From a virus: a DNA stretch of 64,000 nucleotides. Of this stretch, positions 1-64,000 are shown piece by piece. The notes beneath the pieces are model-generated. The model worked only from the letters and a program-made list of their open reading frames with translations. It did no database searches and was not told the origin of the DNA. The translations under genes and the position numbers were made by a program. The stretch lies in IMG/VR virus record IMGVR_UViG_3300020054_000866, positions 45,823 through 109,822 of that record. The stretch is one strand, 5' to 3'. Position 1 is the stretch's first letter, and each line of letters opens with the position of its first letter.

Positions 1-19
1 TCTCCAAAGTAGAGAGAAC

Positions 20-253
20 ATGGTCCCATGTGACTCATGCTCTCCATCATTCGCGGCAGAAATCGTGTTTCCGGAGAAGAATCGCCACTGGGCACAGGTA
101 AGTGAGAATCCAGACGCCGTGCTCGAGGCGCTCTACAAATACGACGACAGCGGCGCACGCTACCTAACGCATGTAGCACAGCGGCTTCTCGAGGAGGCGT
201 CAAACGCCGATCGAGGCATCTCAGACGTCTACAGAGTAGAGATCATTCCATAA
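20..253 (+). CDS. Hypothetical protein
   Basis: ORF with AG-rich upstream sequence, in operon orientation; no recognisable motif. Confidence 0.55.
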   Translation: MVPCDSCSPSFAAEIVFPEKNRHWAQVSENPDAVLEALYKYDDSGARYLTHVAQRLLEEASNADRGISDVYRVEIIP

Positions 254-316
254 TCTTTCGCTCTGTCACGAGATTTTTCTCGTTTCCGTGTAGTATCGAA
301 AAGACGGAGGGATGGA

Positions 317-1318
317 ATGTTTATCGTCATCGAAGGCACTGACGCCTCGGGAAAGTCTACTCTTGTAGACGCTGTTGTCTCTGAACTCACCGGGCAGCGG
401 TCAACTGCCGGCGCGATTCAGTACCACAAGGGCGCGCCGAAAGAGTTCACTCGCAAAGGCGTACTTTCAGAGTACGTAGAAGACATTCAAGACTTCAACT
501 GGTTCTCAGCGACAGCAGTCGCTGATCGATGGCATTGGGGTGAGGTAACGTATGCTCCGATCAAGCGTCGTCATACTAACATTGACGGCTTTGGTCTACT
601 TGGCGTTGCTGGCTGGCGATGGACCGAGATGTTTCTTCGCGCTCGCGGCATTACTCAGTTTTGGCTGTATCAGCCGCTTGAGATTATTCAGCAAAGAATT
701 AGAGAACGCGGAGACGACTTTGTAGAAGAGCATGAGCTCGAGCATATTTTAAGTCTCTACTCTTATGCGTTCGACAACACCATGTCGTGCATTAAGTTGC
801 AGCCGTCAAACGGCGGATTAGATCAAGTAGCAAACCTGGCGCGTGACGTCATCAGCTACGCTAAGACATTGCAATCTGAAGTTCAGCATCTAGAAAGATT
901 TACTTGGTACATCGGACCTCCAAAGCCAAAGGCGCTTCTCGTCGGTGACGAAAGAAACGACGAGACTGACACGATGTTGCCTTTCAAGCCTTCCGGTGCA
1001 AATTCAGCAGACTATTTGTTGAACGCCCTACCGTGCGAAACCTGGCGCGACTACGGAATCATAAATTCTGCCGATGTCTATGGAGAAGACATCATACGAC
1101 TATATGAAGCTCTTAATCGGCCAAAAGTTATAGCCCTTGGTCGCATGGCAGAAAAGCGTCTTCGTCAATGCTCACTCTACGAAAGTCTATACACAGTTCT
1201 TCCGCATCCTCAACATGTTAGACGATTTCACTACTCTGATCAAACAGAGTATGGTCGCGCAATTGATAGCTTCGCAAACGGAAACACACAGGAGTATGCG
1301 TCATGGGTTCTTCGCTGA
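317..1318 (+). CDS. Thymidylate/dNMP kinase-like protein fused to a C-terminal uracil-DNA-glycosylase-like domain
   Basis: P-loop IEGTDASGKST and DRW motif of TMP kinases; C-terminal ALLVGDE...LPF...VIALGRMA...LPHPQ pattern of the UDG superfamily; SD ggaggg. Confidence 0.8.
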   Translation: MFIVIEGTDASGKSTLVDAVVSELTGQRSTAGAIQYHKGAPKEFTRKGVLSEYVEDIQDFNWFSATAVADRWHWGEVTYAPIKRRHTNIDGFGLLGVAGWRWTEMFLRARGITQFWLYQPLEIIQQRIRERGDDFVEEHELEHILSLYSYAFDNTMSCIKLQPSNGGLDQVANLARDVISYAKTLQSEVQHLERFTWYIGPPKPKALLVGDERNDETDTMLPFKPSGANSADYLLNALPCETWRDYGIINSADVYGEDIIRLYEALNRPKVIALGRMAEKRLRQCSLYESLYTVLPHPQHVRRFHYSDQTEYGRAIDSFANGNTQEYASWVLR

Positions 1319-2175
1319 CAGCAATTCACATCGAAGACGGAGTAAACGGCTACGTTGATCTTGTTCATCACGTGCTTGAGCACGGCCGCGAGGTGTCCCC
1401 ACGCGGTGTGAAGACAAGAGAAATTGAAGACGCAACTGTATTCATAGACAACGTGTACGACGCAATGCCGATGGGCGTTGGTCGAGGTGTCGTCCCGGGC
1501 ATTGGCGCCGTTGAGGCGTGCCAACTCGTCGCCGGTAGGAGCACGCCACGGACAGTGATTGCTATAGGTCCGCAGTTTACGAATTACGCTGAGAACAACG
1601 GAGAATTTCACGGAGCGTACGGTCTACGTACAAATGGCCAGTACGCTCACGTTGTAGACAAAATCAAGAGTGACCCAGACACGCGGCAAGCAGTCGTGAC
1701 GATCTGGAACCCTGAGTTTGACAACATGCCACAGAAGCGTGACTACCCATGCACAGTTCTTCATCAGTTTAGAGTTCGTGACGGCAAACTAAATATGAGT
1801 GTCTACATGCGCTCAAACGACGTGTGGCTTGGTGCAGCGTACGACTTTTTCCAGTTCACGCGGGTGCAGTTAGCGATCTGCTCGATACTTGGAATAGAGC
1901 CAGGCACGTATGCGCATCACGTTGGGTCGCTTCACATCTACGAGTCAAATATAGATGCGGTGACTAAGTTGCGTAAGACGAGCGCCCCTGTCGACCCAAT
2001 TCCGTATTTTGCTGGCAACTCGTGGGCAGACGTCGCACTATCTGCGCAGAACTGTCTTCTCGCCGTTGACCCCGAAGCTTTGCACGTACCGGAGCTAAAC
2101 GATACAGAGCTCTGGTACGTTAACGCAATGCGCTCCGCTATCGAGAGCAACGAGGCCAAACTCGGAAATGCCTAG
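1303..2175 (+). CDS. Thymidylate synthase family enzyme, probably dCMP hydroxymethylase-like
   Basis: DTRQAV, catalytic PC (YPCT), MRSNDVWLGAAYD, HHVGSLHIY; Asp at the position of ThyA Asn177. Confidence 0.85.
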   Translation: MGSSLTAIHIEDGVNGYVDLVHHVLEHGREVSPRGVKTREIEDATVFIDNVYDAMPMGVGRGVVPGIGAVEACQLVAGRSTPRTVIAIGPQFTNYAENNGEFHGAYGLRTNGQYAHVVDKIKSDPDTRQAVVTIWNPEFDNMPQKRDYPCTVLHQFRVRDGKLNMSVYMRSNDVWLGAAYDFFQFTRVQLAICSILGIEPGTYAHHVGSLHIYESNIDAVTKLRKTSAPVDPIPYFAGNSWADVALSAQNCLLAVDPEALHVPELNDTELWYVNAMRSAIESNEAKLGNA

Positions 2176-2380
2176 TGATGAAAACGAAGAAGCTTTTGAG
2201 TATGCGTCTCCGATGCATGCCGCAGCGATTGGCATGCACGAGATGTACATCACGCTGAAGTCTGCCGGGTTTTCAAGAACTGAAGCTCTCGAGTTGATAG
2301 CAAGAATGCTTTCATACGGAGTCACAGAGACTCTAATAATTGAGAGCGAGCTTGGTGACGATGACGACGACGACGACTAA
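2168..2380 (+). CDS. Small conserved actinophage-type protein (HEMY...AGFS.TEAL)
   Basis: Overlaps flanking genes; acidic tail. Confidence 0.7.
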   Translation: MPSDENEEAFEYASPMHAAAIGMHEMYITLKSAGFSRTEALELIARMLSYGVTETLIIESELGDDDDDDD

Positions 2381-2849
2381 CGCGCGGCCATCGTGGCAGT
2401 CGACATGGCTCACCGTTGCGACTGTTATTTCGCTGCGCTCACGGTGCTCAAGAGCGCAGATGGGCGCAGTTGTAGTGTCAAAAGACCAGCGTGTCTGCGC
2501 CACCGGCTATAACGGGCCGTCGGCGTCGTGGCCTGAAAGCGGCGACTGTATCGACTGGTGCCCAAGAGCGCGCGGCGAGTCACCACTAGACAACATCTAT
2601 GACCAGTGCCCGTCAATTCACGCTGAAGCAAACGCGCTGCTGTACGTAGACAGATCAAGCGTTGAAGGCGGAACAATATACATCACAAGTCCGCCGTGTA
2701 TGCAGTGCGCAAAGCTAATTACAAATTCCGGGTTGTTGCACGTCGTATGTTATATTGGCGAGCACGACATGCACCGCAATCCGTTGGATGTCGTCGAGTA
2801 CATTAAAAAGTGTGGAATAAGCGTTACGCTTGTCGCGCACTCGGAGTGA
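2361..2849 (+). CDS. dCMP deaminase
   Basis: RSRC..AQMGAV, TGYNG, HAEANA, PCMQC zinc motifs; ATG at 2361 preferred. Confidence 0.9.
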   Translation: MTTTTTNARPSWQSTWLTVATVISLRSRCSRAQMGAVVVSKDQRVCATGYNGPSASWPESGDCIDWCPRARGESPLDNIYDQCPSIHAEANALLYVDRSSVEGGTIYITSPPCMQCAKLITNSGLLHVVCYIGEHDMHRNPLDVVEYIKKCGISVTLVAHSE

Positions 2850-2855
2850 CGTATA

Positions 2856-4673
2856 GTGGCTGATCTTTCTCAAGTACAACTTCACCTTGTCAACAGCGTA
2901 GAGTCTGCGAATGACTTTCTTTCGTGGCTTAGCGAACGACGGCCACACAACGCCATCGCGATCGACACGGAGACGGGCGAGATACCTGGAAACCCGAGGC
3001 AGCATGCGCTGTCACCGTGGCACGGACGTCTTCGGCTAGTTCAGGTCGGTGATGGCATGCAGGGCTGGTCAATACCGTGGGACGAATGGTCGGGAGTGTT
3101 CTACCAGGCGATGGAGCGCTTTGACGGTCCGATCGTCTGCCACAACATCGCGTTCGAGGCACGCTGGTTTGAGACTCAGTCACGCTGGAAAATGCCATGG
3201 CATCGCGCGCATGACACGATGATTATGGCTCACATTGTCGACCCGCTTGGTTCAGGCGCACTGAAGCGTCTTGCCGCGCTGCACGTCGACGCGCGTGCAG
3301 TTGCATTACAAGACACTCTTGATCAAGAGCTATCAGCCAACGGTTGGACCTGGGGAACTGTTCCCACAAACTTTGAGCCGTACTGGTCGTATGGCGCGCT
3401 CGACTGCGTTCTTACAATGCGTCTCTGGGAAATGTTCTACGAAAAGTGCGGACCTAACGGCGCGTACCACAAACCGTATGAGCTCGAGATGGCGACTCGT
3501 AAGATCGTCACGAGAATGGAGATCAACGGCGCTCGAGTTGATCTTGACTACTCGCAGAGAAAGTACAACGAGCTTAGCTCATACACCGAGTCTGTAAAGA
3601 ACTGGGCTAAGAATACGTACAACGGAACTTCTATAACGAGCAACATACAACTTGTTCGGCTGTTTGAGAGTCTTGGCGCTGAGATCACTGAGTTTACTCC
3701 GACCGGTCAGAAGTCTTGCACAAAGGATCAATTGAGGCTGCTAGCACAGAGCCCGATAGCGGAGGTCGCTAATCTCGCGGACACTGTTCTCAAGCAGCGT
3801 AAGGCCGACAAACTTGCTGGAACGTACTTTCTAAACTTTCTCACTGAGTCAATTGACGGCATTGTTCACCCGTCTGTGAAGACTCTTGGCGCTCGAACGA
3901 GCAGAATGTCGATCACAAATCCGGCGCTACAGACATTGCCGAAAGGCGATGACGTTGTTCGCCGAGCGTTCATCCCAAAAGACGATGACCACGTGATTAT
4001 CACTTCTGACCTCGACCAGGTTGAGTTCAGAATGTTCGCGTCTCTATCTAAAGATCCAAATCTAATTACGCTGTTCAACAGGGCGGACGCAACTGGCTCT
4101 GACCCGTTCACGGAGATTGGCAGAGAGATCTACAACGATCCGACGATGCAGAAGTCCGATAAGCGCCGCGCGCTGATTAAAGGCACGGTGTACGGAAGAC
4201 TCTATGGCGCCGGTGTCGCGAAGCAAGCCGTAACTGCCGGCGTTCCTGAGCCACAGATGCGACAAGTTTCTGATGCATTTGATCGCAGATTTCCGGGCAT
4301 GTCGTACTTTCAAAAGCAGATCGAGGACGCCGGCATGCGAAGGTTGCAGAGCGAGGGCCAAGGCTACGTATATACGTGGACAGGAAGAAGACTGCCGTGC
4401 GACGAAGACAGAGTTTACACGCTTGTGAACTACCTCATTCAGGGTGGAGCGGCAGAGGTCTTCAAAGCAAATCTTGTCAAACTCGATCAAGCCGATTTGA
4501 CTGAACTTCTCATCGTCCCGGTTCACGACGAAATAGTTCTACAGGCGCCACGAAAAGACGCAGACGAGATCAAGCAGATAGTGAAGCAATGCATGACCAC
4601 GTCTGACGGCTGGGATGTGCCACTGACCGCTGACGTAGACGGCCCGCTAGAGACGTGGGGCGACAAGTACTAG
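2856..4673 (+). CDS. polA: DNA polymerase family A with 3'-5' exonuclease domain
   Basis: Exo I DTET, Exo II HN..FE, Exo III YGALD; motif A DLDQVEFR, motif B K...YGRLYG, motif C VHDE. Confidence 0.95.
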   Translation: MADLSQVQLHLVNSVESANDFLSWLSERRPHNAIAIDTETGEIPGNPRQHALSPWHGRLRLVQVGDGMQGWSIPWDEWSGVFYQAMERFDGPIVCHNIAFEARWFETQSRWKMPWHRAHDTMIMAHIVDPLGSGALKRLAALHVDARAVALQDTLDQELSANGWTWGTVPTNFEPYWSYGALDCVLTMRLWEMFYEKCGPNGAYHKPYELEMATRKIVTRMEINGARVDLDYSQRKYNELSSYTESVKNWAKNTYNGTSITSNIQLVRLFESLGAEITEFTPTGQKSCTKDQLRLLAQSPIAEVANLADTVLKQRKADKLAGTYFLNFLTESIDGIVHPSVKTLGARTSRMSITNPALQTLPKGDDVVRRAFIPKDDDHVIITSDLDQVEFRMFASLSKDPNLITLFNRADATGSDPFTEIGREIYNDPTMQKSDKRRALIKGTVYGRLYGAGVAKQAVTAGVPEPQMRQVSDAFDRRFPGMSYFQKQIEDAGMRRLQSEGQGYVYTWTGRRLPCDEDRVYTLVNYLIQGGAAEVFKANLVKLDQADLTELLIVPVHDEIVLQAPRKDADEIKQIVKQCMTTSDGWDVPLTADVDGPLETWGDKY

Positions 4674-4990
4674 TGAATAGGTACATGGAAAAAGCGATAG
4701 AGCTCGCTCACAGCAGCAAGTGCAGGCACAAGCACGGGTGCGTTGTAGTCAAAAACGGAAAGATCATTTCAAAAGCCACAAACAAAAAAGTCGGAGACCC
4801 GTCCGTGGAGTTTCGTCTCGCGCTTCACGCGGAGTTTGCGGCTGTTGTAGCGGCAGGAACGCACGCCGCGGGTTCAACAGTCTATGTAGCCAGAGTCCAA
4901 GCAGACGGCTCGACTGCGCTGTCTAAGCCTTGTAAGAAGTGTGAAAATATGATGAAAAGATCTGGAGTATCTAAGGTAGTGTGGACATGA
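4673..4990 (+). CDS. Small zinc-dependent cytidine/nucleotide deaminase-like protein
   Basis: KHGCVVV, HAE, SKPCKKC; GTG start overlapping polA stop. Confidence 0.8.
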   Translation: MNRYMEKAIELAHSSKCRHKHGCVVVKNGKIISKATNKKVGDPSVEFRLALHAEFAAVVAAGTHAAGSTVYVARVQADGSTALSKPCKKCENMMKRSGVSKVVWT

Positions 4991-5451
4991 CAATTTATTT
5001 GTGCGTCGATCCAGGAAAAATGAGCGGTATAGCCGCCATAAGCTACGACCATCAAGAAGCGCCAGAGCTAGTCGCGTCAGGCGAGTACGACGCCAGAAAC
5101 TATCATAAGCCGATCATAGAAACTATTGTAGCGTCTTATTACACTAAGACACCGATCAAGGTGATTTGTGAAAGGTTTACGATCAACGCGCAGACTGTTA
5201 AGAACTCTCAAGCGCCGTACAGTCTAGAGCAGATCGGAGTTCTCAAGCACTTGATGCTTGTAAATGGGCTTGAACCCGACGACATAGTGTTTCAGTCACC
5301 GTCAGACGCAAAGAGAATGTTTGACAACAGCGCACTGAAAAAGTTAGACTTTTGGCACAAAGGTGGAGACGGCCATGCGCTTGACGCGATACGTCACGGT
5401 TTGTTGGCAGTCACAAAGGATGGCTGGGTGCCTCGTGCTTTGTTACAATAG
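4987..5451 (+). CDS. RuvC-like Holliday junction resolvase
   Basis: VDPGKMSG, CERF, EQIG, HALDAIRH; ATGA overlap with upstream stop. Confidence 0.8.
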   Translation: MTIYLCVDPGKMSGIAAISYDHQEAPELVASGEYDARNYHKPIIETIVASYYTKTPIKVICERFTINAQTVKNSQAPYSLEQIGVLKHLMLVNGLEPDDIVFQSPSDAKRMFDNSALKKLDFWHKGGDGHALDAIRHGLLAVTKDGWVPRALLQ

Positions 5452-5540
5452 ATACTGAAGAAAAAACTTCAACATGTGCATACTTTGCACTGTAATATGT
5501 GATACAGTGATGATTACTCAACGACGACAAGAGGTTTTTA

Positions 5541-7337
5541 GTGGCAGTTCAGGTAGAACTAAGTCAAGACGGCTCCTCAATTCACATTCATGCTGAGTGG
5601 CGATACAAAGAGCTATGTAAGAGCATCCCCGGCGCGTCGTGGGCTGCAAAAGATGGTGTTTGGAAGGTTCCTACAAGTTGGGCCTCGTGCTTGGCACTGC
5701 GATCTGTCTTTCGCGAAGAACTTGAGATCGGTAGCAGACTAACAGACTGGGCAGTCAATGAGCGCACGTCACGAGTAGACCCGTGTAATTCACTCCGTGA
5801 GCTCGAGGCACTTCCAGACGGCGACGGCTACAATGAAGATCTGTTCCCGCACCAGCGCGCTGGAGTCGAGTTTCTCGCTGCTGCACGTCGCGCGCTTCTC
5901 GCCGATGAGCCGGGGCTAGGAAAAACAGCACAGGCTATTCGAGGATTAAAGAAAATCCAAGATCTCGGTGATGAGGTATTCCCGGCTCTCATCGTTTGCC
6001 CGAACACCGTCAAGAAAACTTGGAAACGCGAGTTTTCTCTTTGGTGGCCAGAGGTAAACGTTCAGGTTATCGCCGGGTCTGCGGCTCAGAGACGCAAGCA
6101 GTTTGAAGAAGAAGCAGACGTCTACGTGATCAACTGGGAATCTCTTCGAGCGCACTCAAGGCTTGCGCCATACGGGTCTGTTGCGCTTGCTCGATGCGTT
6201 GAGTGCGGGGGTCACGACGACAAAGTCAGTGAGACTCGTTGCGAGGTCCACCAACGTGAGCTAAATCAGATTGATTTCAAGGCGGTTGTAGCCGACGAGA
6301 TCCACAGATCGAAGGACCCAAAGAGCAAGCAGACGCGTGCGCTATGGTCTGCGACTGGCGAGGCCGACATTAGATTCGCGATGACTGGCACTCCAATCGC
6401 TAATGACGTTCTTGATTTTTGGCCGATTCTGCATTGGATTTCCCCCGAGGAGTGGCCGAGCAAGACTAGGTGGATCGACAGAATGGTCGACATCATGCTC
6501 AACGCATTTGGTGGCATGATGGTTCTTGGCGTAAAGCCGCACATGCGCGATGAGTTCTACGCCGCAATCAACCCGAGGATGCGTAGGATGCTTAAAGAGC
6601 GCGTGCTCCCATGGCTCCCGCCCGTAATCATGGACAGACGCGATGTCGAGATGTCGGCTAAGCAACGAAAAGCGTACACTCAGATGCAGGAAGTAATGAT
6701 CGCCGAACTGGAGCACGGCGATGCTATTACTGCGCCAAGTCCGTTGACACAGACACTTCGTCTACTTCAATTTGCAAGCTCTTTTGCGGAGATAGACGTA
6801 GACGAAATGACTGGAGAAATCCAAGTAAAGCTCGCTGAGCCATCGTGCAAGGTCGACGCGTTGATGGACGATATACAGAACGGAGACTTTGGAGATGACT
6901 CAGTTGCCGTCTGCGCTGTTTCTAGGCAGCTAATTGAACTGCTGAGCGCGCGCCTAGAAAAAGCCAAAATTCCTCACGGGCTAATCACAGGCGCACAGGA
7001 CGAAGACGAGCGTCAGCAGGCAATTGATGATTTCCAAGAAGGAAGAATCAAGTGGATTCTCTTCACCGCGCAGGCGGGTGGCGTTGGAGTGACGTTGACT
7101 GCTGCTCGGCGGCTTATCATGCTTCAGCGCCCGTGGTCACTTGTCGACTACAAACAGGCACTAGACAGAGTTCATCGCATCGGGTCAGAGATTCACGACT
7201 CTATTTTGATCACGGACTACGTTACCGAGGGCACTATTGAGGAGAGAGTCATTGACGTGCTGGACGTAAAATCTGAGAACTTTGAAGAAGTCGTTCAAGA
7301 TAAAGCAAAGCTTCTCAAGATGCTAAAGGGAGAGTGA
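5541..7337 (+). CDS. SNF2-family (SF2) helicase
   Basis: ADEPGLGKT, DEIH, MTGTPI, GGVGVTLT, QALDRVHRIG. Confidence 0.95.
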   Translation: MAVQVELSQDGSSIHIHAEWRYKELCKSIPGASWAAKDGVWKVPTSWASCLALRSVFREELEIGSRLTDWAVNERTSRVDPCNSLRELEALPDGDGYNEDLFPHQRAGVEFLAAARRALLADEPGLGKTAQAIRGLKKIQDLGDEVFPALIVCPNTVKKTWKREFSLWWPEVNVQVIAGSAAQRRKQFEEEADVYVINWESLRAHSRLAPYGSVALARCVECGGHDDKVSETRCEVHQRELNQIDFKAVVADEIHRSKDPKSKQTRALWSATGEADIRFAMTGTPIANDVLDFWPILHWISPEEWPSKTRWIDRMVDIMLNAFGGMMVLGVKPHMRDEFYAAINPRMRRMLKERVLPWLPPVIMDRRDVEMSAKQRKAYTQMQEVMIAELEHGDAITAPSPLTQTLRLLQFASSFAEIDVDEMTGEIQVKLAEPSCKVDALMDDIQNGDFGDDSVAVCAVSRQLIELLSARLEKAKIPHGLITGAQDEDERQQAIDDFQEGRIKWILFTAQAGGVGVTLTAARRLIMLQRPWSLVDYKQALDRVHRIGSEIHDSILITDYVTEGTIEERVIDVLDVKSENFEEVVQDKAKLLKMLKGE

Positions 7338-7338
7338 C

Positions 7339-8289
7339 ATGACAGTTCTAGAGACTCCGGTAGAAATCAAGCCAATACGCATATCCAACTCCGAGATTCA
7401 AACGTTTAAAGACTGTAGAAGAAAGTGGTGGCTAAGCTACTATAGAAGACTTCAGCCACGTGCACAAAAATACACTGGCCCACTGGCGCTCGGCACCAGG
7501 GTCCATGCGGCTCTAGACGAGTACTACTCGCAAGGAGTACCGCTTCTTGAGTCGTACGCAAAGTACGTCGAGATCGACAAGCAAGCGCTCATTGACTCGT
7601 TTAGGGACACAGTTGAACTTGACACTGAAGCCGAACTCGGCAGAATCATGCTTGAGGGCTACCTCGAGTGGGTAGAGGAAAACGGAATTGACGCAGAACT
7701 AGAGATGATCTCGACTGAGGAGATCATCAGCATGCCACTCTTCGATGGCAGAGTCGAGTTGCAGGGAAAACTTGACATGCGAGTCCGCAGAAAGGCGGAC
7801 GGTGTTCGACTGTTTAGAGACTTCAAGACAGTCGGTGGCTCGTTTGCAGAGTTCGCCAGTCTTGCTCACATGAATGAGCAGATTCTTACGTACATGCTTC
7901 TTGAAGCGTATCAGAACAAAGATGGCGAGCGCTGCGACGGTGGCATCTTTACGATGCTCAAGAAGGTGAAAAGAACTGCTAATGCAAAGCCTCCGTTCTA
8001 CGATCAGATAGAGGTTCGGCATAATCAGTTTACGCTAAGAACTTTTTGGAATCGCATACACGGAGTAATTCAAGACATGCTTCGAGTACGTGACGCTCTT
8101 GACGAAGGCTCTGACCCGCACTACGTTGCGTACCCGAGCCCCAGCCGAGATTGCAAGTGGAAATGTCAGTTTTTCGCTGTGTGCCCGCTGTTTGACGACG
8201 GTAGCGCAGCAGAGCAAGCACTTGAGGAGCTTTTCATTACAGATGACCCGTACAGCTATTATCAGACAAATGAGCCGAAAGGTAACTAA
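7339..8289 (+). CDS. Cas4/RecB-like PD-(D/E)XK exonuclease with Fe-S cysteines
   Basis: DCRRKW, GKLD...DFKT, C-terminal CKWKC.FFAVC. Confidence 0.88.
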   Translation: MTVLETPVEIKPIRISNSEIQTFKDCRRKWWLSYYRRLQPRAQKYTGPLALGTRVHAALDEYYSQGVPLLESYAKYVEIDKQALIDSFRDTVELDTEAELGRIMLEGYLEWVEENGIDAELEMISTEEIISMPLFDGRVELQGKLDMRVRRKADGVRLFRDFKTVGGSFAEFASLAHMNEQILTYMLLEAYQNKDGERCDGGIFTMLKKVKRTANAKPPFYDQIEVRHNQFTLRTFWNRIHGVIQDMLRVRDALDEGSDPHYVAYPSPSRDCKWKCQFFAVCPLFDDGSAAEQALEELFITDDPYSYYQTNEPKGN

Positions 8290-8292
8290 CAC

Positions 8293-9042
8293 ATGAGTGG
8301 TATTCAACGGTCGTTGACCATTATGGTCTACGGCGAGTCAAAGGTCGGAAAGTCGACATTCGCAGTGACAGCACCGTACCCGCGTCTCATGCTCGACGTG
8401 GAGGGCGGACACAGATTCCTCCCGATCAACGTAAAGTACTGGGACCCGATGCGCGAGGAGCCTCCTGTAGCAGATGGAAGCTGGGACACGTGCGTTGTCA
8501 ACGTGACCGAGTACGACACTGTTCTCAAGGCGTACCAGTGGCTGCAGCTCGGTAAGCATCAGTTCAAGTCGCTGATCATCGACTCGATCTCAGAGCTCCA
8601 GGTAAAGTGCGTCGACAGCATTGCTGGAAAGAATCAAATGCAGATGCAACAGTGGGGCGAGCTTCTTCGTCACATGGGCGGTCTGCTTCGAGATCTCCGC
8701 GATCTTACGATGCACCCAGTCGCGCCTCTGGAGGCGATCGTACTTACCGCGATGGCAAGAATGGGTCAAGACGGTCGCTATCGTCCGTACCTCCAGGGGC
8801 AGCTTGCCATTCAGGCACCGTACTTCTACGACATTCTCGGCGCGGTTACCGTCGAGACATTCCCAAATCCTGACCCAACGCAGCCGCCAATCAAGGCGCG
8901 TCAAATGTACGTCGAGCGTACTAGCGACTACGAGGCAGGCGAGCGTGTTCAGGGACGACTTGGTAAAGTCGTCGATCAACAGAATCTCAGCGTCGAGTCG
9001 ATGCTGGACATTGTCTTCGGCCCTCGGCCGAGTGAAAGCTAA
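8293..9042 (+). CDS. AAA_24 / Sak4-like ATPase (recombinase)
   Basis: YGESKVGKST, DVEGG, IIDSISE; lies between exonuclease and SSB. Confidence 0.85.
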   Translation: MSGIQRSLTIMVYGESKVGKSTFAVTAPYPRLMLDVEGGHRFLPINVKYWDPMREEPPVADGSWDTCVVNVTEYDTVLKAYQWLQLGKHQFKSLIIDSISELQVKCVDSIAGKNQMQMQQWGELLRHMGGLLRDLRDLTMHPVAPLEAIVLTAMARMGQDGRYRPYLQGQLAIQAPYFYDILGAVTVETFPNPDPTQPPIKARQMYVERTSDYEAGERVQGRLGKVVDQQNLSVESMLDIVFGPRPSES

Positions 9043-9076
9043 CAACAACAACAACACCAAAGGATAGGTGATAGAC

Positions 9077-9673
9077 ATGACTAGCCTCAACTGGGGTGAC
9101 CTCATCAGCGAAGCAGGGGATGTTGGCTACGAGCCACTTCCCGACGGCGACTACGATCTCAAGATCGTGGAGGCAAACGCCAAGGTGACTCAGACTGGAA
9201 AGACGATGTTCGCAGTCAAGGCGCAGGTTACGACTGGCGCCCACGCGAAGCGTCTCGTCTGGGACAATCTCGTCGTTTCGACCGACAACCCGAACGCTCT
9301 CGCGATCTTCTTCAGGAAGATGGGAGCTCTCGGTCTCGGTCGTGACTTCTTCTCAACCAACCCGAGCAACGCTCAGATCGAGCAGGCGCTTGTAGATCGC
9401 CCGTTCCGCGGGCAGGTTGGCAGCCGCACTTGGCAGGGCCAGAAGAAGAACGAGATCAAGGCGTACTACTCGGCCAATCCGGCGAACGCCGTTGCCGCGT
9501 CTGCCCCTCCCGCCGCAGCTGCGGCCCCTCCCGCTGCTGCGCCAGCGCCGCCCACGGCGCCGGCTCCGGCTCCGGCCGCGCCGGTCGCTGCGCCAGAGGC
9601 CGCGCCTGTTGCGGAAGCAGCGCCCGCTGCTGCTGAGGCAGCCCCCTCAGCGCCGCCTGCTGCGCCGTTCTGA
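9077..9673 (+). CDS. Single-stranded DNA-binding protein (DUF669-like) with Pro/Ala-rich tail
   Basis: EPLPDGDY...KTM...LVWDNL...KNEIK; C-terminal APF; position after Sak4-like gene. Confidence 0.75.
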   Translation: MTSLNWGDLISEAGDVGYEPLPDGDYDLKIVEANAKVTQTGKTMFAVKAQVTTGAHAKRLVWDNLVVSTDNPNALAIFFRKMGALGLGRDFFSTNPSNAQIEQALVDRPFRGQVGSRTWQGQKKNEIKAYYSANPANAVAASAPPAAAAAPPAAAPAPPTAPAPAPAAPVAAPEAAPVAEAAPAAAEAAPSAPPAAPF

Positions 9674-9685
9674 TAGCTGTAGGTG

Positions 9686-9735
9686 AGTCGCCCGCTCCGT
9701 CTTCAGGGGCGGGCGGCTAGCCTGCAATTTCTTTT
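9686..9735 (+). terminator. Probable intrinsic terminator/hairpin after SSB
   Basis: agtcgcccgctcc-gtcttca-ggggcgggcggct stem followed by a T-rich run. Confidence 0.65.
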
Positions 9736-9747
9736 CTAAGGACACAA

Positions 9748-10950
9748 ATGCGTATTCTAATGACAGGTTTTACCGCTCTGCAAATAAACACAGAGCGTAG
9801 AACGATCAAGAAGATCGACGTGCCAGCGTCTATTGCCGAAGCACTCGAGTCTCGAGGGCACTCTGTCGACTGGAGAAGAGTGACTCCCGGGGAAGATCTC
9901 TCATCATACGACGTCGCCTGGGTAAACCTTGCGCCGCTAAACTCGCTGAACGGTCGCCAGGGCGCGATGGGTGCGCTGTACACGCTCTCCTCTGGTCTGC
10001 CCGCCGTTGGATTCTTCGATGACTGGCAATTCGCCGCAGTGTTTAACGCGTCACGAGCGTTGAAGCGACATCCAGAGCTTCTGTATAAGTATCTATTGTC
10101 TGGGCCGAGAGGCGATGAGCCGGCGACGTACTACTCGTATGATGACGCGAAGGCAGCACTTGATCGCGTCGCGGCGAAGAACCCTGAGGACGCAGCGAAA
10201 TGCGGTCTTGGGCGGTACTTCTTCAATGACACTGACGAGAACATCAAGCTTTACGAAAACCAACTTGTCGCTGCTGGAGAGTCTATGCTCGCTGAGCGCT
10301 GGGCAGCAGGCCTTGTTCCGGCGTGCCCAATGTACGCGTTTGGTGATAGGCAGCTCGTAAGAAAGCGAATGCCTAAGGAAATGAATGGCATAGAAGCGCT
10401 CGACCCGAGCTCGACTATCTATAACATCCTAGCGAGCAGCGAGCCGCTGCCACCGGAGAGCAAGCAGAGATCGTGGGTTCTCGGCGCGCTGATGCCGCAC
10501 GATACGTGGCTAGAAAAGAAGAAGCCCGAGTGGCCGGTAGAAATCATCGGAAGCAGAAAGCTTATTAAGAAGTTCGGCGGGCAGCGTCTTGACACGGAAG
10601 AAGACGTTCTAGCGTTCTACAACAATCACTGGGGGATTCTGTCTCCGCCGTATCCACACGCTGGCAGCGGTTGGTGGAGAAGCAGATTTATGTACGCCGC
10701 TCGAGTTAGGTCTATTCTTGTAGTAGATAAAGGCGAAGGCGACCCTATCGGTGACGCGTACAAAATCACAATCAAACAAGTCGAGAGTATGAGCGACGCT
10801 GAGCTCGAGGAAACTGCCAGAGCGCAGGCCGAGTCTCTTCGCCCGTACATGCCAAGCTACGATTCTTTTGTAGATCACTGCGAAAGAATTGTTCTTAGGG
10901 CGATCAACGAAGACAAAGGTTTGAAGATACACCCAGACGGAAGTAGATGA
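9748..10950 (+). CDS. Putative DNA-modifying glycosyltransferase (GT-B-like), paralogue 1
   Basis: Rossmann-like N-terminus MRILMTG...EALESRGHSVDW...YDVAWV, FFDDWQ, C-terminal GILSPPY...GSGWWRSRF; nucleotide-modification context. Confidence 0.65.
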   Translation: MRILMTGFTALQINTERRTIKKIDVPASIAEALESRGHSVDWRRVTPGEDLSSYDVAWVNLAPLNSLNGRQGAMGALYTLSSGLPAVGFFDDWQFAAVFNASRALKRHPELLYKYLLSGPRGDEPATYYSYDDAKAALDRVAAKNPEDAAKCGLGRYFFNDTDENIKLYENQLVAAGESMLAERWAAGLVPACPMYAFGDRQLVRKRMPKEMNGIEALDPSSTIYNILASSEPLPPESKQRSWVLGALMPHDTWLEKKKPEWPVEIIGSRKLIKKFGGQRLDTEEDVLAFYNNHWGILSPPYPHAGSGWWRSRFMYAARVRSILVVDKGEGDPIGDAYKITIKQVESMSDAELEETARAQAESLRPYMPSYDSFVDHCERIVLRAINEDKGLKIHPDGSR

Positions 10951-11972
10951 TGAAAAACATCGCGGTGACTGGGATGACAGCATCTCAGTACTCAAGATCG
11001 CGCAATTCATCGTCACTAAGCTTTGTCGCCTGTCTAAGCGACGCTGCTACCATGTATGGAGACGACGTCCGTGTTTCGTGGATAAAGCCGTCTGTCTCTC
11101 ACGCGCAAAGCGACTTTGAAGAATACGATGCGATACTTGTCGGTCTTTCTCCTCTTCTAAGTCTTGCTTCTCACTGCGCGTACGGCGTTCTTAATGTCGT
11201 CGGCATGCTAAAGGGCGATCAACGACTGCACTTCTATATTGACGCTCCTGACCCGGCAAAGATACGTCAAAGTCTGAGCGCGATTGTAAAGACGCCAGAG
11301 TCGTTGAAAAAGCCGATCTATAAGAATAGAAACGAGTACTCTAAAGTTTCTGGCTCAAGTGAGATTGTAGACAGGCTCGCTGAGTCTGCTGAGTATCTGT
11401 ATTCAGACAAAAACTACAGAGTGCTGTACCCAGCGTTCTCGTTCACAGACGACGTTCACGTATCAAGAAAGTTGTTCGGGGAGGACTCGCTGAGAATGGT
11501 TCCGTTCAACTTCGATGCTCTATACACGAGGCAGGAAGTTGACGCAGTAATTTCAGCGGAGAAAAGCAAGCTATGGCTTGTAGAAAATCACAAGACGCGC
11601 TGGTTTGAGAGAATGAAAAATCTTCTTTCATATGACTGGGAACCGGTCAAAATTAAAAGAATGCAGCCGGACACCGTGTCACTAGACAGAATTTGCAGAT
11701 CCACGGGAACAATCATATGCCCGCAAAACGACTCAATTACGTGGTGGACGTACAGATTAGTGCAATCTTTAGCAGCTCTAGTCCCGGTTTGTACAGAATG
11801 GCGAGATACAATCTCTATCGGGCAGTCATGGTCTGCCATACCGCAGGCCGTCGAGTCGATGAGCATAGCGGAGAGATACTCTCTAGCATTAGAACAACTG
11901 GAGCAATACTCTCTATCTATTAGAGACGCAGAGACAGAGACATCTAGACTATTTAAGGAGCTTTCACTCTAA
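10947..11972 (+). CDS. Putative glycosyltransferase-like protein, paralogue 2
   Basis: Aligns with upstream gene (IAVTGMTASQ/ILMTGFTALQ; YDAILVGLSPLLSL/YDVAWVNLAPLNSL; WWTYRL/WWRSRF). Confidence 0.6.
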   Translation: MMKNIAVTGMTASQYSRSRNSSSLSFVACLSDAATMYGDDVRVSWIKPSVSHAQSDFEEYDAILVGLSPLLSLASHCAYGVLNVVGMLKGDQRLHFYIDAPDPAKIRQSLSAIVKTPESLKKPIYKNRNEYSKVSGSSEIVDRLAESAEYLYSDKNYRVLYPAFSFTDDVHVSRKLFGEDSLRMVPFNFDALYTRQEVDAVISAEKSKLWLVENHKTRWFERMKNLLSYDWEPVKIKRMQPDTVSLDRICRSTGTIICPQNDSITWWTYRLVQSLAALVPVCTEWRDTISIGQSWSAIPQAVESMSIAERYSLALEQLEQYSLSIRDAETETSRLFKELSL

Positions 11973-12445
11973 TGAACATTCTATTTAATCAGTGGCTTGA
12001 AAAGACAAAGAAGCTTCAATCAGAAGTCTACGGTGTAGATTACTCCGTGTTTCATAGCGACAGCCCAGAAGATCTTCGAGCGCTTATCGAGTACATCCGC
12101 TGGAACATGCTTGCTATTGATGACGAGCTCTCGGAGGTTCGCAAGGCGATTTCTTGGAAGCCTTGGCAGCACGACGAGCCGTACGCTGATCGCCGCGAGA
12201 TTCTCAAGGAATGCGTAGACGTTCTTCATTTTGTCGCTAACATTCTCTGCGCCGCTGGTGCACTTGATGAAGATCTTGATTCTGAGTACATCGCAAAGAT
12301 GCAAATCAACGCGAATAGACAGAAGGCCGGGTACAGAGTTCTTGATGACGGCATGAAGTGCAAACTGTGCGCGCGTGCCTTAGACGACTACGACACCTCC
12401 TCGTGTAAGGAAGACGGGTGCCCGCAGCGTCATGGAGTCGTCTGA
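11972..12445 (+). CDS. All-alpha dNTP pyrophosphatase (dimeric dUTPase / T4 gp56 dCTPase-like)
   Basis: DELSE...SWKPW...KECVDVLHF...AK..IN..RQ..GY; Cys-rich C-terminus. Confidence 0.85.
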   Translation: MNILFNQWLEKTKKLQSEVYGVDYSVFHSDSPEDLRALIEYIRWNMLAIDDELSEVRKAISWKPWQHDEPYADRREILKECVDVLHFVANILCAAGALDEDLDSEYIAKMQINANRQKAGYRVLDDGMKCKLCARALDDYDTSSCKEDGCPQRHGVV

Positions 12446-12677
12446 GTTCGCGTGGGTTGATGTTTCAGCCCAGACAATCAAGCAAGGTGACGTACTGCGA
12501 GTAAAGCTCGATGCGTACACGACTTCTGCTGGAAAAATGCACAACGGGCGGCTAGTTCGAGTAAGAGAAGTAAAAGACGGAGACGTAAGAGTACACACTA
12601 TTGACTTAAAGACACCACATATCAACGACGCGAGGCACGCGCCTCATCGTCTTGAACGGAAGGTAAGCGTTTTATGA
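12432..12677 (+). CDS. Hypothetical protein, SH3/KOW-like
   Basis: IKQGDVLRVK...HNGR pattern; translationally coupled. Confidence 0.65.
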   Translation: MESSEFAWVDVSAQTIKQGDVLRVKLDAYTTSAGKMHNGRLVRVREVKDGDVRVHTIDLKTPHINDARHAPHRLERKVSVL

Positions 12678-12868
12678 GAGCAATAGTAAGATTTACAGCC
12701 GTCGGTAGTGACATCGAAGAGCTGCTATCAAAACTTAGAGAAGAATGGGCGTCGCTGTCAAATGGAAAAGACTTCCCAAGAGACAGCTCGATTGACATAG
12801 ACAAGTTAGAAGAAACTGACGAAAAATACAGGGCCGTGTGCACCGCTCGAGTTAATATAGAAACCTGA
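12674..12868 (+). CDS. Hypothetical protein
   Basis: ATGA-coupled ORF in operon. Confidence 0.65.
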   Translation: MRAIVRFTAVGSDIEELLSKLREEWASLSNGKDFPRDSSIDIDKLEETDEKYRAVCTARVNIET

Positions 12869-12873
12869 GGAAA

Positions 12874-13182
12874 ATGACAAAAAAGATTGAAACCACGAGC
12901 GAGTCTCCAAGAGAGAAGATGCTTTCGGAGGCAGCAAAAATTATCTCTGGAGAGCGTGATCTTCAGTACGGCGGACCGGAAGACAATTTCCAAAGAATCG
13001 CGTCGCTATGGTCAGTCATTTTTGACAGAGACTTCAGCAAAGAAGATGTCGCAATGGCAATGATCGCAGTAAAACTCGCGCGATTTTCTTCCAACTACGG
13101 ATTTCAACCAGACACCTGGACGGACATCGCGGGGTACGCGGCGTGCGGTTACGAGGTCGGGTTGATCGACTCAGGAGAGTGA
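12874..13182 (+). CDS. DUF6378-like phage protein
   Basis: GER..QYG.PEDNF.RIA.LWS...VKLAR...DTWTDIAGYA. Confidence 0.8.
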   Translation: MTKKIETTSESPREKMLSEAAKIISGERDLQYGGPEDNFQRIASLWSVIFDRDFSKEDVAMAMIAVKLARFSSNYGFQPDTWTDIAGYAACGYEVGLIDSGE

Positions 13183-13183
13183 C

Positions 13184-14431
13184 ATGAGCACGAAAAAGTT
13201 TATCGACTGCAACGGCCTCGCTGGCTTCATGAGCCTTGGCTTTGTAAACTCCGGAATGGAGATGCTGGCAAGGACTGGGACGTTGAACTTCGGTAATCCA
13301 GTTGCAGAAGTGAATAGACATCATCTCGGCAACTCGTGGAACTCGTCATTCTCCGATGATCCGAGCGACTGGCCTGATATGGAAGCAGACATTGTTCTCG
13401 GCTGCCCGCCGTGCTCTGGATGGTCTCTATGGTCTGGCCCGGCAAACCGCGGGCCTGATGCTAAGGCTCACGAGCATACTCGCGCGTTCATGAGATACGC
13501 AGCTCGCATCAAGCCGAAGATGATTGTCTTTGAATGTGTGCAGCAAGCGTACACTCAAGGACGACCAATGATGAATCAGTATCGTCAAATGGTAGAGGAT
13601 CTCTCAGGCAAGCAGTACGATCTCTATCACGTCAAGCACAACAATCTCCAGGTCGGCGGATTCTCATATCGCATGCGGTACTTCTGGGTTGCTGTTGAAA
13701 AAGGCATGCCGTTTGGCGCTCACGCTGAGACGCCTAGCGAGATGCCTAGAATGATAGACGTAATTGGTGACCTCGAGCACTGCGAGATCACGTGGGACCG
13801 ACAGGCGTACTCCAACGACGGGTCGAAGTACGTTGCCGATCTCAGAAACCAAGACGGTACTGTTGACGGTCACATGAACAAGACAAATCTCGAGTCGCAG
13901 AGAATTCAAGAAATCTTTGACATCATCGGCAACGATGGTTGGAAGCCGATGAAGCAGATGAACGAGGCTCTTAAGCTCGCCGTCGAGATGAACGGAGGGT
14001 ACTTTCCACAGAGCTGGAGCAACAAAGAAGACAAGATTCGCGCCAATGACTTCTACATGGGGTTCTCACTCCCAGCAAGATGGGACGCTGAATCTTTCTG
14101 CCACGTGCTCACCGGTAGCGCGCTCGATCACGTCGTGCACCCAACGCAGCCGAGAAGAATCACTCACAGGGAGGCGGCAAGAATTCAAGGCCTTCCCGAT
14201 GATTGGGAAATCGTCGCCGCGAAGGACTACACCCCGCAGAGCGCGACTTGGGGCAAGGCAGTGGCGGTGCAGGCGGCTAACTGGATCGGAGAGGCCTGCT
14301 CAGCGGCCTTAGACGGCCAGCCAAACGGTCCACAGGGTGAATTGATTGGTGATCGCGAATACCTTCTCGACACTGACAAGGGCTTTAGTAGAAACTTCGT
14401 CAAGAAGAACTTCTACCAGCGAGAAGACTAA
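13184..14431 (+). CDS. C5-cytosine DNA methyltransferase homologue with remodelled cofactor site
   Basis: Catalytic GCPPCSGWS, FECV (ENV variant), YRMRY, HPTQPRRIT.REAARIQG.PDDW; motif I DCNGLAGF and motif X WGKAV deviate from consensus. Confidence 0.85.
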   Translation: MSTKKFIDCNGLAGFMSLGFVNSGMEMLARTGTLNFGNPVAEVNRHHLGNSWNSSFSDDPSDWPDMEADIVLGCPPCSGWSLWSGPANRGPDAKAHEHTRAFMRYAARIKPKMIVFECVQQAYTQGRPMMNQYRQMVEDLSGKQYDLYHVKHNNLQVGGFSYRMRYFWVAVEKGMPFGAHAETPSEMPRMIDVIGDLEHCEITWDRQAYSNDGSKYVADLRNQDGTVDGHMNKTNLESQRIQEIFDIIGNDGWKPMKQMNEALKLAVEMNGGYFPQSWSNKEDKIRANDFYMGFSLPARWDAESFCHVLTGSALDHVVHPTQPRRITHREAARIQGLPDDWEIVAAKDYTPQSATWGKAVAVQAANWIGEACSAALDGQPNGPQGELIGDREYLLDTDKGFSRNFVKKNFYQRED

Positions 14432-14502
14432 GTCGTTCTAAAGAAAGCGCCATTTGATATAGTGGCGGCAGACAGTAGCTGTCAACTAATACGGAGCGAC
14501 GC

Positions 14503-15015
14503 ATGCAATCATTTCTAGTCTCGACTGACTCGTTTGAGACAACAGCAAAAGTACTAGACAACAAGCGCCTGCATAAGCAGACTCTTGAGGCATGGCAGTG
14601 CTTGCTAACAATCTCTGGCCTAGACCCAGAGGGCAACGACCGAAACCCTAAGGGCTGGGTGAATCACCCAGTTGTAAAAATGTGGCGCGGCTACGAGACA
14701 GTGTTTGTCTCATACATCTCGGCTACGTACTTCGAGTGGCGATCGCGCGGGTACAAATCAACTCTTCTTGAGAAAACGTACAGAACGTACGATCTAGCAG
14801 TCTCACTAGGCCGTGTCTCTTCCGAGTATCGACTCCCACCATGGATGCAAGACTCTACGTACTTTAGCAGCCTATGTTCTACTCATCGGACCGCACTCCT
14901 GTGCAAGAACTACGAGTGGTACCATCAGTTCGGCTGGCCAGAGGACTCGGGGACTGCACCAGAGACGTACGAGTACTTGTGGCCTCATCAAGACGGCTAC
15001 GTCATCGCCGGCTAA
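14503..15015 (+). CDS. Pyrimidine-dimer DNA glycosylase family (MSMEG_6728 / T4 endonuclease V-like)
   Basis: MQSFL...LD.KRL.KQ.LEA.Q...GW.NHP..KMWRGYE...HR.ALL.K...YLWP. Confidence 0.85.
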   Translation: MQSFLVSTDSFETTAKVLDNKRLHKQTLEAWQCLLTISGLDPEGNDRNPKGWVNHPVVKMWRGYETVFVSYISATYFEWRSRGYKSTLLEKTYRTYDLAVSLGRVSSEYRLPPWMQDSTYFSSLCSTHRTALLCKNYEWYHQFGWPEDSGTAPETYEYLWPHQDGYVIAG

Positions 15016-15101
15016 TCGGCTGAGATGGCCCTAGAGTTCCGCACAATAAACTCTACGATATTGCTCCGATAAGCAATGGTCATAGTATAGAATTATTCGG
15101 T

Positions 15102-15443
15102 ATGAATGATTCACGCCCGGGCGAGACTCTATGGTCTGAGTGGTTAGGTGAAGACTACTCTTTATTCTCGAGCGGCGGAATTGTCTACTACACTATCGAG
15201 CACGTGGACATCGAGAATGAAGTTGTAAAGCGCGCTTTGGCATCGTCTCTTCAAAGAGATGGAGTAGCTCTCTCCTTAGGTGAAGGCTACAAATTTGTCG
15301 AGTCAGGTGTGCCGACACATGGATACGTCGGATACACAGACGGAGACGACGAGCCAACAGTTTGCGATTCCGACGGAGAGACATACTACGGTGACGAAAT
15401 CGACGAGGTGCTAGAAGCTACCTGGGTCGAAATCGATGCCTAG
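15102..15443 (+). CDS. Hypothetical acidic protein
   Basis: ORF preceded by TAGAAT -10-like box, coupled to WhiB gene. Confidence 0.7.
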   Translation: MNDSRPGETLWSEWLGEDYSLFSSGGIVYYTIEHVDIENEVVKRALASSLQRDGVALSLGEGYKFVESGVPTHGYVGYTDGDDEPTVCDSDGETYYGDEIDEVLEATWVEIDA

Positions 15444-15939
15444 CGGTCTAAGTAGATTCGACTGGCAAGACAACGCAGAGTGTAAGAAGCCAGAGAATAA
15501 GCATCTTGCCCCCAACTTCTTTTCTGCCGAGCTCAGGGACAGATACGACGCTAAGAATCTTTGCTACTCGTGTCCCGTAAGAAAAGACTGCCTCAAGTAC
15601 GCTCTTGAAGAAAAAGAACTTTGGGGCGTGTGGGGTGGCAAGGACGAGTCTGAAATACGAAGAGCGTTGTCAGTTTCTCACGAGGGCAAGGAAATACGAC
15701 GAACAAGATTCCCGAATTGCCCATATTGCGGAGCCCGTCCGGTCAAGCTTCAAGTTCTTGTGCGCCCATCACCTGAAGGCGGACGTTGGCCGACAATGCG
15801 ATTAGTAAATTGCACAGAGTGCGACTTCACCTGGAGAAGTAGAACAAGCGCAAACGCTGTAAGCGCATATCATTCAGCGCGAGAGAAGTCTAAAAAGAAG
15901 GCCGAGTCTTCAAAAAAGAGAAAGCCTAAGAAGACGTAA
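15436..15939 (+). CDS. whiB: WhiB family transcription factor with C-terminal zinc ribbon
   Basis: WQDNAEC...CYSCPVRKDC...GVWGG; CPYC...CTEC; basic tail. Confidence 0.9.
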   Translation: MPSGLSRFDWQDNAECKKPENKHLAPNFFSAELRDRYDAKNLCYSCPVRKDCLKYALEEKELWGVWGGKDESEIRRALSVSHEGKEIRRTRFPNCPYCGARPVKLQVLVRPSPEGGRWPTMRLVNCTECDFTWRSRTSANAVSAYHSAREKSKKKAESSKKRKPKKT

Positions 15940-15940
15940 G

Positions 15941-16096
15941 TCAGTCGTGGCTGTGATCTCTTGCCGCAGCAAGAGACTGAGAAAGCGACGACACAGTCGC
16001 TTCTAGCATCGCAATCTTCTGCGCCTGCTGCGCGATCTGCGCGGTGAGACTGTTAATCACCTGCTGGACATCAAGTTGCATGTCTGGGTTTTCCAT
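15941..16096 (-). CDS. Small coiled-coil protein (51 aa, below ORF-track cutoff)
   Basis: MENPDMQLDVQQVINSLTAQIAQQAQKIAMLEATV...; TAATG coupling with upstream gene. Confidence 0.7.
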   Translation of the reverse strand: MENPDMQLDVQQVINSLTAQIAQQAQKIAMLEATVSSLSQSLAAARDHSHD

Positions 16097-16362
16097 TACG
16101 TGTACCTCTGTCTTTTTACGAAGTCAATCAGCTCTTGATCGACCGCTACGTGATTCGGGGATAATTTTATACCGAGATCGCTAGGAAAGTTTAGACCAAC
16201 GTTAGTTTGAGCCGGAACCGCTAAGATTCTTCCCGCGGTCTCGCAAATAAAGCACGACTCGTCATCTACCCAACTTACACCGCAGTCTGAGCAACAGTAA
16301 AGTGTAGAGTTCTTGTCTAGTGCTGAGAAGACAATGTCAGACGCGAAGTCTTCTACCTTCAT
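16096..16362 (-). CDS. Hypothetical zinc-ribbon protein
   Basis: CSDC...W....CFIC; TAGAAT 7 nt before ATG. Confidence 0.7.
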   Translation of the reverse strand: MKVEDFASDIVFSALDKNSTLYCCSDCGVSWVDDESCFICETAGRILAVPAQTNVGLNFPSDLGIKLSPNHVAVDQELIDFVKRQRYT

Positions 16363-16376
16363 GCGCGATATTCTAA

Positions 16377-18008
16377 CTACCGAGCTTCCTTAGCACTGAA
16401 CGAAGCGGCAGTATTGGCAAAGAACTGATTCATAGTGTTCGCGCTTCCGCCAAGAACAGTGGCAGTGTTGTTGATGAATCGGTACATCACAGAAGTGCCA
16501 GATGACGCGCCGTGAGTGTCGACAACTCTAACAAAAATTGGCGCGTACTGTTGCTGAAGAGTTCCGCCAGAGTTTTCTTCAGTAGCGCCAACTTGAACGC
16601 TCTGAACGTCTGTCCATGAGCTTCCGCCGTTAGTGCTTCTTTGTAGAAGCAAATACGGCTCTTCGTCTGTCGCAGTCACAGACTGAAAGACTCCACCCAG
16701 TTCTACAACGTTCTTCGTAAATCCACTAGTTACGGTCACTGTCACAGACGCAGCGGATCCGTTAGCATCCTGTATTGGCGAACCGTCCGTGATAGAAGCG
16801 TTTGCGTTAGACCCAGCGGCAGTGAGGTTGACGTCTGCCGTGTCTCCTTCGTATGTTGATAACGGGCTCGGTGAAAAGTTTGATCCGTCATAAACTAAGA
16901 AGTCTCCGGCTGCCGGTGGGGAAAATCCCATTGACACATCTGAAAGAGTGTCAAGATCGATTGGCCTGTTGATCCAATCTGCTCCGTCAAAGTACAGATG
17001 ATCTCCAGATGTAGGAGTGACTACTGTAAAGTCAGTGTCGCTAAGATCACCTAACGCGTGATTGGCGATGCTACTGACAGTCCCAGTGAATGTCGCATCG
17101 GTGCCGTCAGTGCCATTGTCGAGAATCTTAGACGTTCCGTTTCCAGCATAGATGTCGCCAGTGACACTGCCTGTAACGTCACCAGTGACATTTCCAGAGA
17201 GACTGGCAGTAACACTATTGAACGTGACGTTGTCCGTGGTCCCGACGGCTTGGCCAATAGCGATTGACGGTATCGACCCTTCTCCAATTGTCCCGCTTAG
17301 AATTACACCGGTGCCAGCAGTCAATGACTCGACATAGTCGCCTGTGGTGTCAGTGCCGAGCGCAACTGCGCCGCTTTGCACAGTTGTTGAAACAGTTATC
17401 GTTCCATTAGCAAGATCAGTAAGCGTCGCGCTTGCTGAACCTGCCACGTCTCCAGTGAGGGTTACGGTGATCTCAGGGTCCGGCTTGTTGAGAACATTTG
17501 ACCAGTCGACCTGCGCGTCGATCTCTCCGATTGTACCTGAGAACACCTCAGAGCTATTCGTCGCGTCTGGGACGAACGTGAATTTGCCGGTGGAATCGTC
17601 AAAGCCAAAGAAGCCGACTTTTGCTGCTGCACCATTATGCCAGCGGAACTCGACACCGCGATCTTTGTTGTCGTCAGACGCTGGAGCAGTGTCTCCACCA
17701 AGAGTGAAGATCGGATCATCAACAGTAACAGTCGTCGAGTTTGTTGTCGTTGTTGTGCCGTTGACGGTTAAGTTCCCTGTCACCGTAAGGTTACCGCCAA
17801 TTGATCCGGCGCCGCTCACAGTCAACGAAGTGAGCGTCCCGACGGACGTAAGACTTGAGCCAAGAACGGTTGAGGCAAGAGAATACGACGGCGAAGAGTA
17901 CGTAAATCTCTCGTCAATTGCTTGAATAGCAGTATTTAACGTAGAACCCCAGCCGGTGTCTCCGTTTTCTGGGAGCGGCGTCGCTCCATCAATTAAATAT
18001 GTAGCCAT
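16377..18008 (-). CDS. Minor tail / tail fibre-like protein
   Basis: Thr/Gly/Ser-rich beta repeats (SSLTSVGTLTSL, GNLTVTGNLTVNGT, DRGVEFRW, L.DLSD repeats); downstream of tape measure. Confidence 0.75.
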   Translation of the reverse strand: MATYLIDGATPLPENGDTGWGSTLNTAIQAIDERFTYSSPSYSLASTVLGSSLTSVGTLTSLTVSGAGSIGGNLTVTGNLTVNGTTTTTNSTTVTVDDPIFTLGGDTAPASDDNKDRGVEFRWHNGAAAKVGFFGFDDSTGKFTFVPDATNSSEVFSGTIGEIDAQVDWSNVLNKPDPEITVTLTGDVAGSASATLTDLANGTITVSTTVQSGAVALGTDTTGDYVESLTAGTGVILSGTIGEGSIPSIAIGQAVGTTDNVTFNSVTASLSGNVTGDVTGSVTGDIYAGNGTSKILDNGTDGTDATFTGTVSSIANHALGDLSDTDFTVVTPTSGDHLYFDGADWINRPIDLDTLSDVSMGFSPPAAGDFLVYDGSNFSPSPLSTYEGDTADVNLTAAGSNANASITDGSPIQDANGSAASVTVTVTSGFTKNVVELGGVFQSVTATDEEPYLLLQRSTNGGSSWTDVQSVQVGATEENSGGTLQQQYAPIFVRVVDTHGASSGTSVMYRFINNTATVLGGSANTMNQFFANTAASFSAKEAR

Positions 18009-18042
18009 GTCGTCTCCGTTCTCAGACCTTATTCATAATATC

Positions 18043-21000
18043 TTAGACAAACGCGCCTTTGCGTAGTTGAAATGCTAGTTGACGTGAAACCATCGCCGCG
18101 AGTTCTGCTTCATCCATGCCAGCAGACGGGTATACGTTCAGCGTAATTCCGCCGCCAGAGAGCTGCTGAATGATTGCGCGATCTCGAGTCGACAAACCCT
18201 GCTCGTCGAGCGGCTCAACGCGCTCTCTACGACCACCTTCACCGATCACAGCGAGCATTCCGCCGGACACCGCTGGGACAATTCCACCCTCAGCAAGGCC
18301 GCCGGCAAACGCTCGCATGTTCGCAGCAAGAGCCGCGCGATCTCGTCCCGCCGATATCTGCACGGCTTGGAACAACGATGTGTTGTCGCCGACCGTTGTT
18401 GCGTTCTCGAACGTCGGGATTTTGGGGACCGAGATGCTTCTTCCGCCAATAACGGGAATCCAGTCCGGGGCAGTCCAACTTAGCTTACCAGCAGTATTAT
18501 TCCAAATGTTTGCAACGAAGTTAAATGCCGTTTTGAACGCTCCAGTAATTGCCCCAGCAACTCCAGAAATAAAGCTACCAACCTTTTGGAAGCCGAGACC
18601 GATTCCGTTAAGAACGCCTTCTACGACGTCAGAAACCACACTAAACGCGGTGCTAAAGATATTTCCGATCCCAGAGATAACGCCTGTGATAAAGCCCCAC
18701 GCCTTTGAGAACGCTGTCTTGATCCCTTCCCAAACTCCTCCGATAAAGTCTCCGATACCAGAGAAGATCGCGCGAATGTCGACACCGAAGATGTCTTCTA
18801 CCCAGTCGAGAATCTTACCGAAGATCTCCTTAAGAAAGTCCCACGCGAACTGAATCGCAGTCGAGATCGCGCCCTTGATCTTTTCCCACGCTTTTCCGAA
18901 GTGTTCGCTGACGCCGTCCATGTCGCCTTTGAACAGCGCAAAGATTCCTTGCACGAACTCCCAGACGCCCTGGAACACTTGAATGATTGACGAAACTATC
19001 CCGATGAAGTAAGAGATCGCTATAGCGGCAACGTCAATTGCCTCAACAAGAAGAAATTGAATCAACGGGATAATGTACGTCCCCATGAAGTCGCCAACCT
19101 GGCCCATCCAATAGTTGAGCGACTCCCAGGCTCCGTTCATACCGCCAAACGGCTCGAGCGCTGCATCGATAGCTTCTTTAATGGTGTAAAAGGCGTTAGT
19201 TAGTGCTACGAACACTCCGGAGACAAGATCCATTACGGCAGTTCTAAACGTCTCGCTGTTCTGCCACATCAAAACCAACGCGCCGATGACAGCGCCGATA
19301 GCTGCTACCGCTCCGCCGCCAGAGAGAAGAACTCTAAATAGCGAGGTCCCTTTGGCTGCTAACAGCTCGCTAAGCGCATGGATGCCGCCACGAAACTTCT
19401 TCACTACATCGAACGCTTTAATGAAGTATCCAGCGAACACCTTGCCAAAGAACCCACTGACCTTTAGCATGAGTTGTACGCCTTTTGCAGCACCCAAGAA
19501 CGCGGCTGTCATGAGGAATATCTCACGCACTGTTTCATTTGCAAGAGCCTTGTTTAGATACTCAAGGCCTGTTGTAAGAACACCAAAGAAGTTCTCAATT
19601 GACTCGGACTCGGTGAAGTACGCTAGTGTTTCACCAAGCGTTAACATGAACTCTGCAACGGCAGGTCCGGTGCTTGTTAGCGTATCAAATGCCCCCTCGA
19701 GCATCTGCAACCCGCCGCCCTGATTGAGGGTGTCAAAGAATCCCTTGATTCCCGGGTTGTTGCCGAGACGAATAAATACTCCTGTAAGTCCAGCAAGAAA
19801 TCGCGATATTGACGCAAAGTTTTCTGCGATTTCAATGAAGAACGTCTCCAGTCGGCCGTCCTCGAGTGCCTCTTCAGTGAACGTTGCCCAGCGCTCTGTT
19901 GCCTCCTGGAACAGATCTAAAAGATTCTGACCGCCGCTACCCGGACCGGCTGCAGCCGCTCCGAGATTCATAAGAGCATCACCGATGTTACTAAAGATCT
20001 CACCGAGCTGCGCAGCTACGTCGCCGGCTCTGTTGAAGTACTCCGTGAGCTCACTTACTTCGCCCTCAGCGGCCGAGTTCATGTCCTCGAGAGATGTCTT
20101 CCATCTCTCGGTAACTGTGACGATCCAGTCAACGAACCGCTGAATCAGTGGCCCAGCAGCGTCAAGAAGCGAGAGAAGCACATCGTAGAGATTACCAAAC
20201 GCCTCACCAAGACCTTCGATGACGTAGACGTTCGTGTCGCCAATTCTCTCCAGCTCTTCGAGATTGCGCGCCTCAGTAACTACATCAGCGATGTGAACGG
20301 CGACTCGGCCAAGAGCACCGCCTGTCTTCTCAAGTATTCTCTCAAGAACTGGGAAAAGATCGTCAACCAGTTTCTGAATCGCTTGCTCGAGAGGTCCAAA
20401 CAGTTCTCGGCCCGCGGCGTGCTTGAGCTTTAGCATGTCGCCCTCGAGCCCGACAATGAACTCCGCGAATCTTCTAGCCTCGTCGCTAAGCTTGTCGAGA
20501 GCAGACGTTGTCGAGGCCGCCGCGTCTTCAGTCCCTTTACGCGCTTTCTCGAGCTCCTTCTCCGCCTCGAGCTGCGCGCGGATCGCGTCACGCTCTGCTC
20601 TTGCCTTGTCGTCAATGGCTTCCTGAACTCTCTCAGTAGCGGCGACAACCTCGTCAGAACCTTCAACACCCTTGCGGTTTGCCTCTTCTGTCTCAGCAGC
20701 AAGATCGGAGTTGCGATCTTTCGCGCGGCGAAGATTTAGATCTGCTTCAGCGTACGCAAGTTCAGCCTCGCGACGAGCTCTTGAGTTTGGTGGCAGATCC
20801 TGCACCCTAGCGAGTGTCTCACGCGCTTTCTCAAGCTCGATTGCAGCACGGCGCTCTGAGATTGCAGCGTCTTCTGCGTCAAAGTTTAGTTGCTGAAGAC
20901 TTTCGGCAGCTTCTTTTCTCGCCTCGGTGAGATCTCGCTCGGCTCTCTCTAGATTCTTGTCAGCGCGAGCAAGAGACTCTCTGTTTGACTCAAGAACACG

Positions 21001-21504
21001 AAGAAGCCTGTTCTCGGCTTGCTCGATTCTTTCGGCATTGTCTTTTGCAGCCTTACTTGGCTTCTTGAGCTCTTTGATCGCGTCGCCCATGCCGCTAAAC
21101 GCCAGTTTAGCTGCCAGTGCACCCTGGCCTATTGCAGCGAATATTCCAGGAAGAACGATAAGAGCCGGAGCGGCCGCAAGAGCCGCGGAGGTGACTGCGA
21201 ATAGTCCAGTGACAAGCGCTGAAATGCTGCTGATGACACCAGCGATAGCGGGCCCTAGAGCATACCCGGTGGTGACCATCTTAAAGAACGCGTCATTTGC
21301 TTGTAGAGCAGCTTGTCTGAACTTTGCAAACGCTCCACTCGTTCTGTTAAGATTTTTTCTTACTCCAGCCGAGAACTGGTTACCGGCACGATTTCCAATT
21401 CTACCAAAGTCCTTCGCGGAATCGTTAAGAGCGTCTTTGATCTGATTTTGGAAGCCAATTGTGATCGCATTTACGGTAATAAACGCAGAACCGACTACAG
21501 CCAC
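18043..21504 (-). CDS. Tape measure protein
   Basis: MAVVGSAF start, coiled coil, periodic W/F amphipathic repeats, C-terminal LAEGG...IGEGG..E.V.PL; follows tail chaperones. Confidence 0.93.
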   Translation of the reverse strand: MAVVGSAFITVNAITIGFQNQIKDALNDSAKDFGRIGNRAGNQFSAGVRKNLNRTSGAFAKFRQAALQANDAFFKMVTTGYALGPAIAGVISSISALVTGLFAVTSAALAAAPALIVLPGIFAAIGQGALAAKLAFSGMGDAIKELKKPSKAAKDNAERIEQAENRLLRVLESNRESLARADKNLERAERDLTEARKEAAESLQQLNFDAEDAAISERRAAIELEKARETLARVQDLPPNSRARREAELAYAEADLNLRRAKDRNSDLAAETEEANRKGVEGSDEVVAATERVQEAIDDKARAERDAIRAQLEAEKELEKARKGTEDAAASTTSALDKLSDEARRFAEFIVGLEGDMLKLKHAAGRELFGPLEQAIQKLVDDLFPVLERILEKTGGALGRVAVHIADVVTEARNLEELERIGDTNVYVIEGLGEAFGNLYDVLLSLLDAAGPLIQRFVDWIVTVTERWKTSLEDMNSAAEGEVSELTEYFNRAGDVAAQLGEIFSNIGDALMNLGAAAAGPGSGGQNLLDLFQEATERWATFTEEALEDGRLETFFIEIAENFASISRFLAGLTGVFIRLGNNPGIKGFFDTLNQGGGLQMLEGAFDTLTSTGPAVAEFMLTLGETLAYFTESESIENFFGVLTTGLEYLNKALANETVREIFLMTAAFLGAAKGVQLMLKVSGFFGKVFAGYFIKAFDVVKKFRGGIHALSELLAAKGTSLFRVLLSGGGAVAAIGAVIGALVLMWQNSETFRTAVMDLVSGVFVALTNAFYTIKEAIDAALEPFGGMNGAWESLNYWMGQVGDFMGTYIIPLIQFLLVEAIDVAAIAISYFIGIVSSIIQVFQGVWEFVQGIFALFKGDMDGVSEHFGKAWEKIKGAISTAIQFAWDFLKEIFGKILDWVEDIFGVDIRAIFSGIGDFIGGVWEGIKTAFSKAWGFITGVISGIGNIFSTAFSVVSDVVEGVLNGIGLGFQKVGSFISGVAGAITGAFKTAFNFVANIWNNTAGKLSWTAPDWIPVIGGRSISVPKIPTFENATTVGDNTSLFQAVQISAGRDRAALAANMRAFAGGLAEGGIVPAVSGGMLAVIGEGGRRERVEPLDEQGLSTRDRAIIQQLSGGGITLNVYPSAGMDEAELAAMVSRQLAFQLRKGAFV

Positions 21505-21562
21505 GTGTCATCACCTCCTTCCATACGTGTCATGCAACATAACTATTCTAGCCCACTTGAGA

Positions 21563-22006
21563 CTACCCTAGAGGCTCGTCTAGTGCCGCGCCGAATGGCA
21601 GTCTCGAGTTCTCATTGACACGGGTTGGCGGAATGTACGGCTTAGTCTCTCTCGAGCGCTGGAACGGATCTATTGGCGTGGGAATATCCTCTACCTCGAG
21701 ATCCTCATCTAACGGCCCGCCGATTCCAGGAGATGCGGCAGTGCGCTTTGTAGTAGGCGCAGCGTATCTGTACTCTCTGTGGTATAACTGACTGTAGAGC
21801 ATAGACCTAGACTTGTCTCGCGCTTCTGCCTGCTCTCCAGTCGTGATGTGAATGAAATCTTCCTCGAAGAAGAAGTGCAACACATCGAGCATATCGCTCA
21901 TTGGGAGCTGCTTAAGATCTACGCCTAGAGTTATTGCTTTGCCGTTGACGTACGGCCAGAGATCTAACGCCCAGTGGGTTAAGCTTCTGGCCGCGACGTA
22001 GGGCGC
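21563..22006 (-). CDS. Tail assembly chaperone, post-frameshift (T) segment
   Basis: -1 frame open from 22006 (APYVAARSLTHWALDLWPYVNGKA...) through 21563, overlapping the end of the G gene. Confidence 0.75.
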   Translation of the reverse strand, partial: APYVAARSLTHWALDLWPYVNGKAITLGVDLKQLPMSDMLDVLHFFFEEDFIHITTGEQAEARDKSRSMLYSQLYHREYRYAAPTTKRTAASPGIGGPLDEDLEVEDIPTPIDPFQRSRETKPYIPPTRVNENSRLPFGAALDEPLG

Positions 22007-22326
22007 TCAGAGTACGTCTCCATCAGCCATGTGACAATCTCCATAATCTGATCAATCTGAATCAGCTTATCTGGGTCCTTGCACATTTCATCAAAACGCT
22101 TGTACTCTTCTTCACCAGAAAGAACTGCCTTAAAAAAGTCGTCAATAACAGCAGCGTTTGCCGCAGGGTTGCTGTCGTCGCCGGTTCTAGAAGCAAGATC
22201 AATCATAACCTTGCCAGGAATACCGCGACGGCAGTTGAATGTTTCTCCATAGAGAGAAAACTGAACTTCTTCAGCATCTTCTTCAATAGTAGGTGAACCA
22301 AAGTCTTTAAACTTCGCCATTGTCAT
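21979..22326 (-). CDS. Tail assembly chaperone (G)
   Basis: F.L.GE.F...WLME.YSERPT ending typical of actinophage chaperones; upstream of tape measure. Confidence 0.85.
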   Translation of the reverse strand: MTMAKFKDFGSPTIEEDAEEVQFSLYGETFNCRRGIPGKVMIDLASRTGDDSNPAANAAVIDDFFKAVLSGEEEYKRFDEMCKDPDKLIQIDQIMEIVTWLMETYSERPTSRPEA

Positions 22327-22400
22327 CTCCGTGTATGTGTCAGCACTTCATTCCTGTGCATGTCATTAATATTTTATCTTGTAGAGACGTTGAAGGTGCT

Positions 22401-22793
22401 CTACGTGATAGCTAGATACAGATTGTTTGATAGATACCTGTTTGCACGAGTACCTGGGTGATCTACGCGCTCAGTATGCACAATTGCGCCACCGCGACCG
22501 CGGAATCGCAATGTCTTACCGGGACTAGGAAGAATAACGTGCGGTCGTGTGCCCTCGTGATGCATATACGCGTAATTGAGATCAGATCCTACGAGCATCT
22601 GTTGCCCATACGCAGTTCTGTTGTGCTCTAGGTGAATTGACGCCTTAAGTGCTCCGGTCTTTACCCCCACCTGCGCTTGCGCGGCCACCTTAACCTTAAG
22701 AGCGCGACGCTCCAGATCTCGCCCTACAGCACCGCCGCGCGACTTTAAAAGCACGTCAAGTGCAGGGTAGTTCCAAACTATTGTAGTAGTCAT
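22401..22793 (-). CDS. Neck/tail-completion protein (HK97 gp10-like)
   Basis: VGVKTGALKASI, YA...HEGTRPH.I, V.HPGT.AN.YL; ATG at 22793 overlaps upstream stop. Confidence 0.8.
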   Translation of the reverse strand: MTTTIVWNYPALDVLLKSRGGAVGRDLERRALKVKVAAQAQVGVKTGALKASIHLEHNRTAYGQQMLVGSDLNYAYMHHEGTRPHVILPSPGKTLRFRGRGGAIVHTERVDHPGTRANRYLSNNLYLAIT

Positions 22794-23296
22794 TACGGGA
22801 TAGCCAGAGTTAGCTGCATTGTAGTAAGTTGAAAGCCGCCCTGAGGTGGTGGAGTATCTACAGTTCCAATTACTCCAAGGCCGAAACCAGTTTCGTCCCA
22901 CTGATCAAACAAGTCAATTGCCTGTAGTAGAACCCAGGCGTCAACTGCTGTGATCTTAGAGGCGTCTTGAATGTTTGCTGCTGTCGGCGGACGACCGTTC
23001 ACTGAAACTATCGGTATTTCTCGTGCAACCGTGACAAGAACAACAGCAGTTCTAGGGACGTTGCACCTCTGCGGTGTAGACGCTTGATCCCCAGGCGGCC
23101 CAAGATACGCTTGAAGAAGTGTAACTGTCAACTGCTCGCAATCAATTGCTGTCTGGCCAACAGTGTAGTACCTTCTAGACGGTATCGGGACATTGTACGA
23201 CTCAAACGTAGACACAGTTCTAGTAAGAACTCCATCAAGAAGAGTGACAATGTTTAGAGCGTCGCTAGACACACCAGAAATATCAACTATCGACAT
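22793..23296 (-). CDS. Putative tail terminator
   Basis: Position; DCEQL.V...V.VAR...DAW.L...PQGG pattern seen in actinophage terminators. Confidence 0.65.
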   Translation of the reverse strand: MSIVDISGVSSDALNIVTLLDGVLTRTVSTFESYNVPIPSRRYYTVGQTAIDCEQLTVTLLQAYLGPPGDQASTPQRCNVPRTAVVLVTVAREIPIVSVNGRPPTAANIQDASKITAVDAWVLLQAIDLFDQWDETGFGLGVIGTVDTPPPQGGFQLTTMQLTLAIP

Positions 23297-23297
23297 A

Positions 23298-24662
23298 TCA
23301 CGAGCCAATCGTGTACGTAGAAACGACGTTAGACGCAAGAGCGATTCTTAGATTTCCAGAAGTAACGTACACTGTTTCTTCTGCACCGCCACTTGTTCTT
23401 GTTGCGTATAGGTCCCACGAGCCGCTGTCAATCATTCCCAGCACTGATAGAGCGTCCTCGTACGTAACAGTTACAGTAAGCCTGTCGTCAGTTACCGACT
23501 CAGCAGTTCCAGCTACAGCAGTTTCCGCGACGTCTGATGCGACCCTGTCGTACGTAAATGTTGTAGACGTCGGGACGGTCTCAATGGTGTACGTGCCATC
23601 GAACGTTGAATCGATGCCTGAAACTACAACCTCAGTACCGACATAGAATCCGTGGTTCGACGATGTAGTTAGCGTAACAAGATTAGAAGAAAGCTCGGCA
23701 GTTGACACAGACACTGTTGTCGGCGTTGGGTCAGTAATAGTGGCTGCCCCTTCGAGCTCTAGCGACTCGGTCTCGGCGTAGCTTCTGATGTACACTTTAG
23801 TCGACCACCCGCCTGCGGCTAAGAACAGAGCGTTTAGCGAAGAAAGAGAGACGTCTGTGCTGCCTGAGCCGCTGCTTGCTGAGACGTCAATATCTGCAAT
23901 GCCGCTCGGGTACTTCAATGGCTTGGGCGCATTGCGCCTAGCTCTTGGAACATCTGGCGTAAACACTCTTGCGCGGGCCCTGGCTCGATCCGGGTTAGAC
24001 GCTCTTAAGAACAGGTCAACGGCGTATATGCCAGTTTTAAGTTCGTCGATAAAGTCTTGATTGTCAAGAATAGTGTAGGAAACACCCTGTCTTGATATAG
24101 AAGTTACACGCTCTGGAAGATCGCACGGGTCGCCAGCCCACAGTTTTGCGAACTCCATCGCAAGTGTTCTTGCGGCCATCTTACCAATGGTTGGCGGTTC
24201 TACTCCGTAGGAGTAAGTGACTTCAATGTTGCAAGGTGTCCACGCAACACCGTCTCGTGCTTGAAGTGTTGAGTGATCGACTAGATAGTATTTGTCTGGG
24301 CTGATTATAGTGCCCACTCTGTTTCTTACTGTGTGAATCTTAGTCACAGGCCGACCGCGAAGACGAATACGTGAAGACGGTGTAGTACCGTCTGAGGTCA
24401 TGTCTTCATAAAAGTCAATGTCGTCTGAGTAGTAATTGTACATGTCGCCTTCGATAAGAGCAGCCTCAATGTTTCTGTAGCTTGGCCCAAATCTAAACGA
24501 CCGACCCGCGCAAATGTAGCGCTCAGTTACCGTAGTCGTCCCGCTATACTTTCTTCCAGACAACGCCCAGAGAAGATTAGAAGCCGATTTCGCCGCTTCG
24601 TATGAAAACTCAGTCTCAGCGTAGTCGCCAAGTTCTTCTGGCGTAACCCATAAATTTGGCAT
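23298..24662 (-). CDS. Head-to-tail adaptor with C-terminal accessory beta domain
   Basis: AS.LLWALSGRK, VTYSYG..PP, CDLPERVTSISRQGVS, TGI..VDLFL...NP. Confidence 0.85.
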   Translation of the reverse strand: MPNLWVTPEELGDYAETEFSYEAAKSASNLLWALSGRKYSGTTTVTERYICAGRSFRFGPSYRNIEAALIEGDMYNYYSDDIDFYEDMTSDGTTPSSRIRLRGRPVTKIHTVRNRVGTIISPDKYYLVDHSTLQARDGVAWTPCNIEVTYSYGVEPPTIGKMAARTLAMEFAKLWAGDPCDLPERVTSISRQGVSYTILDNQDFIDELKTGIYAVDLFLRASNPDRARARARVFTPDVPRARRNAPKPLKYPSGIADIDVSASSGSGSTDVSLSSLNALFLAAGGWSTKVYIRSYAETESLELEGAATITDPTPTTVSVSTAELSSNLVTLTTSSNHGFYVGTEVVVSGIDSTFDGTYTIETVPTSTTFTYDRVASDVAETAVAGTAESVTDDRLTVTVTYEDALSVLGMIDSGSWDLYATRTSGGAEETVYVTSGNLRIALASNVVSTYTIGS

Positions 24663-24693
24663 CGTTCTCTACCTCTTTTGCAGCAAATGCAGA

Positions 24694-24730
24694 CGGCGCG
24701 TCCTATGTATTCTATACACAGAACGCGCCG
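24694..24730 (-). terminator. Hairpin downstream of major tail gene
   Basis: cggcgcgt...acgcgccg inverted repeat with inner tgtat/ataca pairing; no clear U tract. Confidence 0.5.
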
Positions 24731-24749
24731 CCTACCAGGTAGTTTAGAC

Positions 24750-25793
24750 TCAGGCTACTGGGTCCTCTGTTGAAGCAATGATGAAGTCGATGTCCTCATC
24801 GGCGTTGTAGTCCGTGGCTCCAGGTACGTTGTACTCAGTGGTTGAACCCTGAGAAGTAAAGTCACTGACCGCGCGGCTGTTCTTCGCGACGTCGGCTGTG
24901 CCACTGTCAGCAGTAGACGCGATATCGGACGCAGTCTTAGCGTACGTAAACGTTGTTGTCGATGGGACATCGACGATTGTAAACGTGCCGTTAAGATCTG
25001 TGTTCGTGAGACCAGCAACAACAACTGTGTCGCCAGCGGCAAAGTTATGAGCCGCCGCTGTAGTGATTGTCGCGACGTTCGACGTGAGCTCGACATTATT
25101 GACTGTCGCGCTGAGATCGCCGTGCCATGTGTAGAAGCCCTTGCGGCCAGTCGGCGCCCAGTCTGAACGAGCGTAGGCGTACGGACGCTCTGTCGCAGTT
25201 GCGAACTCCCAGCGGTCGTCGAGGCCGTCGCCGAACGCTGAGTTACCGAGACCATAGCCCTCAAACGTTGTCGCGATCATGCCGTTTTCGATGACGCGAT
25301 CGCCAGAGAGGCGAAGTCGACAGTATGGGAACACCCAATGGAAGTACGGGTTGGTCGCAGCGCGCTTGCCGTCGGCAACCGCGAATGACCAACACTCGAT
25401 CGCAACACCGAGACCGGAGGGATCGTCACCAACACCAGGAGACGCCCAGCCGATGCTCTTACGGTCGGGGCTAACAAACGTGCCGTAGTTCTTGCGAAGA
25501 AGAAGGCCGCTTGACATGAGCTGAGTCAGCTCTGGGTCTGGCTCACAGATCGCTAGCTCCATGGTGACTCTCTTCAGAGTGTCTGGGGCCTGATATGAAA
25601 CGCAGATGGTGCCGTCAGCGGACTTTTCAGTGATCTCATCGCCAGCCTCGTACTCAGGCGTAAACGACAAGCGCATAAACGCTGACGTGGTGTAGCTATC
25701 ACCATCGTTGTTTAGAAGGTTACCGGCGGCATCAAGACGCGTCACGCGAATTGACACACCCTGGATGCTCGCGGCGTAGTCTTGGGTCGCCAT
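24750..25793 (-). CDS. Major tail (tube) protein
   Basis: IRVTRLD..G, PEYEAGDEI..K.ADG.IC, C..DPEL, cluster-B-like tail tube; strong SD aaggaga. Confidence 0.88.
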   Translation of the reverse strand: MATQDYAASIQGVSIRVTRLDAAGNLLNNDGDSYTTSAFMRLSFTPEYEAGDEITEKSADGTICVSYQAPDTLKRVTMELAICEPDPELTQLMSSGLLLRKNYGTFVSPDRKSIGWASPGVGDDPSGLGVAIECWSFAVADGKRAATNPYFHWVFPYCRLRLSGDRVIENGMIATTFEGYGLGNSAFGDGLDDRWEFATATERPYAYARSDWAPTGRKGFYTWHGDLSATVNNVELTSNVATITTAAAHNFAAGDTVVVAGLTNTDLNGTFTIVDVPSTTTFTYAKTASDIASTADSGTADVAKNSRAVSDFTSQGSTTEYNVPGATDYNADEDIDFIIASTEDPVA

Positions 25794-25836
25794 TTCTGTT
25801 TATCTCCTTCAGTGAGGCGGTGTTCTAGTTCCTATT

Positions 25837-26931
25837 TTAGACGGTCAAATCGACCTTGACTGTGTAGTGTATCGCTGGATCGAAGTAGACCGCTGCTGGG
25901 CGCAGGGCCTTGATTAGCATGTCATTTTGGTTTCCAGACACGTTATATCCCTGAGCTAATGTCTCATTGACAACTTCTGGCTTACCAAGATGAACGTCTA
26001 CACAGCCAGTGGCGAAAATCCACTTCGTAGTTGTTGATCCGACCATTTGTGCAAGCCCTGATGCAGACGTAGAGGTTACGTTCGCCGCTGTCTTAGCGTA
26101 AGTGAACGTGGTAGACGTGGGGGTACCGGTCACGGTGAACGTCCCATTGAATGTTGAATCAACACCAGAAACACTTACAGTGTCGCCGGTAGTCAAATTG
26201 TGGGTAGCAGATGTTGTCAATGTGGCAACGTTGCTAGTAAGAGCTTTGTTAGTGACTGCCACAAATGGACCGTCACCAGTGTAGCCAGAGCCAACAATCA
26301 CTGGAGTTCCGTTAACTGTCTCCAAGTGCTCTCGACCGTCGGAGTTCTTAACTCTAATAAGCGGCCCGTCGGACACTGCCTGAATTGCAACATCTCTAGA
26401 TACGTGAATCACTCCCTGCTCCCCAGCAGGCGATCCTGCCATGGCGCCCTCAAGAATAGCAATCGCGCGCCAGGCTGAGACTGGTGTCGAAGCCGATGAC
26501 CCAGCAGCAAGAGTGTACTCGCCGGCTTCTGTCAGATATTGACTAGTAGTCGAATCACTTCTTACTACGTAGCCATTCCATAGCTCTCGCTCAACAGCTT
26601 TCTGTGTAGCTGCCTCGAGCTGCTTGACAACTAACGCCATTCGATCTTCACCAGTAAGACCAAATGTAGATCTTGAGTCTTCTACTTCGATGAAGAATGG
26701 CTTGACTTCAACATACTGCGCCAGCCCAGTGCCGTTGAAAATCTCGTGCGCTGACGTGCCGGTGTCCTCGAGAAGGCGAACGGTCGGCTCAGAATCGTAT
26801 TCGAAAGAGAATCCACGAATCCAGCGCTCGTCGTACGCCCTTGCGGTGTGAGACATCACACGGGCGACGCTGAGAATACCAAAGACAGATGGCTTTAACT
26901 CCGATGCAGGGTATACACCGCGAAATGCCAT
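25837..26931 (-). CDS. Second capsid protein (major capsid pentamer-like)
   Basis: GILSVA..RW..G...PF.IE...ST.G...QKAVERELW.G...GTPV.VG.GY; directly downstream of major capsid as in mycobacteriophage cluster B. Confidence 0.7.
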   Translation of the reverse strand: MAFRGVYPASELKPSVFGILSVARVMSHTARAYDERWIRGFSFEYDSEPTVRLLEDTGTSAHEIFNGTGLAQYVEVKPFFIEVEDSRSTFGLTGEDRMALVVKQLEAATQKAVERELWNGYVVRSDSTTSQYLTEAGEYTLAAGSSASTPVSAWRAIAILEGAMAGSPAGEQGVIHVSRDVAIQAVSDGPLIRVKNSDGREHLETVNGTPVIVGSGYTGDGPFVAVTNKALTSNVATLTTSATHNLTTGDTVSVSGVDSTFNGTFTVTGTPTSTTFTYAKTAANVTSTSASGLAQMVGSTTTKWIFATGCVDVHLGKPEVVNETLAQGYNVSGNQNDMLIKALRPAAVYFDPAIHYTVKVDLTV

Positions 26932-26999
26932 TTTATTCTCCTTTGGTCCTCAACGCCGCCCGTGGATGTACTACTTATTTCTTGTGACTATTACTGGGA

Positions 27000-29033
27000 T
27001 CAGTACTCGATCGCAGCAGCCGCGGCGCCGCCAGTCGTGTCACGGAGGGCCGCAGCCACACCGTTGACCGAGATGGTGGATGTCACGACGAGCGACTCAA
27101 TACCAACCTTAGCAACACCCTCGAAGGTCTCAACGAACATCTTGTAGTCGTTGGTGCCAACCAGTGTAGAGTCACGGATGATTCCGAGGTCCAGCGTGCC
27201 GCCGTCGAGGAACAGGAACGTTCCCTCGGCGAACAAGTACCAGGTGAAGGTGTCGCCGAACTCGTTCAGCGCGCCTGCGCTCTGGGCGCCAGCAACGTTG
27301 AGGTCATGTGAGTACGTGACGTTGACGTTGCGAGCCGCGAGGTAGCCGTCGATCTCACCGGCAGCCGCCATGGTGTCGTCACCAGGCATCGCAAGTGTGA
27401 GGTCGGCAACCATAGCGTCCTTGATCCAGTGAGGAGCAACGACGCGGAGCTGCGCGCTTGAGTCGAGACGGTGACGGCTGCGGTATAGAGCCGCGGCGCG
27501 ACCGACCTGAACTAGGAAGTCACGAGCCACGCCGATGAGGCTGGTGGACGTGACCGCTGTTGAACCGCTGGTGAGCTTACCGAGCAGGTACTGCTCAGCC
27601 TCACGGGCGTGCTGAATCAGAGCGAGCTCGTTGTGACGAGCGACGAGCTCTGGGTACGCACGTGTCATGAGATTGCCGAACTGGAGCTGCAGGGTCACAG
27701 CGTCGGTAGCGACGGTGGTCTCTGTAGCCGCAGTGACGGTGAGGCTGTCCTTAGTGGAGGAAGCCGCGATGTCATCAGCGTTTGTCCAGACACCGACAGC
27801 GTTCGCGTGATCAGCGAGCACCGGCGGGACGATGTAGCGAATGCCGCCACGATCGGCCTGGAAACGAGGCAGCGAGTCACGGACCGGACGATCGCCAACA
27901 CCGAATCCGAAGATGTCGTACTTGACCTCGAACGGGGTGCTGTGACCACCAGAAGCGACGAGAGCCTCTGGGCCGGACACTTCCTTGATCTTCGTGATGT
28001 TGCTGTCAACGTCCTGACCGAGCACGCGGGACTCCGGGTACTTGGTTGTGAATGAAGCAACGATGTGCTGCTCGCCGTCGCCACCCTTAACACGGCGAAG
28101 ACCGTGCAGACGGGAGACGAACGCCTCAGCGACCTCGTTGACGTTGCTAAGTGTCGCGCCGGCCGTGTAGCCAGGGATGTCAGCGCCAGCGGTGATCACC
28201 ACTGGAGCCGCAGCCTCGGTCTGTACGGGACGACGGTCTTCTGGAGCCTGGACTTCTACATCCATGCCCTCATCTGCGGCGGCAGTCATTGGTGCCTCCT
28301 GACCTTCCTGCTCTTCCTGAGCGATTTCAATGTTTTCTGATTGGAGTTCAGCAGCTGTCTCGGTCTCCTCAACAGCAACTTCTTCAGTCTGGAGTTCAGC
28401 AGCTGTCTCGGTCTCCTCAACAGCAACTTCTTCAGTCTGGAGTTCAGCCTCGGGCGCCTCTTCAGCAACCTCTTCCTCAACGGCAAGCTCGGCCTCTGGC
28501 TCAACCTCAGCGGCAGCTTCGTCAGGGGCCGCAGCCTCTTCCTCAGCGTCTTCCTCTGGGTCGCCAGCGGCAACTACCGCCTCGTCAGAAGCAGCCTCTT
28601 CGGCAGCCTCGGCAACTTGTTCATCTTGTGTGGTCGAAAGCTCAGCCTCTACCTCAGTGTCAGTTGAAGCGACAGACATTGACTTCTCCTCTTCTTTCTC
28701 TTCCTCGGGCATGTCTGGAGTTTCCTCCATGTCCGATTCTGGAGCTTCAGCGGTGTCATCCATGTCACCCTCTCCATCCTTCATGCCCTTGACACGGTAT
28801 GCGGCCTCGGCGGCGCGTGCAGCGAGCTCTTCAGCAAGTGCAGTGCGACGCTTCGACTCATCGCGAACGGTGTCAAGCATGTCGGCGAGAGTTGTCATCT
28901 TCTCTACTGACTCTGGAGTAGGATCTTCACCCTCGACCGCTTCAAACTCGCCTACAATTGCATCCTGAAGCTCGATTACTTGATCATCGGTCAGTTCAGC
29001 AATCGTGTCGAGCATTTGCTTGATACGGTCCAC
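27000..29033 (-). CDS. Major capsid protein (hexamer-like) with long acidic N-terminal scaffold
   Basis: TAGADIPG, ALVASGG..P.E..YD, RGGIRY, GTLDLGIIRDSTL..TNDY..F.E.FEG. Confidence 0.9.
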   Translation of the reverse strand: MDRIKQMLDTIAELTDDQVIELQDAIVGEFEAVEGEDPTPESVEKMTTLADMLDTVRDESKRRTALAEELAARAAEAAYRVKGMKDGEGDMDDTAEAPESDMEETPDMPEEEKEEEKSMSVASTDTEVEAELSTTQDEQVAEAAEEAASDEAVVAAGDPEEDAEEEAAAPDEAAAEVEPEAELAVEEEVAEEAPEAELQTEEVAVEETETAAELQTEEVAVEETETAAELQSENIEIAQEEQEGQEAPMTAAADEGMDVEVQAPEDRRPVQTEAAAPVVITAGADIPGYTAGATLSNVNEVAEAFVSRLHGLRRVKGGDGEQHIVASFTTKYPESRVLGQDVDSNITKIKEVSGPEALVASGGHSTPFEVKYDIFGFGVGDRPVRDSLPRFQADRGGIRYIVPPVLADHANAVGVWTNADDIAASSTKDSLTVTAATETTVATDAVTLQLQFGNLMTRAYPELVARHNELALIQHAREAEQYLLGKLTSGSTAVTSTSLIGVARDFLVQVGRAAALYRSRHRLDSSAQLRVVAPHWIKDAMVADLTLAMPGDDTMAAAGEIDGYLAARNVNVTYSHDLNVAGAQSAGALNEFGDTFTWYLFAEGTFLFLDGGTLDLGIIRDSTLVGTNDYKMFVETFEGVAKVGIESLVVTSTISVNGVAAALRDTTGGAAAAAIEY
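28342..28448. repeat. Exact 48-bp tandem duplication in capsid scaffold region
   Basis: tggagttcagcagctgtctcggtctcctcaacagcaacttcttcagtc x2 plus 11 bp; encodes AELQTEEVAVEETETA repeats. Confidence 0.95.
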
Positions 29034-29155
29034 TGTCCCTCCTCCGGGCCAGTCACGGCAACATCACTATAATGTTGCCTCGGGTTTCTGTCCAAGGGAG
29101 GGACTCAAGCCATGGAAGGCAGAGGCACTCTCCTAGAAAACATTGTAACATATAA

Positions 29156-29719
29156 CTAGGTTAGTAGGCGCAGAAGAGTGCTCATTTCAGAAGAAACTTC
29201 CCCCTGAGAAAAGACGTCACTTCCAGACATATATCCTTTAAGTTTCTTTGTTGGCTCTTCTGCATCTTCGGCGCCGATCTTCTCTTCTACTCTGCTGATC
29301 ATGTCTTTGACAAGATCTCGCAGTACTGGCGGAAGATCACTGAACTTAACTTTCTCGACTTCCTCGCCGAACGGCAGCGGAAGATTCGCCATGACTTCTC
29401 CTAGAAGTCTAGCCGATTCCCTAACGTTTTCAAGGGATGTGGCGTTTAATGCGCCTTCATCAAGTCTCGTTAGTAGCGTTTGCAGTTTCGCGGCGCTTGC
29501 CGCGGCAGCAGCGTAGTTTCCAGCACTATCGAGGTTCTCAAGCTCCTCAACACGTTCTACAGCGCGTTGAAGACCTGACGTACCGAGGTTCTCTTTGATC
29601 CTAGCGAGAACAACACGAAACTTACCCTTTGCGTCTCGTGGTTGATCGACTCCCGAGGTATAGATAGTGTTTTCGCGGTCATATTTTGCCGCAGCAGAAA
29701 CTGCTTTTACACCCGTCAT
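29156..29719 (-). CDS. Head-module helical protein with QPRDAKGKF motif
   Basis: Coupled ORF between protease and capsid. Confidence 0.8.
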   Translation of the reverse strand: MTGVKAVSAAAKYDRENTIYTSGVDQPRDAKGKFRVVLARIKENLGTSGLQRAVERVEELENLDSAGNYAAAAASAAKLQTLLTRLDEGALNATSLENVRESARLLGEVMANLPLPFGEEVEKVKFSDLPPVLRDLVKDMISRVEEKIGAEDAEEPTKKLKGYMSGSDVFSQGEVSSEMSTLLRLLT

Positions 29720-30003
29720 TCTGAGGTCTTACCTTTCACTACACCGTCGGGAATTAGGGCAAATCTGCAATATCCCATGGGTTCGACTTCCGCTGAGATG
29801 ATTTTGCACTCAGTGCCTCCCGCGTAGAGAATACAGTTTTGGCAGGTGACGCCAATTTCAGCATTCTCATTTTCAGCCGCAGTTTCGTATCCAGCCCAGA
29901 CACCGGTATCATCTTCGTTGAACTTGCCGTACTTCTGAGTTATCGCAATTAGCGCGTCAGCAAGCTCTTGCTCTTCTGCAATGATTTTGCCAACGGCAAT
30001 CAC
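29716..30003 (-). CDS. Small Cys protein with HiPIP-like spacing
   Basis: CQNC.LY.....C.I....V.P.GYC. Confidence 0.65.
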   Translation of the reverse strand: MIAVGKIIAEEQELADALIAITQKYGKFNEDDTGVWAGYETAAENENAEIGVTCQNCILYAGGTECKIISAEVEPMGYCRFALIPDGVVKGKTSE

Positions 30004-33000
30004 TGCATCGGCGGCGCTTTTGGGTCAGCATCACCACTCTCAACGGCAGCACGAATCGTAAGGCTCTGCACTCTTGCCTTGATGCCATCAACAACGTCGT
30101 CGTCTACGAGACCTGCGTTCTTCCACTTCTCTGGGATAAGGTCAGCTCGCTTGAGAGAACGCGCGCGCTTCATAATGTGACGGCGCACCGCGGCTCGCTT
30201 GCTCGGCTTTGAGCGTCCGTACGCTTGAATCGCGTCCTTGAGCTCCTCGATATTTCTGATCGGGTACGAACCGTCCGGAAGAGCCTTACCCTCTTTAGCA
30301 AGCTTTTCGCGCGTCTTGGTCGAGATGTATCCGAGCTCATCGTACGCGAACGTGCTACGCACCCTGTTAGAAAGCTCTTCGGCCTTAGACTTAGTATCTT
30401 CACTAACTACCGAGAGTTTTTCAAGAGCGTCAAGTCTCTTCTTCATGTCCTGAAGAGGGTCGCTCTTCATTCTCGCCAGTGTAGACGCACCGGCAGCAAC
30501 AAGAGCGTATACCTGGCCACTCGCTACTCGAGCTCTAGCGATTGGGAAGCCGGGGACGTTGACCTGACACACGGCGACGAGCTCTAGCGAACCACCAATA
30601 GGCCGCCAGTCACCGGACGGCGCAGAAGCGCGAAGAGCTCTGATCTGCTCAGGCGTGGCTGTAGTGCGAAGAGAGCCAGCTACCCAGATGCCATATGAAT
30701 CTTCCCCAGCGTGCACGTCGGCGATGGCAGAGCCAGTGTCGTCGTAGTGACGTGCTGCGTCTGAAGCGCTAGCCTCGAGAGGCGCGTGACCGCCGGCGAG
30801 AGTTAACTGCCCGACTGGGTAGTCGTTGCCGTCATCTGCTCGGAGAACTCCTGTATGGAAGTACGAGTACTTGCTCTTGCTTCTCGGTGGCTTTGTCCCG
30901 TACGCCATTCCGATGTGATCAACGTGCCATGCAGCGATATGGCCGTACACTTGACCCTCGTCTGTCACTGTAAGCGGCGTCGCCTTAGTGAGCTTGGGGT
31001 TCTGGAACCATTCGGCGGGCGGAACAATAGGTATCGAGCCAGCAACCATGCCACAGGCGACTAGCGCCTGTGCGTCAAGATCGTTGAGGTCCTCGACGTA
31101 GATTCCGTCAGGGGTGACTTCCATTTCTTCCTCCTGAGACTGAAGATCTTCGCTATCTTCGTCTTCTATGTAGATCCTGCATTCCTGGAACGCTGGCTTA
31201 GGTACTATTGTAACTGCCATTACTCGGGCCTTATCGACCTCGATTTTCCCTCCGCCGATCTTCTTGACCTTTTTCTTGACCTCTTCAAGAAGCTCTTCCG
31301 CTTTTTCATCAGAGTCGTCGCCAAGAATTTCGTCGTCGTCATCATCACTTTCGCTGGCCTCGAACATGTCCAGGTCCGCCGATACTCCTCGGATGAATCC
31401 GTTTTTCACAAGACGCTCTGCCTCGGCGCCGTACGCGCCCGTGTCGAAGACGCCATACGCGTTTCCGATCCCGTCATCAGTTCGCTCCATGTGATCAATT
31501 CGACCAACAACAACAGATCCGTTGTGCCCATCGCCTGTCTTGATCTGCCACAGAAGCGGCAGCGGGAGCTCACGGAGAGTGATCGCGCCTTTCTTAAAGA
31601 CTCTTCCGTCTCCGGTTTCTGCACCTTCTGGGATTACGAGAGGGATCTTGAACTTACACCCGCCGTAAGAATTCTTATAGCCTCCGGCGACAAGAACTCT
31701 GCTCTTCGCGTCAGCGACTTTTGCTCGTAGAATGCTTGTCTCGATGATCTGCTCTTCAGAAAGAACATCGTACAGATCTTCAGCGCTTCCGCGAACGCTC
31801 TTCTTCTTCTTTCCAACGTTGTACTTACTGCCAGGCCAGACTCCAGTCATCTCCTTGTGACGAAGTGAGCAGTAGCCTTTCGCGCGAGGGCCCATGTACT
31901 TACGTAGATGGCGGTAGCAACGTGTCCAATCGCCTGGAGTGTTCCAGCGAATCTTAAGAGCGCCGCGGCCAATTGTCCAATATCTTCTGAGCTTCTCAGC
32001 TTTGCCGCGATTTCTATCAAGGCCGCCGGCAGCCATCAGGGTGTTCAACGGCTCAACACCGTACATCTCAAGGAGACGTCTCTCATTTTCATCAAACACG
32101 TAGACGTAGTTCCCAGACGCCGTCATCGTTTGATCGACCTGGGCCAAAACGTCATCGTAGACCTCGCCTGTAAGAGCGACTACAGGCGGAGGTGTTGCTG
32201 ATGTTAGGTCAGCAAGAATCTGCTCGTCCTTAACCCATTCACCGTCTTCGCGAATAAACGTTGTCGGTGATGTCGATGTAGACGACGCTGGAACTACGCT
32301 TACAAGATCCATGACCGCTTGCGGATCATCAGGTGAGACTATAGCGACGTACATTGGCTCGACGTCGCTTGTCTCTGGTGTAAGCTCTTCACCAGGCTTA
32401 GACGGTTCAACGGTGTTTTCGTTGATGTCGTACGCGGTAGACGTTATTGGACTGTACCAAATCTTACTTTCTTTTGGCTTCTTTTTAAAGTAGTCCTGAA
32501 GAAGCGGATGATGCTCTGCTCTTTTAGTGAACAGCTCTTCTCCGCTCTCTCTTTCCATGTTGCGAATGTAGTCGGACTTTTGATACTCCGGCGCGCGATC
32601 GCCAGCAGGTTGAATTTTCTGCCCACGGACACGCTTATCTTGTAGATCGGCCCCGCCGCTGCGCTGCTCCATTACCCACGCTGGATAATTATTGACAATT
32701 TTTTGTAGGTCCTCAGAGCGTAGTGCTGGTAGACCGCCAGGAATTGCTGCCTTTGGTCTGTCAATCGGCGCGCGTGGCTCGCCAAGAATTCCTCGAGTAT
32801 CGAGCGGCATCCCAGGTGTATCGGTGAGAGGGCCAGTCTGCATCGCCGGCTGTGTACCCTCCGCCTGGACCCTGTTCGCACGAACTGTCTGACTTGAGCC
32901 ATCGTCCATCTTCAGAGTGACGCTCTGAGTGTCTGGGTCAATCCCGCTAATCGAGCCGGACTTCGACGCATCGCCGTCAACTACAACTCGCCCACCCATC

Positions 33001-34127
33001 TTAGCGAAGCGGCCGCTTTTGTCGCGAACTTGCTTTCGTGCCTTTGCTGATCGCTCCTCGGGAGTATATTCGCCGTCAGCGTCACTCTCTTCTCCGGCGG
33101 CGGTGAGCACTGAGTCGATCTCGCCCCAGTCAATTTGATCAGCGGCCGCAGCAGCAAGCTCGGCTTCTTCCTCATTGAGTGAGTAGACAGACACGCTTGT
33201 GAACGGGCGCTCCTGAAGGTGCGCGGAAATAATCAACGCGGTTTGCGGATCAATAAGAATGTGGCGCTTTTCTACGACATCATACGGATCGTCAAGAGAC
33301 CGATCGTACGTGTAGATATCGCTGTCGACGTGACCGAGATCGTCCCAGTCACCATCGTCCCAAACGTAGATAACCTCATCGAGACCGAGCATGTAGAGAC
33401 GATCAATTCCGCTGCCGTCAAGACGAACACGAGCGATGAACTCTGGGCAATCGCCGTCACTAATGTTTTGTGCAAGATCAAAGACATCAATGGCAGGCTT
33501 AGCGTATCTACTAATTGACATTGACTCTTGGTCGCTGTACTCTTCGTACGGGTCTACGACCGTCTCGCCGCTGGCAGTCTTCGCCTTCTTATTTTCACGC
33601 TCAACGATGTTTTTGGCCCAGCGCCACGCCGAATCTCCACCCCATAGCGCCCAGGCAATTCTTCCATTCGACGGGTAGCCATCTTCTCCAGGGTCGTAGC
33701 CTTTTGCCTTCTTATCAATCTCGTGACGAGGAAAGTACTTAGCGATATGGCGAACCTTTTTAATTCCAATTTGCCCGCCGGCGGCTAAAGTTCTTGCCGT
33801 GCTGATGCCGACCGGCGTCCCGCCTCTTTTGTACTCTTTTCTCCACTCAAGAGCCTTCTTTGCTTCAGCCTGTACACCCTTTGGGATAGTGTACATTCTG
33901 GCAGAAGCAGTCAACGCAACGACACGAAGGTCGGAGAGAGCGGCAGATGCAAGCTCGTGCATTACGTCGGAGGGCTCACTATCGCACGGCCCCCAAGGCA
34001 TTAGATACGACATCTCCGAAAGCATTCCGGAGTCTTCTACCATATTAGTTTCGGAGTTTACAACTACGCCCCTAGAGCCGTCTGTAAAGAGAACCAGATT
34101 CTCTGACTCGCCATGAACGGTGATCAT
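30000..34127 (-). CDS. Multi-domain capsid maturation protease
   Basis: PEG.ETGDGR.F...LPLPL.WQ...GH.GSVVVGRI...GVSADLD...TIV.KPAF protease core, plus accessory head domains (AWALWGG; RYW...RC; ALPDGSYPI). Confidence 0.85.
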   Translation of the reverse strand: MITVHGESENLVLFTDGSRGVVVNSETNMVEDSGMLSEMSYLMPWGPCDSEPSDVMHELASAALSDLRVVALTASARMYTIPKGVQAEAKKALEWRKEYKRGGTPVGISTARTLAAGGQIGIKKVRHIAKYFPRHEIDKKAKGYDPGEDGYPSNGRIAWALWGGDSAWRWAKNIVERENKKAKTASGETVVDPYEEYSDQESMSISRYAKPAIDVFDLAQNISDGDCPEFIARVRLDGSGIDRLYMLGLDEVIYVWDDGDWDDLGHVDSDIYTYDRSLDDPYDVVEKRHILIDPQTALIISAHLQERPFTSVSVYSLNEEEAELAAAAADQIDWGEIDSVLTAAGEESDADGEYTPEERSAKARKQVRDKSGRFAKMGGRVVVDGDASKSGSISGIDPDTQSVTLKMDDGSSQTVRANRVQAEGTQPAMQTGPLTDTPGMPLDTRGILGEPRAPIDRPKAAIPGGLPALRSEDLQKIVNNYPAWVMEQRSGGADLQDKRVRGQKIQPAGDRAPEYQKSDYIRNMERESGEELFTKRAEHHPLLQDYFKKKPKESKIWYSPITSTAYDINENTVEPSKPGEELTPETSDVEPMYVAIVSPDDPQAVMDLVSVVPASSTSTSPTTFIREDGEWVKDEQILADLTSATPPPVVALTGEVYDDVLAQVDQTMTASGNYVYVFDENERRLLEMYGVEPLNTLMAAGGLDRNRGKAEKLRRYWTIGRGALKIRWNTPGDWTRCYRHLRKYMGPRAKGYCSLRHKEMTGVWPGSKYNVGKKKKSVRGSAEDLYDVLSEEQIIETSILRAKVADAKSRVLVAGGYKNSYGGCKFKIPLVIPEGAETGDGRVFKKGAITLRELPLPLLWQIKTGDGHNGSVVVGRIDHMERTDDGIGNAYGVFDTGAYGAEAERLVKNGFIRGVSADLDMFEASESDDDDDEILGDDSDEKAEELLEEVKKKVKKIGGGKIEVDKARVMAVTIVPKPAFQECRIYIEDEDSEDLQSQEEEMEVTPDGIYVEDLNDLDAQALVACGMVAGSIPIVPPAEWFQNPKLTKATPLTVTDEGQVYGHIAAWHVDHIGMAYGTKPPRSKSKYSYFHTGVLRADDGNDYPVGQLTLAGGHAPLEASASDAARHYDDTGSAIADVHAGEDSYGIWVAGSLRTTATPEQIRALRASAPSGDWRPIGGSLELVAVCQVNVPGFPIARARVASGQVYALVAAGASTLARMKSDPLQDMKKRLDALEKLSVVSEDTKSKAEELSNRVRSTFAYDELGYISTKTREKLAKEGKALPDGSYPIRNIEELKDAIQAYGRSKPSKRAAVRRHIMKRARSLKRADLIPEKWKNAGLVDDDVVDGIKARVQSLTIRAAVESGDADPKAPPMQ

Positions 34128-34873
34128 TTCTCTACACCTTTTTGTTGTAGCTTATCGTCAGTAATCGGCCCGCCGGTCGCCCAGGCAGCACACGTTCTAG
34201 CAGAGGCGCATTTGAAGTCAAAGGCTTCACAATACCCAAGCTCGCCGGCGTCGATAGAGTCCCACGGGTCGGTTGCGCCGTCTGTGCCGCCAAGACCTTC
34301 AGCAATACAGTTCTTAACACTGGTTGTTACGTAGAAAAACACGCAATTGCCGCACAGGCTCTTTTTAGCATCTTCTGGAGAGACACTCCAGCGATCCGCC
34401 ATATCTTTCCAGTACATATCGTTTGGCTGCTCTGGGTTGAGTGGCCCGTATTCAGCAACCTCGATCGCGCGCTGGCGATTCTTGATATTCAAGGCAATAT
34501 CAGACGTTGCCGGAGGGCACTTACCGTCCTCTACAGCCGCTGTGACCGTGGTCGGATCGCCGTCCTTATCGGAAAAATCCTCGACCTTGAGAACTGGAAC
34601 TCGTTCGCCTTTAACCTGTCTGGTGTCAAAGTATTTGATGAAATCGACGTTCACATACTCGGTGTAGTACTTCGGGTCGTCAATTTCATCAAAGAAGTTT
34701 TCATCGATTTGAACCCACGAGCCGTTGTCTCTGATGAACGTTCTGCCTTTTTGCTCGCTAGCAAAAACAAGGTATACTCCGTCATCGACGTCAGAATCGA
34801 CAACAACGTAGAGGTCGTCTCTGGGGCCGATCGATGTTGGCCACACTGGGACGCTAGCGGTCTTACTTGCCAT
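34124..34873 (-). CDS. Head-module protein with Cys-rich C-terminal domain
   Basis: CPPAT...YGP.NP...CGNC.FF...GYC..F.FKC...RTC..W. Confidence 0.75.
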   Translation of the reverse strand: MASKTASVPVWPTSIGPRDDLYVVVDSDVDDGVYLVFASEQKGRTFIRDNGSWVQIDENFFDEIDDPKYYTEYVNVDFIKYFDTRQVKGERVPVLKVEDFSDKDGDPTTVTAAVEDGKCPPATSDIALNIKNRQRAIEVAEYGPLNPEQPNDMYWKDMADRWSVSPEDAKKSLCGNCVFFYVTTSVKNCIAEGLGGTDGATDPWDSIDAGELGYCEAFDFKCASARTCAAWATGGPITDDKLQQKGVEK

Positions 34874-34878
34874 AGCAG

Positions 34879-35151
34879 TCAGTCTCTCATCTCATCAGAC
34901 GGGTTTACCGAATCATCGGAAGCGCGTTCAACTGTCATTCTATACTGTACTCCACGACTCGAGAATGATATTTCGCCATTTTCAAAGTCACTAAGAGGTT
35001 CTGACAGCGGTAGAACCTTATATTTGTCAAAGCTACTTAGCTGAATTGCCGGATTTTCATCATTGAAGACAAGTGCAGAATTCCAATATTGGACCCTGTT
35101 CGTGTATTCTCCAGTCAACTCTTTTATCGTGATTCCAGTGTATTCAATCAT
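34879..35151 (-). CDS. Hypothetical protein
   Basis: ORF filling the gap between giant gene and next head gene. Confidence 0.65.
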   Translation of the reverse strand: MIEYTGITIKELTGEYTNRVQYWNSALVFNDENPAIQLSSFDKYKVLPLSEPLSDFENGEISFSSRGVQYRMTVERASDDSVNPSDEMRD

Positions 35152-35154
35152 AGT

Positions 35155-38100
35155 TTAATAAATCCGCTCGAACAATACAAAGAAGTCTTCAACAGGCACT
35201 CCGTTTATTTCAGATATACCACGAGCTTCTAGACTCACGAGTATATTTTCACGCACTTGCGTTCCTACGTGCACTTTCTTAATAGCAGAAGGCGATATCG
35301 CGCCTTTAACAAGAATCTCGTACGCGTCGAATGAAGTCATTTCATTGTACGGATCTCTCTCCGACCGAGCGCCAAATCTGTCAGTCTCGTTTGCCCATAT
35401 GTCTAACCGACTGAGAATGACGTCTGGATCAAGTTCAAACGCGTAGTTTGTAGTCGAGTACGTCGATGTCGGGTCCATTTGAATAGATCTCGGGGTAGCT
35501 CTAGAAATGTACGCGTATTCAGCAGAGCCAGTTCCGTAGTCGGCGTACGACGACTGGCCTTCGATGCCTATGCCGGAATCAAATCTCTTTCTAGAACTGA
35601 CAATGCCAGGTACTCCCGCGCCTATATCATCTGGCTCACTAAGCCCGAGCACTCGAAGAACTACCTTTGCGGCGGCCTCGCTCTCAGTTATCCAAGAGTC
35701 ATCAAAAGTCTCTGAATAGGACGCTGGAAGATTGCCAGCGTGCCAGAACGACTCGCCGCCTCCAAGCGCGATTCTTTTCCTTAGAGCGTCGACAAGCTCT
35801 TGAGAGTGTCGAATCTCGACCTTGCCGGTTGCAGGATCTGTTGCTACAGTGTAGTCAAAAAGACTCGGATACAACTGCCGCAGCTCTTGAACTATTCTAT
35901 CTCTATTTGCCCCCGAGGTCGTGAACGCCGGGTTGTTGTAGTTGCCTTCTGAACTAAGAACGCTAATCGCTCTATTTTCTACAAGGAGCTCGATGTCCTG
36001 CTCTGTTGCCGGTCTTGGGTCGCGAACGCCGGCTACTTTCATTGCTAGTTCAACGACTTCACTTGAGGGATTGTCGTCGTCAAAAAGAATACGAACTCTG
36101 TTTACGTCTGCAATAAGATTGTCAGATCCGCCCTGGACAGCTCCACCTTCTTCATTGTACAGCCCCGTGTATGGACTACTGTATGAGCTGCCAGAAGAGG
36201 TTGTTGCAATTCTTATTGAAAAACCATCTCCTTGATACACGAGCTCTTGCATAGATCTATCAAGGTAGAGTCTTCCGTTACCGTCTTCTTTTCTAATGTC
36301 ATTTGACTCGCCTACATACTTTACGCCGTTGTCGTCGACTTGAATAAAAGTGTTGTATAGCGCGTAACCGATCACGGTGTTTCTCATACGATCAGTGCCA
36401 GTTGAAGTGCTAACTGACCACCCGGAGTCATCGTCTCTAGCCCGCTGTTTAGCGACAGCAGTAAGTCTTTCAGCAGCCCAGGCGGTAAGTTTGAATGACA
36501 TTTGTGTCTTAACTTTGTCGCTAAAGTTGCGCTTGACTCGAGATATCTCCACCTCACCGTCTTCTATGTCTGAACCATCAAACAATGTAGAAGTTGCTAT
36601 CGACTTCTTGTCAGCAGAGTTGGCTATACTAATAGCTTCAGTCATAGACGGTACGTCGTCAAACGCCGAGCTCGTTAACGGAAGAACGTCTACGTCTTCT
36701 CTAAGCTCTCTCCCTGGCCCGAGGAATCGTGACGCGGCCACCCGCGCCGCTAGTGCCGGGTCTGACATAAACAGTTTTGAGACCTTTCTAGCCGCTTCTG
36801 GGTTGTCAGCCATTATTCGTTTAATGGATTCGATGCTCTCGCGAAGAGTAGTGGCGACAGCAACCCACGAATCTTTCCCGCCGACTGCGTTCTTTCCAAT
36901 TGATGACTGATTCTTCTTACTAATTGTCCAGTCGTCTTTTACCTCGATGTCTTTAAATCTGCCGTTAATAAGAGCGTTCTTAAACTCTCCTAGTACAGCA
37001 CGAACTTCAGGATCTGTCGCTTCTCCTATTGCAGCATGAAGATATATTGAAGCCCCAACTACGTCGCCTTGACTAATCATCGCGAGGGTCTGAGTTTCAA
37101 TAGCCCCGTTGTACGGCTTAGCGTCTCCATCAGGAGTATCAGGTCTTCTATTATAGTTGATATCGACCGCCGCCACTCGCGCAAAATTAAGAATATCGCG
37201 GATGCGAGCGAGCTCGCCTAAGTACCCTCTCTCGCTCTTGTCAATTTCTGAAGAGTACGCGTGCCTAACAGCAGCCACTACAGCCATAGTGTTGCCCATA
37301 ACTGTCTCAGGAATGCCTTGCTCATCAAAAATCTGTCTATATTCTTTTGCAAGGACCTCAGAAATTTCATCTACCTCAAAAGGATCTTCGTTGCTGTAGT
37401 CCGTGAAATTCTTAGACATCTTTGCAGTCTCGGCGCGCGCGCGGAGTGCTTCTGAGTGTCTTTCCAAAAGCTCTGGCATGAATTCGTCGAGAGACGGGTG
37501 TAGCTCGCCGGTTCCGACCATGCGTAGGAGCTCATCAGCGGTGAAGAATTTAATTTCTGACGTCTCGTTATCGCTGATTTTCGCGCTCTTCGCGTCTTCA
37601 GCAGAAACTGTGAAGCCAACTGTAGAGTACCGCCAGTCCTGCGTGACATCGTTCTCATGTATGAAGTCGGGGACTGTCAACGCGTTGATAGAAATTCCAA
37701 TTTCCTCTGCGGTCTCTTCAATCGCGGTTGTTCTAGGGTCTTCTGCATTTCTTCTGTTTCTATGCGCTCCACCAGGCAGACCCCACTTCCCCCCTCCTCC
37801 TGGGATCCACGTTGCTCTTTTGCCAAGAACGTACTTAACTTCTCCATCATCGTCAACAAACGAGATTAGCGCGCCGCCGGCGCCGTATCTTCCCCAAAAT
37901 CTTTGCTTCTCCGCCGAGAAGAAATAACCTTCGCCAGCGCTATCTGCTCCACCGTCACCCATCGGTATAAACATTGGTAGTAGAACATCGGGATCGTCAA
38001 CGTTGACGTCGTATCTATCTATAAACGACTCCGCCACCCAGACATCGTCGTCTATCTGACTAAATTCTACTCCCTTGTACGTAGCTTTTTGGAGAGGGTA

Positions 38101-41100
38101 GATACTCTTCTGATTTGATATTTCTCCAGAAGAATTAATGTTCTGCTCAACCCACTCGGGATCAGCATCCTCGATGTACTTTCTCCATTTACCACTTTCT
38201 ACTTTGGCTTTGAGATCACCTTCAATGAAGTAAAAGACCTTGTTGGTCTGAGGAGTAGTCAACCTTCCTTCATAGTCTGGCAATATTCCAGCGTTGTCGT
38301 ACGTCTCTTCAAGTTGCGAATTAAGCACTCGACTCCACGCGATGTGATGCGGGCTGCCGACACGAAATGGATTGAGACTCTCTAGCGCTTTGACAACTAT
38401 TTCCCGAGTCGGTCTAGGGTGACGAGCATCTACGAGATTTGCGTCAAGCCACTCGTCTGATGCGATTGAGTAATAGTCGCGGGCAAGTTCTTTGCTCGGG
38501 CTTTCTGAGTACGTATCGTGTTTTTCCGAGACTGCCTTTGCGATATTCTCGATAAAGAGCTGTACTTTTTGCTCGGTGAAATCAGACTGGGACTTTCCCT
38601 GCTCTTCTCTCTGACTATCTATTATTCTCAACGCTGAAATTCGGTACGAAGCATCTTCTACTGACCCTGGCTCAAACCCTGCACCTTCAATAATGGCACG
38701 TTCAGAATCTGAGAACTCGCCGGCATCAGAGTCATCACCATCGACCGGGCTATCTACATCGGAAGTTTCTGTATCTTGAGTGTTTTCTTCGAGAGATTTA
38801 ACTTTTTCTTCTAAAGATTCAGATTTCTGCGACTTCACGAGCTTAACGTAGTACGAGCCGTCTCCGCGATCTTCGACTGAGTCTACTTTGAACGAGCCGT
38901 ACGCGATAACCTCTCCCTCATCCCATGTCGATAGTTCGCTTACATCTACTCCAATTGCATCTTCTCCATCGACTTCTAGAATGATGTCTCCGAATTCTTC
39001 TGATGTTTCTACGTCCTTTGAAAAAGATCGAGGCGGGATAGTAACTGTAGATCCTTCTGTTATGAAGTCCTCAGTGCTCTCATTGTTGACAATCCCTCTG
39101 TACATTTTTCCACTGTAGGGAGAAGACTCTGAAAGTCGCGTAAGTAGACGAAAGAAAGCGCCAGCAACTGATGGCTCTTCTCCGCCTATCTGTTCTTCTC
39201 CTTGTACTAGTTTTAATTGTGATCTAAGAAGATCTCCATACGACACTGGAAGTTTGTTTTCTTGAGCAAACTTAACAACGTCTTTCATCGAGCTAGGCTT
39301 GTCAATCTTGCTAAGCGCTCCCCCTAGATAGCGCTCCGTCGTGCCGTACCCGTCTAAAATTCCGCCGTCAAAGAATGTTAGAAACGCGACTAAGGCTCTT
39401 AGAGCTTCTTTCTTCTTTACGTCGTCAGATTCTGCAAACTCTATGCGTTCCGATACTACGTCCTTAAGACCAATATTGTCGTCGTCTTGTAGAGCATTGG
39501 ATAAGACGTCGACTAGATCGTCTAAGTACTCATTCTCTTCTTTTGAATTATTTTCTAGATACTCTTCTAACAGCGAGATAGTTCTGTCTGCAACATCTCT
39601 AGACTGTAAGAATCCGGCCAACTCAAATTCGGATGTAAGCTCATCGTCATCGCTGTACAGAACATCATCTGGCTCGAAATTCTTAATTTTTTCAGATACT
39701 TCAGATTCAGCATCGACTGTTGGAGAATCTACAAGGTCGCTGATGTCGTAGTCTTCGTCTAGGACTATCACCTCGTGGTATTTGCCATTGCGCGTCACAT
39801 GGACTGCTGCAATTCTCTCAACGGGGACTAACTCCTCGACAACGTTGTCACCAAACTGCTCTACAAACTCTCTTGTAGTCGCCCAGTTTGTTGTCGACTT
39901 CTTTTTCTGAGCACCGACAGCGCGAAACAACGGAACGGTGTCACCATACTGCGAACGAAGAGCTTCTCTAGTCGCCTTAAAGGCGTCGTAAAAATCTTGT
40001 GGCGATGTTTCTGGATCATCGCCGTCCATAATTTTGTCTACGTCTGTATCAGCATTGAAAAATACTCCGGAGGCAGCACTCTTTATTGCCGTGTACACTC
40101 CTTTATTTTTGAACAGATCTTTGTATGCGGCCAAGTTAGTTTCTGGAGAAAGAGTGCTCAGCCTTTCAGCAGCATCAGCGACGTCTTCTACTGATGCTTT
40201 TGCGTCTTTTCTTCTATCGAAACGTAGCTCATTTATTCTTTTTGATAACGCGACGTACTCTTCGGCTTCTTCCCTTGTTAGTCCACCTTTGGCCTCAAAG
40301 ACTTTGATTCTTTCTTTAAGCTGCTTTTCCTCAGCGAGAGCGTCGTTGTTTGGCGCCCCCTCAGGGGCGTCAACTTTTGGGGAATCACCAACAACTGCAA
40401 TAGCGTCGGATCGACGTATTGTTGTTTCAAAGCCACTCGGTGGACTAATCGTAATGAACGTATCGTCTGGCGACGTCTGACCAATTTCTTCTCGAAGAAG
40501 ATCTTTGATCGTCTCATCGTCTGCCGTATACTCCGGATTCTCAGAATCTCGTAAAGCTTCTGTGATGTTTTTTGAAGCTTGCGCCACGTCGGTACCAGGA
40601 GACTCAGGACGATCAGACTCCTCGCCTGTCCAGGCGTCATCTCTTCTATTGTCCTCGACGTTTTCACGAAGAGCCTCTGTAGTTCCGGCTGGCGCTTCGC
40701 CCGAGTCCCCGCTGTCGTCTGGCTTTGGAGACGGCGGCTCGACACCCATCGGACCTTCACCGTCATCGTCGCCCATCTTACGAAGTTCTTCGAGCTGCGA
40801 GTCAAGGTTCTTCGGCTTCTTGCCTTCAGGAACCTTACCGCTGTCAATCCACGGCGAGTTGTCGTCGCCGTCCTTGATTACTGTAAGCGCAGTTGTGCCT
40901 TTACTGTCGATGTACTTCTTAGGACCATAGCTCTTCTTCGCTTTTTCACCAAGCTTGTCTGGGTCGCGATGATCAATGTCCTTAAGAATGTAGACATTGA
41001 CGTATCCGCCACTTTCGTTGTACCGAACAACTGTGCCGGCATAGCCCCACTTATCTCGAACTCGCATCCCAGGCTTGATGAACACGCCGTCCTTACTAAA

Positions 41101-44100
41101 CCCAAGACCGCTACCCTCTGGCGGAAGACCCTTGCCAATCTCAGCAGGTCCATACACCGAGCCGTCAAGAATTCTTCTTGCGTCACGCACTGATCCGTGC
41201 GCAAAGTCGTAGTCGAGCTTTGTCTTGCCAGTCGAGGTAGAGAACTCGTCAAGCCCGTCCTCCTCGTTGCGCAAACGAGATACTGCCTCGCTGAGAGAAA
41301 TCTTCCCGTCGGTGTAGTCTGAAATCGCGTCAATCGCTCTTTGAAGAGCGTCCTTGAACTTCTTACCAGTTGAGCCCTTGCTATAGATATCGTCCTTAAC
41401 CATCTCAAGGTCGTCTGTGGCTTCTGACAAGTCGTCGCCGAATGTCTTCTGGGTCTTAGGATCAAACGCGACTTCTTCAATGATTGCGCCAGATGTGTCA
41501 ACCGGAGCCTCGTCTGGAGAAGGAGGCGGCAGCGGCATGTCACCTTCGAGAGCCTCAGGAGACTCCGGAGTCCCGCCTGGCGCGACTTCGTCACGTGTCT
41601 CAGCAACTTCTTCGCTCGCTGAGAGTCTTGAGTCAACGACCTCGCCAACGCGTTCGTTGTACATCTCGACGATTTCTTCTTGAGTCGGGGCAGTCCCGAT
41701 TGACTGACCGTCAACCCACGCTTCCCAGGTGTCTGAGAACATCTGTCGAATGTAGCTATTTTCGCTTCCGACAGCGTCAAGCTCGCCTTCACCGAGATCT
41801 TCAAGATTGTACTTCGCTACTTCAGCGGCGCGACGCTCTGGGTCGATCTCCACGGGTACTGGCGGAGCTTCTGGAGCTTCTGGAGCTTCTGGGACATCAG
41901 CCTCAGGAGCGCTAGGCAGATTGGGCGACTCGTCTGCTTCAGTTGTATATCCGTAGATGTACTCAAGAGAGCCTGGATCAAGTTGTTTCTGCGCGCGTGT
42001 AACAGCAACGTACGCAAGACGCAGCTCTTCATCCGCTGGCATAATTGTTGCGCCAGTTTCGCCGTCGACTCTTGGTCCTCTGAAGTCATCGCCAATACGA
42101 ACACGATCCCACTCGAGACCTTTAGCTCTGTGCGCCGTGCTAACTACGACGTCAGGTCTGTCCGCTGATCCGTCGCCAGCAAGCTTCGAGCGAAGCTCAT
42201 TCAATGTCCGCGCGCGGTTGTCGTCGCCCTTGATTGAGCGCACCCAGCTCTTGTCAGCGGCGTTCCACTTAAATCCGAGAGCCTTGATCGACTCTTTAGT
42301 GTCAAATGTTTTTCCGGAGAGTTTTACTCTGTCTCCAGAAACCTCGAACATAACGCCATTAGCAACTTCGCCAGACGAACCGCTCGCAACTTCTGATGGC
42401 ATAAGCGGCGGCGCGCTCGGAAGCTCGTCAGATGACACGTCAGCGTTAGTAGTGTACGGGATTAGACGACCTAGCATGTCGTACAGTCCGTCGACGCCTT
42501 CGCTGTCTACAAGATCGACAAGAAATTCCAGCTTCTTATTGTCTTCGTCTTCGAGAGACTTGACAACTTCATCCCACGACGAGAACGGCGCAAGATCTTC
42601 GTGCATCTGCGGTCGATCGTCTAGTCTTGCCCCAGACTTCAACCAATCAGCGTGGCGAACAAATCTCTCTAGGTCTTCTTTAAACGACTTAGTTACACCG
42701 ACTTTTCTTCCAGCCTCGAGCTCTCTGTAGATTTCTCGAACTGCGCCGGCGTTTGAGCGAACAAGAACCGCGTCAGCATCGGGCATGCCCCCTCTCGGGA
42801 GGATCTTGCCGTCTGGGCCGCCGCCTTCGATTCTGTAGTCCGAACCAAGAGCTGCTAAGAACCTGTTACCGATTCCGGCTATCTGCGGGCCGAATCTCCA
42901 AGACTTTGTTAATGGCAGATCATTCGGAGCACTGATTTTTTGTAGCTCGTCTTCAGCACCGCGGAAACCGTAGATCGCTTGATTACCGTCTCCAACGTAC
43001 ACAACCTGCGCGGTCTGATCTGCAATGACCTTTCCGATTACAGGGTTGATGTCCTGTGCTTCGTCAAAGAAGATGACATCGGCTTTGTAGTCAAGTCCGG
43101 AGCCGTCGGCAGATAGATCAGGGCGAGACAACGCCCAGATCTTCGTCGCGTGGTTGTTGTTGAACGGAAGAACGCCACTCGGGCTCTTAAGATCGTCCCA
43201 AATTTCTCCGGCCTTAGCAATCCATTCGTCTGGGACGTTGTCAAACTCGAAGTGCTGAGGGCCAATCTCATCATCGGCGCTAATCGTATAGTTTGTGACC
43301 GCCTTATTGATCGCGCGATACACCTGAGTAGCCGTCATGTCCTTGTCTGGCTCGTCTGGGCTTGGCTGCCCAGTTATTCCGAGGTCATTGGCAAGTTTAC
43401 TTGGCTTGTTGTTGAAGCGGTTTTTCTTACGCTTGTCTGTGAGACTCGAGCCAATTGCTCTCCACGCGATTGAGTCGCCAGTACGTGACTCAACGTTGCC
43501 TGGCATTGTCGCATCAGCCTCGAGCTGAATTGACTTGTTGAACGCGACGTACGCTATTCTCTTCTTAGGCTGCTCTTTCTTCAAGCGCCTTGCAATAAGC
43601 TTAAGAGTGCTCGTCTTACCAGTCCCGGCAAGAGCACGAACAACAACATTTTCACCAGTAAGCACGGCGTCAACAACATCGCGCTGTTGAGCCGTCGGTG
43701 GGAACTTCTCGTCAGCGTAGGGATCCTTGACGTTTACGCCATCTTTCTCAGGACGCTCAACAACTCCGTCATCAAGAGCATCTGCCATTGAGACGTTGCT
43801 GTCTGTTGCGCCGCCAGGTACGCCTTCGGGGTCTACAATCGACTCGTCTGGAGTCGCATTGTTGATCATGTCGTCTGGGTCTGGCACGTCGCACGGGCCT
43901 TCTCCATCACCGACTGCCGCTGTGATGCCGGCGCCGCCGCAGTTCCACGCGGCCGCTACGGCCTTAGCGGCTTCGTAGTCAGCGAGCTCGTCCTTGTACA
44001 CCGACATTGCAGCGTCGTACTCTGCGCGGTCTTGGGCGATCTTTTCAGCCTCACGGCCATCGAACGACTCTGTAGAAACGTCAGCATCAGGCGCCGATGC

Positions 44101-47100
44101 GCGGGTTAGCATCGCGTCAGTAATGTCCCAGGCGGCTTCGGCATCAGCGTCAGCGCGGTGCCAGTTGCCGAGCTCTACACCGAGGTACTCAGCGACAGGG
44201 CCGAGGCTGTTCGACGAACGCCTCTTGCCGTCGCGGCCTACCTGCGAAGGACCGTCTGGAGAGCCAGACGACCACGTTGGCAGAGTCCCTCTTGCCATTG
44301 GCAGAGAATCAATAGTTCCACCAATCTCGAGTTCGAGGCCCTGCTCGCCTAGAGTACGCTGTAGTACTTCAGTATCAAACGGAACGTTCTGTCCGCCAAG
44401 AATCGGACGATCTCCAACAAACTCGATGAATCGCTCGTGCGCCTCGCGCATTGATGGCTGAGTCTCTAGCCACTCGTCGGTGACAAGCTCCCCGTCCTCG
44501 CGCTTTAGATTCTCTTTTGACCAATCCGAGAGTCTAAACTCTGGATTCATGTACATGTTGAATCTATCGACGACCTCGCCGTTGACAATTCGAACAGCAC
44601 CGATCTGCACAGGACGGTTGAGTTCGCCGTCTCCAATGCCAGTTGTCTCATAGTCAAAGTAGACGATCTCAGTTCCGCGAATGATCTCCGCGACTTCTTC
44701 CCAGCTCTCTGCGCCCTCAAGAAGATCTCGCATGTCGCCACTGAACGTCTCTTGACTTCTAGGCGAGTACGGTCTCTTTGGTCGATGAAGCGCGGGCTTA
44801 TCGCCCTTTGGAGGTGTCGTACCGCCGCGGCTAACTTCAATCTCAGTGTCTTCGTTCCACTCCTTGCGCTGAGACTCGTGGCCAGGGTAGTATCCTTGAA
44901 TACTTACCTTGCCTTTTGGAGTTTCGGAATCGCGGAAAACTTTTTCGACGACAAATGAATCAGTCGCGGTAATGTCGCCTGGCACTAGGTCCTGCGCCTG
45001 GTAGCCCATCGCGTCAGTGAGCGGCTCTGGATCTGGGAAAAGATCGGGATCGTCTTGGCCTTCTTGAATCCCGAAGCGATCAAGAATCGACTGGCGACGA
45101 GCCTTCAAGCGCTCCTTAAGAAGAGCGGCATCATCTGGATCCGAGACAATTGAATCTACTGTTTCGTCAATCTGCGACGGAGTGATGTCACGAAGTCTCT
45201 TCGCGGCAGCCTGCAATGTTGCATCATCGATATCGCCAAAGACTGACGCCGCCTGCGGATTTAGATCTGGGTCGCGAAGAGTGTCGAGCTCTGTTACGTT
45301 GTTGCCAAACGCCGAGCCTTTCTCAGCGCCACGAGCACGATACATCAACGAGCCGCCTGGGTCGAGACGCACCGGGTCTCCATTGCCGTCTGTGACGATG
45401 TTGTCATAGACCAGCCCAACGCTGTCCCAGTTTGCTAGCCAGGCGTCAGCAACAAATCCTTGACGGACCTTGTCGAGATACTCAGTGTCTCCACCGTCGA
45501 CCCTAAACTCAAAGTCACCGGTGTCGGCGTCTTCAATTAATGTAGAGACGATTCTTGTGTCGCCATCTTCACGACCGAGGCGAACACGTGCTGCCGGCAC
45601 TCCGAGCATCTCGTAGAATGCGGATGCAAGAACTTCGTTCTCCGCGTGAGACTGCGATCTCGGCGACTTGACGTAGTATCTTCTGCCATCGGGAGTCTCA
45701 TAGAACCCACCCGGGTTCGATCCCGCCTGGCCGCCAGTGCGAGACCATGTTTCAATGTCGTCGGCGTCTGGATCGTACGCTGTAGCAGCAGACGGCGCTT
45801 CAGGCGCCGCCGCATCGGCTCTACGAACTTGAACAATAGTCTCAACACCAAACTCATTACTCTGCTCGCGGACAGACACTACCTGTAGCTCTCCGAAGCC
45901 GATCCATTCCTGCTCGTCTGGGACAAACGACATGTCTGACACGTTAAGGCTGTCAATCTCGCCTGGTGGCACCTCAAGAACAATTCTACGCTCATTCACG
46001 CCGGTGGGGAAGAACAGACGACTCATTAGAGAGCCATCGGCAATCTCCTGCGCAGTGAATGGGCGAGCATCCATAGAAAACGTCGAACCCTCAGTCAGAA
46101 GAGTCTCGATCTCCGGATTATCTTTGTGAATGTTAAGGACTCTATAGAGTGGCCGATTATTCGGTGACGCGGCGGAAGAAACAATTCTGTAGAACGCGGC
46201 AGCGGTAGTGTCCGCCGACAGATCGTCAGAGCCAGACGAAATTGCTTTCTTACCATTGATGTAGTCGGCGTACTGGCCGTACTCTTCGATCATCTCGTAG
46301 TACGCGTCTTCTGCTATTGATGCAATGTCACCGTCTACTCCGTCTCTCTCAAGAATATTGCTGATAGCACCGAGCATTCGCATTCTTGAGTCTTCGGGGG
46401 AGATTACGTCTGGTTCAGCGAGATCTCCGCCGTCTCCACCGTCAATAGACATGACGATACCCCAGAACGCTCTGAACGCTTCGCGATCTGCTGGGTCGTC
46501 GGACTTCGATAGTGGGTAGAATCTTTCAAACGCTTCATCAAACGACAAAACCGGATCGTCGCTGCGGCCGAAGATAATTTGATCCGCGATTTCTTTGATC
46601 TTTGGATTTGTTTCTTCGTGAGAGCGCATAAGCTCAACAGCGCGTTGCGCTCGCTCGTTGTCTAAGCTCTGCCCAGTTCGCTGAGCTTTCTGCGCCGTGA
46701 CTCTGTCGGCCTCGCCTTGCGTCTGAGGTATTTCGGAGCGTGCCGGGCTGTACTCAGGCGAATCAAACATGTCGCCTTTAAACTCTTGTAGTCTTTCGAC
46801 GTTGCTGACACGGTTAGGGTCATCAAACGCCGAGTCGTAGATGCCCGCAAGAATTATGTCGGCATCGACACCTGACATTTGAAGCGCTTCATAGAGCGCC
46901 TCAGCAGGCACAGTTTCATCTCCGTCTGAGAACTCAAGATTGCCGAGACCTTCAGCACGGTCCCCACTCTCGCTAGGCATGACAGCTTCGCGCAGAGCCT
47001 TGGCAAGCTCTTCCTGCGAAAATCTTGTCGAAAGCTCAGAAGGATCGTCTGTGTAGTCTTCGCTTGTCTCATCGGTGCGACCACGGGGCTCGTACATCGA

Positions 47101-50100
47101 GTAGATGTCAACCTTGTGCGCGCCATCTGGGACCTCGAACATCGAGTCAAACTCGCTCTCGAATTCTGGAGAAATCCCAGACGGAGTCTTAGACTCGCTT
47201 GGCATCGGCGAGATTTTGTCAATAGAGAACGTTCTCTCTTCCATCTCGCCATCGACGTCTAAGAACCCGACGACGTTAGTTAGCCCGTTCTTCGGGTTAC
47301 TGTAAATGCGACTTGGAGTAAACGTTCTCTCCTTGCCGCTGTACATGAACCGAACTGTTCCGCCGGCCTCCATCGCGTCTTCTATTGCAGATCTAATGCC
47401 GAAGAAGCTCGTATCTGTAATATCAGCGGGCCCGCCAGTGTATAGCTCTGGGTCTATGTCTGGAGTAACCCCGTCAAAGATGTCTGGGTCGCCGTCACCT
47501 TCGGTTAGTTTCTGGAAAAGCTCGGCGTTCTCCTCGTCATCGTTGCTGAAACGTGCGTTAAGTGCACCGTCAGTCTCAGCGTCGCCAAGGAAGCTGCGAG
47601 CCTCCTCTGGAGTCAGCCTAGGCTTATCAAACGTAACAACAACCTTGCGTTCATCGCCCATTCCAAGAGGAGACCCGTCAAGACTGTCGTACAGACTGTC
47701 ATTCTCTTCGATGTACCCGCCGGCGTCATTAACACGCTTAACGAGATCTTCGGTGAAGTCCTCTTCAACCATTGGGAACGCAATTTGAACGCCATCGCCC
47801 TTAGGCTTAGTGTTCATTGGGCTAAGCGGATCGCTGCCGTCACCTTCGGTCGGAGGCGTGATGTCGTCATCGGTTGGCTTGAAGAAGTCAAGAACCTCTT
47901 GGCCGAAGTTATCTCTGATCTCAGCGTCAAAGTCAGTAACTGACGGATCGCTTGAGTCTGCTCTGAACGCGACCTCGACGTCTTCTTCAGCGTCCTCTGG
48001 CGCGCGAACAATGGCAGTGACAATGTAGTTGCCAGGGCTTGGCTCCTCAAGAAATACCTCAGCGAGCTCGCCTTCGTACTCTGCGCTTATTGAGCCCTCT
48101 CGGTACTCACTCGAGGATACGGGAACCTGGCCTTCTGGGGTCTTGCCTTCTACAATGTCCTCAAGTTCGCCGTAGAAATCTTCTGTATCGTCGTCACCGT
48201 AGTAGAACGAGATTTTGTCGAAGTCGGCAACGTCTTCCCAGGACACTCTTTGAGTATCTGGAGAAGAAAGTCTTACTCCGTTCTCGTCGTGAGTGTACGT
48301 TACGTCAAAGCCGTCTTCGTCAGACTCAGTTACTACGCCGTAACCGTTCGGGCCCTGGACAATTGTCGCAATTCCTCTCTCGAGTTCGTCTTTTTCGGAA
48401 GGTTGGCGATCTACTTTCTTGAGAGTGGTGCCAGGTCTGCCTGTTTCGTCGCCTTTTGACTTGTCGTAGTCGATGACGCGGTCCATGACGTCTGTGATTT
48501 GAGAGTCCCTGCTTGGAGTTTCAGCAGCAGGTTTGCCGGAGTCAAGCTCGGGGAAGAACATGCCAGCCTGACCAGGCCTGTAGACCGTGTAGCCCTCATC
48601 GCCAGCAGCGTAGTCCCCATAGTACTTGGGCTTTCTTGGCCCACTCTTAGCAACTTCGTAGCCGCGGGACTGTAACTCCGCGATAATGGAACTAGCAGAG
48701 TACTCAGACTTATCCGCAAACAGTGAATAGCCTCTGTCAAACGGTCTCTCCGCTCTCTTGCCATGTTTTGCGAGCTCCGCCATGAGCTCTTCGTCTGTCA
48801 TCTGCTCGAGCTCTTTAGCCTTCTTGTCGTCGCGCTTTGGCCGAGGCTTCACTGGCTTCACTGGGGGGAAGAGATCACGTCTCTCCTCCTCAAGGAACTT
48901 TTCTATAGCTTTTCGAGCATCTCTCTCTGCGCGCTCTGCTTCTTTCTTTTCGCGCTCTTCTTCTTTTCTTCTCTCTTCGACAATTCTTGAGGTGTCCATC
49001 GGGCTAATCGGGTAGCCATCTGGAAACACGTCTTTTGGAAATACACCTGGCTCATCAGCACGACTGTTTATCCACTTACGCCATTCCTCGTAAGTCATGT
49101 CTCGTGGGCCTGCGCCAATTTGATTCTTCCACGCCTCGTACGCCTCGCGGGAGTCGTCAAACATTTTTTCTCCGCTAGGGAAACGCGCCTCAGCAGCGTC
49201 TACCTCGCGGGCACCCTCTACAATCCTCTCGAGTTCACCATAGAAATCTTCTTGCTCCTCGGGTCTGAATGAAACTTCTTGGAAGTCCTCAGTGACGTCT
49301 CCCCAGGCAACTGTCCGAGTTTCTGGAGAATCAAGTTTGTTCCCGTCCCTGTCGTGCGTGTACAGGATGTCGATGCCGTCGTCATCTATATCGGTGATTA
49401 GGCCAGAGCCGTTTGGCTCACTGACAATTGTCGCAATATCATTCTCGATTTCCTCTCGTTCGAGGACATCCTCTCTTATGTAGTCAGATTTGAGAGCTCG
49501 ATCTATAACGTCTGCAATTTGAGAGTCTCGGGTCGGGAATTCAGTGGCACCCTCTGCGTCAGCAGCCTCCTGTAGAACCTTCTCATATGCCGGCGAGTCA
49601 TCTTTCGCGGCGCGCTGCACGTCAGCCCACGACTTGCCGTCAGCGACCTTTTCGCCAATGGAGTTGTCTGTGAGATCAGCACGATGGAGACTGTAGTCTC
49701 CGGTCTCAAGATTCTTTCGAACGAAGTAGCCGTCATCAGATACGAACTGCTCAAAGCCGGCGTCACCGCTATCTGCTCTCGACCACCCCGTGGGAGCGTC
49801 GAGACGACTGATTTCTCCTTCTCGAACGAGCGACTCGCGGCCGCCGGTAACTCTGTCGAGCTCTACCTCCGGGATCTCCTTAAGCGCTTCTCTCGAGATA
49901 ATCGCCTTCGAAGACACGCCCTTTGACGAAGGGAGCGCGTAGATGCCGCCTGGAAGACTTGGGCTGTCAGTGATCTCGATCTCGATGTCATCGTCGCCAG
50001 ACGCTCCAACAACACGTCCGGAGACTGAGAAAATGCTGCCATCAAGATCTAAGTTGAAGCTAAAGCCGCCGCCCATGAAGGCGAATCGACCGTAACGATC

Positions 50101-50721
50101 GCGTCGCTGCATTCTCGCGCGAAGCGAGCGAGCAGCTCTTGAGTTGCCACCGATGCCGAAGCCACCAACAGCAACAATGCTAAGAGGCTCCGGAGCAATA
50201 GCGTCGTCGAGGCGCAGGTAAGTTGGCACAGCACCTGACGGCGCGACAGACAGACGGGTGAACGCGTGAACTCTCTCTGACGAGCCGGGGAACGCCGAGT
50301 ACGCGGCTGAAACAAGCGCGCGATAGCTGTCATCAATGAACGGGTCAGCCGCAAGCCAACGAGCATTCGCGTGACGAAGCGACGCGCTGTTCATCTTATG
50401 ACTCTTTGTCGACGCCGGATGCGACACTGGAAGCAAATCGCAGTGACGCATCGACTGAGAAGTTTGTGTATTAGAAGTGCAGAGTGAGATAAACTGTGAC
50501 ACCTCGCGAAGAGCGTTGAACACTCTTACTCGAGGGTCGTGCGTCACTGTTCGCGCCAGTGAACGGTTCGCTACAGCAATCGCAGCAGCAACAGCAACTC
50601 TGCGCTCCGGAAGAACGCGGCTGTTCGCATCAGCAACAAGCGCAAGAACGTCGGTACGGATCTTTATTCCGTACTGATGAATGAACTTACTCTTTGCAAC
50701 ACTTCTGTTTCTTGTTTTCAC
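35155..50721 (-). CDS. Giant (5188 aa) polyvalent multi-enzyme protein, probably virion-packaged
   Basis: Uninterrupted 15.5-kb ORF in head module with WYL-like, ART-like (x3-4), PI3/4K/HipA-like kinase, DEDDh exonuclease, UvrD helicase and NUDIX motifs. Confidence 0.9.
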   Translation of the reverse strand: MKTRNRSVAKSKFIHQYGIKIRTDVLALVADANSRVLPERRVAVAAAIAVANRSLARTVTHDPRVRVFNALREVSQFISLCTSNTQTSQSMRHCDLLPVSHPASTKSHKMNSASLRHANARWLAADPFIDDSYRALVSAAYSAFPGSSERVHAFTRLSVAPSGAVPTYLRLDDAIAPEPLSIVAVGGFGIGGNSRAARSLRARMQRRDRYGRFAFMGGGFSFNLDLDGSIFSVSGRVVGASGDDDIEIEITDSPSLPGGIYALPSSKGVSSKAIISREALKEIPEVELDRVTGGRESLVREGEISRLDAPTGWSRADSGDAGFEQFVSDDGYFVRKNLETGDYSLHRADLTDNSIGEKVADGKSWADVQRAAKDDSPAYEKVLQEAADAEGATEFPTRDSQIADVIDRALKSDYIREDVLEREEIENDIATIVSEPNGSGLITDIDDDGIDILYTHDRDGNKLDSPETRTVAWGDVTEDFQEVSFRPEEQEDFYGELERIVEGAREVDAAEARFPSGEKMFDDSREAYEAWKNQIGAGPRDMTYEEWRKWINSRADEPGVFPKDVFPDGYPISPMDTSRIVEERRKEEEREKKEAERAERDARKAIEKFLEEERRDLFPPVKPVKPRPKRDDKKAKELEQMTDEELMAELAKHGKRAERPFDRGYSLFADKSEYSASSIIAELQSRGYEVAKSGPRKPKYYGDYAAGDEGYTVYRPGQAGMFFPELDSGKPAAETPSRDSQITDVMDRVIDYDKSKGDETGRPGTTLKKVDRQPSEKDELERGIATIVQGPNGYGVVTESDEDGFDVTYTHDENGVRLSSPDTQRVSWEDVADFDKISFYYGDDDTEDFYGELEDIVEGKTPEGQVPVSSSEYREGSISAEYEGELAEVFLEEPSPGNYIVTAIVRAPEDAEEDVEVAFRADSSDPSVTDFDAEIRDNFGQEVLDFFKPTDDDITPPTEGDGSDPLSPMNTKPKGDGVQIAFPMVEEDFTEDLVKRVNDAGGYIEENDSLYDSLDGSPLGMGDERKVVVTFDKPRLTPEEARSFLGDAETDGALNARFSNDDEENAELFQKLTEGDGDPDIFDGVTPDIDPELYTGGPADITDTSFFGIRSAIEDAMEAGGTVRFMYSGKERTFTPSRIYSNPKNGLTNVVGFLDVDGEMEERTFSIDKISPMPSESKTPSGISPEFESEFDSMFEVPDGAHKVDIYSMYEPRGRTDETSEDYTDDPSELSTRFSQEELAKALREAVMPSESGDRAEGLGNLEFSDGDETVPAEALYEALQMSGVDADIILAGIYDSAFDDPNRVSNVERLQEFKGDMFDSPEYSPARSEIPQTQGEADRVTAQKAQRTGQSLDNERAQRAVELMRSHEETNPKIKEIADQIIFGRSDDPVLSFDEAFERFYPLSKSDDPADREAFRAFWGIVMSIDGGDGGDLAEPDVISPEDSRMRMLGAISNILERDGVDGDIASIAEDAYYEMIEEYGQYADYINGKKAISSGSDDLSADTTAAAFYRIVSSAASPNNRPLYRVLNIHKDNPEIETLLTEGSTFSMDARPFTAQEIADGSLMSRLFFPTGVNERRIVLEVPPGEIDSLNVSDMSFVPDEQEWIGFGELQVVSVREQSNEFGVETIVQVRRADAAAPEAPSAATAYDPDADDIETWSRTGGQAGSNPGGFYETPDGRRYYVKSPRSQSHAENEVLASAFYEMLGVPAARVRLGREDGDTRIVSTLIEDADTGDFEFRVDGGDTEYLDKVRQGFVADAWLANWDSVGLVYDNIVTDGNGDPVRLDPGGSLMYRARGAEKGSAFGNNVTELDTLRDPDLNPQAASVFGDIDDATLQAAAKRLRDITPSQIDETVDSIVSDPDDAALLKERLKARRQSILDRFGIQEGQDDPDLFPDPEPLTDAMGYQAQDLVPGDITATDSFVVEKVFRDSETPKGKVSIQGYYPGHESQRKEWNEDTEIEVSRGGTTPPKGDKPALHRPKRPYSPRSQETFSGDMRDLLEGAESWEEVAEIIRGTEIVYFDYETTGIGDGELNRPVQIGAVRIVNGEVVDRFNMYMNPEFRLSDWSKENLKREDGELVTDEWLETQPSMREAHERFIEFVGDRPILGGQNVPFDTEVLQRTLGEQGLELEIGGTIDSLPMARGTLPTWSSGSPDGPSQVGRDGKRRSSNSLGPVAEYLGVELGNWHRADADAEAAWDITDAMLTRASAPDADVSTESFDGREAEKIAQDRAEYDAAMSVYKDELADYEAAKAVAAAWNCGGAGITAAVGDGEGPCDVPDPDDMINNATPDESIVDPEGVPGGATDSNVSMADALDDGVVERPEKDGVNVKDPYADEKFPPTAQQRDVVDAVLTGENVVVRALAGTGKTSTLKLIARRLKKEQPKKRIAYVAFNKSIQLEADATMPGNVESRTGDSIAWRAIGSSLTDKRKKNRFNNKPSKLANDLGITGQPSPDEPDKDMTATQVYRAINKAVTNYTISADDEIGPQHFEFDNVPDEWIAKAGEIWDDLKSPSGVLPFNNNHATKIWALSRPDLSADGSGLDYKADVIFFDEAQDINPVIGKVIADQTAQVVYVGDGNQAIYGFRGAEDELQKISAPNDLPLTKSWRFGPQIAGIGNRFLAALGSDYRIEGGGPDGKILPRGGMPDADAVLVRSNAGAVREIYRELEAGRKVGVTKSFKEDLERFVRHADWLKSGARLDDRPQMHEDLAPFSSWDEVVKSLEDEDNKKLEFLVDLVDSEGVDGLYDMLGRLIPYTTNADVSSDELPSAPPLMPSEVASGSSGEVANGVMFEVSGDRVKLSGKTFDTKESIKALGFKWNAADKSWVRSIKGDDNRARTLNELRSKLAGDGSADRPDVVVSTAHRAKGLEWDRVRIGDDFRGPRVDGETGATIMPADEELRLAYVAVTRAQKQLDPGSLEYIYGYTTEADESPNLPSAPEADVPEAPEAPEAPPVPVEIDPERRAAEVAKYNLEDLGEGELDAVGSENSYIRQMFSDTWEAWVDGQSIGTAPTQEEIVEMYNERVGEVVDSRLSASEEVAETRDEVAPGGTPESPEALEGDMPLPPPSPDEAPVDTSGAIIEEVAFDPKTQKTFGDDLSEATDDLEMVKDDIYSKGSTGKKFKDALQRAIDAISDYTDGKISLSEAVSRLRNEEDGLDEFSTSTGKTKLDYDFAHGSVRDARRILDGSVYGPAEIGKGLPPEGSGLGFSKDGVFIKPGMRVRDKWGYAGTVVRYNESGGYVNVYILKDIDHRDPDKLGEKAKKSYGPKKYIDSKGTTALTVIKDGDDNSPWIDSGKVPEGKKPKNLDSQLEELRKMGDDDGEGPMGVEPPSPKPDDSGDSGEAPAGTTEALRENVEDNRRDDAWTGEESDRPESPGTDVAQASKNITEALRDSENPEYTADDETIKDLLREEIGQTSPDDTFITISPPSGFETTIRRSDAIAVVGDSPKVDAPEGAPNNDALAEEKQLKERIKVFEAKGGLTREEAEEYVALSKRINELRFDRRKDAKASVEDVADAAERLSTLSPETNLAAYKDLFKNKGVYTAIKSAASGVFFNADTDVDKIMDGDDPETSPQDFYDAFKATREALRSQYGDTVPLFRAVGAQKKKSTTNWATTREFVEQFGDNVVEELVPVERIAAVHVTRNGKYHEVIVLDEDYDISDLVDSPTVDAESEVSEKIKNFEPDDVLYSDDDELTSEFELAGFLQSRDVADRTISLLEEYLENNSKEENEYLDDLVDVLSNALQDDDNIGLKDVVSERIEFAESDDVKKKEALRALVAFLTFFDGGILDGYGTTERYLGGALSKIDKPSSMKDVVKFAQENKLPVSYGDLLRSQLKLVQGEEQIGGEEPSVAGAFFRLLTRLSESSPYSGKMYRGIVNNESTEDFITEGSTVTIPPRSFSKDVETSEEFGDIILEVDGEDAIGVDVSELSTWDEGEVIAYGSFKVDSVEDRGDGSYYVKLVKSQKSESLEEKVKSLEENTQDTETSDVDSPVDGDDSDAGEFSDSERAIIEGAGFEPGSVEDASYRISALRIIDSQREEQGKSQSDFTEQKVQLFIENIAKAVSEKHDTYSESPSKELARDYYSIASDEWLDANLVDARHPRPTREIVVKALESLNPFRVGSPHHIAWSRVLNSQLEETYDNAGILPDYEGRLTTPQTNKVFYFIEGDLKAKVESGKWRKYIEDADPEWVEQNINSSGEISNQKSIYPLQKATYKGVEFSQIDDDVWVAESFIDRYDVNVDDPDVLLPMFIPMGDGGADSAGEGYFFSAEKQRFWGRYGAGGALISFVDDDGEVKYVLGKRATWIPGGGGKWGLPGGAHRNRRNAEDPRTTAIEETAEEIGISINALTVPDFIHENDVTQDWRYSTVGFTVSAEDAKSAKISDNETSEIKFFTADELLRMVGTGELHPSLDEFMPELLERHSEALRARAETAKMSKNFTDYSNEDPFEVDEISEVLAKEYRQIFDEQGIPETVMGNTMAVVAAVRHAYSSEIDKSERGYLGELARIRDILNFARVAAVDINYNRRPDTPDGDAKPYNGAIETQTLAMISQGDVVGASIYLHAAIGEATDPEVRAVLGEFKNALINGRFKDIEVKDDWTISKKNQSSIGKNAVGGKDSWVAVATTLRESIESIKRIMADNPEAARKVSKLFMSDPALAARVAASRFLGPGRELREDVDVLPLTSSAFDDVPSMTEAISIANSADKKSIATSTLFDGSDIEDGEVEISRVKRNFSDKVKTQMSFKLTAWAAERLTAVAKQRARDDDSGWSVSTSTGTDRMRNTVIGYALYNTFIQVDDNGVKYVGESNDIRKEDGNGRLYLDRSMQELVYQGDGFSIRIATTSSGSSYSSPYTGLYNEEGGAVQGGSDNLIADVNRVRILFDDDNPSSEVVELAMKVAGVRDPRPATEQDIELLVENRAISVLSSEGNYNNPAFTTSGANRDRIVQELRQLYPSLFDYTVATDPATGKVEIRHSQELVDALRKRIALGGGESFWHAGNLPASYSETFDDSWITESEAAAKVVLRVLGLSEPDDIGAGVPGIVSSRKRFDSGIGIEGQSSYADYGTGSAEYAYISRATPRSIQMDPTSTYSTTNYAFELDPDVILSRLDIWANETDRFGARSERDPYNEMTSFDAYEILVKGAISPSAIKKVHVGTQVRENILVSLEARGISEINGVPVEDFFVLFERIY

Positions 50722-51389
50722 GACGTTGCCTCGCCTGTGTAACGTGGTAATAGATCTCGATCTCTGCTGTATCCTAGAAGTGTCACTAAATCCTTAGCAC
50801 GGTCAAACGGGTTTTCGTCATTAGCGAGCGCGCGCTTCCACGCGGCTCGAACGGATGGAATGAACTCGTAGCCGAAGCCCGAGTACTCGGCCATCGCAAC
50901 AATTGCTTCCTCTGGAGATGCATACTCGCTCTCATCGAGAATTTCAACAAACAACTCTTCATACACCGGGCGTGTACCTGCGGTAATCGCCGAAGCGTCT
51001 TTCTTTGACGACCTCGGATGCGTCGCCGGAAGAAGATCGTTATCTTGGGTGTAGTTTGGGTTTGACGGCTTACCGGAGCGAAGAAGCTTTAGATACGCGT
51101 TCACTCTTGCCATCGCCCATTGATCTCGTGTCTTGCCTGGGCGATGAGATGTTGAAAACGCGCCTGCACCGCGGCGGTACACCGCCTTGAGCTGCCCCAT
51201 CGTCGCCTTACGGCCAGCAGACGCCTTCTTATTGTGCTCCTGCATCTTGTTGCGAAGAGCTTTTTCAGTCTTGTCTGAAAACTTTATTTTCTTAGCGTTC
51301 TTTGCCTTTGCTGAACCAGGCTTATTTTTCTTTGAGCCCTTGATTCTCTCACTCGGCTTCGCCGGAACACTGCTACTCTTTGCCATCAC
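50718..51389 (-). CDS. Basic head-module protein (DUF5824-like)
   Basis: LKAVYRRG.GAF.TSHRPG....WAMARVNAY; coupled to portal and giant gene. Confidence 0.7.
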   Translation of the reverse strand: MMAKSSSVPAKPSERIKGSKKNKPGSAKAKNAKKIKFSDKTEKALRNKMQEHNKKASAGRKATMGQLKAVYRRGAGAFSTSHRPGKTRDQWAMARVNAYLKLLRSGKPSNPNYTQDNDLLPATHPRSSKKDASAITAGTRPVYEELFVEILDESEYASPEEAIVAMAEYSGFGYEFIPSVRAAWKRALANDENPFDRAKDLVTLLGYSRDRDLLPRYTGEATS

Positions 51390-53110
51390 TGCGCCTCCGG
51401 TGGCTGTGGTGATTCTGGTTCTACGCCCTGCTGAGGCTCCGATGCCTGAGGCGGCGCTCCTTGAAGAAGTTGCTCGAGGCCGGGCGGCATCGGCGCGACA
51501 CTCTGCGCCTGTTGTGCTGCTTTAGCCGCCTCGAGAGCTTCAGGCGCGAACGCTCCAATCATCGCTTCAGTGAGCTCTGGAGTGATCATGCCTTTCTCGA
51601 AGACGAGACGCATCGCGACCTCCTGAGGAGTCGGCGCATCTGAATCACTGAAACCGTGAGTCTTACGCCAGGTGTCAAACGACACCGCCATGCGATCAAA
51701 GCCGCTATCAGCGTCTGCCGCGCGGTCATTACGAGTCGCAACGGCGCTTGGGTCAAACCAAACAACGATGCGCTCGACCTCTGTCTTATCGAAGCCGTTT
51801 GCAATCAGATAAGGACGAAGATATACAACGGTGAGCGCGTCGGCGATCAAAAGCATCAACGGCTCGATATGCGCCTTGTACAGTGACTCGTCGATCTGAA
51901 GAGCGTTCGAGTACTTCACGTTCGCAAGACCGGTGATGATGTCCTTTGGCACATCGAGGCCCTGAAGAATTCTCTCGAGCACACGGTCAGCACGCTGCGC
52001 AAGTGCTGGGTCAAATGAACGCTCGAACTTAAACTGCTTAATGCGATCGCCAAGTTCAGCAGGCCCACGAATAATCAGCGGAACAACGGCACTGGCGCTA
52101 TCCTCGTCTCGGATCGGTGTCGTCATCGCATCGATGAGTTGATCCTCGAATTCGTCACCCATCTCCTCGGGTGTCGCCTCCGGGTACATGTCGGTCGGAT
52201 CGTCAAACGGGTAGTCGGGGTCCGGAGACGCCGCGACACTAAGCCCGTCCGGAAGATACAACGCACCAGCGTTCAGACGAGAACGAGCGGTCGCACGGAA
52301 TGTTCTGTTCAGAAGCAGAAGCTCGGCGCAAAGATCAAGAAGACCGCGCAAGCTCGAATCAGCCTCGTCAGAGAATCTGGGGTGCGCGCGCCAAATGCGA
52401 CCAATAAACGCATTTCCCGGAAGAAGAACAAGACCTTGCTTTTGGTTCATGCTGCCGTTTCCACCAAGAATGTCCCGGCGAGGCGCAATTCCGTAGTTGT
52501 TCTTTTGGTCGATCTGTACCTCGTCAACTGAGCGAATGTCCCACGATTCTGGAGTGCCGGAGCCTGGCTTCGCTGGCATCTGAACGAGATAGCACTCGCC
52601 GGAGACGCTCAGGTTTAGTGCCGCATCTCGAATCAAACCAGCCTGACCACCGTACGCCGAGTCAAGACGGCTTAGCGCGCGCTCAGCGGCGCGTGCAAGC
52701 CTCTCGTCAACACGTGAGCTTGTACGCACCGAGATCGGAGTCTCCGCTGGATTATCAACTGTCGCCGCGTAGATACGAATTCTTGACGCAACGGACGCAA
52801 CAAGATTGAATGCGTACTTCACCTCGCCGATTGCGTCGTAGTACTCCCACGCCTCGCTCTGCCATGCGCTTGAATGAGCCTGGCGAGTAGCCTTGAACTT
52901 CTCGGCCTCGCTTCGATCGTTCAGACGAAGCTGAGTCGCGGCCGCGGTTAGTGTTCTCGGAGTCGAGTACGCCGCGGGTCGAGCAGGTGTGTACCCGGGA
53001 GGAAGAGCCGTCACAGGTGACGGAAGAGACGGTGGTGTGTATCGTCGTGACCTAGCAACTTCTCGGCGGTATACGCCCACAACCTTCTCCTCGTCTCGTG
53101 ACGGAGTCAA
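51386..53110 (-). CDS. Portal protein
   Basis: WQ.EAWEYYD.IGE..YA, NL.V.GECYL, IWR.HPR...ADS, RLNAG.L.LP, D.DSASAVVP (cluster-B-like portal); exact start uncertain. Confidence 0.9.
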   Translation of the reverse strand: MTPSRDEEKVVGVYRREVARSRRYTPPSLPSPVTALPPGYTPARPAAYSTPRTLTAAATQLRLNDRSEAEKFKATRQAHSSAWQSEAWEYYDAIGEVKYAFNLVASVASRIRIYAATVDNPAETPISVRTSSRVDERLARAAERALSRLDSAYGGQAGLIRDAALNLSVSGECYLVQMPAKPGSGTPESWDIRSVDEVQIDQKNNYGIAPRRDILGGNGSMNQKQGLVLLPGNAFIGRIWRAHPRFSDEADSSLRGLLDLCAELLLLNRTFRATARSRLNAGALYLPDGLSVAASPDPDYPFDDPTDMYPEATPEEMGDEFEDQLIDAMTTPIRDEDSASAVVPLIIRGPAELGDRIKQFKFERSFDPALAQRADRVLERILQGLDVPKDIITGLANVKYSNALQIDESLYKAHIEPLMLLIADALTVVYLRPYLIANGFDKTEVERIVVWFDPSAVATRNDRAADADSGFDRMAVSFDTWRKTHGFSDSDAPTPQEVAMRLVFEKGMITPELTEAMIGAFAPEALEAAKAAQQAQSVAPMPPGLEQLLQGAPPQASEPQQGVEPESPQPPEAQ

Positions 53111-53141
53111 CTAAGATTCATATGTCCGGCGAACCGGGAAA

Positions 53142-53432
53142 CTAGTTGACGCGGTCTAATATCGCGCCGGCGATGAGTGAATATGCGAGAACGCATGAGA
53201 CAAACAACGTCGGCTCTTCTGCTATTTTATACATAGATACAACAAGCGTTGCTGTGTAGACACTTGCGCACCAATTGCACGTAATCAAATATCCGAGATT
53301 GATCCGTGTTGGCGGATATCTTTTCCAAATTCTCGTGCGAAGCCCGTCAAACATCGTGTCGGTCGTCACAAAACGGGTTAGCCGTGTGGCGGCTAGTCCA
53401 AGTGCAATAAACTCAAGGGCTGTCACGATCAC
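53142..53432 (-). CDS. Membrane protein, DUF1360-like
   Basis: LA..RLTR.VT.D..F...R, YLITC.WC.SVY. Confidence 0.8.
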   Translation of the reverse strand: MIVTALEFIALGLAATRLTRFVTTDTMFDGLRTRIWKRYPPTRINLGYLITCNWCASVYTATLVVSMYKIAEEPTLFVSCVLAYSLIAGAILDRVN

Positions 53433-53806
53433 TCAGGGTCTCCTGTTGCATACATTGTTCGGTACGGGTTCCATGAACGCAAACGAGAGCCGCAGCCGCA
53501 GTTCGCATCCTTCTCAAGAACAATCACCTTTCCTGTCAACGTACGAAGACGTGCTGTTTTCTTCGCATCACGTGACAAAATAAGTGATTCTGGGTCATAC
53601 TTTTCGCGGAAAATCAGCATTGGCCCTTGATCAGAGTCAGACGCAATCATTATCGTGTCGCTCGTGATCACGGCGCGAACGGCGGTGACCATTCGTGAGC
53701 GAGGTATTCTCTCGTAGACCTGAAACGTCTCGTATTGATCACTTTCTACGGTGCCTGCCGGGCAGACCCGTGAGCGTAGTGGAAAGTTGTCATACAGAAT
53801 CTTCAT
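53429..53806 (-). CDS. Hypothetical protein with C-terminal CGCGSRLRSW motif
   Basis: ATGA-coupled ORF. Confidence 0.75.
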   Translation of the reverse strand: MKILYDNFPLRSRVCPAGTVESDQYETFQVYERIPRSRMVTAVRAVITSDTIMIASDSDQGPMLIFREKYDPESLILSRDAKKTARLRTLTGKVIVLEKDANCGCGSRLRSWNPYRTMYATGDPE

Positions 53807-54423
53807 GTTCTACTCAGTCTTCTTCTCATTGCCGAGTACGTAACATCGGCCGCGTCGGCGAGCTCACGAACTGAGACGCCGCGTTCAGCCTCGGATCTAC
53901 AGATCATTGTCAGTTCGGCGTTTGCTCGAGCGTGCGGTCCGTCGGGATTTGTGCCGGCGCGGTAGCGACGTGCGATCGGTGAGATCTCGGCGATTCTCTC
54001 TCGAGCGGCTGATGACAACTCAGGAGCGTTCGGATCAAATCGAGTAGCGATCTTTCTGGCGTTTCTGGCGTTTCTGGCGTTTCTGTCTGGCGCCGCGGAG
54101 GAAGCGGCAGCGGAGGAGGTGGATGAGGAGGGAGAGGAAAAGCTCTCTTTTTCCGCCGTCCTTAAGATTGTAGAAGAAGAAGAAGAAGAAGAAGAAGAAG
54201 AGAGGGGAGGCAATGGAAAGATGTGTGTTTGAGGTGAGTGTGTTGTGGGGCGAGTGACCCAGGCGCGCACCGTTGACCGCGTTCTCGGCGGGTCCAGGGC
54301 CTCACCAATTGCCGCGAGCGGCCAACCCGCCTTGTGGAGGGCGGTGGCTCTCGCATGGAGCGCCGGGCCCTTTAATGCACGCAAGAGACCAATCTCGGAA
54401 TTCGGTAGCCTCTTCTTCGACAC
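53803..54423 (-). CDS. DNA-binding protein with two HTH domains and a Ser-rich linker
   Basis: GWPLAAIGEAL...RSTVRAW and GVSVRELADAADVTYSAMRRR; TACTAT 6 nt before GTG. Confidence 0.75.
   Translation of the reverse strand: MSKKRLPNSEIGLLRALKGPALHARATALHKAGWPLAAIGEALDPPRTRSTVRAWVTRPTTHSPQTHIFPLPPLSSSSSSSSSSTILRTAEKESFSSPSSSTSSAAASSAAPDRNARNARNARKIATRFDPNAPELSSAARERIAEISPIARRYRAGTNPDGPHARANAELTMICRSEAERGVSVRELADAADVTYSAMRRRLSRT
54172..54201. repeat. (AGA)10 microsatellite (poly-Ser on - strand)
   Basis: Direct reading; a 9-bp tttctggcg x3 repeat lies nearby at 54053-54079. Confidence 0.9.
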
Positions 54424-54440
54424 TCTCTTATAGTAACATA

Positions 54441-54613
54441 ACGACGGCGGAAAAAAGTGTACATTTTGCGGTTGCTTTGTACATTCAGCGTTTTCTCTCT
54501 CAAATGCTCACCCGCTCTGCGGCGGATCGCTCTTCAGGGGCCTCCTCTTTTTCTGCCGCTCTTTCATTCATCGACGACGCGGAAGAAGTGTACAAATCCG
54601 ACGACTTTGTACA
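54441..54613. promoter_or_regulatory. Imperfect ~40-bp direct repeat, each copy with two TGTACA palindromes
   Basis: acgacggcggaaaaaagTGTACAttttgcggttgcttTGTACA (54441-54483) and acgacgcggaagaagTGTACAaatccgacgacttTGTACA (54574-54613). Confidence 0.6.
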
Positions 54614-54693
54614 AAGGGGCAAAGTGGTTTGGACGTGAGAGAGTGAGGCGCGTTATTCGGAGGCGCTTTTGAAACGTTTCGAGCACTTTTTCT

Positions 54694-54736
54694 GAGCGAG
54701 AGAGCGAGAGCGAGAGCGAGAGAGCTTAGCGAGAGA
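54694..54736. repeat. GAGCGA/GA-rich tandem repeat in the large non-coding region
   Basis: gagcgagagagcgagagcgagagcgagagagcttagcgagaga. Confidence 0.8.
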
Positions 54737-55282
54737 AAAGTCTCTCTTAGCGTGAGAAGTGTCACTTTTGGCAACTGTCAACTTTTTCCTGCTTGAGAGC
54801 AAGAGAGAAGTTGTGAGCGCTCTTTCTCTTGCTACTTGTCTGAGCTCTCAGAGGAGACGTTGACATGACGACGAGGTAGTCACTACTTGAGGCCTACAAC
54901 TGCCTAGGAGAATGTCGTCGACGCTTGAGCAGGCAGCTTACCTGCCTCTCCACCTCTTGAGGTCGAGACACCAGCCAGGTAGTGGTCGCCTGCTGCCTTG
55001 TGGCGTCTGAGTGGCCTCTGAGTGGTCAAGTAGGCCTTGTAGTGTGCGCCTGCCTGCCTGCCAGGCCTGCCAGGGCCATGGCCATGGCCAACATGCTTTT
55101 CTGTGGTCAAAGTCTGCCAGCGAACAGGAAAGTGCAAAGTTTTTTTCGTTGAGTGACAACGACTTCCAAGCTTTCTGCAAAAAAGTTTGGTAAAGGGGGT
55201 GTACTTTTGATCTAAAGATGATACTATGGTCTATAACAAGCCAGCCGCACCCGCAAAGGTGCAACGACGAAAGGAAAACCAA

Positions 55283-55513
55283 ATGAATATGAAGAAGCTT
55301 CCCGCACTCATCGCCACCGCGATCGTCGCCCTCTTCGGGTTTGGAATGATTGCCGCATTCATTGCTGACGTCAACAAGACGTACGACATGAGCGGCATGA
55401 CCGCATGGGAAACCGTCATCGCGGTCTCAGTCTTCCTCTTCTTCATCGGCGTCATGACTACCGCATGCGTCGGCATCTACGAGACGCTGACTGACAACTA
55501 CGACGAGATCTGA
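55283..55513 (+). CDS. Two-TM membrane protein, lone + strand gene
   Basis: SD gaaagga, upstream tgaTACTAT box, two hydrophobic helices, downstream hairpin. Confidence 0.8.
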   Translation: MNMKKLPALIATAIVALFGFGMIAAFIADVNKTYDMSGMTAWETVIAVSVFLFFIGVMTTACVGIYETLTDNYDEI

Positions 55514-55531
55514 CCGCAAAGGAGCAAGCCG

Positions 55532-55573
55532 CACGGAAAAGGCCGGGGTGAATGCCCCGGCCTCTTCCGCGTG
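55532..55573. terminator. Hairpin between convergent genes (probable bidirectional terminator)
   Basis: ggaaaaggccgggg-tgaatg-ccccggcctcttcc. Confidence 0.75.
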
Positions 55574-55589
55574 TGGTGAAATGCGGCGA

Positions 55590-56147
55590 TCAGTTGACGA
55601 CGGTCACGTTGCAGTCATCCGCAAACAGAGACTCAAGTGTCTCCATCGTGATGACCCCTTCGCCGTCAAGACCCTCGTCGGATTGGTACTGAGCGACAGC
55701 CGCAAGGGTGAGGTCTCCATACCAACCGTCCTTGTCAGTGTACGCGTCGGGGTAGCCGAGCTCGGTCAGGCGACGCTGGACGTGGTGAATTGACAGCGAC
55801 TTCTTCGCGGCCTTGTTCTTGAAGACGCAAGCCGCAAGTGACACGTTGTCAGTTTCGTTGCCACTGACTGCTGCGCCACCCGGCGATGGGTCGCGTCGTT
55901 TCTTTGAAGCCGGCTTTGACTTTGGCTTCGGCTCTGGCTTCGGCTCTGGCTCTTCCGCGGCAGCGACAACAGCAGTCTCTCCTACCGGGCGCTCGAACTT
56001 GGTGCCGTCCTGCACCTTGCCATCGCCATCGCCATCTGTGGCGTCTGGGTTGTAGCCATCGCCGATTGGGCGCTCGAACTCTGTCCCTTCCTGGACTACT
56101 CCGTCGCCGTCGCCGTCTTTGGCGTCTGGGTTGAACTCTGTGCTCAT
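55590..56147 (-). CDS. Peptidoglycan-binding domain protein with two N-terminal DGDGDG repeats
   Basis: VQRRL..LGY....DGWYG..T.AAV..YQ...GL...G; NPDA.DGDGDG.VQ.GT.FERP x2; SD aaggaag. Confidence 0.8.
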   Translation of the reverse strand: MSTEFNPDAKDGDGDGVVQEGTEFERPIGDGYNPDATDGDGDGKVQDGTKFERPVGETAVVAAAEEPEPKPEPKPKSKPASKKRRDPSPGGAAVSGNETDNVSLAACVFKNKAAKKSLSIHHVQRRLTELGYPDAYTDKDGWYGDLTLAAVAQYQSDEGLDGEGVITMETLESLFADDCNVTVVN

Positions 56148-56177
56148 GTTACACTTCCTTGTTCGGTTTGGTATCAA

Positions 56178-57599
56178 TTACCGTACTGTAAATACTCTAC
56201 CACCTCTGCCCGTTGACGACTGCCCTCCACGGAACGCTGGCAGTCTTCTTGACGCGACAGACTTGGCAGTGATCGTGCCTCCGACAAAACCTTTCGGCGG
56301 TTTGATGAGCAGCGCGGTGAGCGCGTGTACGAGCGCGTCGATTCTGTCTGGCGACTTCCCCTCGCCGGGAATCCACGCGATCATCTGCGACTCGAGCTCC
56401 GGAAGGTAGTTGATGTGGTGGACTCGGTTCTGTTCGTACGCGAGCGTAACTGGTTCGGCGCGAAGCGCCTTGCCATGTTTCGAGTGTACCTCGAGAACCT
56501 TGATCGACGGGTCGATTGCGAGGATGGCGTTCGTGACAAGGGCGCCGCCCTGGTTGACTTCTGCCACGACAGGGCACGAGTACTTTCGCGCCATCTCGAC
56601 GACCTTGTTCGCCCATTGCTCAGGTGAGCCGTGGATACTTGCGTCCTCGAGAACCCACGCGTTGCGTTTGTACAGATCTCGCTCGCCTGTCGACGCGCAG
56701 ACGACAATCCCGCACTCGTCTCTTGGGTTCTCGGCGACTGACGGGTCGACACCAACTACTCTGAGTGGCGCCGAGTGCGGGAACCCGGTTTCTCTCGATC
56801 GTTCGATGAGTTCATCTGTCCAGAGCGCGCCTTCGACGTCGGAGAGCATCTCGCCGTAGAGCTCCTGCGCAGCAAGCCGCGTTCCAGCGTAGACACCGGT
56901 GATCGCGTCGAGATACGTCGACGAAAGGTTGCCGGCGTTGTCAAGCGTCGATCCTCTCGAGATGCGAACGTTGTAACCCTTCTCGGATTCCGCAAGCAGC
57001 GAGTACAGAACCGGCACGCGTTTCGGCGTGGTCGTGCAGATGATCTGTGGCGCCTTCCCAAGACGAGTGGCGACGCGAAGGTTGTCCCACGATGTCATTC
57101 CAGCCGCGTCCGGCGACTGCCGCCATGCCGCGATCTCGTCTGCCCAGGCGTAGTGGAACTGCGGACCACGAAGGCCGTCTGGTTCGTCCGCGGTGAAGCA
57201 CGTCGCGGTGTTTCCGTTCGGCCACGTCAGTCGTCGCTTCGACGGCTCGTACAGTGGGCGCTCGCTCGGCGGCGAGACGCTGATGATCCCAGACTCGCCC
57301 TCGACGATGACGTCACGCACGTCAGCCGCAGTACGTGCGACGAGCGCGAAACGTATTTGACCCTGCGAAGTGTCCTTCGCCTTCTCACGGACCCACTCGG
57401 CGGCTGATCGCGTCTTGCCGGCGCCTCTGCCCGCGAGGTACATCCAAATTGACCAATCGGTTCCGTCAGGCGGTAGCTGTTCGGGCCTCGCCCAGGCTCG
57501 CCAGTCCCAAACGAGCGCGTCCATGTCTACTCCGTCGAGCAGCGCGGCGCGTTCTTCGTCTGGGAGCAGGGCGAGCCGCTCCATCATGCTCTTGCCCAT
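56178..57599 (-). CDS. terL: Terminase large subunit
   Basis: AGRGAGKT, LRGPQF...WADE, TTTP, VGVDP, E.NQGG, SPDRIDA. Confidence 0.96.
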   Translation of the reverse strand: MGKSMMERLALLPDEERAALLDGVDMDALVWDWRAWARPEQLPPDGTDWSIWMYLAGRGAGKTRSAAEWVREKAKDTSQGQIRFALVARTAADVRDVIVEGESGIISVSPPSERPLYEPSKRRLTWPNGNTATCFTADEPDGLRGPQFHYAWADEIAAWRQSPDAAGMTSWDNLRVATRLGKAPQIICTTTPKRVPVLYSLLAESEKGYNVRISRGSTLDNAGNLSSTYLDAITGVYAGTRLAAQELYGEMLSDVEGALWTDELIERSRETGFPHSAPLRVVGVDPSVAENPRDECGIVVCASTGERDLYKRNAWVLEDASIHGSPEQWANKVVEMARKYSCPVVAEVNQGGALVTNAILAIDPSIKVLEVHSKHGKALRAEPVTLAYEQNRVHHINYLPELESQMIAWIPGEGKSPDRIDALVHALTALLIKPPKGFVGGTITAKSVASRRLPAFRGGQSSTGRGGRVFTVR

Positions 57600-57768
57600 G
57601 GCAAGATTGTATCACTTCTTGGTCTTCGGCTTCTTCGAACCTCGCCAAGCCCAGTGACCTGCGCCACCGACAAACTTGGTCGAAGACCCTGGAATCGGTC
57701 GGCGGATTGCTTCGTTACCCTGGTTACCTGTCATGTAGACCATAGTAACATCTTTAGTTTTGAGTTTC

Positions 57769-57993
57769 TTAGCCCTTTGCCGCTGCTTGAAGGTGCTCGA
57801 TCTCGGCTCGCAGCTCTGCGATCACCGAACGAAGCTTTTCGGACTCGGCGACAGCTCTGAGCATGTTGTCGCGATACTCTGTCGTCAAGGACTTGATGTG
57901 CTCTCGAAGATGCCGTATCTCGTCCGCTGCGTTGTGCGCCGCGTTGACTATTGCGGTTTCGGGTGGATCTGACTCGACCTCAAAGAATGTCAC
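57769..57993 (-). CDS. Hypothetical coiled-coil protein
   Basis: AADEI..LR motif; coupled. Confidence 0.65.
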   Translation of the reverse strand: MTFFEVESDPPETAIVNAAHNAADEIRHLREHIKSLTTEYRDNMLRAVAESEKLRSVIAELRAEIEHLQAAAKG

Positions 57994-58325
57994 GATGCGT
58001 CTCCTCCCCGGGCATCATCCCAAGCGTCTAGAGCGCTGTCCCAGCGGCCAGTTCTGATGCTGGCAGCAAGATGATCACCGGCATTGCGGAGTCGTTCAAT
58101 GACGAGGCGAGCATCGTCGAGTTCGTCTTCGGCGTTGGAGATGTCTTGGCTGATGCCTGCCGTTTTTGCCTGCCATTGATCACGCTCTGTGGCGAGACGC
58201 TCGATCTCGTCGGCAGCGTCGTCGAACAGTGAACCGGACAGCATCGTCACAGTCGCTTCGCCCTGAGACTCATCAACGACCCGAGCCATGGTTCTCAAGT
58301 CTTCTACGATGTTTCTGTCACTCAT
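57990..58325 (-). CDS. Hypothetical protein (IVEDLR...AADEIERL)
   Basis: ATG overlaps upstream TGA. Confidence 0.65.
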   Translation of the reverse strand: MSDRNIVEDLRTMARVVDESQGEATVTMLSGSLFDDAADEIERLATERDQWQAKTAGISQDISNAEDELDDARLVIERLRNAGDHLAASIRTGRWDSALDAWDDARGGDAS

Positions 58326-58798
58326 CAGCCGGCAAGAGCTTCGATCTGTCCGAAGTGCTCTGGGCAGACGTAGCGAACTACATGCCGCATCCAAAGTCCG
58401 ATGCTTTCGTTGAGCGTCGGGTCTACTTCGGACACCATCAGCATGACCTCGACGAGAAGCCTGTCGATCGCGAACCCCTGATCAAGCGAATCACAAATGC
58501 CGGCGGCGAGGTTGATGAGAACGTCATCCGTATAGCTGTAGTACCACAGAGGCGTGTCTTCTCTGACCATGTCAAGGTAGACGTCTGGTTGGTACCCGTT
58601 CATCGGCGGCTCTTCGTACGGAGCCAGAGTCGGGCGCGTTTCAGAGGTTGGCACCTCGGCAGTAGTTGTCGGAGGCACAGTCGTGTCCGCTGGCTCTTCT
58701 GCCGCGGGTGGCGTCGTAGTTGTTGCTTCGACGTACACGATCCTCTCTCCGCCGCAGGCGGCCAAAAAGATAATCGGTAGAAGAATTGTCTTTTTCAT
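58325..58798 (-). CDS. Lipoprotein, DUF732-like
   Basis: MKK + hydrophobic + lipobox LAAC; Pro/Thr linker; A..IC..LDQG...YVCPEH. Confidence 0.8.
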   Translation of the reverse strand: MKKTILLPIIFLAACGGERIVYVEATTTTPPAAEEPADTTVPPTTTAEVPTSETRPTLAPYEEPPMNGYQPDVYLDMVREDTPLWYYSYTDDVLINLAAGICDSLDQGFAIDRLLVEVMLMVSEVDPTLNESIGLWMRHVVRYVCPEHFGQIEALAG

Positions 58799-58993
58799 TG
58801 TCGTTTCCCTTCGCTGCAGCGTCGTACAGCCATCATACACGTGTGACCGGCAGAACCCTAGACACACTTGTGCTTTCTGTGCCACTTCTCGACGTGCGCC
58901 CACGTCGACCAGCGAAATGACTTTCTTCCGCAGATCGTGCACTGCCCTCTGCGATTCGGTGAGCCTGGCTCGATTTCGACGAGCGTTCGAGCG

Positions 58994-59368
58994 TCACTTG
59001 CTTCTTCCGTGTGATCTGTTCGCATTTCTCAAGTTCTTCTGTCGTGTGATGTCTTTTATTCCACGCCAGGGCTCGTCTAACGGTGTAGACAACCCTGCCG
59101 CACGAGCGTGAAGGCACTCGATCATGAGGATGCCACGCGGTGTGATTTCGTACGCAGATGTCTCGTCATTCCGCGTGGCTAGACCTTCGTCTACAAACTT
59201 CTTCAAGACGATTGTCACTCGGCGATTCTCGAGGTCTCTCGGATTGAACGCGGTGATCTCGTCTACGGTCATCGACTTTCTCGCTGACTTCAAGACCGTG
59301 AGAATGAAGTACGGCTTGCCATGCAGAGTAAGCGGGAACGGCTCGACGAGGCGTGCTGACTTTGCCAT
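58994..59368 (-). CDS. Winged-helix DNA-binding protein
   Basis: IL.VL....MTVDEI...L.KFV.EGL......YEITPRG. Confidence 0.65.
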   Translation of the reverse strand: MAKSARLVEPFPLTLHGKPYFILTVLKSARKSMTVDEITAFNPRDLENRRVTIVLKKFVDEGLATRNDETSAYEITPRGILMIECLHARAAGLSTPLDEPWRGIKDITRQKNLRNANRSHGRSK

Positions 59369-59377
59369 CGAAGTCTC

Positions 59378-59629
59378 CTAGGTTCTTTTGTGTTGGTCGT
59401 CGATTGCAAGGCTGAATCCGCAGTGAGGGCACACTCGGCGCTCACCGTCGTCGACAGTTTCCATGTCCATGAGGCACTTGCCGCAGATCAGAACTCGACC
59501 CTTCCAACGCTCTTTCTTGGGAACGTAGCGCGTGGCGTGTTCAAGTGTCAGATGCGCAGCGTGCTCCGTCGCTCGCTCGAAGCCTTTGCCACAGCGCCGG
59601 CAAACATGCTTGAGCTTCGACTTCGCCAT
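59378..59629 (-). CDS. C2H2 zinc finger plus zinc ribbon protein
   Basis: CRRCGKGF.....HAAHLTLEH; CGKC...CPHCG. Confidence 0.7.
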   Translation of the reverse strand: MAKSKLKHVCRRCGKGFERATEHAAHLTLEHATRYVPKKERWKGRVLICGKCLMDMETVDDGERRVCPHCGFSLAIDDQHKRT

Positions 59630-59630
59630 C

Positions 59631-59975
59631 TCAGTACAGCGACGCGACCTTGTGCGTGTCTGAGACATCGAGCATGGTGCTCCAGACGCCTCCGCATGCT
59701 GCCGCCCACTGCTTTCCTCGAGAAACCTTGACGCGGTCCTTGAAGTTCGAGTAGTTGAGCGTGTCGACCTGCCCTGCAAGCCACTCCGCGTACGTCCCGG
59801 GCGACACGAACACTCGGTGCTCGTAGTCACGATGAGGCGTCGAGATGATCTCAGTTTCCTCGAGATTCGCGATGGACTCCAATGAACGCACGTCTCGAGC
59901 GCGAACCGTAAGCTTCCCATCGTCGCGATTGTGATTGACGACGCTTACAAAACCTTCTTGGGTGAACACCCACAT
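59631..59975 (-). CDS. Conserved phage hypothetical protein (MW.FT..GFVS.V...VRAR...DY..R...YSNFK)
   Basis: Recognisable widespread phage motif pattern; SD ggagga. Confidence 0.8.
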   Translation of the reverse strand: MWVFTQEGFVSVVNHNRDDGKLTVRARDVRSLESIANLEETEIISTPHRDYEHRVFVSPGTYAEWLAGQVDTLNYSNFKDRVKVSRGKQWAAACGGVWSTMLDVSDTHKVASLY

Positions 59976-60045
59976 ACCTATCCTCCGTCATTTTGTCATT
60001 TGGTTTGTTAGTTGTAGTGGGCTGGTGCCACTATACAGTCTTTAG

Positions 60046-60264
60046 TTATTCAGCCGGCGTCTCGTCATCGAGCGCGACATTCGACTTCTTCACTTGCTCG
60101 AGGATGTCACTCGGCAGATCAGAAAACGCCATCGGCGTCACCTCAACGTTGCCGTATTCCTCCATCATGCTCCTCGAGAACATTCGGTGCATGCCGGGCA
60201 TCGCGTACGACTCGAGACGCCTTCCGTCGGAGTCGAACGCGACAATTTTGTAGATTTCGGCCAT
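60046..60264 (-). CDS. Hypothetical protein
   Basis: SD aaggaga and upstream TACAAT box. Confidence 0.7.
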   Translation of the reverse strand: MAEIYKIVAFDSDGRRLESYAMPGMHRMFSRSMMEEYGNVEVTPMAFSDLPSDILEQVKKSNVALDDETPAE

Positions 60265-60474
60265 TTCTGTCTCCTTACGCCGTAGCTAGGTTCATTGTAT
60301 CATTGCTTTGGCGCAAGAATCGCGAGAATGATACCGTAGAGCCCAAGCGACACGACGAGCTCAGTGCTTGCACCCGCCGCTGCGGCCGCGACAGACATCG
60401 CGCCTGCCGCAGTCGCAACGACGGCAGTCCAGACTACGTCTCGCAGTCTTGAGACCCAGTCGGGACGTCGCATG

Positions 60475-60855
60475 TCAGGAAGCGCTCTTCCGAGTGCGCC
60501 CCTTGAGCCGAGCGGAGGGGTCGCGCAGTTCGACACCAGCCTCGCGAACAAGCCGGCGAGCCTTGGCGTACGAAACACCGAGGTTCTTGCCAACGGCGTC
60601 GATGCTGAGGCCGGAGGTGTAGAGTCGTCCGGCGGTAGCCGCGTCGGTAACAGCCGGCGTGCTGTCTGAAATGAGGTTCTTCTCGTCTCGAAGCGTGCTC
60701 ATCGGGTCGACGGCGATAGTTTCAGCCGCAGTCGTAGTTGTAGTGTCTGTGTTGTTCATTTTCTGCCTCTTTTTGTCTTGTTGTATGTTCTGAAGCTCGG
60801 TTCTTGATCTTTCGATCAATGATCGTGCTTCGTTTAGTAGTGACTTTTCGCTCAT
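60475..60855 (-). CDS. HTH DNA-binding protein
   Basis: LY.SGLSI.AVG..LGVSY..ARR...EAGV.LR; start could be 60759. Confidence 0.75.
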   Translation of the reverse strand: MSEKSLLNEARSLIERSRTELQNIQQDKKRQKMNNTDTTTTTAAETIAVDPMSTLRDEKNLISDSTPAVTDAATAGRLYTSGLSIDAVGKNLGVSYAKARRLVREAGVELRDPSARLKGRTRKSAS

Positions 60856-61010
60856 AGCAGATCGTCGAGTTGATTCAAACGCCTGTAGACGCGATCCATC
60901 TCGGATTGCAAGCGATTGCTTCGAGAAAGCTCCTCGTCGTACCGTAGCTGTAGCTGAGCGACCTGCCACTCGAGTTGAAGTATTCTCTCTTCATCGCTTA
61001 CGTCTTTCAT
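60852..61010 (-). CDS. Small coiled-coil protein
   Basis: MKDVSDEERILQLE...; TATAAT upstream. Confidence 0.55.
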   Translation of the reverse strand: MKDVSDEERILQLEWQVAQLQLRYDEELSRSNRLQSEMDRVYRRLNQLDDLL

Positions 61011-61238
61011 ATTGTCTTTTTCATTATACAGATCTTGGTTGTCGATTAGAACATCAGGGCTGTGACCTACGGAAAGACTCGACGACGTTCTGAGACGGCG
61101 AAACAACTCCAAGAAGCGTGGCTGGCTGTTCTTTCTCATGCTTATCAATTCTTATCGACATTCTCCAAGCGACAACCGCGATGATTGTCGACAGTGCCGT
61201 CAGCGCGAAGCACGCCAGTGTCACGACGCCGGCGCGTT

Positions 61239-61421
61239 TCACCTCTGGACCTCTGACATTTCCCGCAAATGATGCTTGCGTTCGTTGTCGCACGTCGGGA
61301 TCGCAGTAAGCGCGAGGTACGTAGTGATGCGATTCCCGCATGCCGGGCACTTCCAAACGTGCTCACCTCGTTTCACGACGGGCTCCCTTCTCTTCGACTT
61401 GGTTGCTTGTTGCTTCGCCAT
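61239..61421 (-). CDS. Small zinc-binding protein
   Basis: WKCPAC....PTC...H. Confidence 0.55.
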   Translation of the reverse strand: MAKQQATKSKRREPVVKRGEHVWKCPACGNRITTYLALTAIPTCDNERKHHLREMSEVQR

Positions 61422-61435
61422 AGCGAAAGACAATA

Positions 61436-61702
61436 TTACATAGACTCTTGCTTCTGAGTTGACTTTCTGTCATTTCTCAGGGTTTTTCTGATCTGCCGCT
61501 TGATTTTTTCGCGCTGGTTCGTTGTAAGTCCGGCCCAGACGCCAAGGTCCGTGTGTTTCATCGCGTGCTCGTAGCACTTTTCTCTTGCACTACACGACTG
61601 GCAGATCTTTCTGGCTCTTTCTACTGTCTTTTTCGACGTTTCGTTGAAAAATAGCTCTGATTTTCCCGAGCAGGGTGCGTTTTTCATCCATGACGGCGTC
61701 AC
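61436..61702 (-). CDS. whiB: WhiB family transcription factor
   Basis: W...APC...LFF...CQSC..R.KC...GVWAG.T..QR. Confidence 0.88.
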   Translation of the reverse strand: MTPSWMKNAPCSGKSELFFNETSKKTVERARKICQSCSAREKCYEHAMKHTDLGVWAGLTTNQREKIKRQIRKTLRNDRKSTQKQESM

Positions 61703-61710
61703 TGTGTCTC

Positions 61711-62301
61711 CTAGGGTGCTATGGTCTGAGAGATTACCTGTGATGGTAGCCTTGAACCTGTGTCAAGTTTTGTTGCTATTTCAATAGCTCTCTGAACATA
61801 CTCTACCGCGAGCACGTCTGAGAGAAAGTTCGGATTGTAGTCGCATAGAGCGTTCATCGCGCCGATCGCATAGTCTCCGCCGCTGCCGGCGCTATAGAAC
61901 CCATATCTGTCTCGAGTCCAAGCGTAGTCTTCGTCTACCGCGTAGATCACGCCGCGAACTGAGATGATGAGCGACGACCCGTGAGCTGCTTGCTCTTTGT
62001 CGCTCTTTGTCGCGTATCCGTGGGACTCAAAGCACTCGCGGAGGGCAGGTATGAACTTCGACGTGAAAAACGAATCCAAGTCTGCGCCAAAGACTTTCGG
62101 CGGCTTTGGCGGATCAAAAGCGTGACAAACGATGTTGATCGCACGAAGATCGCCGGCAGTCGCCATGACATAGCCTGACTTTTCGGTCATCTTCGAGACA
62201 CCAGGCGCGAGGCTGTATGCTCTGCCGTTGTCGTCGGACACGAGCGAATCGCAGCCAACAACTGACCAGGTGTCGCCTTGAACCGCGAGAATTGTCGTCA
62301 C
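61711..62301 (-). CDS. Ntn-hydrolase peptidase, HslV/proteasome-beta-like
   Basis: GTG start giving (M)TTILAV, GCDS, K, AGD, AGSGG.YA.GAM, LD..S. Confidence 0.8.
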   Translation of the reverse strand: MTTILAVQGDTWSVVGCDSLVSDDNGRAYSLAPGVSKMTEKSGYVMATAGDLRAINIVCHAFDPPKPPKVFGADLDSFFTSKFIPALRECFESHGYATKSDKEQAAHGSSLIISVRGVIYAVDEDYAWTRDRYGFYSAGSGGDYAIGAMNALCDYNPNFLSDVLAVEYVQRAIEIATKLDTGSRLPSQVISQTIAP

Positions 62302-62308
62302 ATCGGTA

Positions 62309-62638
62309 CTATACCTTGTCAATGATCGACAGCGGCACCTTCACCTCGACGCCATGCGAGATTCCGTTCTCATCGACTGACGAAAACCTTCCGACCGGCC
62401 TGTCAAATCGCATGAGAAGCTTTGTTCGCGCTTTGCCGACAATTGTCCCGAGCTCGCCGTGAATATACGCCGGCGACGCCTTAGTGTTCACGCGTACGCG
62501 GTCTCCGATCAGATAGTCGTCGACTTTCGCGGTCACGCGAATCTTTTCTCGTCTCTCGGCGACCGCGTTGTCAATGTTGAAAAGATCTCCGTCAAGCCGG
62601 CCGCTCTCAATTGCTTTCAATACTTCTTCTGCGTCCAT
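62309..62638 (-). CDS. Hypothetical protein, SH3/KOW-like C-terminus
   Basis: IGDRVRV....P.Y..GELGT. Confidence 0.65.
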   Translation of the reverse strand: MDAEEVLKAIESGRLDGDLFNIDNAVAERREKIRVTAKVDDYLIGDRVRVNTKASPAYIHGELGTIVGKARTKLLMRFDRPVGRFSSVDENGISHGVEVKVPLSIIDKV

Positions 62639-62674
62639 ACGTCGCTCCAGTGTTGTGTTGTGTTGTGTTGTTGC

Positions 62675-63202
62675 TTACGCGACAAGAACTATCTCGTCGC
62701 GGAGGCGCTTTGTTGCTCTGTGAAGAGCTACTCGAACGGCTGCGTCACTCATTTGCAGCTTTGCTGAGATCTCCTTTGACGAAAGCTCCCAAGCGTACCG
62801 CAACGAGACGATTTCACGCGATCTGTCGTCAAGCACTTCGAAAGCTTTCCTGAGAGCTTCTACGTTTGCTCGGTAGTCGTCATTCTCGAATGCGTAGACG
62901 TCTTCGCAAGACAGTTTGCCGTTGAACGCGAAGGAAAAGTTTTCTGGGTCGCAGGGCTCAGTCTTTCTCGCGGAATTTCTGCGATGCTCGTCCATGACTG
63001 CCGCGTGCGCGATCACGAGAGCAAGCGATCGAAGACCGCTGGTCCCGCCGTAGACTGAGTCTCGAGCAAGCAGCTTAGAGAAAGTCATCGAGACGATCTC
63101 GTCTGGGTCGCTCGACCCCTTCTTTGTCGCGTACGACGCGATCATCTTCTTGAACGATCGGTACTCTTTTTCGAGAGTTGAAGCTACGTTTGTCGTTGTC
63201 AT
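62675..63202 (-). CDS. ECF-type RNA polymerase sigma factor
   Basis: Region 2 DEIVS.TF.KL...IA..A.MD..R; region 4 REIV.LRY..ELS..EI...L.MS..AVRV.LHRA..RLR. Confidence 0.85.
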   Translation of the reverse strand: MTTTNVASTLEKEYRSFKKMIASYATKKGSSDPDEIVSMTFSKLLARDSVYGGTSGLRSLALVIAHAAVMDEHRRNSARKTEPCDPENFSFAFNGKLSCEDVYAFENDDYRANVEALRKAFEVLDDRSREIVSLRYAWELSSKEISAKLQMSDAAVRVALHRATKRLRDEIVLVA

Positions 63203-63335
63203 TCGCGTCAGTGAAGAATGAAGATGCTCGTCAGTAGAGTGGCCACCCCCGCTGCCAAGCAACTAAGCGCAAACCACCAGCCAACATCATCGGCGTTTTT
63301 GTTCATGAAGATATTATAATGTCTTTAGAAAGACA

Positions 63336-63677
63336 TCAGGCCCAAGACGGCAGAGGAAGCGTCACGATCTTTCCGTAAATTTTGTCGCGCGCTTCGTTGA
63401 TGATCGCCCTGTCCAGCGCCTCGAAGTACTCGATCGCGGGCTCAAACGATCCCAGCCCGCGGTGCTTTGCCCAGTCTTTGAACTCCTCGAGTGCTTCGTC
63501 AAATGAGCTACACGGCTGACGGAAGTTGATTCGGACTTTTCGCAGCACGCGCGGCGAGTTGTTGCCTGTCATTTGTATTTCGAGCCACCACTTGTTGTCG
63601 CTCGAGCACTCGGCATTGACGAGAGGCGACATAATCGTCACGTCAATCTCGATGGTCGGGGTCGCTGTCGTTGTCAT
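63336..63677 (-). CDS. Hypothetical protein
   Basis: TAAGAT 6 nt before ATG. Confidence 0.65.
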   Translation of the reverse strand: MTTTATPTIEIDVTIMSPLVNAECSSDNKWWLEIQMTGNNSPRVLRKVRINFRQPCSSFDEALEEFKDWAKHRGLGSFEPAIEYFEALDRAIINEARDKIYGKIVTLPLPSWA

Positions 63678-63700
63678 GAGGTCATCTTACTTTCTTTAGA

Positions 63701-63901
63701 TCAAGCACGTTCTTCTGCGCTGAGCCGCTTGACCTGCTCTTTTTCCGCGGAGGTGACGTACGACGACTTCATCGCGGATTTCATCGCCCGGAGATGGCTT
63801 TCGTGATGATACAGCCGCGCCACGGCGTATTCGCTTGCGAACGACCGCGGCCATCCGGTTCTCTCAACGATGTTGTCAATAACTTCGCTGTACTTGCCCA
63901 T
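63701..63901 (-). CDS. Hypothetical protein
   Basis: TACAAT 6 nt before ATG. Confidence 0.65.
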   Translation of the reverse strand: MGKYSEVIDNIVERTGWPRSFASEYAVARLYHHESHLRAMKSAMKSSYVTSAEKEQVKRLSAEERA

Positions 63902-64000
63902 GCCTACATTGTATCTTCTTTAGTTAGTAGATTTCAAACCCGCCGGAATGAACTAAGAAGTCTGCGAACTCCGCGATGTCGACAGTGCTTAGCCGGTGGC

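Follow-up and report, generated by a model that had tools for sequence, protein, structure and literature searches.

The analysed window of 64,000 nucleotides, taken from an uncultured freshwater actinobacterial phage, contains a T4-type set of genes for sugar-coated hydroxymethylcytosine that adjoins the phage's own DNA polymerase gene. The respective module extends from position 317 to position 15939 of the window; six of its parts were confirmed, and the genes listed in the original prediction were all found in place and co-oriented on the plus strand, to which every coordinate given here refers. The polymerase gene (2856..4673) encodes a family A enzyme, PolA (PF00476, E 2e-54), with a 3'-5' exonuclease domain (PF01612). 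A gene for a WhiB-family regulator (15436..15939; PF02467, E 2.4e-16), which suggests that the host is actinobacterial, is the end marker of the plus-strand module, and the DenV-type pyrimidine-dimer DNA glycosylase gene (14503..15015; PF03013, E 6.7e-15) is a syntenic neighbour that probably lies outside the pathway. The module additionally includes a conserved 70-aa open reading frame between the thymidylate-synthase homologue and the deaminase genes (2168..2380), which was detected by tblastn with 37-65% identity in related loci, and, immediately before the methyltransferase-like gene, a gene for a DUF6378 protein (12874..13182; PF19905, E 1.4e-26), which was not found at the corresponding position in GodonK or Kurnik.

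The gene at 1303..2175 specifies a thymidylate-synthase (TS) homologue (PF00303, E 4e-27) that is predicted to be a dCMP hydroxymethylase of the T4 gp42 type. The meaning of the diagnostic TS positions has been set out and D169N homologues have been tested experimentally; accordingly, N177D together with L143D is the signature of cytosine C5-modifying TS homologues and not of dTMP synthases, and 5hodCMP synthases carry D169N (PMC13326640). Sequence and PDB alignments revealed that the protein keeps Cys146 and D169 and carries L143D and N177D, the last of which bears out the anticipated dCMP-type Asp at the position of E. coli N177. All four residues are invariant (34 of 34 homologues), and the signature agrees with that of T4 gp42, RB69 gp48 differing by D169N. 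Because the homologue keeps Asp169 while 5hodCMP synthases are D169N, its product is predicted to be 5-hydroxymethyl-dCMP and neither 5-hydroxy-dCMP nor dTMP, a predicted specificity that is read from three residues of the sequence.

The gene at 317..1318 immediately precedes that of the TS homologue, an arrangement also seen in GodonK, in Kurnik and in the RB69, DLP3 and RL38JI clusters. Residues 1-189 of its product form a Tmk/YorR-like P-loop nucleotide kinase, to which a UDG-superfamily domain (residues 190-333) is fused. Both halves of the proposed kinase-UDG fusion were recovered. The kinase half matches phrog_761 'thymidylate kinase' (E 5.6e-14) and YorR 2axp (E 0.001), and the UDG-like half was recognised by its Atlas model, with a TM-score of 0.70 to an archaeal UDG-family cluster, and by the conserved motifs GD.RN, LPF.P..GNS and HPQ(Y/H)V, its Pfam UDG match (E 0.028) being under the family cut-off. 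The fusion is preserved in 28 relatives and is the sole nucleotide-kinase candidate found in the record, where no gp1-type kinase was present; its kinase half is a predicted 5hm-dCMP kinase.

The expected dCTPase-like protein is encoded at 11972..12445 as an all-alpha NTP pyrophosphatase, which matches PF08761 (dUTPase_2; E 2.6e-11), a family that also matches T4 gp56 itself, and is homologous to the T4 gp56 dCTPase/dUTPase (BLASTP, E 3e-10 to the dCTPase). The closest solved sequence relatives of the pyrophosphatase are dUTPases, and the exclusion of dCTP is therefore only assumed. A dCMP deaminase gene, the counterpart of T4 cd (2340..2849; PF00383, E 2.6e-17), occupies an equivalent place in DSL-LC01, GodonK and Kurnik. 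The gene for a second, small deaminase of the CDA fold (4655..4990; PF00383, E 1.6e-13) occurs in a subset of relatives only (loci L018, L026-L040 and L066).

The two genes that had been described as glycosyltransferase-like paralogues stand in tandem and encode proteins of the GT-B fold, GT1 (P0002; 9748..10950) and GT2 (P0003; 10947..11972), whose families are homologous along their entire length (hhalign, probability 100%, E 1.9e-42). Neither protein matches PF09198 or another Pfam family in a Pfam search. The AlphaFold2 (AF2) model of GT1 (pLDDT 96.9) has T4 BGT as its best structural match (Z 18-19.4) and also matches T4 AGT (Z 16.9), with many non-DNA GT-B glycosyltransferases only 1-3 Z units under T4 BGT, and GT1 is predicted to be a DNA 5hmC glycosyltransferase. 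GT2 is a fast-evolving paralogue with 28-59% identity to its counterparts in all related loci but one, compared with 70-88% for the neighbouring genes, and its Atlas model reaches TM-scores of 0.56-0.64 to GT4/GT1-type clusters. The GT1 family comprises 601 representative clusters and accompanies TS homologues of the gp42 type in four distinct groups of phages; this pairing was seen in Gordonia phages, in a Manatee Spring siphovirus and among T4-like Aeromonas phages, namely in phiAS4. In phage DSL-LC01, a UDP-galactopyranose mutase gene separates the two glycosyltransferase genes, and such a mutase is also encoded by the cytosine-glycosylating phage RL38JI (PMC13326640).

The gene at 13184..14431 encodes an enzyme of the C5-cytosine-methyltransferase fold (PF00145, E 8e-23; Z 21-24 to DNMT1, HaeIII and HhaI) with a remodelled cofactor site, here called the GK type, so that the cofactor-remodelled Dcm homologue announced for this position is a conserved member of PF00145 with an altered cofactor site. 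The protein retains the side chains for base flipping and covalent activation of cytosine, since the Cys of PPC, the Glu of ENV and the RxR motif are invariant in the family. Its motif X Asn is replaced by Lys in 53 of 53 sequences, and in motifs I-III the contacts to SAM differ from the usual ones: strand 2 ends in R-T-G and strand 3 in F-S, where the SAM-binding Glu and Asp are normally located. With one inserted residue permitted, motif I still reads x-x-G-x-(A/G)-G, and by sequence the glycine loop may persist even though the Phe that stacks on adenine is gone. Canonical use of SAM is probably not to be expected of such a protein. The GK-type family is a phage-only relative of the cytosine methyltransferases; all 46 bacterial genome matches are ordinary enzymes with GNA(V/F/L), their motif IV is PCQ wherever it is aligned, and the motif X Lys is absent from them. 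In the phage collection, the family is confined to 15 records, each of which also carries a gp42-type TS homologue (15/15).

A gene-neighbourhood comparison supported the supposed co-occurrence of the module genes across phages. In 80 of 80 related IMG/VR loci each module gene that is reached by the contig is present and the gene order is unchanged, and a common core is shared with phage DSL-LC01, Gordonia phages (GodonK, GMA2, Sixama and others) and Micrococcus phage Kurnik. Much of this pattern goes back to the vertical inheritance of a single replication module.

From gene identities, diagnostic residues, folds, synteny and co-occurrence we infer all enzymatic steps and the final base, and the module probably represents a T4-type pathway for cytosine replacement and decoration in an actinobacterial phage with a family A polymerase. 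The gp56-like pyrophosphatase would convert dCTP, and probably likewise dUTP, to the monophosphate, and the TS homologue would form 5-hydroxymethyl-dCMP from dCMP, methylene-tetrahydrofolate and water. The Tmk-like kinase would phosphorylate this product to the diphosphate, an NDP kinase of the host would complete the triphosphate and PolA would incorporate 5hmdC in place of dC, while the dCMP deaminase would supply dUMP for the host dTMP synthase in the manner of T4 cd. After replication, the tandem GT-B enzymes would glycosylate the 5-CH2OH group with NDP-sugars as donors, and the fast-diverging GT2 may determine how the sugar is linked or attach a second one. The part of the original prediction according to which a C5-modified dCTP is built and then decorated is thus sustained by the experimentally calibrated residues, the gp56 homology, the BGT-like GT-B model and the co-occurrence of glycosyltransferase and TS genes.

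The closest parallel is the glucosyl-5-hydroxymethylcytosine pathway of T4 (gp56, gp42, gp1, cd, alpha- and beta-glucosyltransferase), with which the module shares a gp42-type TS with identical diagnostic residues, a gp56-family pyrophosphatase, a dCMP deaminase, a dedicated nucleotide kinase and two GT-B transferases, the first matching T4 BGT best. It differs from T4 in the actinobacterial host, the family A polymerase, the Tmk/YorR-like kinase with its UDG-fold fusion in place of a gp1-like enzyme, the separate sequence family of the glycosyltransferases and the additional C5-methyltransferase-fold enzyme. A Tmk-like kinase, a cytosine-specific TS and GT-B transferases are likewise found in the glycosyl-5-hydroxycytosine clusters of RB69, DLP3 and RL38JI, the last of which DSL-LC01 resembles in its added UDP-galactopyranose mutase, but the TS homologues of these clusters carry D169N (PMC13326640). 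The module also resembles systems of thymidine hypermodification in a P-loop kinase with a glycosylase-like fold and a TS-family hydroxymethylase accompanied by a dCMP deaminase. Those systems reportedly employ a 5-hmdU DNA kinase and an aGPT-Pplase (Lee et al. 2018; Iyer et al. 2013), whereas the TS homologue described here has the cytosine-type Asp, the kinase resembles mononucleotide kinases and the 5-HMUDK and aGPT-Pplase families gave no Pfam match.

The GK-type enzyme is a member of the conserved module outside what the T4 scheme explains. A cytosine-activating enzyme makes little sense at fully C5-substituted cytosine, which may mean that cytosine is replaced only in part or that the scheme has a gap. 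Of the paradox seen earlier in a C5-methyltransferase fold, the enzyme proved real and conserved, but other resolutions are available, for instance that 5hmC or the DNA of the host is its substrate; the proposed novel base or two-route modification was not demonstrated by the computed results. We consider it unlikely, though worth stating, that the enzyme acts without SAM on 5hmC in DNA or on a derivative thereof, the Cys at C6 activating 5-CH2-OX for removal or for exchange with another nucleophile, which would give a new hypermodified cytosine instead of, or besides, glycosyl-5hmC. The invariant catalytic residues next to the replaced Phe, Glu and Asp contacts, the restriction to records with a gp42-type TS homologue and the invariant Lys, which lacks a bacterial equivalent and lies at the position of the transferred group where CmoX binds the C5 substituent by an Arg, are consistent with this chemistry, and ordinary C5-methyltransferases deprived of cofactor are said to add or remove formaldehyde at C5 and to couple thiols to 5hmC (Klimasauskas laboratory). 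On the other hand, a candidate co-substrate gene is lacking, the co-occurrence with the TS homologue may be inherited synteny and a nucleoside cofactor may still be bound by the motif I glycine loop.

That the enzyme is a CmoX-like alkyltransferase, which would use carboxy-SAM or another charged analogue of SAM on residual or site-specific unmodified cytosines as a second route beside hmC, appears improbable. CmoX is a phage DNA cytosine C5-carboxymethyltransferase (PDB 8YF3; PMC12783734), to which the GK-type protein is similar in fold (8yf3, Z 18.2), and the exchange of the motif X Asn for a basic residue beside the transferred group parallels Arg350 of CmoX and the engineered M.MpeI N374K that accepts carboxy-SAM. 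However, the basic residue is Lys here, the sequence similarity to 8yf3 is confined to residues 66-198, and complete replacement would leave little unmodified cytosine. The enzyme is not CmoX itself, and further differences weigh against a CmoX-like activity: the adenosine contacts Phe25, Glu47 and Asp69 retained by CmoX are not conserved in the GK-type family, motif IV is (C/N)PPC and not SPPC, no CmoA gene was found in the 82%-complete record and no CmoY gene is present, and the enzyme resides within an hmC-type module. It is similarly doubtful that the gene encodes an ordinary, divergent orphan SAM-dependent C5-methyltransferase that would be unrelated to an otherwise plain T4-like hmC pathway. 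The protein passes the PF00145 cut-off, a one-residue shift restores G-x-(A/G)-G in motif I, and the genes of DSL-LC01, the Gordonia phages and Kurnik are annotated as 'methyltransferase'; yet four separate SAM-pocket positions are altered and then invariant across 35% sequence divergence, the bacterial matches uniformly show the GNA(V/F/L) and PCQ motifs described above, and fully hmC-containing DNA offers no cytosine for methylation.

We assign a very low probability to a module that does not serve DNA modification at all, with the TS homologue acting in salvage and the GT-B pair in the glycosylation of cell wall or virion. Lipid- and glycan-acting GT-B enzymes do score near T4 BGT, and the authors of DSL-LC01 read the UDP-galactopyranose mutase as a cell-wall auxiliary gene, but N177D with L143D is typical of cytosine C5-modifying TS homologues. 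Moreover, in every relative the glycosyltransferase genes are part of the replication module, flanked by recombination genes on one side and the dCTPase gene on the other, and their family tracks gp42-type enzymes over unrelated phages. The T4-like replacement of dC by 5hmdC, followed by glycosylation on DNA, is the reading of the sequence that we regard as likely.

The genes of the predicted modification pathway lie in the window, which covers the final 64 kb of an IMG/VR virus record with a length of 109.8 kb and a completeness of 82% as estimated by CheckV. They belong to a single co-oriented block on the plus strand (positions 317-15939) that starts with a kinase-UDG fusion, followed in order by a TS homologue, a 70-aa ORF, a dCMP deaminase and PolA (2856-4673). 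The block continues with a small deaminase, an ORF designated RuvC-like after the gene at this position in the annotation of phage DSL-LC01, a SNF2 helicase, a PD-(D/E)XK nuclease, a Sak4-like ATPase and DUF669, and then with the glycosyltransferase genes GT1 and GT2, a gp56-like pyrophosphatase, two small ORFs and DUF6378 (12874-13182). The last part comprises the C5-methyltransferase-like (MTase-like) gene, DenV, a 113-aa ORF and WhiB. The original prediction had described the fusion, the TS homologue, the pyrophosphatase, the glycosyltransferase pair and the MTase-like gene as co-oriented with PolA, and this observation was confirmed. The genes downstream of WhiB are encoded on the opposite strand and are structural in appearance. 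The minus-strand ORF at 16377-18008 was considered as a counterpart of the halogenase or glycosyltransferase of DSL-LC01; this assignment was rejected since the ORF looks structural, and the module thus ends at WhiB. The minus strand also carries a single ORF of 5188 aa (35155-50721) that far exceeds every other gene of the record in size.

A search with GT1 matched 173 IMG/VR stretches, making the module abundant in freshwater viromes. All 80 loci examined among these stretches contain every module gene within reach of the contig, and in the same order, which bears out the co-occurrence in relatives that had been named as a check of the pathway. The conserved gene order across the 80 loci is mostly a matter of shared descent, and independent support is provided by parts of the gene set recurring in Gordonia, Micrococcus, Manatee Spring and T4-like phages.

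The TS homologue (1303-2175) matched PF00303 with 95.4 bits (cut-off 24.3). Specificity can be read from certain positions of E. coli ThyA, with N177D indicating dCMP instead of dUMP as substrate, L143D/E indicating access of water and hence a product that carries a hydroxymethyl in place of a methyl group, and D169N characterizing the flavin-dependent 5-hydroxy-dCMP synthases (PMC13326640). A multiple sequence alignment of ThyA, T4 gp42 and RB69 gp48 with the window protein and the corresponding proteins of DSL-LC01, Gordonia phage GodonK and Micrococcus phage Kurnik revealed the segments D-Y-P-C and R-S-N-D...Y-D in the window protein, corresponding to L143D, Cys146, a retained D169 and N177D (ThyA numbering). 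All four diagnostic residues are shared with T4 gp42, whereas RB69 gp48, representing the 5-hydroxy-dCMP synthase type, reads R-S-Q-N instead of R-S-N-D. The same four residues were detected in all 34 collected TS homologues. On the basis of this gp42-type residue set, the protein is predicted to be a dCMP hydroxymethylase that would form 5hm-dCMP from dCMP and methylene-THF. The active-site segments of the Kurnik TS homologue (2008-2757 of its locus) are strikingly close to those of T4 gp42 (D-F-I-C-T-N-T-V-Q-Y and R-S-N-D...N-D-Y-A-W-Q), suggesting an exchange of TS genes between very distant phage groups.

The N-terminal half of the kinase-UDG fusion (317-1318) gave matches to profiles of phage 'thymidylate kinases' as well as to the structure of YorR, and a Tmk/YorR-like kinase is likewise present in the cytosine clusters of RB69, DLP3 and RL38JI. 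A search of the 82%-complete record for a gp1-type dNMP kinase or further nucleotide-kinase candidates yielded none; as the sole candidate, the fusion protein is likely to be the hm-dCMP kinase. Its C-terminal 145 residues gave a weak match to the Pfam UDG model PF03167 (E 0.028; 14.9 bits, below the gathering cut-off of 24.3), and the Atlas model of this half showed a TM score of 0.70 to a cluster with PF03167 in 100% of its members. Additionally, the language-model-feature neighbours include UDG-containing proteins. As judged from the model, the C-terminal half is thus predicted to adopt the UDG alpha/beta fold. Its conserved motifs resemble UDG motifs A and B. The catalytic motif A of UDG family 4 is GE.PG; no motif of this type was detected in the UDG-like half, which has GD(E/K/Q)RN at this position. 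In 28 relatives the fusion is retained, and gp315 of Bacillus phage G has it as well; the kinases of the Gordonia phages and Kurnik are devoid of the UDG half.

The ORF at 11972-12445 matched PF08761, the family of all-alpha NTP pyrophosphatases, with 44.5 bits (cut-off 22.9), and a pairwise BLASTP comparison with the T4 dCTPase gp56, itself a member of PF08761, resulted in an E value of 3e-10. The solved structures nearest in sequence are dUTPases. The protein was classified as a gp56-like pyrophosphatase with putative dCTP/dCDP hydrolysis activity. The 169-aa dCMP deaminase (2340-2849) is kept in all lineages. A second CDA-fold deaminase of 111 aa (4655-4990) overlaps the end of PolA and occurs in only some of the relatives, being absent from DSL-LC01.

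Three other routes to a modified base were weighed against the predicted T4-like pathway. The combination of a kinase-UDG fusion with two deaminases had prompted a reading as thymidine hypermodification by an hmU kinase and an aGPT-Pplase. This reading was rejected, as the TS homologue carries the cytosine-type Asp177 and a general Pfam scan, run at an E value of 0.01 for the whole fusion and of 10 for its C-terminal half, yielded no match to 5-HMUDK or aGPT-Pplase. A 5-hydroxycytosine route of the RB69 gp48 type was rejected on account of the Asp, not Asn, at position 169 in 34 of 34 TS homologues, and a TET/JBP route, in which 5mC would be oxidized to 5hmC and then linked to a sugar, on account of the absence of PF12851 from the record. 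The predicted T4-like pathway of hydroxymethylcytosine formation and glycosylation is well supported.

The proteins encoded by GT1 (9748-10950) and GT2 (10947-11972) matched no Pfam model, even at an E value of 10. Sequence membership in PF09198 (T4-Gluco-transf) was not found for either protein, the only link of the pair to this family being an Atlas feature neighbour with PF09198 in 40% of its members. A plain homologue search with GT1 returned relatives of 65-94% identity only, and a deep alignment required an all-against-all search of 1.84 billion representatives that yielded 601 GT1-related clusters. The AlphaFold2 model of GT1, calculated from a 78-sequence alignment, reached a pLDDT of 96.9 and was recognized by Foldseek and VIA-align as a GT-B fold with two Rossmann domains. 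The best structural match was the T4 beta-glucosyltransferase (Z 18-19.4 with 292-306 aligned residues), the T4 alpha-glucosyltransferase reached Z 16.9, and generic GT-B enzymes scored within 1-3 Z units below the beta-glucosyltransferase. Homology between the GT2 family and GT1 extends over the full length (hhalign E 1.9e-42), and the Atlas model of GT2 matched GT4-type clusters. Both families occur in tandem in GodonK. GT1 relatives were also identified in T4-like Aeromonas phages and a Manatee Spring siphovirus, and in both cases the TS homologue shows the D/C/D/D signature. The predicted transfer of a sugar to DNA 5hmC is based on this genomic context, namely the co-occurrence with gp42-type TS homologues. 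If this prediction is true, the 601 representative clusters would constitute a large new family of DNA glycosyltransferases.

No gene of the block evolves faster than GT2, which shares 28-59% identity (in most cases 28-44%) with its counterparts in the related loci L009-L088, one near-identical contig being left out of this range, compared with 70-88% for the neighbouring genes. In an otherwise rigid block, it has the appearance of a cassette that diversifies or is swapped, and its divergence would fit a diversification of the sugar or the linkage. In the T4-like Aeromonas phage phiAS4, three tandem hypothetical genes specifying proteins of about 350 aa each are located near a topoisomerase gene (3895-7167 of its locus); the middle one belongs to the GT1 family, and the three genes may represent a triple DNA glycosyltransferase array.

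In the literature searched, 5hmC-type DNA replacement has been characterized only for phages infecting Gram-negative hosts, namely T4-like ones and a few others, and no report was found of such a replacement in actinophages or of the DNA chemistry of phages carrying this module. The papers on Gordonia phage GMA2 and DSL-LC01 interpreted the respective genes as coding for ordinary methylases or glycosyltransferases, or as auxiliary genes for the cell wall. Since cultured Gordonia and Micrococcus phages carry the module as well, the prediction is testable at once by LC-MS. If true, it would account for a likely restriction resistance of the module-bearing phages and would call for the re-annotation of genes labelled 'thymidylate synthase', 'thymidylate kinase', 'methyltransferase' or 'hypothetical'.

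The claim of a novel base depends solely on the MTase-like enzyme (13184-14431). This protein passed the PF00145 threshold with 81.8 bits, and its AF2 model superposed on DNMT1, ZMET2, HaeIII and HhaI with Z 21-24 and on CmoX, a phage DNA cytosine C5-carboxymethyltransferase (PDB 8YF3), with Z 18.2. With a mean pLDDT of 71.9 and a poorly modelled target-recognition region (residues 232-323), the model confirms the fold and the strand positions, is uninformative on the cofactor and resembles CmoX no more closely than it does HhaI or DNMT1. A comparison of 53 homologues, including those of GodonK and Kurnik with about 35% identity, demonstrated that the residues binding and activating cytosine are invariant in all 53 sequences, comprising the PPC Cys of motif IV, the Glu of motif VI, the RxR of motif VIII and motif IX. 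An alignment with HaeIII detected none of the canonical SAM contacts, which are the Phe of motif I, the Glu of motif II, the Asp of motif III and the Asn of motif X. The Phe position is occupied by N/H, or by C/V under a one-residue shift that keeps the G-x-(A/G)-G loop, the acidic position at the end of strand 2 by Gly32 within an invariant R30-T31-G32 turn, and the Asp position at the end of strand 3 by Phe56, followed by Ser57. The Asn of motif X is replaced by Lys358, with Lys present in 53 of 53 homologues. Among 50,697 phage genomes, the family was restricted to 15 records, representing DSL-LC01, Kurnik and 13 Gordonia phage records, and each of the 15 also encodes a gp42-type TS homologue. 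A search of species-representative prokaryote genomes with the family profile returned only ordinary GNAV-type methyltransferases, with at most 26% identity over long matches. The retained catalytic residues, the altered SAM contacts and the limitation to phages with a gp42-type TS lead us to regard the enzyme as functional and specific to phages of this kind, and as probably not a canonical SAM methyltransferase.

In CmoX, the Asn of motif X is replaced by an Arg that grips the carboxymethyl group of carboxy-SAM, and the adenosine contacts are kept (PMC12783734), whereas the MTase-like protein differs at the SAM-contact positions. The engineered M.MpeI variant N374K, in which a Lys takes the place of this Asn, behaves like CmoX. 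An identity with CmoX was nevertheless rejected, as the SPPC motif and Arg350 were not found, the corresponding features being CPPC or NPPC and a Lys. Moreover, CmoX is paired with the carboxy-SAM synthase CmoA, for which the model TIGR00740 gave no match in the 82%-complete record. A tentative and rather unlikely proposal is that the family, with its invariant Lys and without the SAM contacts, represents a novel type of enzyme for DNA base modification, so far confined to actinophages with a gp42-type dCMP hydroxymethylase, that would have 5-hydroxymethylcytosine as its substrate or depend on a non-SAM or anionic cofactor, thereby generating an undescribed cytosine hypermodification, in which the kinase-UDG fusion could play a part at the DNA level. 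If true, this C5-MTase-fold family with a rebuilt cofactor pocket could be of use as a tool enzyme and contribute a new DNA-modifying activity. An obligate partnership of DUF6378 with the MTase-like gene was rejected, since DUF6378 is not conserved at the corresponding position of the GodonK and Kurnik genomes. DSL-LC01, the closest published relative, contains two extra module genes (14324-15421 and 17808-18320 of its locus), encoding a UDP-galactopyranose mutase inserted between its two glycosyltransferase genes and, just upstream of the MTase-like gene, a 170-aa protein without a Pfam match that is annotated as a class I SAM methyltransferase.

Follow-up and report, generated by a model that had tools for sequence, protein, structure and literature searches.

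The phage DNA analysed here, a window of 64,000 nucleotides from IMG/VR record IMGVR_UViG_3300020054_000866, encodes a protein that resembles a cytosine-C5 methyltransferase but carries a lysine where such enzymes have the motif X asparagine. This raises the question of whether the protein methylates cytosine at all and, if it does not, which group it handles and on which base. A sequence-only reading of the locus had proposed that it is probably not a methyltransferase, that its SAM-binding site is degenerate, and that it uses an anionic or non-SAM donor or edits 5-hydroxymethylcytosine (hmC).

A cytosine methyltransferase fold with lysine at motif X

The open reading frame is real, and the motif strings first read from it were confirmed by translation. 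It comes from a freshwater actinobacterial phage, and its product is a cytosine-methylase look-alike (Table 1). The match to the methylase profile PF00145 starts only at profile position 54, and both the class I methyltransferase domain and the target-recognition domain of this fold are present. Compared with known structures, the AF2 model gives structural (VIA) Z scores of 30.2 against DNMT1 (rmsd 3.4, 354 residues aligned), 29.7 against 3G7U from prophage CP-933R, 29.0 against M.HaeIII (rmsd 2.7, 289 aligned), and 24.0 against CmoX (8YF3).

The cytosine-activating machinery is intact, as the sequence-only reading had it: PPC (residues 75 to 77), Glu117, and Arg163/Arg165 are all present. 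Across 122 representatives of the wider family, clustered at 50% identity and here called Lys-type, these catalytic residues (PPC, Glu, RxR) are conserved in 119 to 122; the second arginine of RxR (R165) is invariant, and the first (R163) is found in 119.

At motif X, Gly357-Lys358 takes the place of the canonical Gly-Asn. Three independent alignments show that the lysine does sit at the asparagine position claimed for it: alignment with ZMET2 pairs 'WGKAVAV' with 'VGNAVAV', alignment with M.HaeIII pairs 'iGKgvpV' with 'IGNAVPV', and Lys358 is aligned with Arg350 of CmoX ('VGRMV'). The substitution is not a chance event, because lysine occupies this position in 117 of the 122 representatives (arginine in 3) and in all 120 close relatives, a set defined by at least 62% identity.

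Table 1. Features of the window around the Lys-type gene, with their coordinates and the evidence for each.
Feature	Position	Strand	Evidence
Thymidylate-synthase-family enzyme, dCMP-type Asp (RSNDVWLGAAYD at 1810-1845), catalytic Cys	1303..2175	+	PF00303 E 4e-27
dCMP deaminase-like protein	2340..2849	+	PF00383 E 2.6e-17
Second, short cytidine/dCMP deaminase-like protein	4655..4990	+	PF00383 E 1.6e-13
GT-B fold glycosyltransferase-like protein, 400 aa	9748..10950	+	AF2 pLDDT 85.7, Foldseek
Second GT-B-like paralogue, 341 aa	10947..11972	+	Atlas structure search, lead only
MazG / dimeric-dUTPase-like all-alpha NTP pyrophosphatase	11972..12445	+	PF08761 E 2.6e-11
DUF6378 protein, adjoins Lys-type gene 5'	12874..13182	+	PF19905 E 1.4e-26
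Lys-type C5-methyltransferase-fold protein, 415 aa	13184..14431	+	PF00145 E 8e-23, AF2 pLDDT 96.4
Motif I equivalent NGLAGF (canonical FxGxGG)	13211..13228	+	Translation; HMM alignment to HaeIII
R30-T31-G32, end of strand beta2, Gly for motif II ribose-binding acid	13271..13279	+	DSSP, HMM alignment, translation
Motif IV PPC, catalytic Cys77, context GCPPCSGWS	13406..13414	+	Translation, family alignment
Motif VI ECV (canonical ENV; family ESV), Glu117 retained	13532..13540	+	Translation, family alignment
Motif VIII R163-x-R165, RMR	13670..13678	+	Translation, family alignment
Motif X GKAV, Lys358 at HhaI Asn304 / MpeI Asn374 / CmoX Arg350 position	14252..14263	+	Alignments
DenV-like pyrimidine-dimer DNA glycosylase homologue, adjoins Lys-type gene 3'	14503..15015	+	PF03013 E 6.7e-15

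The cofactor pocket is rebuilt

The departures from canonical SAM binders noted previously (NGLAGF, Gly32, and Lys358) were all confirmed. In the HMM alignment, the motif I phenylalanine of M.HaeIII falls on Asn10, a glutamine in the family; a one-residue shift of this alignment would preserve GxAG, so the glycine loop of motif I is partly retained. The motif II glutamate of M.HaeIII corresponds to a family-consensus glutamate. Its place at the end of strand beta2 is taken in this protein by Gly32, which closes strand 26-32 according to a DSSP assignment of the AF2 model.

Rather than being degenerate, as had been proposed, the SAM pocket of this clade is rebuilt: it is not a decaying site, because its residues are nearly invariant across the 120 close relatives. 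DCNGLAGFM is unchanged in all 114 relatives that could be aligned over it, R30 and G32 are invariant, T31 is found in 118 of 120, and RTGTLNFGN, ECV, and GKAV hardly vary.

These features bear on the possibility that the protein is an ordinary SAM-dependent 5mC methyltransferase, acting on cytosines that escape replacement or on a particular motif, with the lysine and the altered pocket as quirks of its lineage. We consider this unlikely, though it deserves a serious hearing. The protein has a canonical fold with every catalytic residue in its canonical form, the AGG loop and the motif II glutamate are retained in most of the wider family (79 of 122 representatives), and acidic residues at 58/59 and 62, the expected motif III site, persist in close relatives. 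Nor does the lysine itself argue against a methyltransferase, as the sequence-only reading had taken it to do, because full methylation with SAM persists in the engineered M.MedI-N377K, which gives >99% protection (PMC12015181). Were plain methylation the correct reading, a motif X lysine would not be diagnostic of carboxymethyl transfer. Against it stand the near-complete fixation of lysine in the family where canonical enzymes have asparagine and, in this clade, the absence of the motif I phenylalanine and of an acid to bind the ribose.

Distribution of the family and its nucleotide genes

The Lys-type family is, in essence, confined to viruses. Of 50,697 records searched, 15 from cultured actinophages carry it, and IMG/VR searches found it at 354 and 96 loci, or about 450 viral contigs. 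In 185,579 species genomes it was met on only 2 MAG contigs. Members were not seen in restriction-modification contexts, which, together with the rarity in cellular genomes, speaks against a plain methylase. One member, orf51 of phage GMA2, bears no annotation beyond 'putative methylase'; our literature search found no DNA-modification data on GMA2 or DSL-LC01, and nothing on Kurnik.

The thymidylate-synthase-family enzyme encoded in the window is, judged by its sequence, probably a dCMP hydroxymethylase. Its alignment places an aspartate on the dUMP-selecting asparagine and the cysteine in PCT, and a CMP 5-hydroxymethylase is among its top PDB matches. A homologue of this enzyme is found in 44 of 50 family contigs, including all 24 that are at least 90% complete, and also in DSL-LC01, GMA2, and Kurnik; in each of the roughly 30 copies inspected from family-carrying phages, aspartate occupies the position of ThyA Asn177. 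From these genes we infer that the DNA of these phages would contain hmC. The confinement of the family to phages with a dCMP-type homologue, in which C5 would already be occupied, is a further point against plain methylation. All carriers share one replication module, and shared ancestry, not functional dependence, may account for part of the co-occurrence.

Genomic neighborhood

The larger of the two GT-B-like proteins has T4 beta-glucosyltransferase (1QKJ) as its best Foldseek match (E 1.9e-6, TM 0.48/0.53), followed by other GT-B enzymes, and it has leads in the Atlas as well. Its paralogue has leads in the Atlas to GT4/GT1 families at TM 0.56-0.64, and PF09198 (T4-Gluco-transf) is found on 40% of the members of a nearby Atlas cluster, again as a lead. 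In the family as a whole, the genes run in the order SNF2, PD-(D/E)XK, AAA_24, DUF669, variable decoration genes, MazG-like protein, and Lys-type enzyme, and in distant members, whose contexts were taken from IMG/VR loci, a MazG-like homologue lies directly 5' of the Lys-type gene at 51 of 80 loci. The decoration genes of another clade are of a different kind, with HMUDK kinase homologues in 6 of 6 members and ADDT (amino-acid:DNA-transferase) homologues in 7 of 7, along with phosphatases and inositol-1-phosphate synthase. In one member, the Lys-type protein carries a fused HMUDK_hel domain. The HMUDK_hel profile (PF18723) was unmatched on the contig that contains the window, as it was in the control for that profile. 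The commonest neighbor family of unknown function (about 450 aa) has no PHROGs or Pfam match, and a 170-aa class I methyltransferase beside the DSL-LC01 homologue has no NCBIfam match and no copy on our contig.

In a TET-dependent pathway from 5mC through 5hmC to the glycosylated base, a TET/JBP dioxygenase adjoins a C5-methyltransferase and a glycosyltransferase (Burke et al. 2021). The TET profile (PF12851) was unmatched on our contig, which is 82% complete, and the control search was likewise silent.

The Lys-type enzyme belongs, as a constant component, to a core set with the aspartate-bearing thymidylate synthase homologue and the MazG-like protein; the decoration genes, by contrast, are glycosyltransferases in some carriers and kinase/ADDT in others. 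This constancy would suit a post-replicative C5-hydroxymethylase, or another enzyme adding one carbon from a non-SAM donor, that converts residual C to hmC and so completes the decoration. C5-methyltransferases freed of SAM add formaldehyde to C5 in vitro, and the lysine could conceivably form an iminium with an aldehyde donor. We nevertheless hold such an activity to be improbable: the candidate has no assigned donor, a patching enzyme would hardly be needed if a dCTPase is present, and we know of no natural precedent for a post-replicative C5-hydroxymethylase of this kind.

The DenV-like glycosylase directly 3' of the Lys-type gene, which is syntenic in DSL-LC01, would fit a role in which the enzyme leaves phage DNA alone and attacks or marks unmodified host DNA, for example by deaminating C without SAM so that a glycosylase can then cleave; in a phage that uses hmC, unmodified C would be found only in the host. 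Restriction of this neighbor to the present clade (just 2 of 80 distant loci have it) makes such a role very improbable, and we give equally little credit to a non-catalytic DNA binder, which would not be expected to conserve all catalytic residues so strictly.

Carboxy-SAM chemistry is unsupported

The basic residue at motif X lies exactly where CmoX has Arg350 and where M.MpeI was engineered to N374K, and the PPCS of motif IV is common to CmoX (PMC12783734). The protein could accordingly be pictured as a CmoX-like transferase that takes carboxy-SAM (Cx-SAM), or another anionic SAM analogue, from the host or from an unrecognised phage enzyme and makes 5-carboxymethylcytosine or a related acid. 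CmoX is defined by its authors through an arginine at the motif X position, and its Cx-SAM adenosine is bound by Phe25, Glu47, Phe48, and Asp69 (PMC12783734). The basic character is kept by Lys358, though as lysine rather than arginine. The SPPC of CmoX reads CPPC in our protein, with N, T, C, or V before PPC in the family. The equivalents of Glu47 and Phe25 are Gly32 and Asn10, respectively, leaving these two Cx-SAM-holding residues without a counterpart.

The gene company of CmoX, namely CmoA and often a CmoY ligase, is missing as well. The sequence-only reading had seen no CmoA in the window, and this holds over the whole 109.8-kb contig. CmoA was also absent from all 50 family contigs (24 of them near-complete) and from the three deposited genomes searched, the metagenome-assembled DSL-LC01 and the cultured GMA2 and Kurnik; the same search detected the validated CmoA of S-B43 at 115.6 bits (E 2.5e-34). 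None of 51 records contained a CmoY-like ligase of the Asn-synthetase type. The published CmoX survey, by contrast, counted 4,257 CmoA genes across 5,615 CmoX contigs (PMC12783734). C-terminal methyltransferase domains fused to some Lys-type members were considered as candidate CmoA proteins and rejected, since they resemble UbiG/FkbM-type O-methyltransferases instead.

A host supply of the donor, which had also been suggested as a place to look, finds little encouragement. The search was centered on G051, a Coriobacteriia MAG, whose phylum is taken here to be Actinomycetota, that of the host. Of 301 genomes sampled in this phylum, none had a CmoA match above the curated cut-off, and just 3 scored as high as the validated phage CmoA; the tally includes, and so partly rests on, the unpublished genomes G053, G269, G172, G070, and G140.

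Carboxy-SAM chemistry is therefore unsupported for the Lys-type family, because neither a CmoA nor a CmoY-like gene was found while the S-B43 control was detected. Two further points weigh against a CmoX-like transferase, which we judge quite unlikely: the structure is no closer to CmoX than to M.HaeIII, and the neighboring glycosyltransferases and kinases require a hydroxyl rather than a carboxylate. The anionic donor of the sequence-only reading is thus unsupported in its carboxy-SAM form, and its other suggestion, editing of hmC, is favored by the gene context while still being conjectural.

Proposed role of the Lys-type enzyme

Because the family always travels with predicted hmC-nucleotide genes and never with a carboxy-SAM synthase, its chemistry is probably something other than plain methylation. 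We tentatively propose that the Lys-type enzyme is a DNA-binding, base-flipping cytosine-C5 enzyme and a fixed part of an hmdC-type system of dC replacement and decoration. As in any C5-methyltransferase, Cys77 would attack C6 of the flipped cytosine-type base and Glu117 would protonate N3. The C5 of this base would already bear, or would receive, an oxygenated or anionic substituent in place of methyl. Lys358, replacing the asparagine that flanks the transferred methyl, may contact the C5 side chain and serve there as general acid or counter-charge, and the former SAM pocket (NGLAGF, RTG) may bind a ligand other than ordinary SAM. The analysis shows the fold, the residues and how well they are conserved, the confinement to viruses, and the gene associations, while substrate, ligand, and chemistry are all inferred; the most likely substrate would be 5-hmC or derivatised hmC in phage DNA, possibly activated through an exocyclic methylene, a route shown in vitro for C5-methyltransferases lacking SAM and also for clade 2 aGPT-Pplases, whose substrate is phosphorylated hmU. 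The enzyme would not be a CmoA-fed carboxymethyltransferase. That it works on hmC DNA is the best reading of the context, unproven as it is.

Two further points sit uneasily with a role on hmC. The AGG loop and motif II glutamate kept by 79 of the 122 representatives speak for an adenosine-type cofactor, and glycosyltransferases need no activation of hmC, so a T4-like scheme offers no obvious step for the enzyme.

A more specific form of the proposal, in which the family is a natural SAM-independent or non-SAM-cofactor enzyme using Cys-C6 chemistry to exchange, activate, or remove the hmC side chain in DNA, is one we regard as possible, if somewhat unlikely. To our knowledge, the 'atypical' C5 reactions have so far been seen only in vitro with SAM-deprived methyltransferases, and this would be their first natural use. 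For cytosine, the family would then be the counterpart of what aGPT-Pplases do on hmU, and it would supply a core step in a class of cytosine hypermodifications, widespread among actinophages and so far undescribed.

Any non-methyl chemistry would amount to a new enzymatic route to DNA hypermodification and would explain a gene that is constant, yet without an assigned role, across a large set of actinophages from soil and fresh water. Carriers include the culturable Gordonia phages GMA2, Sixama, and Phendrix and the Micrococcus phage Kurnik, so the proposal is directly testable. Epigenomic sequencing chemistry already uses engineered Asn-to-Lys enzymes, and a natural scaffold that accepts a non-methyl group or acts on hmC would be of interest there.

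Comparison with known systems

With canonical C5-methyltransferases (M.HaeIII, M.HhaI, 3G7U, DNMT1/ZMET2), the Lys-type enzyme has in common the fold together with its target-recognition domain, and also the catalytic cysteine, the motif VI glutamate, the RxR of motif VIII, and motif IX. It differs in having lysine for the motif X asparagine, cysteine or serine for the motif VI asparagine, and PPCS for FPCQ; in the loss of the motif I phenylalanine and, in this clade, of the motif II acid; and in belonging to a virus-only family outside restriction-modification contexts.

SpCmoX from phage S-B43 (8YF3; Yang et al. 2025, PMC12783734) is likewise a phage-encoded protein of the C5-methyltransferase fold, with a basic residue at motif X (Arg350 versus Lys358) and PPCS in motif IV (GSPPCSAFS), and both proteins are placed in a hypermodification pathway. 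SpCmoX has FAGGGG, Glu47, Phe25/48, and ENV where our protein has NGLAGF, Gly32, and ECV, and travels with CmoA and usually with the CmoY ligase, whereas the Lys-type family has neither. Its HMM score against the family is 62.9 bits, and its structural Z lies below those of both M.HaeIII and DNMT1.

The engineered M.MpeI N374K and M.MedI N377K carry the identical Asn-to-Lys change at motif X. Unlike the present clade, they have otherwise canonical SAM pockets and can still methylate with SAM. Both were made in the laboratory and depend for carboxymethylation on added Cx-SAM or on the CmoA of E. coli.

Clade 2 aGPT-Pplases attack C6 of phosphorylated hmU with a thiolate, and their reaction passes through an exocyclic methylene (Lee et al. 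2021, PMC8989533). The likeness is a functional analogy only and lies in the handling of DNA pyrimidines that bear a 5-(phospho)hydroxymethyl group; some Lys-type members adjoin or are fused to HMUDK/ADDT-type proteins; the aGPT-Pplases have an unrelated helix-hairpin-helix fold and act on hmU.

In the T4 hmC pathway (the dCMP hydroxymethylase gp42, the dCTPase gp56, and the alpha/beta-glucosyltransferases), the context genes are alike: a thymidylate synthase homologue with the dCMP-type aspartate, a deaminase, an NTPase of the all-alpha type, and a GT-B protein. T4 has no component of the C5-methyltransferase fold, and the novelty of the present system lies in this additional, constant member.

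Fold and active-site motifs of the Lys-type enzyme

The window makes up the final 64 kb, at the 3' end, of an IMG/VR viral contig that measures 109.8 kb (completeness estimate 82%) and whose closest named relative is DSL-LC01, a metagenome-assembled freshwater Actinomycetia phage. Translation of the ORF encoding the Lys-type enzyme recovers every motif string cited in the sequence-only reading. The Pfam alignment starts at profile position 54, leaving the N-terminal SAM-binding part unaligned. A very confident AlphaFold2 model (pLDDT 96.4, pTM 0.94), built with an alignment of 49 family members, superposes on DNA C5-methyltransferases, target-recognition domains included (structure superposition and Foldseek): DNMT1 (Z 30.2), 3G7U (Z 29.7), HaeIII (Z 29.0), HhaI (Z 26.4), M.MpeI (Z 24.3), and CmoX, the carboxymethyltransferase of phage S-B43 (8YF3, Z 24.0).

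Features of the Lys-type enzyme and its surroundings (window positions)
Feature	Position	Strand	Comment
333-aa ORF	317-1318		upstream of TS homologue; weak P-loop match only
TS-family gene	1303-2175		Asp of RSNDVWLGAAYD motif on dUMP-selecting Asn
DUF6378 protein	12874-13182		directly upstream of Lys-type enzyme
Lys-type enzyme	13184-14431	+	415 aa; Pfam DNA_methylase, E 8e-23
NGLAGF	13211-13228	+	translation
RTG	13271-13279	+	translation
PPC	13406-13414	+	translation
ECV	13532-13540	+	translation
RMR	13670-13678	+	translation
GKAV	14252-14263	+	translation
DenV (T4 endonuclease V)-like pyrimidine-dimer glycosylase	14503-15015		directly downstream of Lys-type enzyme

Three concordant alignments confirm that Lys358 stands at the motif X Asn position: WGKAVAV pairs with ZMET2 VGNAVAV (phmmer), iGKgvpV with M.HaeIII IGNAVPV (family profile alignment), and CmoX Arg350 (VGRMV) falls on Lys358 in the family HMM. 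At motif II, the HaeIII Glu falls on the family-consensus Glu, a position that is Gly32 in the window protein, at the end of strand 26-32 in the model.

An exhaustive HMMER search returned 946 relatives. Among 122 full-length representatives from the best 150 relatives, clustered at 50% identity, motif X reads G-K in 117 and carries R in 3, motif IV reads xPPCS, motif VI reads ESV (114) or ECV (5), and motif VIII retains R163 (119/122) and R165 (122/122). The motif II Glu, present in 79 of the 122, is substituted in several clades, among them an RTG clade (with the window protein, Gordonia GMA2-like phages, and Kurnik-like sequences among its members) and a second clade reading HR[AV]S. The SAM-binding site had been described as degenerate, a description that the close relatives do not bear out: across 120 of them (at least 62% identity), DCNGLAGFM, RTGTLNFGN, ECV, and GKAV are essentially invariant, which points to a rebuilt former cofactor pocket under purifying selection, not an eroding one.

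Of 50,697 phage records on deposit, 15 have a family member; they belong to Gordonia phages, DSL-LC01, and the Micrococcus phage Kurnik. IMG/VR adds 354 plus 96 loci. Among prokaryotes, with 185,579 species covered by representative genomes, just two contigs, both from MAGs, carry it. The family members are not restriction-modification methylases.

Genomic context

The best PDB matches of the TS-family protein include CMP 5-hydroxymethylase. The window also encodes two deaminase-like proteins, PolA, and SNF2, the last followed by PD-(D/E)XK, AAA_24, DUF669, two glycosyltransferase (GT)-like genes, MazG-like, DUF6378, the Lys-type enzyme, the DenV-like glycosylase, and WhiB. The 400-aa GT-like protein is predicted to adopt a GT-B fold (pLDDT 85.7), with T4 beta-glucosyltransferase as its best PDB match (E 1.9e-6); Atlas leads for the GT-like proteins agree. 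Most likely, the phage makes hm-dCTP in the manner of T4 and then glycosylates 5-hydroxymethylcytosine (hmC) in DNA. As to the immediate neighbors, the PHROGs name "phosphofructokinase" for the DUF6378 protein is wrong, and its homologues in distant carriers lie elsewhere within the replication module; the DenV-like neighbor is conserved in DSL-LC01 and rare among distant family loci.

In 80 distant loci the recurrent order is SNF2, PD-(D/E)XK, AAA_24, DUF669, variable genes, MazG-like, and the Lys-type enzyme. Among the products of the variable genes are an RGP-like glycosyltransferase, an NAD-dependent epimerase, and proteins of 450-510 aa without assignment; the commonest variable gene between DUF669 and MazG, encoding an ~450-aa family found at 50 of the 80 loci (e.g., L084:5692-7002), has no match in Pfam or PHROG. 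The DSL-LC01 module holds an extra UDP-galactopyranose mutase (L001:3947-5044) and a 170-aa class I methyltransferase (L001:7431-7943), neither of which has a copy on the window's own contig. GT2 proteins are encoded even by complete 36-kb carriers. Fusions also occur: one Lys-type representative carries an HMUDK_hel domain, and others are joined to UbiG/FkbM-type O-methyltransferases.

Next to MazG and the Lys-type enzyme, phages of the HR[AV]S clade encode a myo-inositol-1-phosphate synthase, a HAD phosphatase, and a dual-specificity phosphatase, together with homologues of amino-acid:DNA-transferase (ADDT; 7/7 members, best E 2.8e-8) and 5-hmdU-DNA-kinase (HMUDK; 6/6, best E 4.7e-8). The cassette lies at L187:11629-15793 (IMG/VR 3300003321_000148), and its type recurs at L121, L146, L154, L157, L159, and L160. 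All phages bearing it have a dCMP-type TS, and it may represent inositol- or amino-acid-type cytosine hypermodification.

TS homologues occur in 44 of 50 family contigs, in 24/24 near-complete ones, and in the deposited DSL-LC01, GMA2, and Kurnik genomes, with Asp and catalytic Cys in all copies inspected; the carriers share ancestry, so this co-occurrence is not independent evidence. Across the family, the constant set is thus the TS with dCMP-type Asp, the MazG-like NTPase, and the Lys-type enzyme, and the decoration genes vary.

Candidate reactions

Plain methylation of residual C is one rival reading. Engineered M.MedI-N377K methylates fully with SAM and also accepts carboxy-SAM (PMC12015181), so a motif X Lys alone is no argument against methylation. 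The earlier view that the protein is probably not a methyltransferase has to be argued from the loss of the ribose-binding acid, a Lys fixed across the family, and the gene context. Simple methylation is an unlikely role for an enzyme that is a fixed member of predicted hmC systems and combines a positive charge at the methyl site with a rebuilt donor pocket.

A second rival is use of an anionic SAM analogue. 5-Carboxymethylcytosine is now known in nature: it is made by CmoX of Synechococcus phage S-B43, which has an SPPC motif and Arg at the motif X Asn position, receives carboxy-SAM from a phage CmoA, and is followed by glycine addition by the ligase CmoY; 4,257 CmoA genes occur across 5,615 CmoX contigs (PMC12783734). 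The carboxy-SAM donor suggested earlier is not borne out. A TIGR00740 search that detects S-B43 CmoA, adjoining CmoX, at E 2.5e-34 finds no CmoA on the whole contig, extending the earlier observation for the window, nor in 50 family contigs (24 at least 90% complete) or the DSL-LC01, GMA2, and Kurnik genomes, and none of 51 records encodes an asparagine-synthetase-type ligase. In 301 genomes sampled from the phylum of the Coriobacteriia MAG on which the search was centered, taken as the host phylum Actinomycetota and including unpublished genomes G053, G269, G172, G070, and G140, no CmoA exceeds the curated cut-off and only three have matches scoring as high as the phage CmoA. Carboxymethyl transfer, to which the basic residue and PPCS shared with CmoX would point, is thus improbable given the missing CmoA and ligases, and would need a donor source other than those known.

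The best-supported reading is a three-part mechanism directed at hmC, in which Cys77 would provide covalent catalysis at C6 of hmC or an hmC derivative, Lys358 would handle an oxygenated or anionic C5 side chain, and the former SAM pocket would hold a non-SAM ligand. Against it, an adenosine-type site persists in most family members, and glycosyltransferases require no activating step. In two further rival readings, the enzyme would hydroxymethylate residual C after replication or act on the DNA of the host. Overall, the original observation is confirmed and its interpretation partly supported, by the hmC-linked context and not as regards carboxy-SAM. The enzyme is amenable to test in cultured Gordonia and Micrococcus phages.

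The Lys-type enzyme is a new variant within a known enzyme kind. CmoX shares its basic motif X residue and PPCS but retains FAGGGG, Glu47, and ENV, all three of which the window protein lacks. The mechanism proposed here would resemble that of clade 2 aGPT-Pplases, which apply thiolate and exocyclic-methylene chemistry to phosphorylated hmU (PMC8989533).
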